Below, piece after piece: positions 1 through 60,000 of a DNA stretch of 60,000 nt. Source of the DNA: Lytechinus pictus (Eukaryota); the NCBI RefSeq assembly GCF_037042905.1, contig NC_087250.1:14510001-14570000 (forward strand), read 5' to 3'. The notes under the pieces are model-generated. The model did no database searches. It was not told the DNA's origin and saw only the letters and a list, made by a program, of their open reading frames with translations. The translations under genes were made by a program, and so were the position numbers. Position 1 is the first letter of the stretch; the number at the start of each line of letters is the position of its first letter.

Positions 1-539
1 ATATGATGATATAAGATTTAGTTTGTAATTGTTTCGCCACAGATCTATTGAAATAGTTCTGTAATATCACTATACTCTATGTTTGCTTTGATTGTTTCAA
101 TAAATACACAACTTGTATAAACGACATAAAAATGCGACAAGAATTATTCTGTAACAAATCATTTATTCCCATAGTCATTTAGAAAGGCTAATATCCAGTC
201 TGGCGAATAATGAGAAGATACTTTGGATATAGTGGCTGATTAAACAGAGGACTACGAATGAAGTGGGGAATGGTGAGACGAAAATTCAAAAAGAGAAGAA
301 ATGGATGAAGGAGAGGAAGAGGGAAGAAAATAAATTATGAAAAAAAGAAGAATGGTGGAAGAAGTAGAAATGAAGGAAAAAATGACAGGCGGTTAAATAA
401 ACGCGAATGGCGAATTTACTCGCGATAATAAAAAAAATCGAGTCATCAATAATTTGCTGTTTGCAATTGATTGCAAATGCAACCATACACCGCCCCTCCC
501 AAATACTCCCTTCGAATATAATATCCTGATTACACCATG

Positions 540-800
540 CCGAAAATGATCGATCAGAAATGACGTCATAATAAATGGTTGGATATTCTTAATGCGCGCT
601 CTCCTATTTAGGCCCGTTCTCATAGAGCTGTATGCATAATCACTGTGCAGACTACAATATATAGAAAAGGAATTCCGCATGTGCACTATGTATTTTATGA
701 TGCATGGCGTAAGCACCAGTGGCAATGCATACGCGCTTGTGAATGTTATGCGCGCGCATGCCATTCTCCATGGCAACGCGCTCAACGCAACAAGTGCATG
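540..800 (+). promoter_or_regulatory. Putative promoter of the large gene (CRE palindrome, CpG/GCGC-enriched)
   Basis: TGACGTCA at 561-568 and TGCGCGCGCATGC near 749-761, about 200-400 bp upstream of the ATG at 965. Confidence 0.3.
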
Positions 801-964
801 CAACATGAGCTGAAACAAAAAAATAAACAAAACAATTTCAATGGATTTTTCTCTGAAGAAATGGATGCTCGAGCTTTGTGTGTGTCTGTTGCTGGATTTT
901 TCTGAATCTTCGTTATTCGCCTTTTTTATCCTTTTGGGGAAATAAAGATGGATTTCTAATTAAA

Positions 965-1183
965 ATGGGCAAGGAGAGCACGCGACATAATAAGGGAAAC
1001 TCGGATGATGAGAACTGGCGAAATCAACGAAGCAGGGTGGCTTCCCCGAAGAAAGTGACAACGGGATCATCTCGAGTTTCATCCACCTCATCATTGGCGT
1101 CGTCATCATCGAGCAATGCTCGACATAGACGAGAAGGAGGAAAAGTTTCCATGTCTTCATCCACATCATCCTCAACGACATCA
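965..1183 (+). CDS. Exon 1 of an uncharacterised large disordered protein (MGKESTRHNK...SSTTS)
   Basis: ATG in AAAATGG context at 965. 73 Ser/Arg-rich codons end at TCA|GTAAGT, a consensus phase-0 donor that matches the phase-0 acceptor at 6446. Confidence 0.7.
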
Positions 1184-3947
1184 GTAAGTGATTTATTTTT
1201 TAAACTCTTGAAAGTCTTTTAGAATAAAAAGAGAGAAATGAGAGAGTTGTTGAACTCTTAATGATGGGGTGACCATAATTTGCGCACATTTTTAAAAATA
1301 ACCATGAAGTTGATTTTCAATCAAAAATTTCTCACAGTTCACACAAAATTAATCAAAATCATAAATAGGAGAGGTCTACCAGATGGAAGGCAAGATCCCA
1401 AAGTCAAATTCGCTTGACGGAATTTTAAAGTAGGTCAAGGGTTTCGCTGGAATCTTGATCTCAAAATACATGGCGATCGACTAGTGCGCGCTCGGCTGAA
1501 AAAGAGTGTCATAAAAAAGTGAAACCTTATTAATTTGCGCACGATCGTTTTGCAAAGCTTTAGAAAAGAAATCAAGCAGACAAAGGTAAGATAATATCAG
1601 ATGGAGGTTAAATGCCATAAATTCGGTTGGTATCACATTTTACTGACCACTTTGGAAACCTCTGCTTGCAAACTGGCGATTTCTTGATGCCAGTGGCATA
1701 AAGCCCCCCCCCCCCCCCCCCCCGGCGGATTTCACCGGGAAAAGAAAAAAGGGAGGGAGAAAGAAAGGGAAAGGGGAAGGAAAAGGAAAGGGAAAACGAA
1801 AAGAAAACGAAGATTTTGTTTTATGGAAAAGGTTGGAAAGCGGGAAAAGGAACTAAAGAAGAACATTTGAGAAAGAACAAATCATTCTGAAATAGGCCTA
1901 TGTAATGCAATAACATGATGGGAAATAAATTAAAAGATGACAAAGTGGCAGACAATAGCGGGAAACGAAGGTAGATTGCCTTAGCCTAGTCAAAAGCCAA
2001 ATTGGAAAACAAAGAAAAGGGACAAGAAAAAAAAATAACACGACCGGGCTGCCGAGGATTGAAAATAAAGAGCGGGGAGAAAGATGGACAGCACACAACA
2101 TTGTGCTATAAAGCTTGCTTAATTTTATGCAAATAAGCTACCGGACCGGGCTTTGCCCCAGACCCCACGCAGTAGGGGCTCTTCATCTATAACCTTCAAA
2201 TGGATCTATAACGCCCCCTGTAGGGACCCTTCTTTCAATCACTGGCGTACAGGCGTGGGGGTGTCTTGGTTCCACACCCAAGAGGAAATAAAAGAAATTA
2301 CAGGAGACAACGTATTACGAAATGAATGGAAACAATGAAATGTGTTATTTGCTGAATATAATGGAAAAATCTATCACATAATTAGAATTTAATATCCATA
2401 GGCATTTTTTTCATTTCCAGCTCGCTTTGCTCGCTGGGGACTGTTTACAAATTTTCCCACATTGCTATGTTTTGCCCCCTCAAAATATTTGGTTCATTAC
2501 GCAACTGGGTTGAATAAATGTGTTGTGTAAAAGCTATATTCTGTATATACCCGCGATTTGATTAGAAATATCGGCATTCTGCGAGGTTTAAATGGCTTTG
2601 ATATCAAGAAGTTCTGGGGGCTCCGCCCCGGACCCCAACCACATAGCAATGCCGTATATGAGTATGGAATGGTTGAACCATGGCCCCAAAAGTTCTACAA
2701 CCAAGAACAAAAAAAAGGAAGGAAAGAAAAACAAAAGAAAAGTGTGGGATATGATTTATTTACTGAATTTTGTGTCAAAGAATAATCTCAAAGTTAGATT
2801 CTTATGAAAAGGCGATTTTTTTCTCGCTCGCTTCGATCGCTCTTTAAGCAGCTTTTTAGCACATGCGCCATACTGCACCCCTCGTTTTTTTGTACTCTTC
2901 ATGCTACTGCCGCAAAGAATCCTGTTCACAGTGGCGTACAGACCACAAAAAATGAATGGAAAGAGAGAAGATTGAAATATATTATTCTCTGGATCAAAAT
3001 CTATCACAAAATTTGATTTTTGTATTTAAAATGTCAAAAAAATTCGCTCGCTCGCAACTTTTTTTTTTAAGATGAATTCTGCCCTATACGCAATATCTGA
3101 CCCTCTCAAAATAGTCGGCTAATTACACCATTACGCCTGTTCATACCATGATATGACCGGGAAATTTTTGGCTCTTGCCAAACATAACATAAGAAACGTA
3201 CAACTTAATAAAAAAATTATACTTTTGGCTTCCCATACTTAAACCACAACTTTAAACCTGAGTCTAAGTTAAACCTGACTTCAGAATACGGGCCTATGTG
3301 TTCAAACTTTGCGGACATTTCAAAAATCATTCATCAGGCTAAACTTCATTCATATAATATAACCTATTCAAATTTTATTTTTAGACAAATGAAACCTATT
3401 TAAATAATACTAACGTTATAGCTTGGGCCTACCAAATTAACGTCAAGATCGTAAACTAATAAATTGTTGACGAAAATGTGATGTAGATCTAGATTTAGGT
3501 TAAGGGGTTTCGCCGAAGAACGTTCCGAAAGAGTGTGAACTAACTTTGCGGACAAAAACTTTCTGAAGATTCAAACAAAAACAACTTGTGGACGTACATG
3601 TATAGAATCGGTCAGTATATATCACGTTTTACAGGGGCCGCGGAAGCGTAAAAATGACCATAGGATTGTAATTATTTGCATGGTCAGCCCCCCCCCCCCC
3701 CCCCCCCCACTTTGAAAAACGTTCCGCGGCCCCTGATTTTATTCACATTTTTTAACGATTTCTGTTTCCAAATTGATGTTTTCCTGATGCTTGTTAAGAA
3801 TTTCGGGTTTTTCTGAACGGGGGTAATTAAAGCGGTGACAAATTTGCCGATAGTTTGCTAATATTTTCGTGTATACTGATCTCATCCCAAAGAAGTTTAC
3901 TGTACAGGGTGATTTAGGACGGGTTGCTTCTTAATATGATGACTAGT

Positions 3948-4163
3948 GGGGCGTTGCAAGAAACTTGCGATCAATTGCAAGTCTATATTAGTTCCCGAAA
4001 TCAAGCATATGCCGTGCAATTGTAATTTTGCGATTGATTGCTAATCTGCTCCATGAAACAAGGAGTATAATCTGATTTGCTACAGTTAAAAAGTGATCAA
4101 TCAATTGTGAAATTGCAACAGAATATTTGAGATTGATTGCAAATGTTTTCTTGCAACACCCCC
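3948..4163. mobile_element. MITE (TIR GGGG.GTTGCAAGAAA)
   Basis: Inverted ends. A reverse-oriented relative lies at about 22641-22858. Confidence 0.7.
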
Positions 4164-5779
4164 TATGTCACGTTTTAAAGAAATTGAATAATTTTTTTGA
4201 TAAAATTCCGAAGTATAGACACACGCGAAGAGTTTGGACCCTGCCATAATGTCTTCATCATTCTACAATAACATTTTAAGAACGGTCTAGGAAGCATTAT
4301 AGATCACATTCAAAGATGATCCTCACAGGAGTCACCTAAGAGAAAAAGTGAGGGGAGAGATTGACTCGGAGAGAAAAGGAAAAAAGACTCGGAGTCAGAT
4401 GAAGAGAGACACAGAGAAAGCTAGAAAGGAAGAAAAGAGAAGAGCAACTTTGAGAGCGGGTAATAAAAAGGGGAAAATGTAGATCTAGTTTAAGGCTAAA
4501 AAAGGGAGAAGACAAAGATCATTAGAATACAATCCGCTTTCACCTGAGCATGCTTTGAAAACTCGGATAACAATTTGCTAGGCTTTTTTTTTCTTCTATT
4601 TCTTTCCTGGATTTGGAAAAATGAAAGGCCCAATTATAATAACCTTTGTATTTGATACACTACGTTTGGGTAGAGAAAAGCTGGGCAAACGGCACCAGTA
4701 AATTTTATGGAATTTACAGATAAGGAGCTGCTTTAATATTTAAGACGGAATCAATGTTTTCATAATGTTATCATACAAGCTGATTAAATTTACGGATATT
4801 TCATTATCTTGCAAACGAGAATACAAGTATTCGTTTGCGCTTCGTTTGTGCCGAGTCTATTATTGCTTTGTTTGAACTTTTGAACTGTGAATTCTAATGT
4901 TGAATATTTGTACAAACGTTATGCATTTTGTAAAAATAAGTTTATCATTATTCAGGTCCCCATGGAAGACCATTACTTGTTGGTGAATGGGCTTCCCTGA
5001 CAAAATATCAGAAACAAATAAATAAATAAATATATATGACGTCACAAATTCAATCTTAGATCCAACAGGAACCAAGCAGCAGAAGGATGCTTCCATTTGT
5101 AACGTTCAAATCACTTGATGGAAAGCTTTACTTGCGTTTATCTGAAGGGCAAAACAATAATGATGTCAGGATAAATAATGAAATATAAAATATTTAGGAC
5201 ATAAGCTCAATGTCAAAAGTAAATTCCCCCCAAGAACCCCATCAAATCTTTCAATGTAACAAATTGTTCAAATTTAAACCAAGCATGGAATACAGTTGTA
5301 ACTCATTATTAGGAAGCGGGGTTTTTGGATAATTTGCGACACCCGTTACTTAACGGCTGAATGATGAACCAAAAATGACGCTTTTCAAAAACTGCCAAGA
5401 AAAGTGGAAATGCGATGTAATGACTTATTTTCTGAAAGAATTACAAAAATGCTTGCCTTAACGAGTTAAGAAACACAAATTAAATACAACATACAGGCCT
5501 ACATTTCAATGTTGTTACTTCAATTTGGTAATAAATGTATGTGAAATTATTCATAGTCTTATGCATGCCTCCTAACGCCCCATGATATTGGAATCCTGAC
5601 TTATATAGCATGATTTTGAAAGAAAGGGGATGTGACAACATGGCATGTGGTAGCGCATTCCATTATCTTATCACATTGAAAATAAACATGAAATCACTCT
5701 TGCGAGAAAAAAAATACTCATATCGTCTTTATTTTGTGCTACCCAATCTTAAGCCGTAAGGACAGGCATTTCTGTCATT

Positions 5780-6176
5780 TTCACAAAACAAGGGGGTATA
5801 GGAATTAGTGTACGGTCAGTCGGTCGGTCCGCTGCAAATCTTGCGCATCGAACTATACTCCCTCAGTTTTTAACCGATTTTCATGAAACTTGGCACACAT
5901 ATTTTATGGTGTTGGGGTAAAGATGTGCAAGACATATTTTTCATATGTGTCGGAAATTTTGTTGCCATGGTAACGATATATGACAAAAATAAGGTACAAA
6001 TCTTGCAGTTCAAACTACTTCCTCGGTTTTTAACCGATTCTCATGAAATTCGGCATTGGTCTTGAGGTACATATATAATGTGTGTGTCAGAAATCATGTT
6101 GCCATGGTAATGACACATTATATGGTGAAGATTGGGTGAAAATCAGTGACGAAGAGCGAGTCGAATATCTAGTTGT
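5780..6176 (+). mobile_element. Degenerate HINE/DINE-like element
   Basis: (GTCG)n microsatellite near one end, followed by two related units (TTTTAACCGATT..CATGAAA.T..GGCA..GTTGCCATGGTAA). Confidence 0.5.
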
Positions 6177-6445
6177 AATGAAGTCATAGCAATCGTACCA
6201 TTGGCTAAGATCTGAAACCAATTAGGCCTTTGCTCCAAAATTACGACTCTCAGTCATCAAAAATTTTCTATTAGTATTATTACAATTAAACTGAACTCGA
6301 ATAAAAAGATACTTTTCATTCACATTTTCAGAAAATAAGCGATTGCTCCAAAATTGGGTAGTGAATTATTCGTAAGGTGTGAGGTGGTCTTTAGAGTGAC
6401 AAATATACAAGGAAGAATTGTTTTTATTTTCGTTTTGTCCACTAG

Positions 6446-9400
6446 GTTCACAAATCGGCATCGAAGAGTAGTCAAGAAAGCTGCGGCAGCTCTCATTGCA
6501 GAAGGAACAAACGCATGCGGACAAAGTCAGGGAAGAAGCACCATGAAGAAGAGCAAAGGAAGTCTTCTTCATCCTCAGAGAAACTCGGTGATCGACGCCG
6601 TTCACTAACCTCTGATGAATCGAGATCGAGACGGACAGGCGACGATAACAAATCAAGGCATCGGTCTGAGTCTAAAGGAACCCGGGCCGACGACGAAGGT
6701 TCATGGCGCAAGAGATCACCACCCGCAGGATCGTCTTCGACGAAGGGAGCCCATGGATCTTCACGACACCACACCAAAGACAGTAGAGAAAGTAGAGATA
6801 TGAGTGGAAGCGGGAAAACAGATCAGCAGCAAAGACATAAAACGTTAGATAAGAAATCCGTTGATCATCCCATTAAGGAAGAAGCCACTACCAGTAAGCT
6901 GGACCAAAGTGTCAAGGGATCGGAAGACATTTTCGATTTTGCATCAGATATCTTTAAGGAAGGCGAACGAAAATGCGCGAAAGGCGTCAAATCGAGTTCA
7001 GCATCCAGGACAGAAGTCAAGAAAGATGCTCGATCACATCGTTTGCTTAAGCAGACTGATGATCGGAGAAAGAAAGAGTATCTTGGATACCAGCCAACAT
7101 ATGTTCATAAGCTCTACTCTTACGGAATCGACAACAAGGGGAAGAAGGAACCGCAGAAATCTGGACCGAGCAAGAAGGATGAGGAGATGATGTTCAGGAA
7201 AAGAGCGGTGTATATGATGCACTTGGAAGAAGAGCGAAAGAGGAAAGAAAAAGCAGAGAAAGAAGCTGAAAAGAGAGGACTCTCAAAATCACTTGAAAAC
7301 AATATGAAAGATGTGAATGAAAAGCTTGAAGAAGCTTTGAAGGGGAGGACGAGCACCCCTGATTTACAGCAGATCAATGAAACTGAGAGGAGGGAGACAA
7401 TGGTTACAGAAACAACTCGTTTGCTGCAAGACATGGAAGCAGCTCTGCCGGATGATTGTGAAAGAGAGGCAGTCCCCCAAAGTGCCAAGAAGGGAAGGAG
7501 CTCAGAGGGTTGTGGCTGGACCGGTCCCGATGTACATCATTTTTCTGAAGCAATGAAGGGATGTTCTACGTCAAATAAGCATGACGGTGGTAAACCGACA
7601 AACTTCAGCAGTGGCAATCCTGATCCAGAGAGAATGGATACTTCTGCTGACCAGACCACGGCAAAGATTAACACTGAAGACGCCCAAGATGAGACGGGGG
7701 AAGAAGAAATCTGGAGCTTTGAAAATAGTTCTTCTTCGTGCGATACTTCTGATGGGAAGAAAGGATCAGCAAATATAAATACAGTAAGCAACCATTGCGA
7801 TGATATGAATGAAGTTGGTATGTCTACAGAATCTGGTGAAGGACATGCAGAAAGCCGGGCTGCAAGAGATGACAGACTGTATGAATCTAACTCGAATGAT
7901 GCAAAAAGGGAAGGAGAGTCACATGGAAGACACAACGGTCTTCCTCCAGTGATATCCAATCTTCATCAGAAGGATAACGGGAGGGTTTTAGCTGCATCGC
8001 GGAAGGAACATGTCATTCGCATTTCCCCTGAAACTGTTTGCAGTAAGATTCAATTGTCAATGACTGACAAAGAGAAAACCGTGAATACACAGCAATTGGA
8101 GCAGAGTGATTTAGTGCGTGAATGTCCTGATACTTTAGCGGCAGAGATTGCAGATGTGCAGGAAGCTGGTGTAAAGAAGTTATTAACCGGAATTGCAGAA
8201 TGCAAAAAGGAAATGATGCCACAGAAAGGTCAACTTGATGTACCAATATCGCGTGTTGAAACACTCCATAGTGGGCCCCATGATATTCCTGGTGTATGCA
8301 AGAAAATAGAGCCGGGGATTCCCTTTGAAACCGAAGTCACTATATTTGATCCTTCAGAGTTTCCCGCTTCAACAAAAGACATTTCCAGCGTGACACATGC
8401 TAATAAAGTCGACATAAGTATGTCATCATCGGGACATACAGAAACGGAAGCAAAGGAGAACGTGCATCAGACTACGGATCCTGAAATACCATTGACAAAA
8501 TCAAACTCTGTGCCTAGACGTTATGGTACTCCTATGCAATTGCAGAGAACGGATCCAGTGGATATATTGCAAAGTGATGCGATCGCCTCTAGCCATTCTT
8601 CGTCTACAAAATTGGCACCAAGTCAACAATATACCCGAATTGCACCTGCCAAGACAGTCAAAGCGACACCGACATATGTTCTATCCCCTGCACCAGGTTA
8701 TGTCCAACTCACGCCACAACAGACTTTAATTATGACGTCGTCTGCTAACGTTACACCAACAAGGAATGTGTTACATGTGATTGGAAATAAAAATCAAGGT
8801 ATGATTCAGACGATTGAAAATAACAGTGTCTGTCTACAAAGGCAACCAAGACCCATAGATGTGAAAGGACCAACGATGCAGATTCCTCATGGAGATGGAT
8901 CTGTTGTCAGTCAGGTAAATAATGCTGCTTGTCTATCAGTTCCCCCTTTGGTCGTTTTGCCAAACAACGTCCTTCATGGGGTCAAAGGCCAACAAGGACA
9001 AAATATGAACTTTGTCGGTTATGACTTTATTGGTACTCAAATTGCAGGTAGAACTGCTTCTAAATCGGATTATCAACGCGACATGGATCGAACGATGTGC
9101 CTTGATCAAAGACGCAACACAAGCAGTCAAGCTCAAAAAGAAGTTTTCATGTTAGGAACCGATGGAGGAACCCAATCGACGAAGTTAGTACATACTGAAA
9201 CAGCAGCTTTGTCCTCCACGCCACAAGGGCTGCTGGGATACATCAATGTTCCGGTGATCAAAGACGACCAAGGACGTTTGGTGATGATTCTTCCTAATGA
9301 GAAAGGAATCATGGGATCGAACCAGGCAAAAACATTTGAAGTTGGTAATGTGTCTTCAAATCAGACTAAGATGGGCTCAAATGTACCAATGGTTGATCAG

Positions 9401-12400
9401 GTTTCTAAACAAGTACAGCAAGCCTTTTCAACGAATGTGTCGATTGAAACATCCAGACTCCAACAGCCTTCCATATTGCGGCAGGATCAGGACATGGCTC
9501 ATACCACAGCGCAATTACAAAAGAACGCTAGGACCTTGGTTCCTCGTACTTCACTTGTAACCTCAAATGAGGGAACTTCCAAGTCTACAATTGCAGAAAT
9601 ACGGGCAGCAAGCACATCATCTGTCACTTCAAATGCTAATGTCTCTGAAGATAGTAAGCAGAAGATTGATGACAGTCACGGCAAGAGCTCATCCATTAAG
9701 CCCAAAGATACTCTAGAAAAGGGTGAAGAATGTAAAAAAGACCATGGATCACTCAATAGTAAGAGTGTTGATGAGTTACGAGTTCGTCAGAAAGCCGTTA
9801 CTTCTAAACTCAAAGAACTGAGGAGTGTTAGAGTATTGATTGCCAAACATGGTCGAATGGAAGAAATAGAATGCGTTAGGATGGTAGAACGATTGAAACA
9901 AGTCGAAGATCTCTTCTTTCGGCAACTGATTGCTACTTCAAAGGAACTTGATGATAGGCTGAGTAATGCGCAGCAAGGTGTCAAAAGAGATGCCAAAGTG
10001 GTATCTACATATAACTCTGTAAAGGGTAAAGGAGTTAGAGAATCAAATTTGACAGATTCAAATATGCCATCTTCGGGGAGTGTCGCCAACAAGATGAAAC
10101 GATCCGATGAGACTGTTGATAAATTACTCAACACCGCTAATCTCCTACGCAATTGTATTAACGCAATGGCAAAGAAGAGACATGGAAGACCTGAAAGGAT
10201 AAATGAAAACACTTCCATTCAGAACGGAGAATTACGCTGTGATGCAGGACGATGTCAAAAAGCTGCAGAGGCCAAGAATAAATCAAAAGGAAATGGAATG
10301 GAAGAGCGGAATTCAGAAACACTGAAGGACCATGAGACCCCACATGGAAGTTCAACCACGACGGTGTCGACGGACCTAGGGTGTGACTTGAGTAACGGGT
10401 CACCCGAAGGAGAGCAGTACCACTTACAGCCACCTGATACAAATGCAGAAGCCTCAACCGAAAAGATTGTTCTGAGATTGCAAAGGGTGCGGAACAGAGA
10501 AGATTCCTCCTCAGCATCAGTGGAGGGCATCCAAAGTAAACACTCACCCCACAGTAACGGTATCAGAAAGGAGGTAGACACATTACTGTTGCAAGAAAAG
10601 TCCTGCAATTCACTTGGGTGCTACATGAGGAACGTGAATAAAGCAGATTCCAGTGGAAACTTTCATAATGAGAGTAATAGTCCTGAAACTAATAGGAAAG
10701 TCAACAGAAGCAAAAAACCAACTGAGGTCATGACGTCAGAAAGTAAGTTCGGATGTTCTAAAGAATCATCAAATAGCAGCGGAAAATATGTTACGAGCAA
10801 AACATGCAACAGAGATGACACTAGCACTGGATCAAGAAACGAGGCACAGAAGGGCTCCCAGATAGAAAAGAAACATGCCGTATTCACTGGACCAACGAAG
10901 GAGCAAGTCCAAGAAGAAGATAGGCGAGAAAGAGAAATGGTTAAAGAAGCGTGGAATCGGGTGTTTCCAAGGTCTTCTGTGAAAGATCCTTGCAGCAATT
11001 ACATAGAGAGCTCCAGTTCAAGTGAAAGTGAGCAACACACTAGTTGTACAAGTGAAAAGGGAGAAAAACTTCGAAATACTGGTAAGGACATACATAGGCA
11101 GATAAAGCATGTTTATGGAAATCCAGTTATCCGAGGAAACCTCGCAAGTATTGGTAACATCAATGTCACCAGGCAGGTTGGGGGAAGTTCAGAAACGAAG
11201 TTTCAGTGGCTGCTAAAGCAACTACAGAAGAAAAGGAACGGAGGGTCACAGGTGAAACAGAAGAATCAGCTAAGAATGCAGATGCCTTTCGATACAAACA
11301 GTGAAGATGGCAGAGAATATGTATCTATGGTTTCAAGAGGTGTTCAAACTCGCAAAAGTAGAATCACCAGCAATGACACCGGAATCGGCTCCCGTAAAGA
11401 ATTCATGACAGGTCAGGTAAAGGTAGATGAAAATAAAGAAAATTCTCTTCCTACTTGCCTCTCTCATTTTAACCATAATTCTTCGTCGGACAATCAGAAC
11501 TGCCAGACGAAAAAAAGAGGACGGGAATCGACAGGAAGTAGCGGGAAACCACTTGAGAAACTACCTCGGATACGATCACCCACACTCAACGTCGAATCAA
11601 AAGGGGAGATTAATCAGATGGATGATATACAAGATCTGATCTCCTTGCGAGAAGAAGTCTTATCACGTCAATCCAGTTCTAGTGAGGGCACTGTTGAGTA
11701 TTGCGACAACTTGATATCTGTAGAGGAAAACTTCCGACAGCTCAAGCCTGTGGAAAAAGAGAAGAAAAAGTTTCGGAGCACTGGGACAATGACAGCCCCA
11801 ACAACGGGAGACAAGTCGTTTATGAAGCCAAGTAAAGCCAGCAGTAGTCGCAAGTTTGCAACTAAGACACGCGGTCATGGAACTTATGGCTGGTGCAAGA
11901 AAAGAGTCGTACGGAAGATTTCAAAGTCTAAAGGAAAAAAGGGAACCAAAGTGTCAACAGCTAAAGGCAAAGTTAAATCAAAGGTGGCATCTTCCAAGAA
12001 GAATGATTTTGTTCTTATATCAGATGATTCGTTAGAAGGGCAGTCAGAAGAGGAAAGTCCAGAGAAGGAAATAATCCCCCAAAAGACAAGAAGGAATACT
12101 CTCGCGTCATTATCTGCCCGACTTTGGGACGAGTGTTACTGGTCTACGATAAATGACACTAGTAATCACGATGTAAGTGCGGCAAAGAGTATCCTGCCAT
12201 CTAATAACAGTCCTCCTACAACTAGAAAAACAGGATTGGAATCGAAGATGCTAGGACTATGGAGTGATCTTCTGAGATACTCTGGGAATCGCCACGATGT
12301 TGACACTTTACCCGTTACTTTAGAAGACCTTGACAAGCTGGATCTACCACCAGCAATTGCCAGTTCCATGAAGATACTTCTTGAAGGATATGATATGGTG

Positions 12401-12905
12401 AAGCAGGGATCAAGTCTTACCAATGAAGACTCAAAATCAAGCATTGACCCTCAGGTCGAATCAATCCTCAATGAAAACAACTCTGCTGTAATACTTCAGA
12501 TGACGAACAACGAGTCACCCTTCGAAGAAGAAGGAAGAACAGATGATAAAGAAAGCACAACTGACACCTCACCAAGCTATGACGAAGAGAGTCATGTATC
12601 TTCAAGCACTTGGGAAGCATCGGTGAGCACTGAATTCTCATTAGAAACCTTGACGTCACATAGCGCAAACACAGTTGGATCTGGTCCCTCCTACCACTCT
12701 TCCTCGACGACAGCATCTCCACCATCCCTAAGCACTGAAGATGGATATATCCCAGCGGAAGAACCTGAGAGAAACCTTAGACGGTGGCCCACGAGGATGG
12801 AACTTGCATCAGCGAATTACCTTACTGACGCAATCTCCCCTGACATTTCAGCAGATGTCATGAACAGGAACGACCCACACGATGAAGGGGACAGTGGGCG
12901 ATCGG
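6446..12905 (+). CDS. Exon 2 (6460 nt) of the uncharacterised ~2503-aa protein, Ser/Lys/Glu-rich and low complexity
   Basis: Polypyrimidine tract plus ACTAG|GTT acceptor, in frame with the 2136-codon ORF 6515-12925. Donor TCG G|GTAAAT at 12905/12906 (phase 1). No domain recognised. Confidence 0.85.
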
Positions 12906-13390
12906 GTAAATATTATATTTGTTAACGTGTGCAAAATAAGCTGTGATCTATTTATCAAAGAATCAGCAACAATTACAGTCACTTAATTGTCAATTATATT
13001 TGTAAAATGATTAATCAAAAGGCAGTTCAAGACAACTATATTAATATGCTATGGTCCATCAGTCAAGTATGTCAGTACCTATATTAGTTGAAATGGCGTC
13101 AGAGAATGTCGGACAAGTAGTGGAATCAAAAACATGTATTCCTTTGAGTATGTTTATCAAATAAGCATATAATTCAAAAGAATCACCAAGTCAATTAAAT
13201 AAAAGATATTTACCCAGTGAAATTCATTGCTTTGTACAAAACAATGTAAACTTCGACACAGATGTTGGAGCATTTCTGAACTAAATTCTCAAGTAAACTT
13301 GGGCTAAACACATTATTCGATCTGGCCAGAGTTATGGCGTAGACCGGTAGGAGGGTATTGGCATATTTTTTTTTTCTAATCGATAACCAG

Positions 13391-14223
13391 GTAGCGAAAG
13401 GGCAGACTCTGTGGCGGTAGGAACGTCGACAGGCTGGCAGATAAGTGGCGCAGGAGACCTCAGGGAGCCAAGGATGTTAACTGCACCCAAGGCAACTGCC
13501 AGGAACAGGAGACGACAGAACAGGGTTATGAGCTGGCCAACCATAATCCATGAAGAAGAGGATCCTGATGACGACATTCCTCTGGCCAAGCTCATTGAGA
13601 TGGAGAGATTGAAGAGACTTCAACAAGAGGCTGTAGGAAATGACCATCCTCTTGAGACACTGTTGAAGGTGGCCAACAAGGACAATAATATGGAGACGAG
13701 TCCGTCCTCTCCGGAGTCGGATCTTCCAGGTCCATTCCTCCTTATTCCTTCGCGACTGAGACAAATTTCATTAGACTGCCCCGTCCCAGGGACAGCTGCT
13801 GAGGACAAGCAGCAGGATGCAGCAGTATCGAAGCGAAATGATGGCACCAAAGGTAGTGAGCGTTGCGAAACAGCGGAAGCAGATGGTCAGTGTATAGACT
13901 ATTCCAATGACATTCATTCAAGGCAACAGGAGGAACACAAAGATATGGACGAACAGAGAGATTTGAACATGTCACAGAGTTCAGTTACTTTGAAGAAATC
14001 TGGTAAATTCCTGTATGGAGACTCTAAGAAGGGCAAATCCCTGGTGAAGAAACAGAATCCTACATCGAAAGTAGTAGTGCAAGACCTCTCTTCGAATTCC
14101 AGTGAGGCTTCCAAGCCGTGTGGTAGACGGTTTGTAGTAAGTTGCTCTCCAGATACAGATGCACTGTCAAACGGGAACCACTTGTACTACAGAAACGATT
14201 CAAGTCCTGATATATTTGATTGA
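13391..14223 (+). CDS. Last coding exon of the uncharacterised large protein
   Basis: T-tract plus AACCAG|GT acceptor. Phase 1 joins the 12905 donor in frame with ORF 13411-14223, ending at TGA. Spliced total 7512 nt = 2504 codons. Confidence 0.8.
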
Positions 14224-15659
14224 ACTTATATGTTACGTCAATTTGATACCCATGGACTAGACTAGTTGATTACTAGCTGGGTGCGACGGCTTCTCAGATG
14301 CCTTCTAACTCTCATCGTGATTGGTTCATGTGTTTGGAACTGTATGCGCAGAATTAGCGCTTTCCGCTTGCCTGTGGGTTTCGCGCAGACGCACTATAAG
14401 AGTCTTCATTGGTATCCTTTTGACAGTATTTGAAGTCTGTTTAATTTTCCTTTGCTTCTTCCTGGTACTTTAAACTGTATGATATCAATAACGTGTGTTT
14501 AAATGGTAACTGGAAAATACTCAGAAGTTTCGTTAAGTTTAATGTAAATGAAATGATGTACATTAAAAAAATAAGACTATTTTACGAGGAGCCGACCCAA
14601 TCTTTGCAAGCTTTCATATGGATTGCATAATGGACCTATATGTCTGTCGGTTTTTTTTATGTCATAGATTGCGGTATTTCAATATTACGTTTGTAAATTG
14701 GTCATTCCATCATCTTGCTATTAAAATGTAAATTATCAAGAACATAAAATATGCGATTAGGGGCGATGTCAGGGTATTTTCATAAGGGGAAGATTTTTTA
14801 CAATTGATGTAAAAAAAAAAGATGGAAGGAAGAAAAGAAAAGAGGTAAGACAGTGATGGATGAAAAAGAAAAGGGCTGGATTATACAAAACTATAGGCTA
14901 TACATGTACCTCTATTTTTCATTTGAGAAAAATGACGTCTCCACAAGGTTAAAGCTTAATCCTCGCCCTTGATTCCTCCTCAAAATAAGCTGGTGCCAAC
15001 CCTGGTTGTAATAATCTTTTGTTTCCATTTCAAGAATGTTAAATTCAAATTTAAGATATCAACTTATCGAATCAAATGAGAATTTCCAGCTCACTGTCTT
15101 TCGTTTCTGAGTGTGTCTCAAAGTGACAAAAATTCCATGATCACTATGCAAATGTGATTAGATTTAGAAGAACAAAAGTTAGAAGCTTAAGAGTATGTTG
15201 TAATATAAATTAACTTTTTTTTCTTTCTGTTTATAATTATAACACATACAAATTTTGATTATTTTTGAGCGAGTTCCAGCTCGATTGTTTATTTGTTGTT
15301 TCTATGTATCGTTTTCTGAAGAAGTAGATTTTAAGATATTCTCCCATTAATTCATCTAAGGTCAAAGTTTATACACTTTTGTTTGTCATTACGATTATTA
15401 TTGTTTTATATTACATGATTATTAGTAAGTTCTAAGTCTGAAGTTATTGGAAGTATTTTACCATCATTGATTAGAACTTCGACTTGGTGGAATAGCTACA
15501 ATTGTATAGCAGAGAAGAAATAGTTTCTATACGAGTTGACAAATTCAAAATGGAATGAAATCTATGTGGGGAAAAAGTACATCTTCTGCTGTAGTGTTCA
15601 GGTCATGTTTTAAAATGCTCCCTATCTGATGTCACACCAAGTTGTTTTAATAACTCCAT

Positions 15660-15895
15660 GAAATTGTAAATAAGTGTAGTACACTTAATATTTGAACAAA
15701 CCAATATTGTAAATAAGTGTACATGAATATTTGAAGAAACCAATATTGTAAATAATGAGTGTACATTAATATTTGAACAAACCAATATTGTTAATAAGTG
15801 TACATTAATATTTGAACAAACGAATATTGTAAATAAGTGTACATTAATATTTGAACAAACCAATATTGTAAATAAGTGTATATTGATATGTAAAT
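15660..15895. repeat. Minisatellite, ~39-bp unit, about 6 copies
   Basis: AATATTTGAACAAACCAATATTGTAAATAAGTGTACATT repeated head-to-tail. Confidence 0.9.
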
Positions 15896-16601
15896 AATAG
15901 GCCTTAATAATATTTCATTATCGTACAAAGATTGAGAAAAAATGAAAAGGAATGTTCGTTCATAACATCGTATTATAAAACCTTCAATTTGACTTGCAAT
16001 TGCAAAAAAAGAAAAGGATAAAGCTGTCGTAGTGTATATCGCACAATTGAAATACCTTACATTTCATGACGAGATTTTTATGAAAGTAAAGTATTGTTTT
16101 AACTTTATGACATACTTACTGGAATTTATAACATAGCTCTTAAACAAAACAAGAATATGTATAGCGCAATTTAATTGTAAATGTTAATTGCAACATAAAG
16201 ACAATTGAAAAGGATCTATTTTAGAGTATTGTGAAATCTTTGACAAGCTAGCTAATATAAATGAATTCAAATGTGAAGTTTGACAATGTCTGCAATATGA
16301 AAAGAATTTGAAAATAATATATATTTAGATTGTGAAATCTTTGAAAAGCTGGATAATATAATTGAATTCAAATGTGAACTTTGACAATGTCTTTGACTTC
16401 TAATTTTATTTTTTGACTAAACACGAGAGATAAATGTTTACGATTTAAGAGATTAGTTCTAAATGGTACTTGATTTATTTTCAAGTTAAATGAGTACCTG
16501 GCTGGGTAATTTACTTCTAGTGCCATTAAACAAAGACAACTATTATGGCAACTACCATGCAAACTAGCCATTATTCTGATAAACTGGTGACACCTGTCAC
16601 A

Positions 16602-17455
16602 TTGGGTGATTTCAAGTCCGGTGTTGGCCTTGGTGTTGGTGTTGGAAGCACAATTCCCCTAGCTCCAAAACCTATTCTGGGTTGGTAAAACTGAGCCAGG
16701 TCACATTATTGACACCTCAACAACTAGTGAGTGACTTTTCGGGACCATCTTCATTTTATGTTTGGTGTTATAATGGTGTAAAAAATTATCTAACACCAAC
16801 ACCAAAAGGTCAACACTGAACTTGAAATCACACATTGGAGTTGTCATAAAGGCAAAGTTATAACAGTTGTAACAAACTAAATATGAAATGTGCCCTGGAG
16901 CGTCAGAAGTGGCATATTGAGTGATTTCAAGTCCGGTGTTGGCCTTGGTGTTGGTGTTGAAACTTGGATTGCTTCCCCTAGCTCCAAAAGTTATTCCGAG
17001 TTTGTAAAACTGATCCAGATCACATTATTGACATCTCAACAACTAGTCAGTGACCTTTCAAGACCATCTTCATTTTATGTTTGGTGTTATGCTCGTGTAA
17101 AAATTGATCTAACACCAACACCAAAAGGTCAACAATGAACTTGAAATCACCCATTGGAGTTGTCATAAAGGCAAAGTTATAACAGTTGTAACTAACTAAA
17201 TATGGAATGGGCCCTGGAGCGCCAGAAGTGGCATATTGGGTGAGTTCAAGTCCGGTGTTGAAATTTGGATTGTTCCCCCTAGCTCCAAAACTTATTCAGA
17301 GTTTGTAAAACTGATCCAGATCACATTATTGACATCTCAACAACTAGTGAGTGACTTTTCGGGACCATCTTCATTTTATGTTTGGTGTTATAATCGTGTA
17401 AAAATTGATCTAACACCAACACCAAAAGGTCAACACTGAACTTGAAATCACCCAT
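16602..17455. repeat. Tandem triplication of a ~230-bp MITE plus ~85-bp spacer
   Basis: Three copies bounded by TGGGTGATTTCAAGT...ACTTGAAATCACCCA with the same spacer between them. Confidence 0.85.
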
Positions 17456-20249
17456 TCACACAAAATTCCTCTCACTTTCACTATATTCAATTCAAAGGCA
17501 GGACATAAAACAAAGCAGCAAATCATTTTTAGAAAGTAACCTCTCTTTACAGTTTATTTATTTCTACAGATTTACTCAAAATGGGCATTCAAACAGAACA
17601 TTTTTCCCCTTAACTTTCAAAACATAATCCGCATACAACTAGGCACACATTCAAGAATACATATCTCCTCCCGTCAAACGTAAGTGCAATCATATGTCAT
17701 AATAATTTTTCTCTCCTTAAAAAATATTAAAACAGTAAAATATTGGAGTCCCATTTTGATATGAGCCCTTATGCTCTCTTGTTATTATCAAGAAAATATT
17801 AAGCTTGGTACATTTAAAAATAATAGCATTCAAATTTCTCAAGGAATTGTAAAATCTAAGGCAAGTATTCTGAAGTCGGGTTTAACTTAGACCATGGTCT
17901 AACACTTTGCTGAAATTATGGGAAGCCAAACACGTCAAAATTTTGTTTACAGTGAATGCTTCTTATGTCAACAGTGCTCTTTCCTAATTCCTTTATGGTG
18001 AAGACATCTATATTATTCATCCTTCCTTCCTAGACAGTTAAGACTGATCTGAGAGTAAAGCGGGCTGATAAACTGAACCTCCAGTGTTATAGATTTATGT
18101 CACGACTGGCTATCCATAGTTAAATCACAACTTTAGACCAGAGATAACATTAAAACCGACTTCAGAATACAAGCTGTTGGGCATATGAAACACAGACCAC
18201 AGCTGTTCTCTTCATTTGGCATATAATATTTAAGCAACAGAAGATAATGATCTAAATACTCTTTTTTTTACAATAGTCTTTAAAAACATCTTGAGAATGC
18301 CTCACATTATGCATTCTATGCCCATCCTATTTTGATTACATTACAATAGAGCTTTCCATGGGGAGCTCTGTATCTTTGACGAAACTTCAACAAAACCCTC
18401 TAATATTTGGTAAAAACTGGTGATTTGCACATACGTGAGACAGCTGCTGAAATCCTTACCTGCATCCACTCGTTCTCGCGGAGCACTGCGTCAGTCCTTT
18501 TGCTCTGAGCCAATCAGATGCAAGGATTTCAGTAGCTTGTAACAGTTGCCAGTGAAAATCATTTATTATGCTTAGATGTCATGCTCCTTCGACTGATCAC
18601 CAAAATGGAAAGGCAGTGAATTGTATATTGTGAGACGGTCTTTAGATAGGCATTGCAGAATAATCCCCAATAAACAGAAATATGCATTATTGAAAAATCC
18701 ATAAAAATATCCAGAATTAAAGGAAAATGAAACCCTTGGAACTAATAAGCTTCTATAGACACAGAAAAATCAAAGAATAAGATCAATGAAATGAAATGAA
18801 CGAGCATTTGAACGATGAAATCACAAATGCAAAAGAGATCCTCTCATTGGAAATGCTAACAATCATTTTTATGGTGTCCCACAACCAGAACATTCCATTT
18901 TGTACACTGGGGCCCATATGCTGAAGTCGGGTTTAATTTACACTCTGGTTTTAAGTTGTGGTTTAACTATGGAAAGCCAGTTGTTACATAAATCTATAAC
19001 AGTAGAGGTTCTATGTATCAGCTCATTTGACTCCCAAAACATTATTAACTGCCTGGAAAGGATAAGTATGACAGTTGTCTTCACCATTAAAGAATTAGTA
19101 AAGAGCACAGTAAACATGAGAAACATTCACTCTAAACAAATTTTTGAACAGTTTGGCTTCCCATAATTTTAGCAGAGTTAGACCATGGTCTAAGTTAAAC
19201 CCAACTTCAGAATACGGGACTATAAGTATAACCCAGAACAGTAAAAACTATTTATCCAGGATATATTTCATGAAAACTCTATAACATGAATAGACGTGAT
19301 AAAAGTAACAATTCAATTAGAATTTGAAGAACAGTAATGGGGCGTTGTATATATATTGCCAATGGGAGGATGTCCATGTCATATCAATAGTGTTTTAAAC
19401 ATTCAAAGGCTCATAATTTTCTTAATATTAGTTGATTTTTCTCAAATTTTCATTGATTTGTTTCTTTGATTTGTCTGTTTTCACACAAGCTAACTTGTTC
19501 CAAGAGTTATATTCTCCTTTATTAAGGTAACAATAAAGGTGAGATTTAAAATCAATATATAGGTTGGGCCTTACAAAATAAACAAACTTGAAAAATCCAA
19601 AGAGCAGAATATCTTCCTCAAGAGAGTGATAAAAATGTCTCACAATGTTAATTCTACATCAAAATAAACATGTAAAATTTTATACAGAGAAAAAAAATGT
19701 TACTACAAAATGACGAAAAGAATGAGAAAACAGTTATTGCATTTTTATATACATATATCATCTTTCTTAAGAAATTTTATATTTGAGATTTCCCATTAGA
19801 CAATAGACATTCTAAAAAATCCAAGTAAGTTTATTACAAATAAATTAATGTTAAATATCTACTGTTAATATTATTTTTTATTATTATTATATTCTAGACT
19901 GTACTTCCAACTGAGTAAACAGACAAACTGTTAAATATACAAATACAGCTACTACAAAAAGGAAATATATTCTACTTTATAAAACACAAAGTGGATCTTG
20001 ATGATATGATTGGTTGCAGGCACGCATGTGACTGATCATTTATATGGCCTAACATGGACCAGACATGGTCTTGAGAGGAAGATGGTTTAAGAAAAACAAG
20101 GATAATACATATTTGGCTGTCTGTATCAGTCCGAATTGTGAAAACTGTTCCAAAGGATTTGTATTAAGTGTATATTCTATATCCTCCGACCCAATCTCAA
20201 ACAGAGAGAACAAGAAAATAGTAAATCAAACGGCATGTATCAAAATTCC

Positions 20250-21066
20250 TGGGGTGGTATTCTGAAAATGTTCTTATAATTGTTCTTACATTATATCTTA
20301 TGGCTCGTATTCTGAACTCTGGTTGAAATTAAACCCTAGTTTAAAGTTGTGGTTTAACTATGGAGAGCCAATTGGAGCACAAATCCCTAATATTACACAT
20401 TCAAATTATTAACTCATGTGACACCCAAATTGTTCATAATTGTCTGGGAATGATAACTGAAGTATTTTTCTTCATTATGAAAGCAAAAGGAAACAAAATA
20501 GTAGACATAAGAAATATACAATATAAACATAATTTTTGAACTTTTGGCTTCAAATAATTTAAGCACAGAGTTAGACCGTGGTCTAAGTTAAACCTGACTT
20601 CAGAATACTGACCTACAATGGATGTCTTTGAGATGGGATGATGGTAAAATTATTGCAAATCAGTATTCTGAAAATCCTCTTAACACGTTCTCATCTCTGT
20701 AAGGACCGTCTGCCCCTTTCTCACCTTGAACATACCCATTTTTTTTATAGATATTACCAATCAAAATACACGTTATATTGGCAGTTTAACCAATAAAAGC
20801 TTTCCAGATTATGAGAACTGCGGGTATTCTAATTACTGGCATAATTACATAATTGTGCAAAATTCAGAATACCACATGCACATTAAGCGCATGTTGGTCT
20901 TATATGGATAAATTAAAAATTTACTTATTTGGCATAGCTTGTTAAGAGAGAAAAGATAGGAAAAGGATAAAGAAAAGGATGATAATGTTTTCAAAATACC
21001 AATTTGAGATTGTGACGTAGAAAAGCACAAATATGAGATAAGAACATTTTTTCAGAATACCGCCCC
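20250..21066. mobile_element. MITE (TIR GGGG.GGTATTCTGAAAA..TGTTCTTA) hosting a family A copy at 20302-20612
   Basis: Inverted ends GGGGTGGTATTCTGAAAA / TTTTCAGAATACCGCCCC. Confidence 0.7.
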
Positions 21067-21382
21067 TAGCGTATGAACTATCTTCTTAACACTAGTAATA
21101 CTAACATTCTGAGTGAAATAGAAAATGAAAAATAAACGAACCTTGCTCCTTCACAAAACTTTATTGAATTTCCCGAAACCGTTGTATTAGAAATAAGATA
21201 TGATCTACATTGTTATATTACTGGGGAGCGTTTCATTAACATTTTTGTCTGACAAGTTGTCAAATTTGACAATTTTCCCTGATTTTGGTTGGCTGAGAAG
21301 CATAGTTCCTATATTAACTGTAGGATAGAATATAATTTGTCATATAAATTATCCAACAAGTCCTTTCATTAAACATTCACCA

Positions 21383-21651
21383 GGGCCCTGTCTTACAAAG
21401 AGTTACGATTGATCCAATCAATCTAAAGTATATCAAAATCCATCACTATCATAATTTTTCTTCGGTACATTTGCACAATGTCCTTCGAAAACAAAGAGAA
21501 GCACAGTGAATTTTAAAGAAAACAATTAATGCATGAATATACATCATAGCTAGAAAATACTTTGAACAAACATGCATAATACGTTGACGTTGCTGGCCGT
21601 CCATAGTTGATATTGATCGGATCAATCGTAACTCTTTGTAAGACGGGGCCC
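21383..21651. mobile_element. MITE (TIR GGGCCC.GTCTTACAAAGAGTTACGATTGATCC)
   Basis: About 33-bp inverted ends. Second copy at 34361-34627. Confidence 0.8.
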
Positions 21652-22607
21652 AGATATCCCTTATGGACCATATATTATGCATGTCTGAACTCTGTTCATG
21701 ATATAACAATAAGCTGCAACCCAAAAAACAGTTTTAATGTATCAAATATAGCAACAACAAAAACACACACACACAAAAAGAATACTATAAAATTAATGCA
21801 GAAACCTGCTCTAAACAATAGGGGTAAGAAAATTTATTGGATGAAAATTTGTACATAAAGATTGGATTATTTTTCCTTAAAAGAGATGAATATTGCATTT
21901 TTATAGAATAGAATTTTAAGGTTGCATTACTCCTTTTATTGTGACTGTTTTGCTTCAATTTTCAACGTTAGACTGGTTCATAGGGATTCATATGAAAGAG
22001 GGACACCCCTGTCACATGTGAATTAAATTACATATCTGAAAGGGACCTTAGTCACTACAGGAATAAGATATAGACATATGCATGGATGACATGGGTCTGT
22101 TCACATCCACTCAAACACTGGATTTGAAAAACACAGAAACCCTAATTACAGCGTCATAAAAGGTATAAAATCTTCAAGAAAAAGTTACAAAAATATCTCT
22201 TCTCTATGTTATATTGAAATATCTTATGTTCACAGTTTCACAAGAAAGTCACCTCAAAATCAAGATGAGGAAAAGAAAAATCCTTATTCACATTAAAAAT
22301 TGTAATATCCTTGATTCTATGTCTAGTTTTTCATCAAATCCGCAATAATTAACCACAAACTGGATCACGAAATGAGAAAAGAAAGCAATATTATTTACAT
22401 CTGATATAAGGTGTACATTCAGGATTTCTTTGTACAAAATGACAATCACCACAATTGGTTCTGTTCACATATTGCAGAAGGGCATGCTTCCTCCAGTACA
22501 TAGGATAAACACGAGACAAAGCATTCTATTTCAAATTTGTGCAAATGTACATTAATCATCTTGGATGAGTTCCATGCAAAATGAATGCTCTGTTCAGATA
22601 AGATTCC

Positions 22608-22938
22608 AGGGGTGTTTCACAAACAACTAAATGTGACTAATGGCATGTTGCAAGAAAATATTTGCAATCAATTGTAAATATTCTGTTGCAACTCTACAAG
22701 TGGTAAACCAAGTTTAACTGTAGCAAATCAGATTACACTCCTTGTTTCAAGGAGCAGATTGGCAATCAACCAGAAATGTATAATTAATTGCAAGAGATAC
22801 GATTGATTTAGGGAACCAAAATAGACTTGCAATTGATCACAAGTTTCTTGCAATATCCTGTTAGAGGATTTGACCAATGCAGTGATCTGCCTTCTGTGCC
22901 GTCTAAGTCACACTTAAATCTTTGTGAAAAACCCACCT
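22608..22938. mobile_element. MITE (TIR GGGGTGTTTCACAAA) with a nested MITE at about 22641-22858
   Basis: Ends match the uninterrupted relative at 42230-42445. Confidence 0.6.
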
Positions 22939-23394
22939 GAAATACAATGTTGGCTTCATATTCATAAAATGAATTAAGAAAGTCAAATCTTTCTTGCATT
23001 TGGTCCATATGAATCATGTACATGAGGCCACAACCTACATGTAAGTTGTTGCTTAAAGCCTTGTTTTGAGAATGAACTTGATTTCCCATTAAAGAAAAAC
23101 TTTTAAGAGAAAAGTTTGCTGTTTTTATTATCCTTAATACTAGCAGTCTCACATGGAAGATGAAAAGTGTACTGAAACACTTGACACCGCTTGCAGTTTG
23201 TGGCGCCTGAATAATAGGTGTTTAACTTGGGCTAAGAATCATAACACACTCTTAATTGGCAATGTGAATAAAACAAAAAAAATCACCATTTCAAAATCCA
23301 ATAAGGCAACTTTTCAGAAGAATCGTTCTTTTATCATTAAATTTGACTCATCGCTGCGCTATATCCATTTTAAAATTTTGGGAAAATGTGGAAA

Positions 23395-23800
23395 ATAGAA
23401 AATTAATGATTGTTGCTGATTTGGTGAGCAAAGCAAGATTAATTTTTAGCATATGACAGCTGTGTACCTCATGGGTTCTATTCATATGAACATATGAATA
23501 GAAAATTAATTATTGTTGCTGATTTATGGATCAGAACAAGATTGATTTTGAGCTTATGAAAGCTGCTTACCTTATGGGATCTATTCATATAATCATATGG
23601 ATATGAATAGAAAATCAATAATGGTTGCCAATTTAAGGAGTATAACAAGATTTGTTTTGTTTACTTATGAAAATCTTTGTACCTCACGGGTTCTATTTAC
23701 ATGAACATATGAATATGAATAAAAAATTAATAATTGTTGCTGATTTAAGGATAAAAATAAGATTTATTTTGAGCTTATGAAAGCTGTTTATACCTTCATG
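23395..23800. repeat. Degenerate tandem repeat, ~105-110-bp unit, about 4 copies
   Basis: ATAGAAAATTAAT.ATTGTTGCTGATTT...GGGTTCTATTCATATGAACATATGA recurs. Confidence 0.8.
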
Positions 23801-25339
23801 GGTTAAAGGGATAAATCAACATTGTTGAATGTAGAACAAAAATATTTTGACAGAACAAGATACTACTAACCTTGCTATTCAATATCTGAATTTGTAGACA
23901 TAATGGACATCAATAAATATATAAAAAGGCGAGACGTAATAGACGTCATTAATAATATAAAAAAGAAACATAAATTAAGTGAGATTTTCCATACACCGTG
24001 CCAGAGGAAATCTAACAAGCAAACATGGTTAGACCCCCCCCCCCCCCAATTATGGTCAACATCGTTGTGATTTTCTTTCTTGCCATATTAGACGGAGATA
24101 TTGAAGGTCACCATGAAATATCAGTAAACATGTAAATAAGAGAAATGATTAAAAAATCTGTGCGCAGAAATGAAATGTTGGCAGTTTTGTAGGGTATACT
24201 TTTACTGTATGTTTTTTAAGTTGAGCTAAATATCTACATATGCAGCAAAGAAACATTTTCAGGCTTATTTTCCATGCATTAGTTTATATCAGGAGAAACA
24301 GTAAGAAATGTCTAGAAATCGCATGTACTACAATTTGTATTTCTTGAATTTAGAATTAATACAAGTTTTTATCCCTTTTGTTTTATGAATTAAACAGTGT
24401 ACGAACAGCACTACTCAAATTCAAAGTGAAAAGTAGCAAAAGATGAAAGTTAAATAAATAAGTGTAGCTTCCAATCAAACCCAGAACACAAATAAGTAAA
24501 TAATTAGTAAAAATAATTTTTTTTTAATCTAAATATAGCTGATATAGGACAAAAAAATATCACATTTGTAATGAAAGGGTCCATGTCAGAAATTTTACAA
24601 TACAAAAGTAAATTTATTGTAAAACCAAAGGTTTCGCAAATATAAATATGGTTATCACCATAGCAATATTGTTTTACTTCTAATACAATGACAAGAGATA
24701 AAAAAAGAGCATGCATTAAAAGTAAAAGATTTGTATACTATGCTTATATATATCTGCAAAAAACATGATAAAAGATATAATACATCTTAATCTCATATAC
24801 AATTAATTGGCTTTCCTTGTGTCAAAAGTCACTGAATACATATCAATATTATCCTTTTTTTTCAAATCAATGTACCTCATTATTTTTATTTCAACTACAG
24901 TAATTTTGTGCATACTAATCATTCCTAAACTTGCAATAACCTACAATTACTAATTAAACCAGAGTAGGGAGAGCAAGTTCCTTATGTGTTCAGGGGTCCG
25001 TTGCAGAAAGAGTCCCAAATGCCCCCTGTTGATTGGTTGAAAATCAAGTTGCGTGTGATTTTAAGAGTTGCGAGTGATTGCAACTCTTTCTGCAACAGGC
25101 CCCCAGTGCTGATGAGTTAAGTGTTGAAGGCATTTCTATATGTGAAAAAGGCAGCTTTGAGCATTAATTAGCACAATTTCATTATCTTTTTTTTTTATTA
25201 AACTTTAAATTTCTTAGTGCAGTGGGAAATGCTGGGCTGGTTAGGCAATGTCCTTCACAGCTCTTAATTAAAGCTCAGCATTTTTTTTTTGTAGAAAGTC
25301 AATGGGATAGCAGACAAAACAATTTAGTGGGTATAAATA

Positions 25340-25800
25340 GAGACCTATTTTGATAAAACCAGGTGAAACCAATGTGTGAGTGGGGACCCATTATAAGACC
25401 ACATGCAGGACCTCATATGAGACCATACTTGGGACCTACATGTATGATGGAATTATAATATGTGGGGGCCAATTAATAAATCATGTGTGGGACTCAGTAT
25501 GAAACCATGTGTGTGACCTTATATGAAACCCTATGTGGATTTGTGGGCCCTATTATGAACTCATCTGTGGGCCCTATTATAAAACCCAATGTGAGCCCTT
25601 ATATAAAATCATATGTGGGGCCAATCAATAGACCGTATATGAGGCCAATAATGGAGCTATATATGCAGCTACATAGTCTTATTATGCAACCATATGTGGG
25701 ACCCTATTATGAAACCCACATGGGACCCATTATGAAAGCCTATGTAGGCACTATTATGAAATCATATGTGGAACCCATTATGAAACCATATGGGACCATA
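25340..25800. repeat. Degenerate minisatellite, ~24-bp unit
   Basis: Variants of CCATATGTGGGACCCATTATGAAA. Confidence 0.8.
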
Positions 25801-26529
25801 ATTGTATTTCATGTCATCATCTTACAGTAAAAACAACATCTCATATTGAGGAATTCAAAATTCTAAAATGATCGCAAAATTTTCTGAGCAATACTTAAGT
25901 ATATCTACACCATTCTTGCTTGCAAAAAAAGGCTTCCTACACATTTTTGAAGTCCAGATAAGAATTGGGCCATATCATGAAACCATCTGCTTACGATACG
26001 ATATACAAATTTTTTAAGTCACAAATGTTGATCGTTAAGAAAATATTACAAAAGTGGATTCTCAATCGACCTGCTCTTTAGCAAATACAGTCGATACTGC
26101 TTTGGAAATGACCTGTATATTACCAATATACATGTATACCATTGCTCCGAAGTCAGAAAAAAAGAAGAAATATATTCCACTCTTTTTATACGCAAGTTCA
26201 TAAATCCATATTTCTTTTTCATTACATATGTATCTTCATTAAACAGATCTATACATTTTTCTTTCTTTTTACAAGTCCATTTAGCACTCTGTTAACATGT
26301 GGGTCCTGTACAAAGTCAATGTAGTTTAATACAGTTTATTTTACATGTGTAAACAGGTCAAATGTTTTATATGATTTAATGCATGTACTTGCATGGTCCT
26401 ATTCATACAGGCATACGAACACGGTGATAATCGCTACAAGGTACTACGTGTGAACACATCAATGGATTGTAAAGGCTTGTTAAGAAGAGGAGAAAACTTA
26501 TGTGAACGAGCCTATACTAGTCAGTGGAC

Positions 26530-27305
26530 ATGCTTCCCATTTGAATCTATGGACATCTGAGTTGGCAACTGAATTCTTTAATTCCTATAGGGTTTAAACA
26601 GGGACCGCCCTGTTCCAGTTGGCAATGGTTTAACCTGTTGACTACTGAGTTATGTGATTCCTATAGACCCAGCAAAGGGATAACCCAGTACCAAATGGCA
26701 AAAGGTAAATGTTGACAGAGTTCTGTAATTCCCATAGGCTTTGTACAGGGATCACCCGGTTCTAGTAGGCAATGGGTTAACTTGTTGACTAACAAGTTCT
26801 GTGATTCATATAGGTTTTGTACAGGGATCACCTGGTTCCAGTAGGCAATGGGTTAACCTGTTGACTAACAAGTTCTGTGATTCATATAGGTTTTGTACAG
26901 GGATCACCTGGTTCCAGTAGGCAATGGGTTAACCTGTTGACTACTGAGTGCTGTGATTCATATAGGCTTTGTACAGGGATCACCTGGTTCCAGTAAGCAA
27001 TGGGTTAACATGTTGACTAACAAGTTCTGTGATTCCTATAGGCTTTGTACAGAGATCACCTGGTTCTAGTAGGCAATGGGTTAACATGTTGACTAACAAG
27101 TTCTGTGATTCCTATAGGCTTTGTACAGAGATCACCCGGTTCTAGTAGGCAATGGGTTAACATGTTGACTACCGAGTCTGTGATTCCCATAGGCTTTTTA
27201 CAGGGATCACCTGTTTCCGTTCGGCAATAACATATTGACTACCGAGTTCTATAATTTGCAGAGGCTCTGTACAGGGGTCATCCGGTTCCAGGAATTAAAG
27301 GGTTA
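26530..27305. repeat. Minisatellite, 76-bp unit, about 10 copies, immediately 3' of the PLEKHF stop
   Basis: GGTTCCAGTAGGCAATGGGTTAACCTGTTGACT...GTACAGGGATCACC with period 76 (26761, 26837, 26913). Confidence 0.92.
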
Positions 27306-27361
27306 AGGTTTCCATGTTATTGAAATTGGCACTAGAGGAATGGAGTAGCCACTGGGTCACC

Positions 27362-27394
27362 TCATCGATAGTTTTCTTCGTAGAATGTTGGATG
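27362..27394 (-). CDS. PLEKHF2: PLEKHF putative terminal coding exon (HPTFYEENYR*)
   Basis: Strong acceptor TTCTCTCTTTCATTACCTTTCAG|CAT, phase 0 matching exon 8. Gives 801 nt = 266 aa plus stop. From memory, invertebrate Phafins carry a similar PxFY after the acidic tract. Confidence 0.68.
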   Translation of the reverse strand, partial: HPTFYEENYR

Positions 27395-27848
27395 CTGAAA
27401 GGTAATGAAAGAGAGAAATTAGTTCCAGGCAGATCATGCAGTAAACACTGCAAATCATCATCATTATCATTATTGACATCATCATTACAATATTCATTAT
27501 CACCATCAGTGCTTGCGGAGAGTCCCCAGTTTTCTACAATATGGATAGATAAATGAAAAAATCATACAATCATAGGCCCGTATTCTGAAGTCGGGTTTAA
27601 CTTAAACTCCGGTTTAAAGTTGTGGTTTAAGTATGGATAGCCTATTGTTACATAAATCACTAACAGTAGAGATATCATATTTCAGCTCACTTGGCTCTCA
27701 AATCATTCATGATTGTCTAGGAAGTATAAATAGATGATTGTCTTCACCATCGATGAATCAGGAAAGAGCACAGTCAACACAAGAAACATACAACTTAATA
27801 AAAATGTTGATACTTTTGGCTTCCCATACTTAAACTACAACTTTAAAC

Positions 27849-29878
27849 CAGGGTTGTAATAAAAAACGTTTTTTATAAAAAAAAACAAATAAAACGTTTT
27901 TTATTGTTTTAAAACGTTTTAAATCGTTTTAAAACGTTTTTTTCAACGAATGATGCAATTTTCTGTAAATCAATGAAACTATACACTACTGACACTAAAT
28001 AGAGTATGATTTAAGCTCTTGATGTTTTAAATAAGAGATGACCACTATTTTGTTAATGAATTTCCAACAGAAGAGTTCATATTTCCCCCAAAATTACTAA
28101 ATCATGGAAATTGAATGCCTACAAATAAAGAACACTTAGTAAGTTGACACTTTATTCCTAATACATGTATACATGTAGTCCCAAGGTATATTGAGTCTTG
28201 TCAATCGGGGGGGGGGGGGGAGGAGAAGAATTCACACAATGGAAGAAATTGACGTACATGGGGTTTCAAAGCTTAATTTCATTACCGGTAAATCAATATG
28301 TTTTATTTCATTTGAATCACTTATACCAATTTTAGTGCATGAAATACAAACTTAATTCAAATCTATAAATGAAGCCCTTGAACTACTTATCTTTTTAATT
28401 CAGGAATTCTGATCAAATACTAAAGGATTAAAAAAAATCAGTAGGCCTATAGAATGTTTTTTTAACCCTAATGAGACGTGGGGGTCTGCTTCAGCCCTCC
28501 CTTGTAATTTTTCGCGATAAATCCACTGCGCAAATTTTTTTTAATGCGTCACTCACATACTTTCCTTTTTTTAGTCTAACGCAACTTATGAGACCAAAAT
28601 CGCGACCCCCTGGTATGCGGTTCCGAAATCACGCAACATTTTGTAAGTTCATGCAGACCCAAAATTGCCCAATTCCAATGCAAATACTGTTTTTAGCCAA
28701 AATTCATAAATGTGTCATTATTTTGACTTTTACAGATTAAAACAATTAATTTCACCTTGTTTATGGTAAAAATATATTCCCTATTTCCTATTTTTAGATT
28801 ATGCCATGGGTAATGCGCGTGCCAATTTTCGTTGTGATCCCGCAATCGAAGGGCCCAGATCATAAGGGGGAGCTCCGGAGGGGGGCCTTCAGTCTTCTTA
28901 TGAAATAGCCCAGTCTATTTAGGTTACCAGTAATGTTTTATTAACTTTTTTATTTTTCTTATGTATAGATTTTTAAAACTTTTTTTTATTACTAATAGAA
29001 ATTTTGGCAATAATTTTCCAATCATTAACAATAAGTACAAATAATGATACAGATACAAATTTTGGCAAGAACTCACATTGGGTTTATACATGAAATCACG
29101 TTTTTGAGCAATTCGGGATCTGATAATATGCACTTGTGGTGTATATCATAACTGCACACCAATGCATGCATCCCAAAAATAGTCTAGAACGATATGTCGT
29201 GGCCCTGTCGTGTTTATGGATTTATCATAGAAAGTTTTAGGGGGCCATTAAGGTCCCCTGGAATTGTTAGGGTTAAGGTTTGCTAGCTGATTATCTTACA
29301 CTATTTAAAGTACTTTTCTTCATCTTTACAAAGCACAAAGTTTTACCGTTTTTGTGTGTACGGTGTACCTCAAGAGTATGATGTCAGGTTTACAGTCTAT
29401 TTGTAAAATATTATTGTGCTTGTGCACCACTTCCATTTCATTCAAGTACTTCTTTAACATGTATTTGAGCTCATTTGAAAATAGTGTTTCTTTTCCTGTC
29501 CAAAAAGTGAGCACAACACTCAGATGTTTGTTAAAATGATAATATTCTTAATGTAGATTGGATCATTGATGTGCACAATTGAACAGGGAGAAGAGGAACA
29601 AGACAAAGCAATGGAGAAAGAAAGTATAAAGGGGGAAAGAGGAGAAAAGGAGTGGTGTGTGTTGAAAAAGAGTTTTAGTTCGAAGGAAATAATACACCTC
29701 TTAATAAAAAATGGTATTAAAAAAACAACATTCATCTAAAATCACATCCATGCAAATTTATAACACACAAGTCTATGCGGTGTTTTAAAACACGTTTTTT
29801 TTGAGAAAAAAAACGGGTGTTTTAAAACGCGTTTTAAAACATGTTTTAAAACACACCGTTTAAAACGCGCCAACCCTG
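27849..29878. mobile_element. Non-autonomous hAT-type DNA transposon
   Basis: TIR CAGGGTTG...CAACCCTG, perfect 8-bp TSD CTTTAAAC (27841-27848 and 29879-29886), subterminal TTTAAAACG repeats at both ends. Confidence 0.85.
28462..29276. mobile_element. TTAA-CCCTAA...TTAGGG-TTAA bounded (piggyBac-like) non-autonomous element(s) nested in the hAT element
   Basis: TTAACCCTAA at about 28462 and TTAGGGTTAA ending at about 29276, with a second terminus-like sequence near 28925. Confidence 0.5.
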
Positions 29879-30361
29879 CTTTAAACCCGAGTTTAAGTTA
29901 AAGCCGACTTCAGAATACGGGCCATAGAATTTAGGAATAACACAGAATTCCCAGAATTTCATGGAAAATGGAAGTAAGACAAATCCAGTAATAGTCATAT
30001 AGACTAACACTGTGCATAAGCATGAAACTGCTCATCAAACCTGTTCTCAATGTTTAACACACGTTTCCCAATTCTATCTGCACAAGACCCTATAGCCCGT
30101 ATTCTGATAGCAGGTTTAACTTAAACTCAGGTTTAAAGTTGTGGTTTAAGTATGGCAAGCCAAAAGTATCAAATTTTTATTAAGTTGTATGTTTCTTATG
30201 TTTACTGTGCTCTTTCCTGATTCATTGATGGTGAAGACAATCATTTATCTATACTTCCTAGACAATTATGAATGATTTGAGAGCCAAATGAGCTGAAGTA
30301 TGATATCTCTACTGTTAATGATTTATGTAACAATTGGTTATCCATACTTAAACCACAACTT

Positions 30362-33300
30362 CAATTCAATTCAATTCATTTATTTGACATCCTTTAAAAA
30401 CATATGTACAAGTATACAACAACAAAGGAGTACAATAATTTAAATCACAGTATAAGCGATAAAAAATTGTCAAAATATAAAAGAAATGAAAATAAAATGT
30501 AGCGGATGTAGGAAGTCAGAAAGGCCATTGACCTGTCAAAGCCGACTCCCTTGATTACTACATTATGGTACGATTAAAAACACAAATAGAATAGTGGCCA
30601 AAAAAACAAACAAACAAAACAGACACGAACACATCGAAATCAACCCCCCCCCCCTCAGATAGGCAGTTGGAATTATTAACTATAAGTAGACAGTTGGTTT
30701 TGTTTCAATCTACGTTTCAATGATGAGAATGTAACAGATAATTTTAAAGTATCGGGTAAATTATTCCACAAGTTTGGTCCTTTATAACGAATTGTAGATT
30801 TAGAAAGCGTATAACGAAAGAACGGTATATATAATTTGTTTGAATTTCTCGTTACATAATTATTTATACTGCTATTAAATATAAAATAAGTATTAAAACA
30901 AGATGGAAAAATAGAATTTAAATTGAAATATTTGTACATAAATAAAATAATTTGCGAATCATAAAGTTCATTTAGCTTTAAAAGTTTTAGCTTAAAAAAT
31001 AAAATCTGTGTATGAGCTCTAAAAAAGGAATTTGTTATTACCCTTATTGCACGTTTTTGAATCACATATATCCTTTGTAATAAATATGATGCACAGCCAC
31101 CCCAGATAATCAGACAATAGTTCAAATGTGGCAAGATCAAGGTATTATATATATTTACAAGGATGCGAAATGGTAAAACTTTTTTGACTCTGTTCAATAC
31201 TCCAATTACTCTAGAAATCTTTTTACAAATGTAATCTATATGATATTTCCATGTCATATTTTCATCAAGAATTACTCCTAAGAATTTTACTTGATTAACC
31301 TGCTTTATTGCTTTATTGGCAATTGTTATTCGTATTGCACTGTTATCAATATGTTTATTATGTGTTTTAAAAATAACATAATTTGTTTTTTCGAAATTAA
31401 TAAAAAGTTTATTGGCAAGAAACCATCGTTGAATTTTGGCTATTTCAGTATTTAATATAAAATTCATATTAAAAGGATCATTACCAGATAAAAAATTTAT
31501 ATACAATAAAAATAATAATGGGCCTAGATTAGATCCCTGAGGTACACCCATTTGTATATTGCTATATGCTGATGTATTATTGCCAATGCTCACATATTGC
31601 TTACGATTTAATAAATAACTTTTCAATAATAACAATGGAGTCCCTCTAATTCCATAAAAATACAATTTATGGAATAAAATATTAAAATCAATACAATCAA
31701 AAGCTTTTGATAGATCTAAAAATATACTGATTAAAAATTCATTGCACTCAAAAGCCTGAGATATGCTATCGACGAATTTTAAAAGTGCATGGCAAGTAGT
31801 ATGGTTTTTTCTAAAACCAAATTGCTTTTCGAATAAAATGTTATTATTTTCAATAACAAGTGGAATGCCTCTGGCCGTCTCACCTGCATCACGCGATTCA
31901 ATATAGCAGCAGTGCTGATTTTGAAAACTACTATAACTCGTACGAGATGTTCAGTGATACTTGGTTACTCGTATTTCCACGTTTTATGAATTAGACCAAT
32001 ACACTTATAGAGATATGATGGCAATTCAACAAATACCCCCAACGTGGCCAAAGTTCTTTGACCTTACATGACCTTTGACCTTGATCATGTGACCTGAAAC
32101 TCGCACAGGATGTTCAGTGATACTTGATTACTCTTATGTCCAAGTTTTATGAACTAGACCAACACACTTTCAAATTTATGGCTGTAATTCAACAAATACC
32201 CCAATTTGGCCAAAGTTCATTGACCCTAAATGACCTTTGACCTTGATCATGTGACCTGAAACTTGCACAGGATGTTCAGTAATACTTGATTACTATTATG
32301 TCCAAGTTTCATGAATCAGATCCATAAACTTTCAAAGTTATGATGGTAATTCAACAGATACCCCCAATTCGGCCAAAGTTCATTGACCCTAAATGACCTT
32401 TGACCTTGGTCATGTGTCGTGAAACTCATGCAGGATGTTCAGTGATACTTGATTAACCTTATGTATAAGTTTCATGAACTAGGTCCATATATTTTCTAAT
32501 TTATGATGACATTTCAAAAACTTAACCTTAGGTTAAGATTTTGATGTTGATTCCCCCAACATGGTCTAAGTTCATTGACCCTAAATGACCTTTGACCTTG
32601 GTCATGTGACATGAAACTCAGGCAGGATGTTCAGTAATACTTGATTAACCTTATGGCCAAGTTTCATGAACTAGGTCCATATACTTTCTAAGTTATGCTG
32701 TCATTTCAAAAACTTAACCTCAGGTTAAGATTTGGTGTTGACGCCGCCGCCGCCGCCGCCGTCGCCGTCGGAAAAGCGGCGCCTATAGTCTCACTCTGCT
32801 ATGCAGGTGAGACAAAAACAATCAACTTATTATATATAATTTTTTCAAAGATCTTACTGAAAATTGATAATACTGATATAGGTCTATAATTATTTAGTGA
32901 AGAGGTATTACCACTTTTAAAAACCGGAGTTACTCGGGCGATTTTGAGTGCATCAGGAAATATACCACGTTCTATGGCCAAATTAATTATATTACAAAGA
33001 GAAGTCAAGACTATATGAATAGATTTCTTCAAGACTTTGGGGTGAATGTAATCATACCCTGGACCTTTACTTACATCAAGTTTCAGGACAACGTTTAAAA
33101 TATCCCTCTCCGTAGCAGGATGTAAAAACAACGACTTTTCAAAATGACCAGTCATACACTCTCTAAATGAATTTTCTGTGCTATTACTGTTGATGTTTTC
33201 TCTTAGCTTCACACCTACTGAAGTGAAATGGTCATTGAACTCATTGACTATTTCCTGTTGATCAGTTACTGTACTACCATTTATTTCTAACCCTCTTACA

Positions 33301-33757
33301 ATTGTTTTCGATATATTTCTATTTAAAGTCTGGTTTATAACATTCCATGTCCCTTTCATATTACCTTGTAGTTTCGCAAATTTCGTGTGAAAATACTCGC
33401 GTTTCTTTTCTCTTATCAAGTTACCGAGATCATTACGGCACCTTTTATAGGCGTTTTCACATGTATCAGATTTACTCTTCAGGTATTTTTGGTACAAAGC
33501 ATGTTTTCGTTTACTTAGGTTTATGATATCTTTCGTTATCCATGGTTTTCTTTTTGTGTTTACTTTCTTTTTCTTTATCTTTGCACTAAAATATCGATTA
33601 TAAACACCTCTATACAGTTTCAGAAAACAATCATACCTTATGTTTACATTGTCAATTGCGTTCAAAACATCCCAATTTACTTTGCTTAGTTCACTACAAA
33701 ATAGGTTTATATTTTCATCACTGTAATCTATTTTTTCAATTTCAATATCTTTTTCCT
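30362..33757 (-). mobile_element. Degenerate 5'-truncated LINE (L2/Crack-like RT), split by an insertion at 31855-32816
   Basis: ORFs 32799-33665 (KPWIT, NYRPISVL) and 30676-31855 (QFGFR, DLSKAFD, GVPQGSNLGP). (TTGAA)n 3' tail at about 30361-30378. Confidence 0.9.
31855..32816 (-). mobile_element. Helentron-associated non-autonomous element (HINE/DINE-1/pearl-like) with an internal tandem array
   Basis: Asymmetric subterminal inverted repeats GTCTCACCTGCAT / ATGCAGGTGAGAC, terminal hairpin GTCTCAC...GTGAGAC, (GCC)n microsatellite, about five ~170-190-bp units containing ATGACCTTTGACCTTG, inserted in an A/T run. Confidence 0.75.
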
Positions 33758-34360
33758 TTAAACCCGAGTTTAAGTTAAACCTGTTATCAGAATACGGGCC
33801 TTTGTTTTTATAATATTTTCACTAATTAAAATAGTCTTATCAAATGTTTTGTATATGTCACCGAAGAACACATAATGTGATGCGTAGAACACAAAAAAAA
33901 AACAGAATTGGCATTTGATAAAAGGAAAACCTTGGGGTTTCTATAATAGCCAGACATCACACCAAAATGTCTAAACTGAATTTAAAATTCACTCGGCATA
34001 TTAATTGGTAATACTCTAAGTCCCCTGTTATCTTGACAGTCCTAGGTGGAAACTAGATTAAATGTGTAATGGGAATGCTCGAAGCGGTCTTGGAAGCGAT
34101 CTTCAAAACCAGTTTGGAAAACCACCTTGTGATGTGTTTTTCATGACCTCTTTGCCTCGTAAAGCGTAGGTGAGGACGAAACCGTTCTTCAGGAAGAGAT
34201 CTCCGCAACAATGTTTGGCACGCTACTCCACGCACAGTGTGTAGAATGTCTACACTGCGATTTCAAATTTTGTGTGAAACATGTCACCCCACTGAGAGCG
34301 TTCCGTAGCAACAAGACCGCTTCACGTAAAGCGGTTTTCAAAACCACTTTCGGGTGATCT

Positions 34361-34627
34361 GGGCCTATTCTTACAAAGAGTTACGATTGATCCGATCTAT
34401 CTCAAGTACATGTATATGGAAATCCATCAGTGTCATAATTTTTCTTAGAAAATTTACTCAATGTCCTTTAAAAACAAAGAGAAGTCAAGAAAAAACAGTG
34501 AATGAATGAATATGTATTCATTTCTAGAAAATATTTTGAACAAACATATAATTTTAGATGTTGACGTTGCTGGCTTTCCATAGCTGCGATTGATCGGATC
34601 AATCGCAACTCTTTGTAAGACAGGGCC
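34361..34627. mobile_element. MITE, second copy of the 21383 family
   Basis: Same TIRs and same interior. Confidence 0.8.
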
Positions 34628-34738
34628 AAAATAGGAACGCTAGCAAAGTGATCTTCTGGTTTCTTGAATCAGTTTCCACTAAACTAGTTTTAGAAAGTAT
34701 ACTGAGAATGGGGTCACATTCATTCATCAATCACATAC

Positions 34739-34836
34739 CACATCTTCTGCTTGTGTATTCCTATTGAATCCATCATTGTCTTCATCATCATCGTCATCGT
34801 CATCAGAGTCTTGATCGAGAGGGGCAGCATTCCGTG
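34739..34836 (-). CDS. PLEKHF2: PLEKHF exon 8, poly-Asp tail (RNAAPLDQDSDDDDDDDEDNDGFNRNTQAEDV)
   Basis: TTTTTTCCAG acceptor (phase 1) and GTG|GTATGT donor (phase 0). The poly-D tail is a Phafin hallmark. Confidence 0.88.
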
Positions 34837-36029
34837 CTGGAAAAAAGTAAGAAGAAGTAGGTATTGTTGTAAAGCAAAGCTTGAGCATGGGCATGTTTTT
34901 TAATAATAATAATAATCCGCTTTTATATAGCGCTTAATACATCTGAACGACGTGTCTAAGCGCTTTACATATATATTATTACCCCGGTCATCGGATTCAA
35001 TCAGTCATTCCTGCACACAATGTATGCACATCCTCCACTCTCTGGGTAGTATTTTTTTATACAAATATATATTAATAAAGGGCAAAAAAGAAAAGGGATT
35101 AACCTACACAGTGGAAAAGAAATTTCATATCTTAATCCCGAGGAGCGTGTCATGGAATGATTTGTCGGGCATTTCATCCGACAAGTCCTGTTTCATCCAG
35201 CAGTTGCCACAGTTAAACAGTGCTTCTCAGCCAATCAAAATCAAGGAAAGTTGTTTGATCTGACAGTTTCTAAGAAAACAAATACTGATGAACCGCTCCC
35301 CAGTGACTGAAAACACTCTCTCCTAGCCATTCTCTGGTTCAGTGTACTCCAACGAAATACATCAAAATAAATGATTCGAGATACAAGGGGATACAGATTT
35401 TACATCTTTGTTTCGGCTAGATGCGGGACAGAAAATAGTCACCCTCCCTTCCTTTCTCTTGTTCTCTTGTTGTTGGTCGTAAAAGTCACATACCCTGAAA
35501 GGGCTTTGACTCCAGATAAAGGGAGTCAGATTTTAACATCCTAATCAAGGGACGGATAATACTTTCTCCCAGCATTTCTCTCATTCGGTGTCCTTTGATA
35601 AAAGGTATTGCTAGTAATAATCACAGACCGTATGAAAAACTTCAAAAAGAATTGCTCTTTTTTTTTACTTGTACGATTTTGATAAAATGTACTTCATAAA
35701 AAAATTGGTATTAACATTTTCTTCAGATGTATTTTATCATTTTTAAATTTCTTTCACATGTATTCAATGTTTTGTGTTTCATTGTTCATTCAGTGGAAAT
35801 TTTTGCTGATACAATTCTGATCATAAATAACATTAAATGATTAAAACGCTTAATCGGGGAAAGTAAAAATAATGATGCATCAATGAATTCAGATGCAACA
35901 TTATACCCGAGGGACAGAAAACATTTTACTCTCTCCCCATCCTCTTTTGTTTTGTTCTTCTCCAATGAAAGTTGCCGGTAGCAGTAAGCACATATTCTAG
36001 CAAAGACTCCTGATTCAATATGAAGGATT

Positions 36030-36451
36030 TAGGGCCACCGCACACCTTACGACTGTTTGCGATCCGATTCTGGAACAAATCGCATTTTGCTCATTTTCTG
36101 AAAATGTGAATGGAACATATTATTTTATTTGAGGTCAAAATTAATTGAAAGAATACTAATATATATCCATTTTGAAAGATTGCAAGCCTACATTTTGGAG
36201 TAAAGGCCAGATTAGTTTCAAATCGTAGCCAATCGTACCACTGCTATGACGTCATTACGACTAGAAATTAAATTCGCTTTTATTCGAAGAAGGATGATAG
36301 CGTAGTCACAGATTTGAACAAAGGTATTCGTATGATGATTTAGAACATTACACAGTAAGATATTCCAAGTCTCAATGTTAGCATCAAATTCTACTACATT
36401 TTATTCTGAAATCGGGTCGCAGACCAATCGTAAGGTGTGCAGTCGCCTTAA
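36030..36451. mobile_element. MITE, PIF/Harbinger-like
   Basis: TIR GG..AC.GCACACCTTACGA / TCGTAAGGTGTGC.GT..CC with TTA-type flanks. Confidence 0.7.
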
Positions 36452-36505
36452 GTCAACATGGGGATTCAGATTTAACATCCTAATCAAGGGACAGATAATA
36501 CTTAC

Positions 36506-36662
36506 TCTGTCCCAGCCTTTCTCTCGTCCCGTTCTTCTCCAATGACAGTTGTTGGTAGCAGTAATCACAAACCCTGACGGGGGCTTCGGACTGAAGGGGT
36601 AGAAGAAACTTCTTAGAAGAGCAAGATTGGCAAACCACTTTACCACACTTCCGACAATGGTG
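36506..36662 (-). CDS. PLEKHF2: PLEKHF exon 7, FYVE core ([52 protein letters not shown])
   Basis: Completes RRHHCR across the splice junction and contains the RVC motif. CTCAG acceptor, A|GTAAGT donor (phase 1). Confidence 0.95.
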
Positions 36663-36799
36663 CTGAGAGGGACAGAATATAAGAAAATAAAATGGAGGTC
36701 AATTCAATGGTAAATTGCGCATTGGTCTACATCTGCTCCGTCATCTCTCCATCTCGTCTCATCCAACAAGGTCTTATCCTAGTTTTAAAAAAATGAAAA

Positions 36800-37210
36800 T
36801 TCATGGGCGAAATAGAATCTGAAATAGAAATACTCCAAAAATTCATTTCGCCCAATTGATCGTGGGCCTGGCATCCACACCACAGCACTAGATCGATGTT
36901 GCCCTATCCGTTAAATCATTGAATGCCAAACAGGGTAGCAATAACTCCAATCTTAATACCTCGGTCACATTTGCTCTACGGCGGCCGTACGGCGAGTCGA
37001 AAACAGCCGTTTTATTCATTTTTATTCAAACCACCTATAATATAGCTGGTACAAAAAATGTTAAAACGGCTGTTTTCGTCTCGCCGTACGGCCGCCGTAG
37101 AGCAAATGTGACCGAGGTATTAACATCTTTTGGTCTGACGCAGTCGGGGCTTGAACTCCCGACCTTCTGGTTATGAGACAGACACTCTACCAACTGAGTC
37201 AACACACTGG
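36800..37210 (-). mobile_element. tRNA-derived SINE of the same family as 40140-40395, split by a MITE
   Basis: Head TTGACTCAGTTGGTAGAGTG...GTTCAAGCCC. The body aligns to the 40 kb copy on both sides of the insert. Confidence 0.75.
36957..37119. mobile_element. Short hairpin MITE inserted in a SINE
   Basis: Perfect ~38-bp TIR TACCTCGGTCACATTTGCTCTACGGCGGCCGTACGGCGAG with TTAA on both sides. Confidence 0.85.
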
Positions 37211-37369
37211 TTCTACTAACCATGTAGCCCATTGAAACTTACATGTAGACCAATTTCTATTTTGTGTAATATCCACCTGGTCTATTATCACATATTTTAC
37301 ATACATGTAGCTCAGATAAACTGCTTACAAATAAAATTTTAATTTGAAAAAGTGAAAAATGGTTAGTAG

Positions 37370-38180
37370 ATGAAGTTGTAAACCTCTTCTAACATAAATT
37401 TTAAGATGATCTTACCTGTCTGAACAGGGTAGTAAACCTCTCTTTACAAAGGCTACATGTTAAGGTTATCGTATATCTTACCCGTCTGAACACGATAGTA
37501 AACCTCTTATTACATAAACATTCATTTTTATCTTACCCATCTGAACAAAGTGGTTAACCTCTCATTGCATAAATATTAATATTATCTATATCTTACCCAT
37601 CTGAACAAAGTAGTAAACTTCTTATCTACATAAATATTAATATTTTCTTAACCATCTAACAGGTTAGTAAAACTTCTGCTTTATTACAGAAATGTTACGG
37701 TTACCTTATGATCCATCTGAATAGGGTAGTAAGATTCTTCACTTAAATGTTACTATTTCATTTTTACTACTCTGTGCATTGCCGTAAAACTATTTCAACA
37801 TAAATGTTAAGATTATCTTTACCCATCTGAACAGGGTGGTAAACCTCTTATTACATAAATGTTATAAAGATTATCTTATCTGTCTGAATAGAGCAGTAAA
37901 CCTCTCATTACAGAAATGTTAAAGGCTATCTTCTCCATCTGAAGAAGTAAACTTCTTCGCTTAAATGTAACTTTATTTTTACTTGTCTGTACACGGTTGT
38001 AAAACTCTTTTAACATAAATGTTAAGATTGTCTTGCCCGTCTGAACAGGGTGGTAAACCTCTTATTACATACATGTTAAGATAATCTTACCCGTCTGAAC
38101 AGGGTGGTAAACCTCTTATTATATAAATGTTAACATCATCTTACCCGTCTGAACAGGGTGGTAAACCTCTTATTACACAG
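37370..38180 (-). repeat. ~54-bp tandem array derived from the exon 6 3' end and splice donor
   Basis: About 13-14 copies of CTTACCCGTCTGAACAGGGTGGTAAACCTCTTATTACA. The last copy is the exon itself. Confidence 0.9.
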
Positions 38181-38248
38181 CATACAATGGGGGGCATCAT
38201 GATCAGGAACCCAGACTGGGCTTAGCTCCGTGGCAGGCTTCTTCCCAC
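38145..38248 (-). CDS. PLEKHF2: PLEKHF exon 6, start of FYVE domain (GKKPATELSPVWVPDHDAPHCMLCNKRFTTLFRR)
   Basis: WxxD motif and first CxxC. TTTCAG acceptor, CGG|GTAAGA donor. Confidence 0.95.
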
Positions 38249-39389
38249 CTGAAATATAAGACAAACAAATATCAAGACCTCAGTTCCAATATACACATAT
38301 CCATCTTTGATACATTAACAATACAATTTACACTACCTCAACCTGCCATACAACCAGCAGATGACATGAGAGTTCTGAAGGTGCAATTATATACATATTG
38401 TTGTTTGAAAAGTCATCATCACTCTTCTGGTCCGATGGAGTTGAAGCGCCATCTCAGGGCGAGAACCAAAGAATCGTAGTAATTGTAAAATGAAAAATTC
38501 AAGCAAGAAAATTGAGAAATCTTGCATGGTAATCTTATTTCTATAGCCCACTTAAAATTTTAATTCTCAGAACTGCTTAATTGTCAGTCTTCGGCTCTGC
38601 GAATTTTTCATTTCTTTATTTCATCGGTCAACCGATCTGAAAAAAATTGCAAAGGTGACCGGAAGAATCTGTTGGGCATGGATGTAGGGTCCGCAGTTGG
38701 GTAAATGCGTACACAAATGTGAAAATGATCATAAAAAATTAATTCATCCATGCTCGTCCCCCCCCCCCCTCAAGCAAAATAAAAAGAAAATTCAAAATAG
38801 TTCAGAAGCCCTTGCGATGGACTGATCAGCTCAACTCAGCCCTACCCTTGCATCTATTACTTAACAATTTGGTGGTCTTCAGAATTCAGTGCAGCGGACA
38901 AGCCAATTTCTAACTTCGGGTTCGACATCGCGCACAGTTCCATTGCACTGTAATGTCACTGTGATGCTTCCAAAATTAAATCCATTTGGCAAAATCGAAG
39001 GAAGAATTCATCGAAAAATGTATATAATTCCGCAAAGAAATATGCGGCAAATTCCTCTCCCACCTCCTGACCCTAGTAAACAGCATTGCAAGCCGACCAG
39101 CGCAGCACAATTGCACATATGCACTACTAGCACGCGCAACAGATGTCGACTCTTTCCCACGAGGCATTGCGAATTTCGACGGCCTGCCCGCTGCAACTGA
39201 TAGGTGCCGCACCGCATCGTGAATCCACCAAATTATAATAATAATAATATGCAACATTTATATAGCGCTTAATACAAATGTTTCTAAGAGCTGCATACTA
39301 TTACCCCGGCTTTAGCACGGCTACCCTGATCGGGCGCATCGAGCACTCAAGGAATTTCAAATTATCTTTAAAAGATCACGAGCACTTAC

Positions 39390-39515
39390 TTTTTGCTAGC
39401 AGATCTGAGATGCATTTGTTGATGTGTGCCATCCATTCTGATTTCTCTGTTGCCGTGGCAGCATACACTGTGAATGATTTGGTTGCACTGATAATCTGCC
39501 AACCATTTTTTAAAT
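39390..39515 (-). CDS. PLEKHF2: PLEKHF exon 5, end of PH domain (LKNGWQIISATKSFTVYAATATEKSEWMAHINKCISDLLAK)
   Basis: TTTTCAG acceptor and GTAAGT donor, phase 1 to 1. Contains the PH C-terminal helix EKSEWM. Confidence 0.95.
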
Positions 39516-39551
39516 CTGAAAAACATGAATAAACAGAGAATTAAATATAAA

Positions 39552-39864
39552 GGCCCGTATTCGGAAGTCGAGTTTAACTTAAACTCGGGTTTAAAGCTGT
39601 GGGTTAAGTATGGATAGCCAATTGTTACATAAATCACTTAAACAGTAGAGATATCTTATTTCAGCTCATTTGGCTCTCAAATCATTCATTATTGTCTAGG
39701 AAGTATCAATAGGTGATTGTCTTCACTATCGATGAATCAGGAAAGAGCACAGTAAACATAAGAAACATACAACTTAATACAAATTTTGACACTTTTGGCT
39801 TCCCATAAATTTAGCACAGAGTTAGACCATGGTCTAAGTTAAACCTGACTTCAGAATACGGGCC
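39552..39864. mobile_element. MITE family A, intact ~313-bp copy
   Basis: TIRs GGCCCGTATTC.GAAGTC.....TTTAACTTA. Related copies at about 3180-3294, 17860-18172, 18910-19220, 20302-20612 and 43330-43630. Confidence 0.85.
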
Positions 39865-40139
39865 AATATAAATAAAATTACATGCATGAATAAATAACAA
39901 TGTCAATGTTGTCTCCCTAGCAACATACATTCATGCTCTTGAGAAGGAGTATGAAAAAAAACAAGCTTAAAACCTTTTTGTTTTCTCAGTAATATTCCCT
40001 TAATATATATTGTAAGCACTTGATGAGTAGAATTTACATGTACATGTATATGGTAAAGCGCTTTGAGCATGTTCAATGAAAATGAGAGGTACAAAATGCT
40101 TTATGTAAAGATAATCACCCCCGAAGGCCTAGGGCTGTT

Positions 40140-40395
40140 TTAATCCATATTTTATGTTATTGTTCGAAATAGACATGAAATATTCCGAAAGTTTGCTTAG
40201 CCCGATTGACCGTGGGCCAAGCAGCCACTGTGCAGCGCCAGATCGACGAGGCTCTATCTCTTTAATCGTTGAACGCCAAATAGGGTAGCAGCAACTCCCA
40301 TCTTTTTACGTCCTTTGGTCTGACGCGTCCGGGGTTCGAACTCCCGACCTCCCGGTTGTGAGACGGACGCTCTACCAACTGAGCCAACACACCCG
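40140..40395 (-). mobile_element. tRNA-derived SINE
   Basis: A box TGGCTCAGTTGG and B box GTTCGAACCC, followed by a non-tRNA body. Second copy at about 36800-37210. Confidence 0.8.
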
Positions 40396-40784
40396 GTGCA
40401 ACCTTTCATTTGAACATTGTGAATTAAAATCGTGCTCAGCCCATATAGGCAAAGCCTTTAATATTTGGATACTTATGTCTGAACTGCTATCAACAGTAAC
40501 CAAAAGTTCCCAGATATACATTTATTTGCCATTCACTTTTTGTGCACTGAACTAGAATTTCTACTTCTTGTTCAGGTCTACTCCTTTTGGTAGTGCTATT
40601 CGAGTCGGATCCGCTTTCACACCCGGTACTCAATATCTTCTTACATTTCGAGGAGGAATAAAATTTGTGAAACTTGCTACTTGTGTTATCCCTATACTAT
40701 TCTTAATTTCAAGCAACCGGAAGTGACTGGGTCACACAATAAGGAAATTTTGGTTATTCTCGATAGCAAGAATTGTATGTACTT

Positions 40785-41345
40785 CATTTATTTATTCTTT
40801 CATTCATTCATTCATTTTCATTCATTCTTTCATTCATTCATTTATTCATTCCTTCATTCATTTATTATTTTTTCATTCACTTAATCATTCTTTCATTTAT
40901 TCATTCATACATTTATTCATTCTTTCATTAATTAATTCATTAATTCATTCGTTCAATCCTGTATTCATTTATTATTTCATTCATATTCATTTATTATTTC
41001 ATTCATATTCATTCTTTCATTCATTCTTTTCATTCTTCGTTCATTCATTCATTCATTTAATCATTCTTTCAATTATTCATTCATTCTTTCATTTATTCAT
41101 TTATTCATTCATTCTTTCATTTATTCATTCATTCTTTCACTTATTCATTTATTCTTCCATTCATTCATATATTCATGTCATTCTATTTATCATTCATCCA
41201 TTATTCCTTCAATCATTTATCATTCACTTATTCACTCTTCAGTTTCATAATTTTTCTCATCATTTATTTCTCAGAATTTTAATGCATTATTTTCATTTAC
41301 CAAGAATCTTCATATTTATTGACAATTTATTTATCTATTCATTCA
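40785..41345. repeat. Imperfect (TTCA/ATTC)n microsatellite
   Basis: Visible directly in the sequence. Confidence 0.9.
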
Positions 41346-41442
41346 TGCTTTTATGTTTGTGAATTGTAAACAAACAAACTTGCAACATGAAATTTAAAAG
41401 CATGCTACATGTCGATAAGAAATCAAAGAAAATTTCACTTAC

Positions 41443-41506
41443 TGCCTTCATCCTCAACTGATTTTAACCTTACATCCTCCAAGGGCAATAAATGTTGTTT
41501 GTTGTA
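41443..41506 (-). CDS. PLEKHF2: PLEKHF exon 4 (YNKQHLLPLEDVRLKSVEDEG)
   Basis: TTTTCAG acceptor and GTAAGT donor, phase 0 to 1. Confidence 0.93.
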
Positions 41507-42229
41507 CTGAAAAAAATATTTAAAAAACACCAGAAAGTGAGAGACTTAGAGCAAGTGCCATCATTTTTTAAGTAAATTACCGGTTAACAAAACAAGGAAG
41601 CAAAATCATACAGAGTAAAAAAAAAAAAACATGAAAGGCAATCATCTACCTATTACAAATATGTGAATAATATACAGAATCAATATATTGGAAGCGAGAC
41701 TACAAAAGAGGGAAAATATAGTATTTTCTACCAGTTAAAAAATAAATAATAAAATATAGGGAAAAAAAATACACAAGGAAGAGTTTTACAGTTGTATACC
41801 TTCATAAGGAGACAAACATGTACATGTACACATAGGAAGAAAAATATGGAAGTCTATTTTGATTTAAAACAAACAAGGAAGACAATACAAATAAATTTTG
41901 CACACAATTACATGTAGAAGAACATACATGTATAAGAACGTTTCCATAATAATTGCAATGAACTTTTTTTTCTGCTCGAAGTCAAATGTGTCTCTCTCAC
42001 TTTTTTTTAAAATGAAATTAAGACACGTTTAGCATTCTTTTATCTAAACATTGAGTAATTACAAGCGTTGAAAAACAATATTACTCTCACACACATACCC
42101 CACCACACTGGGCCAATTCATTTTATCTTTTATCAAAATTAAACGAAAAAAGGAGTGCTTCTCTTTTTGTTTGATAAAAATTCTTAAAACCTGGTTAATT
42201 TCTGGGAAAAATGAATAGTTGGAAGGCCT

Positions 42230-42445
42230 GGGGGGTGTTTCACAAAGATTTAAGTATGACTGAAGTCGCACTTAAATGCCGACGCGTACATGATATGCAA
42301 CGTGCGATCTTATTGATAGACACGCATTAGTGCGCGTCCTCATGACACGATCTGACCAATGCGGTCAAGCCTTTCATACCGTACGCAACTCGGTATTTAA
42401 GTGCGACTCTAAGTCATACTTAAATCTTTGTGAAACTCCCCCAGG
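42230..42445. mobile_element. MITE (TIR GGGG.GTTTCACAAAGATTTAAGTATGACT)
   Basis: About 50-bp near-perfect inverted ends. Confidence 0.8.
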
Positions 42446-42540
42446 AAAAGTAGCCCCCACAAATAAAAAGAATATTTTTTTTGCCGGGGGGTATAGGCAG
42501 GGTGGGGGGAGGAGGGGCTATAGGGTTTTCAAGCATTTAC

Positions 42541-42678
42541 CTTCTTTTTACTGAGTACAATATTGCCGTAAACCAAGGCATCGTTGAAGAGGAAGAATTG
42601 ACGAGGCTTGCATCGTTTCCGGCAGTTCTTTGTGAGGACGCCCTCGCCGACCAACACTCGCCCTGGAACAGCTAGGGG
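42541..42678 (-). CDS. PLEKHF2: PLEKHF exon 3, start of PH domain (PLAVPGRVLVGEGVLTKNCRKRCKPRQFFLFNDALVYGNIVLSKKK)
   Basis: GCAG acceptor and GTAAAT donor, 46 codons, near-identical to the PLEKHF2 PH domain. Confidence 0.95.
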
Positions 42679-43622
42679 CTGCACAGAAAGGATGAATGAC
42701 ACAAAAAATGTTACATGTAGGAGGAGTCCATTAGATCAAGGTTTTTCTGTGTGTCTCTGTGTGAAGACAGAATGGAAGAATTATGCGGGGGATGGGGGCG
42801 AAAGAGCCCTGAAAACTCAAAAAAGGAGCCCTTGAAAATCTCCATTTATTGCAATGTGAAAGCTAAATCTAATGTTGCAGACTTTAAAAGTAGCCCCCGA
42901 AAATACAAAAAAAATAACTTTTTGCCTGGAAGTCAGGTTTAACTGTTGCCATGGTCATGGACGTACGTGTAGGAGCAGAGCTACAGTGGTCAGCAGTGGT
43001 CGGGCCCAACCGGCACAGACGATTTCTGACCACTACTCATCTTGAAAAACACTATTTCCGACCACCACTAATTTCAAATGAAAAGTGTTTCAAACACAAC
43101 TCCTTGCCAAGAAGAATTGCGCTTGCGTTAATTTCCATCTTAAATCTTGTTTTTATTTGCATAATTTACAATAATCATTCTTACATGTACATGTACAGTT
43201 CTTTATTTTAAAAGATATGCTAAAGTCAAGTTGTCATTACATGATGTTCATTCACTTTTGGCCTAAACAAACTTTGTATGGCCATGAAATTGAGACCACT
43301 ACTAGAAAGGGTCTACATGTGTAACTCTAGAACATAGATGTCCTCCCAAATGGCCATGGTATAACTTTGTGTTAAAGTTATGGGAAGCCAAATATTTCAA
43401 AATTGTGTTTCCATTATATCTACATGTATATGTATTTCCATTATATGATTCCTGTATCTTTAATACTTTTCTCCTTTTTTTATGCTTTAATGATGAAGAG
43501 AATTATTTCAGTACTGTGTATTCTCAGTCAGTTATAAATGAATTGAGTGTCAAATGAGATGACAAATTGAACTTATACTGGTAGAGATACCTGTCAGTCA
43601 CAACTAGCTATCCATAGTTAAA

Positions 43623-43827
43623 CCACCACCAATAGACCAAGTGGGTTGTTTCATAAAGCTGTTTGTGAGTTAAGAGCGACTTTAAGTACGACTGGTGATC
43701 CTTTCTTGTGGTGAATGGTATACATGTACACCAAAATGTTCATTGACGATGGTTTTGCGCATTAGAAAGGACCACCAGTCGTTCTTAAAGTCGCTTTTAA
43801 CTTACAAACAGCTTTATGAAACGGGCA
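43623..43827. mobile_element. MITE (TIR GTTTCATAAAGCTGTTTGT.AGTTAA.AGCGACTTTAAG)
   Basis: About 50-bp inverted ends. Confidence 0.75.
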
Positions 43828-44369
43828 CAAGAGTTTAAATTAAATCAAAGTACACTGTATGGGCCAATGTCTTTAACCAATAGAGGCATACATGTACATG
43901 TAGCTTTCATACTTGTTCAAAATTAATCTTTCTTTCCTCCCCAAATTGGCAATAATCATTGATTTTTCAATCCTTTACATACTTTGAATAAAAAAAATAT
44001 TAGATAAGTAAACACAGGATAATAATGTTCATGTACATGTACAGTACACTGTATGTATTTGAACATTTAATGAAAAACTGCCACTTTTAAATTATTTTTT
44101 ATAGTCGGGGATTTCAAGGTTCAAGGTTCAGTAGCTTATAACAATTGTCATTGAAAAATGAAAGCCCCTATTCATGAAATGCTCCTGACACTCGACATAT
44201 GTACCTCCTTTTGAAAAAAAGCCAAGGTAAAGATTGCAGTTTAATAAGGAACAAGGAAGGAGGAAGCGCTCTTTGAAAGAAAAGTAATATTTATGGGTAT
44301 AATTCATAATTTTCCTGTTTACAGTACTACATGTATGTCCAGTGTACAGTACTACAAGTAGTACCACAG

Positions 44370-45145
44370 AGACTACATTTTAGGTGAAATATCTCTATCC
44401 TTTAGCACTGTAGACTGATTAGTGTGAACACATCCCTAATACTACTGTATGCTACAGAGACTGATGACTAATTACACATCCCTAGCGTATAGACTGATTT
44501 TTTATGTGTAACGTGAACTGATCTCTAATAGTATGCAGAGTCCTGATATCGTTTTTTGTACAATGTGAACACATCCCTCATACTGCACAGTGAACATGTA
44601 TACATGTACATGTACTTCAGAGACTATGAATATTATGTGCAAATCTGAACACATCCCTACAATTACTGTATATACACTGTATGTAGGTCCTACTACAGAG
44701 ACTGACAACTACTGTGTGTGAATGCGAACATATTATTGGTAATATAGCGTAGGCCTAAACTAGACTGATCAATCGTCTCCTCTGTACTGTGCAATGTGAT
44801 CATATACATTTAGTACTGCATACTACAGAAACTGACGATTATTTCTTTAAAATATGAAATATGAACACAGCTTTAAAGTCTACAGAGACTGATTTCCATT
44901 CTGAAAATGATTCTGTGTAAATGTGAACACATCCCTGGTAGTGAAAACTACAGAGACTGGCTGATTCTGTGCCAGTGTGCAATGTGAACGCATTCCCAAG
45001 AAAACGTACTTTATCGGTCCAACTACAGAGACTGATCAACTACTCTGTGCCATGTGAATACATCCCTATTACTACAGATTGATGACTATTCTGTGCAGTG
45101 TGAACACATCCCCTAGTACTGTATTCTCATGAGTCTGATGACTAA
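44370..45145. repeat. Highly degenerate tandem repeat
   Basis: Recurring ACTACAGAGACTGAT and GTGAACACATCCCT motifs. Confidence 0.7.
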
Positions 45146-45264
45146 TTGTTGGTTAACCTTCATCATGACAGTGTATTTTAGGGAGAAATGAAGGTCAGTA
45201 CAAAGAGGAAATATAGATGTGATTCACCTGTTCGGCATTGCGGAGAGCAGCATAGAAAATACAT

Positions 45265-45667
45265 TTAAAGAGAAATTCCAGTAGTTGCAGTAAACACTGA
45301 TTTCATGAGAAAGTCTGTAAAACCAGGCTTAATTGTCAGTATATCATCGAGGATCTAGATCTGGTACAGTTACATAAACTGAACTTTGTGAAATCTTGAA
45401 ATCTACGCTGAAAATTTTTCAGACTCAACTTCCCCAACACAGATAAGCGCACGTGGGACAGTGTATAATTATTGCTTTGAGCGTCGGGCCCGACGCTCTA
45501 CCCGAATCCTGTGCTTATTTGCTGATTTCTCAGCAATTACACAATTTATTCCAGAATCCTTTGGCACATGCGTTTTATTTATACAAACAGACACTTTGGT
45601 GGTCATTTCATTGGATTCTGTACGAACTCACTTTGATATCGTTACCAAAACTAGCATTTACCTTTAA
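45265..45667. mobile_element. TTAA-flanked Kolobok-like non-autonomous element
   Basis: TTAAAGAGAAATTCCAGT...ACTAGCATTTACCTTTAA imperfect inverted ends. Confidence 0.5.
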
Positions 45668-46176
45668 GGGCAACGCTCGATTTTGCCCTCACGACAGCCC
45701 AAATCACCCCTAAAATTCCTGTGAATGCATGCTTTGGGGTGACTATTTTTTCTAGAGTTGCCCCAAGATCTATCACATCCATATTCACAATTAATTATAG
45801 AAAATCAATTTTCTAATAAAGCTATTTAAAAATTTGCTTTTACTGCATAATTGCTAGTTACCCCTACATGTAGACAGTAGCCCATATTTTAAAGAAATAG
45901 CTCAAAAATTCTGCAATCGCCATAATGTGGAAAAAAATAGCCCATAAAAATAAAACTAAAATCATTTCCTATCCACTAGCAAAGAGAATGATTAAAAACT
46001 GTCAAAAGGCCATCGCACACCTTATGATTGGTATGCAACTCGATTTTCGTACAATTGATGCAGATACTGAGACATGGAATATGTTTCTGTGAAAAGTTTA
46101 TGAGTAAATCATTGTACGGATACCCGTTCCAACCCATGAATTTGCTGCCCTCCTTTATAAAAGCTTATTATTAAAC

Positions 46177-46480
46177 GGAGGTGTCATAGTGTAGTGGTTC
46201 AGTCACTTGACTCTTGAACCAAGGGTCGAGGGTTCGAATCCCACCCAGCGCTAATGTCCTTTGGTCAGGCACTTATCCACGTTTGTCACTCTCTCCACCC
46301 AGGTGTTAAATGGGTACCCGGTAGAACGTGAACATCAATGTGATTAGAATGCCATATGTGCGCTGATAAACGGTTGCCTGGCCACAATACTCCCCAGGGA
46401 GTGGAGATGGTGCACTTTACGTGTGAAACACTGATGGATCCCATGACGGGGGTAATGGTAATTACAATGTAAAGTATTGT
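46177..46480 (+). mobile_element. tRNA-derived SINE of a second family
   Basis: A box TAGTGTAGTGG, B box GGTTCGAATCC, central CCACCCAGGTGTTAAATGGGTACC. A related 3' fragment with an (ATT)n tail lies on - at about 34905-35052. Confidence 0.75.
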
Positions 46481-46910
46481 ACAGTTTATAATTTGAATCG
46501 CAAATCAAAATTTTCTTTTCATTCATATAAAGCTTCAAATGGTCACTGAATAATACTTGAGTACCGGAAGTCCGGTACCATAAAATATTCAAATGCATTA
46601 AGCACTTACGGTACTAGTCATTGGATGTTTTTCAGCCATTAGAAATGTTAGAATTCAAATTTGGCATCGAGTGCCCTCTCCCACGAATACTTTTATTCTT
46701 TATAACCCTTTTAATAAGCATAGTACTAAATAGTATTAATGGATATTGTATATCAGAAAGCTACACATGTACAAAGATTATATCCTGAAACTTGCAGCCC
46801 AGTCCATGCTTTATAAGAAGTGGTTTATTACCAAGACAAACAACAACATAATAGATATCTTATCTTGATCAGGCACCCAATTTTGATGTAAAATCCCTAA
46901 ATTCATCCAA

Positions 46911-47502
46911 TTAAAGGGGAATGAAACCTTTGTAACAAGTAGGCTTGTGTCGAAACAGAAAAATCAAAGAATAAGAACAAAGAAAGTTTGAGAAAAATCG
47001 GACAAATAATGAGAAAGTTATGAGCATTTGAATATTGCAATCACTAATGCTATGGAGATCCTCCATTGGCAATGCGACAAGGATGTGTGATGTCACATGT
47101 GAACAACTTTCCCTTTGATGGACTGTAAAATACCCTCAAAATGTATCTTTTTGCTTTTTTTTTTTGGTGATACAAACTCTTTATCCATGATGTATTCTTA
47201 AAAAATCTGTATTACATGCCCTCCTATAGAAAGAACACATGATCTATGATAGATGTGATAAAAGAGGCATTTTAAGTGAAATATATACTAAGGTAATGGG
47301 GAGAGTTGTTCACAAGTGACATCACACATCTTTGTCGCATTGCCAATGTGAGGATCACCATAGCATTATTGATCCCAATATTCAAATGCTCATAACTTTC
47401 TCATTATTTGTCCGATTTTTCTCAAACTTTAGTTGATCTGTTTCTGTGATTTTTCTGTTTTCACACAAGCTATCTTGTTCCAAAGGCTTCATTCTCCTTT
47501 AA
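46911..47502. mobile_element. TTAA-flanked Kolobok-like MITE with very long imperfect TIRs
   Basis: TTAA AGGGGAATGAA...TTCATTCTCCT TTAA. Arms pair over about 200 bp. A degenerate relative lies at 18717-19523. Confidence 0.75.
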
Positions 47503-49913
47503 AGTAAACACATCTTTATTTCACATCTATCACATCTTAGCTAATGTATGTTAGGGCACATACATGTATAGTCATATAATCTTGTATGAATTGGAATATA
47601 CATGTAGTGACACTCAACTTGGGCAGATTTTAAGAACCACCGTGAGGTCAACTTTAACTGTAGAGTACTTGTTTATAGAGAAAAAAATACTGAAATCATT
47701 GTGCAATGACCAATTCTTTTTATGTGGGGCATGGGATAACAAACAACGATACTGTAGATCGATCCCCCCCCCCCCCAACACACACAAACACATTCACTGC
47801 TCAGCTGAAGTACCCACTACTGGGGTACTGCCATTCCAGCTTGGCTGAATAATATCTTCAACTTCAATACCACTTGGTCTACACCAAATTTGTCAACTTT
47901 GTGTTTGGTCTCATCCCACAGACCACACACATGCAGTCTACATTGTAATCTTGATTCAGACAAGTTTTTAAGCCAGCGCACACTCCGATATGACACATTT
48001 TTTTTATAAAGCGCATTTTGCATTAAATGTGAAAGTTCCAAGAAGTAAATTATTTTACTTGAAGTTCTGCATAGTGTCAGGAATAATAAAATCAGAATTT
48101 TGCTTTGCGGCTTTATTGGCTTCAAGTGGCAGCCGATGATGACGCCATTACGATTTGAAATTGAATTTGGGTCTATTCCTACAGGAAGGCTCAAACTAGA
48201 CTGAATTTCCATTTCAGTAGTCCTACAACTATGTTCACTAAAATTTTATTGGTTGGAATCAATTATTTGAGATTTGTCTCGCAACACTTCGTTTAGTGTG
48301 CAAACTTATTTGGTCTACTCGGTGCAGGTCATTTTTAATCATTCATGGTAAATACATGTAGCTCATTATGATCTACCATTCTTTCAATAACCCTTTGCAT
48401 GCAATTGCATTGCTTAGACGGTTACTTCAATATAACATAGTATGAGGATTATCCACAATAGAGGTAGTGTCTCCTATTAGGGTGTCTCCTATTAGGGGAC
48501 ACTTTCAATATTTCTCGCCTGAATAGTATGCAATCTGACATCATCCCAATTAATGACTGAAAAATGTGTAATGCAACTCTTTGTCATTACTGAGCACTTC
48601 AATGAGGAACTGACAACTAATAACAATATTTCCGGTGTACTTTTTGAGATCACCATACAATATATATTGTATTTCATTATACATGTAGATTGCAATTTAC
48701 ATTTGAACATACATGTATATTCAAGGGTCTTTTTTTTTCAATTTTCTAGGTCTCCAAGCCCCTATGAAATTTTATTCCCATTGAGGATAATCATTACAAT
48801 CTACACTCTCTAAATTGGCAATGATCACACATGCATGTAGGATGAGAGGATAACTCAACTTGTTCAAACTGGCTATTGTGCCTCTATCATTAGGAGACAT
48901 TTTTCTTTAATAATCTCTGTGCATCATCCAGAATGCATGCAAATGATGCAATCATGGAATATGATAAGGATGACCAAATGTTCTGTAAAAGTAGGCAACT
49001 CTTCCCAGGCCAAATACATTGTGTCATTCTTGAATAAACGTTGTTTCAAGTTAATTGTTACACTCTATATGATGGTCAAAGTCAAACATAGGATACAGCA
49101 CATATCACATGGACAATATCAACAAATTAACAGAAATATATGAGAATCACCTACATGTAATAGAGGTACACTGACTGAGATACGGAGTCACTACGGACAG
49201 TGATTTTTTTTGCTTATCAGTATTAATCAAAACGGAAATTCTGATATGGTTTTATTACTTTCCATGAGAAAATTCATTGAATTGGAATTGATGTACATTT
49301 TCTATGACAAAATAGAATTTGCATTTTAGATCAAGTTTGAAACAGGTTTTCACTTCTAAACAGAAAAGATCATCTATGAAAAATCACTGTCCTAAATAGG
49401 AGATAGTAAGTTTATCAATATCACTCTTTCCAAAATGCTTGCAATATGATGATGATATTCCAAATATATTTGAAAAATGATATCGTTTTCGATGCATTTA
49501 ATGCATTGAAAACGCTATCATTTTTTAAACAGAACAGGAATTTTCTATCTCACCAAAAAACAGAAAGCTGGAAATGAATATGCTCTAAGCAATTTTCTTA
49601 TAAGGACTGAAAATTTGATTTATTTTTTCAATATCAAAATCTTAAAATACCCCATTTCCTTGTCTATTCTACAAGAGAACTTCAACACAAAAAAGTCAGC
49701 CGTTTCCACTTACAACTGTGATAAGCTACTAAAATTCTTGCATCTGAGTGGCTGTGATCAATTAGTCAGAGAAAAAAAATTACCAACAAAACTCTCCATT
49801 AAATGCCCCCTCTATATCTTTTCTGTCTAGCATTACCTTCTTCAAATGTCAACTCATGCTTGCGTTTAAACAAAAATAAAGGAAAACAAAGTTGAAGAAA
49901 TCAATATTTTTAC

Positions 49914-49978
49914 CTGGCCCGAGCCTCCGAAGCATAATTCCACTTGCTCAATCCGTTTACGATTGGCTTCACTGTTTA
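49914..49978 (-). CDS. PLEKHF2: PLEKHF exon 2 (VNSEANRKRIEQVELCFGGSGQ)
   Basis: AG/GT flanks, phase 1 to 0. Matches PLEKHF2 NSEANTRRISIVENCFGAAGQ. Confidence 0.92.
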
Positions 49979-50945
49979 CTGTACATGTACAAAACAAAAC
50001 ATAAATAAAAGATTAAAACATTTGATATTTCTTTCGTTCAGACTGATACGAACATTTATTGTTTCCATCATCTATAATAAAAAAACAAACTTCTTCTAGT
50101 TCTACACTAGCTCTGTGAATTGCAGAGACTGTGGTCTTGTGGACATACTTTCAAACTAAATTGAACCAAGAATGAGCAGGTCAAGGGTTCAATTATTGAG
50201 CTAGCAAGCCTAGCATCCATAATTCTATTTTATTTTTATAGTACAAATAATTCTTCCTCTTCGGCTCTTCCTCATTTTTTCCTTGTTAGTTACTTTTTAT
50301 TCTTCTGTCATGCTTGTTCCTACTTTTCTTCTCTTTCTTTTGTTCTGCCCGACATTCTCTGCCTCACTCAACAGACTCAATCATACACTGACTCAAGTCA
50401 ACTTTCATCTCGACTCGGTCACATTTTTTAAAATTACAAAACCTGTGAGTGTGATTCACATGCATCTCTCAAAGTCTCATTCTCAATCACCATTGTGGCA
50501 TTGATTCTTGTCATATTTATGTCAAATTCTAGGATTTATAAAAATAATTTAGGCAAAAAATTATGGTAGGGCCGAAAACAATTGATCATGGTAGTCCCAT
50601 CGTGGAAACAAAACCCTGCAATGTCCCCAAATATGACACGCAAACTATTTGCTTCGTAAACGCCTCCTTTCTCTCAACGGGTTAATCACAATATACACGC
50701 CGAAGTGGGCGGCGTAGATTTTCTGGGAGAACGGGTCGCACGCGCAATAAAATCGTGATCACCGTCAATCTCACTCAATTTTGACCACCCCAAATCAACA
50801 CTTTCCGAATTAAAATGAACAATCAAAACAATTATTCATTATCTGTATTTTTTACTCTTTCTCTTAAAAGTTAAGTATGGTGCCGGAAATAGGAAGGAGG
50901 GTTAGAAATAGTGAAACAAACTATCGGAAGTAAAGCTTTACTCAC

Positions 50946-50961
50946 CCAACCGATCTACCAT
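50946..50961 (-). CDS. PLEKHF2: Phafin/PLEKHF coding exon 1 (MVDRL)
   Basis: AAAC ATG GTA GAT CGG TTG G|GTGAGT. MVDRL is the N-terminus of vertebrate PLEKHF2. Confidence 0.9.
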
Positions 50962-51360
50962 GTTTATAATGTGCAAGAAAAAGTTGAAATAACCTTTGAT
51001 CCAGTCACATGACTCAATTTTTGTAAAGCATTTATCTGAACTCAATCCCGAATATAATCATTTAAACTTGTATATAGTGATTCATAAATCAAAAATAATC
51101 TTAGAAAAACGAGAAACGTTGCATACTTTTGTGATTACAGCTCACATGAGTATTTTTAATAGAAATAATTAGGAAATTGTCCCCATATTGTTATCGATAT
51201 CACTTCGATATCAACGTTGGATTATCGGATCACATGACGAGCGAAGCTGAAGAGCGAAAGACTTGAAAGAAAACCTGTTAATGCTTCAAAATCACCGTTC
51301 CTCCCAGCGGTTGTTCCAGTTTAGCATATTTTTTCACAAGGTTGTAATATTTTCGCCAAC
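50962..51360. promoter_or_regulatory. Bidirectional promoter between PLEKHF and RNASEK with three TCACATGA E-boxes and one TATCGATA
   Basis: Divergent ATGs at 50961 and 51361. GTCACATGAC 51004-51013, CTCACATGAG 51141-51150, ATCACATGAC 51229-51238, TATCGATA 51192-51199. Confidence 0.75.
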
Positions 51361-51432
51361 ATGGTAAAGATCTGCGGACCAAAATGTTCAACATGTTGCT
51401 CTTTGCTGAGTATATGGGGAGTAGTTATGTTG
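51361..51432 (+). CDS. RNASEK: RNASEK (ribonuclease kappa / V-ATPase subunit f) exon 1 (MVKICGPKCSTCCSLLSIWGVVML)
   Basis: GCCAACATGG start context. CGPK...LSIWGVVML family signature. TTG|GTAAGT donor. Confidence 0.93.
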
Positions 51433-51972
51433 GTAAGTCGCAGATCAAATGCCGCAATAATATGTACGACGAGTGTGAGGCCGTATTCATTCATGGTGCA
51501 TGCAATGCTTTTGTACACATATCTTATGTGGATGTCACGATTCCGTGATTCTGTGATACAAATTGCGTAGTAGCTAAATCCCATAGTAATAAGTACATGT
51601 TGTGCAACACAAAATTAATTTAAGTGCAATGCATTGGCAGGCATTATTTTCTTCTTCATTTTAAATCCATTTTAAGTTATTGAATTATTATTGTTCTTAT
51701 GGACATGTGGGATATGTCAGAAGAAATACATGAAATATTGCTGAGTAAGACTCAAAACAAAAGATAATAAATAAGACTTGCAAGTTGCAGCTGCACAAAT
51801 GATTGTGCCTTTTGAGTTTTGTGGGGTGTTTTTTTTTCTTTTTTTTTTGGTCGGGGGGGGGGGGGGTCCAGTCCAGCATTTCATAGCCGGTTTCACGGTT
51901 GGTATGTTGAAAAGCTCCAGCTGGAACATCACTCAACTTGGAGGAAATAGAGGTCGGCTAGAGAAGACCATC

Positions 51973-54230
51973 CTAGTCAAGCTGGAGACTTATCAATTTG
52001 TTATTAAATATTTGTGAGTTGGTTATAGAAATTAAGTCATATGGGAGGGTATTCCAGTCCCTTGCCGTATTAGGGAAGAAGGATTTCTTGTAGTAATTAG
52101 TTCTTGAGAATGGTATTTCGAGGGTCAGGGAGTTGAATTTCCTTGTACATGCTGCGTTCGGATCCCTTCTGTTGAAGCTCAGGTGCTCTTGAAGCGGTAG
52201 GCTGACATTATTATGGATTATCTTATGCATCATGGTCAGTCTGCTCACCTGCCTTCTATGTTGAAGGGTGGGTAATTCCATAGCTTTGAGCATGGCTGTA
52301 ACAGAACTCTCCTGGCTGTAGTTGTTGGTGACAAACCGCGCAGCACGTCTCTGGACTGCCTCCACCTTAAGGATGTTACTTTTAGTGTGGGGATCCCACA
52401 CAGAGCTGCAGTACTCAACATGTGGGCGAACGAGGCTTTTGTATGCTTGTAGCTTTACTTTCTGGGAAGCGTTTCCAAGATTACGACGGAGGAAGCCTAT
52501 CATGCTATTAGCTTTGGAAACTGCTTTATCAACCTGTGTGTTCCATTTCATATCCGATGATAGAGTTACTCCAAGGTATCTGTGCTGGTTGGCAGTCTGC
52601 AGCGTCTGGCCAGCTAGCTTATATGAAGATTCTATTTGATTCTTACAACGGGAAAATCTGAGAACACTACATTTTTCTGGTTTAAAGGACATTAGCCATG
52701 TATGAGCCCATTTCTCAAGTAGTTTTAAGTCCTTCTGCAGAATCTTACAGTCGACGGAGGACGCAATGGGTCGGTGTATAATGCAGTCGTCAGCAAAAAG
52801 ACGCACTTTAGACTGCAGGCCCACCGGTAAGTCGTTGATGTATAGCAGGAAGAAGAGTGGACCGAGGACCGTGCCCTGGGGCACGCCTGACCGCACTCTG
52901 ACTGGCTTGGAGCTTATCCCTTGGAGAACCACTGACTGTTGTCTGCAAGTAAGGAATGATGTTATCCAGTTATATAGAGAGCCAGATATGCCGTAATGTT
53001 GGAGTTTGAGTAGAAGACGCTTGTGAGGAACAGTATCGAATGCTTTGGCAAAGTCGAGTATCACTGCATCTACTTGCTTGTTGTGTTCATTCGCCTCCCA
53101 GATATGATGAACTGTAGTGAGGAGTTGTGTTTCACAGGATCTCTTGGCTCGAAATCCATGTTGCGAGTCGTCTAGGGCATTGAACTTCTCTAAGTGATTG
53201 ATAATATGACTGTAAATAACATGTTCAACTATTTTGCAGCAAACTGAGGTCAGCGATACCGGCCTGTAGTTGGCTGGATCAGTCCGGCTACCTTTTTTGT
53301 AGATTGCGGTAACGTTGGCTCGGGTCCAGGCTACCGGCAATCTGCCAGACTGTATGCTCAGGTTACATATCTTGGTTAGGATAGGTGCAATTTCATCAGC
53401 ACAGTTACGTAGGATAAAAGGGTGTATGGCATCGGGGCCAGGTGCCTTGGATGGTGAGAGCTTGTGGAGAAGCTTCAGAACTCCAGCCTCATCCACAACC
53501 AGCGGAGCGATGTCCGGGAGTTTGTCGACTTTAGGGATTGGTATGTTTGATGAAGGATGAGCATTTTCGTCTGTGAAGACGGACTTGTATTGGTTACTGA
53601 GCGCTTCTGCCTTGTCAGCCGCTGAACTAACCAGATGGTTCCCATTCCAAAGGGATGAGATACCCGATGTATCTCGACGTCTGTTCTTGATGAATGACCA
53701 GAACCGTTTAGGGTTAGAATGAAGAGCTTCGAATATAGAAGTAGACAAATATTCCTGCTCGGCCTTTCTGTTTTGTTTTTGAAATTCTTTCCTAAGTGAT
53801 CGATAGCGGGTCCAAGATTTGTGTTGATTAGTAGACTTGGCTGTATAGAAAGCTCGCTGTTTCCTTCTGGACAGCTTCTTCAGCGGTCTCGACATCCATG
53901 GCAAATTGAACCTTGAACTCTTAAGTGCGGAAGGTATGAAATCATCCATTGCTTTGATCGTTGCTGATTGGAAGATTTGCCAGTTACTTTCGAGAGAGTT
54001 GTTATCAGCTTCTGCCAAAAAAGTGGTTGCAAAGTTCTGTAATCTGGTCTTTAGACCGTCAATGTCAGCTTTATGAAATTTATACACCTTACGGCGTATT
54101 GACTTTTGAAAGATGGGTTTGAGGCTGGCAATTGATGTTAATATGAAGTGGTCCGAGATGCCTGGGTGTGTCTTGACTTCACTGAAGACATGTGGATTAG
54201 AGACCAACAAAAGTTGGAGTATGTTCATAA
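51973..54230 (-). mobile_element. 5'-truncated LINE (CR1/L2-group-like) ORF2 in the RNASEK intron, antisense to the host
   Basis: Unbroken ORF with endonuclease C-terminus (SDH), KAPGPD, NYRPVSLT, QHGFR, LDFAKAFD, GVPQGTVLGP, LFADD and C-terminal FFPNTARDWNTLP. Confidence 0.92.
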
Positions 54231-55627
54231 CGCAATGCACTTTGGTTTGGTGAGCATGGTTAACTTCATTAGCCAACTCAATTTTTTTTTTCTCTTTCCT
54301 CTGTAAGTTCAAGTCACTTATTTGTGGGGGCTTGCTTGGCCTTCAGTCATGTTGGTAAATCATGGTATTGGTCACTCACACGTATTGCGAGGTTAGTATT
54401 AGTATACTAACCACGAACCGCGTTTGGCAGTGGATTTCTAACTAGTGGGTCGCGCGTGCTGGGATCTCACTTCTTGGGTCCACAACACACGACTTCTATG
54501 GCTTGATTTTTCTGTGCGCGGCGGCATGTAATGAACCCTTGGGTGGGTATTGGTAGGCAGGGAAAGAGGGCGTGTGAAGGAGGACTCATTTATTTTTTTT
54601 TTGTATGGGATGTGCGGCTGTGGCTTTCTTTTTTTCTTTGTATTGTTTTTGTATTATGTTTCTTACTCTTTCTTTCAGCAGTGTTCAGTGAATTAATGGA
54701 AACACGAATGACCAGTTTAATTGATTTGTTTATGAATTACTTGTATTTTACTGATGCCTACATGTATGTATGAAGTATTTTGAATGAAGTTATTTGTCAG
54801 TTGTTTGTATTTAGGTATTTCACTGCTGTTTGTAAATGTCACTAAGGATCAATAAAACTTAACAATACTTTAAAAAAACTAATTTTAACTTATTTTTTGC
54901 CCATTTAGCAAACTTATTTCAGCTGAGTCTTTGCCCAAATTCACCCTCCATTCCAATAATGACTAACGGTTAGATCTTACAGCTCCATTTCGACATCATC
55001 ATTCAAACTCAAACCAAAGACAAAATTTGAACAGTCAGACGTTTTCTTTGCTGAAGTTTTGATTTTAGACTGAATTAAGCGATCAAATTCCTCCATATGT
55101 GTGTGTACATGTATTTGCTTGTATTTTTAAAAAAATAGTGCAACTTCAGTCCGCAATATCAGGGACGAAGTTCATTAGGAGTTTTCTTCACCATCAAGTT
55201 GGAAGCTGATATAGAGTTGTTCATCAAAATAATTTTGGGCTAAAAAAAATGAGTGCAAATTTGTAACCACAAAGTTAGGCATTTGGGTGGATATGAAAAG
55301 TCTGAAATTCAGTTAGCGCTGGTGGGATGACCCTCTTTCTGACATGCCTCCACCCTTTATATTCGCAAATATGATCCATGCGTTCTGTTGTCTATTTCTG
55401 TTAACCCTAGCTTTCTTTTTTTTTTTCAGGGGCTACGTTTTACGACTTCTGCACAAATCTGCAACACTGGTTAAGCTTTAACAAATCGCAGTGAATGTGG
55501 ATTTTCCCGGGCTGTTTTGGGGGCAGAATTGCCCTCGGCTCCCATCCAATTGTTTTCCCTGAACCTTAATACTACCTTAATTCATAAATCATTGTATCTT
55601 CTTTTTTTTCAATTTATCTCCTGACAG

Positions 55628-55837
55628 CTCTTGATGGGTGTTTTCTTCCGGATAAATGCCTTGGCCTTCATTGAAGATGTCAGTCTCGAAGAGGACTTCA
55701 CGAAAGAGGATCTGGACCAAGCGTACACAAGTGTCTCAAATAATTGCTTCATCGCGGCGGGAATCTACGTCCTGTTTGCCGGTTTTTCCATCTATCAGTA
55801 TTCCGTCAACAAGAGACTACAGTACCAAGTTGACTAA
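55628..55837 (+). CDS. RNASEK: RNASEK exon 2 (LLMGVFFRINALAFIEDV...YTSVSNNCFIAAGIYVLFAGFSIYQYSVNKRLQYQVD*)
   Basis: Polypyrimidine tract plus GACAG acceptor, phase 0. IEDV and NCFIAAG.Y motifs. 93 aa with two hydrophobic segments. Confidence 0.93.
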   Translation, partial: LLMGVFFRINALAFIEDVSLEEDFTKEDLDQAYTSVSNNCFIAAGIYVLFAGFSIYQYSVNKRLQYQVD

Positions 55838-56237
55838 ATTTGAGGAATTATTAGTCAGTGATTAGTAAGAACTATTAACCTTCCATCCAGATGTTGACTT
55901 CACTGGACCATAAATTGAATAATTCATTTTGGGTGCTGTTTTTATGGTAATTCCTAACAGGGGAGCTTCAAGTATGCCTACCAAGGATCATTTTTGTACT
56001 GGCATAGCAATGCACTTGGCTTATTGTATAACCCATTAAAAGTGCTTTGTTCTTTCTAAGCCCCCTGGTTATGGCCGCCATAAATACAGTGCTCTGAAGT
56101 CGGATTCATCTACAAACTGCCAACATACACTGTAACACCAGCTTTGATCAACTTCTGACTAACAACAGTCTGCTTCAAGAAACAACCTTTATTAAGAAGA
56201 AACTCATATCTAATCATTCTGTATATTTAGTTATTGA

Positions 56238-56625
56238 CAGGGTGCTACATGCCCAGGGCCAGGAAAAAGTGTGTTTTGAAGTATAGACCAAAACTACTTG
56301 CCCGAATTGGGCAAGCAAAATTCTCACAGTAGAATGACCAAAATTAGGGTCGATATATGATATTGACCCTAATTTTGGTCATGGCAGGCAAGATAAAATC
56401 ACTTTGGAAAAAGGAATGCAATAACAAGGTAGATCAGTTCATGTCAAAAGAGAAAAAGGTCAATGGTTTATAAAACCGCAAAACTATCTTTTAAGAGGTA
56501 AAACTTTTTTTCAAGGAATTTTTTGGCAAGTGAAATAGATTTTGGGGCAAGTATATCCCAACTAATATTTAAAAATTTACTTGCCCGACCAGGCAAGTGC
56601 TTCTAAAAAGTTATGTAGCACCCTG
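56238..56625. mobile_element. hAT-like MITE downstream of the RNASEK stop codon
   Basis: TIR CAGGGTGCTACAT / ATGTAGCACCCTG and internal ACTTGCCCGA...GGCAAG repeats. Confidence 0.65.
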
Positions 56626-59600
56626 TATTGGACAAAATATTCTTTGATTCAGCACTCTAGAATACATAGATCTAAGATTTAAACATGACTGGAGGTCTAC
56701 TGCAGGAGAGTTGCATTTAATATTTAAAAAAAAATCAAATGCAATCCTATGTTACTACTAGGTTTTTACTCGGTGGAAATCAAGTTGTGTTTGATTTTTA
56801 TTTTTTCTGCATCAGTCCCCAGAGGGGACAAAATACAGGTAACTTAGGTTAGGTCAATTATTTTGGGACAACAGAAATCCATTTGACTTTGTAGAAGTAC
56901 ATGTATAGGTAAATTTTGCATTTTCTGGTCCAAAATTTATTGGACTTTAATTGACAGTCTAACTTTTTCTATTTTTCAGTCTGCTATTTTGTATTAGTTT
57001 TAAAGAACTCTAGAAAATGAAATTACGGTAAGCTTTCAAATCCTGGAAAATGATAATTTATTAATGAAAAATCATTTGTTTTCTTTCTGTATTTAGGTTG
57101 AAAAATCTCTACACATTCCAGTCCTAAACTCTATATGGAATCTAGGAAAATGATATTTCCATGATTTATTTAATTTGTTAGTGATTTGTAAGCATTCATT
57201 GATTTGTTAGAATTGAATTGTAATCTCCAGCCAGAGCCAATCCTGTGATTAATGTTCACCAGGGGCCTGTTGCAACTCTGGCATGGCAAAAGTTTTACAC
57301 AACAGGCCCCAGGTGAACGTTAAACTTGGCAACAGCTCATTCTGCAAATAAATTCATACTACTCTGCAATGCAGCATTATTTCTCTTACAAAGATCTAGA
57401 AAGAAAAAAAAGGAAGAACTTTCCGTTATCATGATGACTATTGAATTTGTAAAGGAATTGTGCAATTTTATACAAATATATTTGTAACAAGTTTCGATCC
57501 TATAGATTCACGTAGATGTAGTGTGATGTTCTTGGCTAGCAATAAAGTATGAAGTAAACATGTTATTAAAAAAAATGAGTTTACTTCATGTAGAACCTAC
57601 ATGTAGGAAGAATTAATATAATTGTCTGTAGATACATATATGTGGTGTACTTTAGATTTAAAGTATTTACTTCGAAATTATTCTCTATGTATGATTTGCT
57701 CTGAAGTTTTTAGTGTTACTGATTATGTGCTTTAGAAAATAGCGATAGTTATAGGAATCTTCAAAGTCAAGTATTTGCATACATAGATTTTACGTTTAGT
57801 TGTTAGTGGGGAACTCTTTCTTCAGGAAGAACAATTTTCAAACTACATTGTAGATCAATTTAATTTATGTTCGTTATAACCACAGTATAAATGTAGATGT
57901 TCTTCGTTATTTTTGTCTTAAAAGTTGTTTTCAACTCTGAAAATATATTTATTCATATAGTTATACAAAATTATATGAGAGTGACAAGAAAGTGAAATTT
58001 CCATTGTTGAAATATATGTATTGAGCAACAAAATAGGACATTTTTTAAGTTGGGGAAGAATAGCAACAAAAAAATGTATGTTTGCTGATTGGATGCTGTA
58101 AAAACTCTTTCGAAATTCAGTAACGTCACTTAGATCATTTTTATATATATGATGTTCCCTTTGTTACATGTTTGTTTACAAAGTGAAAAATGTCAGCACC
58201 TATCTGTTTCATTTATTTCTTATTCATTTCCTTCATTGGTTAATCAAAATCTAATTTGAAATCTATATGAATACATACTGTATAATTGAATGTGCACCCA
58301 GTACTAATTTACTAGATACAGTGTTGATTTCATTCCTGTGAATATTATATTGGATGAAAGCAGGGGCATTTTACATGTGATTTATTTTAATTAGTATTTA
58401 CATGTAAGTCCGTAATTTTGTTGTATTATACAGGATTGATTCGCAACTGACCTTGGGCCTGTAACACAAAGCTTAGCAATCATCGTAGAACATTTTCTTA
58501 CGATAGAATGACTCCATTGACTACAATGTACAATGAACAGCAAGCATACGGTTAATGGCTAACCTTTGTGTTATGGGACCAGATGTTCTTAAGCTATAAT
58601 GCTAAAGAATACAGTTATCATGGCTGAGTGGCCGGGCTGATAAAACCTTGTATCTAAAAATTTAAATATTTTGATGACAGCTTAGAATAAGCTAGATTTT
58701 AGAGTTATAACATGGGTAGAAACAAACTAGGTTTAATTTGCCTCGAAAGAGTTGTTCACAGGTAGACTGTTTTCAGACACTACAATGTATGAGACTGCTG
58801 CTCTTGCTATATTTTTTAAATTAAGCATCATTTTCTAAGCTGCCCTAAAAAAAAAATTCCAAGATTGAGATGCGAGGTTTTATCAGGCCAGCTGCGATAA
58901 AGTATGTATGCCCATATTGGCCAAAATTTATCTAGGTGGGTTAGCTTTTAACTTGTGGATTAAATCTAATCATCTGATGCTAATAGCACAAAGTTCAGAT
59001 TTGCAATAGAGTACCGAAGTGTGACGTCATAAATTTTCACTTTTTGCATTTCAGTGTTTTTGATGACATATTTTGGAAGAGCATGATGAAATAACTCCAC
59101 AACCCAAATTTGGTGGGAATCGGTCCATGGGGCTCCAAGATATAACCTCACGAGTATATAATTAGCCCCATTGAAATAAATTGTACTATTGGCCGGATTC
59201 CTTACATTTTTAGAACCAGGCCAATAATACATTGAATTCAGTGGGGCTAATTACATATTCATGAGGCCATATCTACATATAAGGCCCCCATGGACCGATT
59301 CCCACCATTTGTTTTGCAGGTGGATGTGTTTCATCATGGCCTGGCCTGTTGAGATATGGAATAATGAATGCTGCAATGCAAAAAAAAAATTGTGACATCA
59401 TCACTTCAATACCATATTCACGAAAGTAGCTTACTCTTTATACACATAGTGCATATATGTCATTTGACATCAATTGACATAATATTAAACTAATGGACAT
59501 AACCCACTTTCATCATGAAATTCAACTTTAGCCCATAGGTCGAAGGTAAACCAGCTTCGTGAATTTAGGCCACAATATTGATTGTATCTTCAAAGTGATG

Positions 59601-60000
59601 AATATTGTTGACAATGGGAAAAGATCAGAATATTTGTTCAGCCGTTAAGAATATTTAGAAATGTTTTGTGATATGGTAATGAAAAGTTATCAAATTACGG
59701 TATGCATGTATTGTACGTTATAAATACATATCAGATATATTTAATTGACGTGTCATGTCTTTCTTTTTTTTCTCAAGATATGTGTTGATACTGATAAGTT
59801 GACTTTACATGAACATATGCATGAAATGAAGAGTTTTATTCCGAAAGGAGCTAAATCCACTTTTATTAGTGTTTTTCTGTAAATCAAGGTTTTTTTAATT
59901 CACCACTTTCCCTTGTCCACAGCTGTTTTATTTTGATATATATGTGTATGATGGTGCTCTTTCAGATTACTTAATCATGATTTTAAAAATCTAGTATTCA

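Follow-up and report, generated by a model that had tools for sequence, protein, structure and literature searches.

A probably ancient head-to-head pair of phafin and RNASEK genes with a dCLEAR/M-box, a candidate MiT/TFE site, at the RNASEK start

Genes at the locus

The window analyzed here, a 60,000-nucleotide stretch of the genome of the sea urchin Lytechinus pictus, contains a PLEKHF/phafin gene whose minus-strand ATG is at 50961 and an RNASEK gene whose plus-strand ATG is at 51361; the two are divergent, arranged head-to-head, and separated by 399 bp. This intergenic spacer (50962..51360, 33% GC) comprises the shared divergent promoter and both 5' UTRs. The two genes had been named in an earlier, sequence-only reading of this DNA, and both identifications are borne out by spliced gene models identical to L. 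pictus RefSeq proteins and by the Pfam matches.

The PLEKHF/phafin gene consists of 9 minus-strand coding exons between 50961 and 27362, and all of its splice sites are canonical. Coding exon 1 (50946..50961) encodes MVDRL plus 1 nt and ends at the GTGAGT donor of a phase-1 intron, the position of which is identical in 19 metagenome loci. It is followed by exon 2 (49914..49978), exon 3 (42541..42678), in which the PH domain begins, exon 4 (41443..41506), exon 5 (39390..39515), in which the PH domain ends, exon 6 (38145..38248), where the FYVE domain begins, exon 7 (36506..36662), which contains the FYVE domain (PF01363, E 2.7e-14), exon 8 (34739..34836), which encodes a poly-Asp tail, and the last coding exon with the stop codon (27362..27394). 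The product of exons 1-8 is identical at 256/256 residues to the L. pictus PLEKHF2-like protein XP_063957065.1 and has the hallmarks of a phafin, namely, a PH domain, a FYVE domain (both above the Pfam cut-off) and the poly-Asp tail. An older phafin model from S. purpuratus (protein P0139) differs at the N-terminus, the likely cause being failure to detect the 16-nt first exon.

RNASEK has two coding exons on the plus strand, 51361..51432, which precedes a phase-0 intron placed as in insect and lophotrochozoan loci, and 55628..55837, which includes the stop codon and is joined to position 51432 by RNA reads. The predicted protein is identical at 93/93 residues to the L. pictus ribonuclease kappa-like protein XP_063957068.1; the Pfam model V-ATPase_su_f (PF23489) gives 44.2 bits against a cut-off of 27 when scored on protein P0129, which is identical at 93/93 residues, and 23.5 bits, under the cut-off, for exon 2 alone. 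RNASEK has been identified by cryo-EM as subunit f of the Vo sector of the V-ATPase (PMC7414150). Since both proteins match L. pictus RefSeq entries, both genes are already annotated.

Several repetitive elements are found within and around these genes. A 54-bp tandem array at 37474-38177 (12.7 copies) repeats the 3'-terminal sequence of PLEKHF exon 6 along with the splice donor of that exon, with perfect donor copies at 38096 and 37487; splicing at the next donor copy would reach a stop right past the normal exon end. Inspection by eye reveals that PLEKHF intron 7 (~35450-36020) contains degenerate copies of sequence from the 3' portion of exon 7 and from the region of its splice donor; a stop-free stretch there, at 35786-36028, resembles the end of the FYVE domain. 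Candidate tRNA-like SINE heads are likewise recognisable by eye in PLEKHF introns at ~40180-40400, ~36870-37210 and ~46180-46430. The RNASEK intron contains, in antisense, a LINE reverse-transcriptase ORF (51973..54342, minus strand; RVT_1, E 2.5e-33; 789 codons) that lies outside the promoter. Elsewhere in the window, two low-complexity open frames on the plus strand, of 2159 codons (6446-12925) and 278 codons (13387-14223), showed no Pfam match at E 0.01.

Boxes and transcript starts in the spacer

Within the spacer, the 8-mer TCACATGA occurs three times on the plus strand, at 51005, 51142 and 51230; both this observation and the divergent ATGs at 50961 and 51361 were correctly made in the sequence-only reading. 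Box 1 (GTCACATGAC, 51004..51013) is located 44 bp upstream of the PLEKHF ATG and has the flanks GTCAC..TGAC; box 2 (TCACATGA) occupies 51142..51149; and box 3 (TCACATGA, 51230..51237) lies 131 bp before the RNASEK ATG. All window boxes are of the asymmetric M-box form only. A palindrome, TATCGATA, at 51192..51199, which also occurs in bee-like loci, is presumably a DRE-like housekeeping motif. At least three boxes (TCACATGA, TCATGTGA or TCACGTGA) appeared in none of 3000 dinucleotide shuffles of the 399-bp spacer, and at least one in 2.8%; any complex 8-mer was present three times in a single one of 3000 mononucleotide shuffles. The early assignment of the motif as an M-box/CLEAR variant holds: TCACATGA/TCATGTGA equals the published dCLEAR/M-box of V-ATPase genes, which is enriched at -50 to +150 relative to the starts of fly V-ATPase genes and is conserved across insects (Lovero 2023, PMC10452791).

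For a close relative (organism B), DNA contigs from two runs, roughly 90-95% alike, span the spacer. When contig X5 of organism B is compared with 50652-51214, there are 28 substitutions and 2 gaps, none of which fall in box 1; this box is embedded in an 82-bp block free of changes (p=0.04 when anchored on box 1, 0.22 unanchored). Box 3 is likewise unaffected among the listed changes of organism B. At about 5% divergence, an 8-mer has a 65% chance of remaining intact, so the retention of boxes 1 and 3 is weak evidence. Box 2 is broken, by T51147A in both runs and additionally by G51148C in X5, which suggests that this box is dispensable or a recent copy, probably so on the basis of this comparison. 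The proposal that all three boxes are functional is thus narrowed: boxes 1 and 3 remain candidates, but box 2 drops out.

Transcript 5' ends were examined with raw reads from a stranded RNA run labelled as the same species, of which about 6% was used and 24 reads were aligned, supplemented by a second run. On the RNASEK strand, depth is 9-16 from bin 51248 to 51427, and 8 reads and 1 contig from the second run pass from 51432 into exon 2. Eight RNASEK reads carry unaligned 5' letters before 51249, the consensus of which consists of about 12 variant-allele letters after an adapter-like end; we take the letters ahead of the variant-allele stretch to be the end of an Illumina adapter. Once the loose letters are interpreted in this way, the 5' ends of these reads lie near 51236; the RNASEK contig from the second run has 49 unaligned letters before 51276 and thus reaches up to about 51227. 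The 5' ends at about 51227-51237, which come from raw reads and a contig rather than CAGE, place the RNASEK transcription start on box 3, so that this box falls in the part of the promoter that dCLEAR occupies in fly (about -50 to +150). In the RNA runs of the same species label, another allele is represented 3' of box 3 (51238-51305), differing at 51259 and 51305 and in the variant stretch before 51249. Box 3 itself contains an ATG that opens a 10-codon frame (51234-51266) with a stop before the RNASEK ATG; this would be an upstream ORF only for transcripts beginning before 51234.

Data on the phafin side are thin: one read covers ~50946-50975, its end near 50975 being deduced from bin depths, two read pairs map within intron 1 to the strand expected for the gene, and a contig of depth 2 begins at 50972. 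The furthest 5' ends of PLEKHF RNA (50972..50975, minus strand), from the one read and the one depth-2 contig, are a lower bound for the transcription start and lie, on these thin data, about 30 bp from box 1. Transcription runs outward on both strands, from about 51237-51249 on the RNASEK strand and, with few reads, from 50975 downward on the opposite strand, with divergent starts less than 1 kb apart, which is the layout of a bidirectional promoter. Among the RNA rows at the locus, bins 50996-51247 show no depth and no joints are listed; with the phafin side thinly covered, these rows contain no sign of distant 5' UTR exons. The suggestion of a compact promoter is accordingly supported by RNA 5' ends near both ATGs.

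Spread of the pair and the gene that the box follows

To place the locus in an evolutionary context, we scanned metagenomes with a 30-protein phafin alignment, which yielded 79 loci from the best 80 of 139 matches; 20 of the 79, which are genomic and have phafin exon 1 located, make up the comparison set. As identified with an RNASEK profile, RNASEK is encoded upstream of phafin on the opposite strand in six of these 20 loci (L040, L057, L056, L063, L065 and L067), which represent four lineages, two lophotrochozoan and two insect. In a quick tree, L040 and L057 belong to one clade among lophotrochozoans, and L056 falls near termite-like loci and a stick insect; L063, L065 and L067 are bee-like, and the tree groups L067 with bees and wasps. 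The spacers of the linked loci are 307, 314, 400 and 588-590 bp long, and the first-intron positions of both phafin and RNASEK are the same in the sea urchin as in these loci.

Accession numbers of phafin and RNASEK are consecutive in L. variegatus (XP_041466753.1/754.1), 3-12 apart in L. pictus and Diadema antillarum, 251 apart in D. setosum and 1359 apart in Apostichopus japonicus; in each of the last two species, the contigs of both genes have equal lengths. Consecutive numbers, which do not imply orientation or distance, are also found for the brachiopod Lingula anatina (XP_013397022.1/023.1, in RefSeq and EukProt), where each of the two records is on a contig of 471,628 bp. Adjacency is thus seen at the DNA level in an echinoderm, insects and a lophotrochozoan clade, and by accession order only in the brachiopod. 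The arrangement is disrupted in fly, human, copepods and branchiopods, as well as in an annelid-like locus pair. Fly RNAseK is on 2R, and rush lies beside sta, X-linked as implied by stocks. We take human RNASEK to be at 17p13 and hence unlinked to PLEKHF1 and PLEKHF2. The latter two genes map to 19q12 and 8q22, respectively (PMC10178739).

Ancestry is the simplest explanation for finding this divergent pair in lophotrochozoans and insects as well as in an echinoderm. From this distribution, the pair was probably inherited from the common ancestor of protostomes and deuterostomes, which lived over 550 million years ago. The gene order and the box, which the sequence-only reading had asked to see in other animals, are conserved far beyond echinoderms. 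A scan of prokaryote genome contigs produced no host-derived phafin loci. We found no earlier report of phafin-RNASEK linkage in a literature search judged mostly by titles and the beginnings of abstracts; the supplementary list of Irimia 2012 (795 groups) may contain the pair. In one unlinked arthropod locus (L050), phafin has another divergent upstream neighbour (1575-1934, minus strand) about 2.2 kb off, which we take to be of the MO25/CAB39 type from its appearance.

In all six linked loci, comprising four lineages, TCACATGA is present on the RNASEK strand 105-205 bp before the RNASEK ATG; the exact motif of the dCLEAR/CLEAR regulon (TCACATGA/TCATGTGA or TCACGTGA) is thus kept at orthologous RNASEK genes. 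Box 3 is the positional counterpart of this RNASEK-side box, so that motif, strand and distance class are alike in 5/5 lineages when the window is included, and all five boxes have the asymmetric CATG core. Across all 79 loci, boxes occur at a background rate of 0.05 per 400 bp, and the chance of at least one box per linked spacer is 1-6%. It is hence very improbable that the boxes are functionless 8-mers that arose by chance or came from repeats. There are observations of that kind in the window: TCACATGA is not enriched over its whole length (7 copies vs 3.8 expected, with 7 reached in 9 of 100 shuffles), three of the four copies beyond the spacer (32085, 32247 and 32602) lie inside a 163/192-bp tandem repeat (31935-32741), and box 2 is lost in the close relative. 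The recurrence at RNASEK in five lineages against such a low background, however, largely refutes a chance origin for box 3; for box 2, it may hold.

The motif cluster at 32085-32609 was considered as a regulatory parallel and rejected because it is a tandem repeat between two LINE-like ORFs. The 163/192-bp repeat, which has TCATGTGA in its units, breaks a LINE-like ORF at 30676-33818 and constitutes a repeat-borne source of M-boxes in the L. pictus genome.

As an unlinked control, we used the nine of 14 loci without RNASEK that have at least 1.3 kb upstream of phafin, which are copepod-like, branchiopod-like, annelid-like and unplaced and count as eight distinct loci (L073 and L074 were counted once); L038, L045, L053, L066 and L069, with only 104-603 bp upstream, were left out. 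Searched from -1000 to +300, none of the eight distinct unlinked phafin loci has a box, compared with 4/4 linked lineages (Fisher p=0.002, a value that overstates independence because the four lineages represent two clades). The 21 transcript-like phafin loci contain no box in 2477 bases of 5' UTR, which is uninformative on promoters. Among coral-like loci, a 7/8 CLEAR-like match is seen in L066 (~514) at -43 from the phafin ATG, with 556 bp of upstream sequence present, and short tandem TCATGTGA repeats occur in an intron of L060 (18-40).

A box on the phafin side is present in three of the five linked lineages: at -17 in L040, at -17 in L057, where it is a perfect TCACGTGA, and at -44 in the window (box 1); neither insect lineage has one. 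The shared orientation reported for the window copies is real but does not extend to the phafin-side box in general; the box of L040 reads toward phafin. The spacers of L040 and L057 align with a score of 135, barely exceeding that of shuffles (103±10, with a maximum of 130.5), and both boxes are among the best-kept blocks, even though the core of the phafin-side box changes between CATG and CGTG and its flanks have diverged. Retention of this box amid the divergence suggests, from the aligned sequences, constraint on it in that clade. The absence of the box from all eight unlinked phafin loci and of a phafin-side box from insects indicates that the conserved box is associated with RNASEK and not with the two genes jointly, as far as the loci compared here can tell. 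The idea of one conserved element serving both genes is not supported by the same observations. Because the pair is broken and the phafin-side box absent in several lineages, neither linkage nor phafin control appears to be essential.

A serious, albeit less likely, alternative is that the boxes serve RNASEK only and phafin is a bystander on an open housekeeping promoter; under this explanation, the linkage would last because a breakpoint is unlikely to fall within a short divergent spacer and breakage there would disrupt both core promoters. The boxless unlinked phafin loci and the insects with an RNASEK-side box alone speak for it, as do the fly RNAseK gene, which retains the box without phafin beside it, the frequent extra dCLEAR copies at V-ATPase genes (PMC10452791), and the silence of the sections at hand of a phafin review on TFEB, promoters and V-ATPase (PMC10178739). 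It does not readily account for a box that lies 10-17 bp from the start codon of phafin in L040 and L057 and 44-51 bp from it in the window, at about 300-350 bp from the RNASEK ATG, nor for the preservation of the phafin-side box in L040 and L057; furthermore, an enhancing effect on lysosomal acidification has been reported for mouse Phafin1 (PMC13285062).

The predicted factor, the mechanism and related systems

With regard to the factor that reads the boxes, MITF binds an M-box probe with a KD of 2.6 nM and a CLEAR probe with a KD of 0.9 nM (PMC6355916), and the M-box is described as bindable by MiT/TFE unlike other bHLH-zip factors (PMC6355916, PMC9363479). In sea urchins, Mitf is expressed in skeletogenic and pigment cells (PMC9363479; bioRxiv 10.1101/2025.08.12.669999); a 2022 review, in the parts available, states that no lysosomal role of Mitf has been reported in sea urchins or molluscs (PMC9363479). 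Another bHLH-zip factor such as USF could be the main reader of the boxes, in which case constitutive expression or repression would be expected instead of a starvation-inducible MiT/TFE response. USF2 binds CLEAR motifs (GTCACGTG) at mammalian lysosomal genes in competition with TFEB (PMC11436898), and box 1 has the GTCAC..TGAC flanks. We consider such a reader improbable given the asymmetric CATG core of all five RNASEK-side boxes, the described ability of MiT/TFE, unlike other bHLH-zip factors, to bind the M-box, and the identity of the 8-mer with the fly Mitf element (PMC10452791).

Taken together, these observations lead us to favor, with reasonable if far from full confidence, an ancient pair on a divergent promoter, with a dCLEAR/M-box at the RNASEK start that is a candidate MiT/TFE site. 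The PLEKHF-RNASEK pair would have been held on a divergent promoter of 300-600 bp since the protostome-deuterostome ancestor, with a single dCLEAR/M-box at the start of RNASEK as its conserved core; in the direction of RNASEK, this box reads TCACATGA. The protein most likely to bind it is an MiT/TFE factor (Mitf), which would raise RNASEK along with the other V-ATPase subunit genes. A second box, at the phafin end, occurs in the sea urchin as well as in one clade of lophotrochozoans, so the same factor probably raises phafin in both; box 2, the middle one, would be a recent, dispensable copy. That RNASEK is under MiT/TFE control is very likely, as an expected member of a known regulon. Co-regulation of phafin in the sea urchin is a plausible candidate on which the evidence is evenly balanced, and it would not be general. 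The phagocytic or macropinocytic cells that the sequence-only reading offered as an example of its setting are a speculative suggestion.

A stronger scenario, which we regard as doubtful, is that the bilaterian ancestor already had phafin, a PI3P-binding adaptor of endosomes and macropinosomes, joined to RNASEK by a single bidirectional promoter under MiT/TFE control, each start having its own box, and that this arrangement has persisted for over 550 million years because both proteins function in the same step as endosomes mature and acidify. Phafins bind PI3P and have roles in macropinocytosis and autophagy (PMC10178739). If this scenario is correct, phafin would be an unrecognised ancestral gene of the CLEAR network and a functional partner of the V-ATPase.

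Few animal gene pairs are adjacent across protostomes and deuterostomes, and fewer have an identifiable conserved site in the spacer. The pair described here offers a 300-400 bp test piece for the wiring of bidirectional promoters, adds echinoderms and lophotrochozoans to the range of the Mitf-V-ATPase element, and points to a phafin-V-ATPase link that is testable in a tractable sea urchin.

The closest known system is the dCLEAR/Mitf regulon of insect V-ATPase genes, for which Zhang 2015 and Bouché 2016 are reportedly the works cited. The likeness consists in the identical 8-mer (TCACATGA/TCATGTGA) near the start of the gene for a V-ATPase Vo component and in the fly RNAseK gene, where a dCLEAR-like motif overlaps the start, as box 3 does in the window. 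Control of RNAseK by Mitf has already been inferred computationally in Drosophila (2026, PMC13615687), and the RNASEK-Mitf part alone is therefore expected. What appears from the genomic comparison to be new is the head-to-head layout of phafin and RNASEK with the box across echinoderm, lophotrochozoan and insect lineages: the pair adds an echinoderm and lophotrochozoans to the regulon and puts the element in a divergent promoter whose other gene is not part of the V-ATPase. In the available text, Lovero 2023 contains neither RNASEK nor 'bidirectional', and PMC13615687 does not contain 'rush'.

The vertebrate CLEAR network (TFEB/TFE3/MITF; CLEAR TCACGTGA, M-box TCATGTGA; PMC6355916) similarly features a T-flanked E-box repeated near the starts of lysosomal genes, and the perfect TCACGTGA at the phafin end of L057 matches its CLEAR form; by contrast, the window has the asymmetric M-box form only. 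Finally, ancient 5'-5' gene pairs separated by short spacers have been described as a class, the CAMPs (Irimia 2012, PMC3514665), exemplified by Hspe1-Hspd1 with its bidirectional promoter; PLEKHF-RNASEK is not named in the main text of that study as available. The pair resembles the CAMPs in that unrelated genes are arranged 5'-5' across a spacer of less than 1 kb and are kept across phyla, and differs from them in that the PLEKHF-RNASEK spacer keeps a named transcription-factor site and the pair was lost in fly and human.
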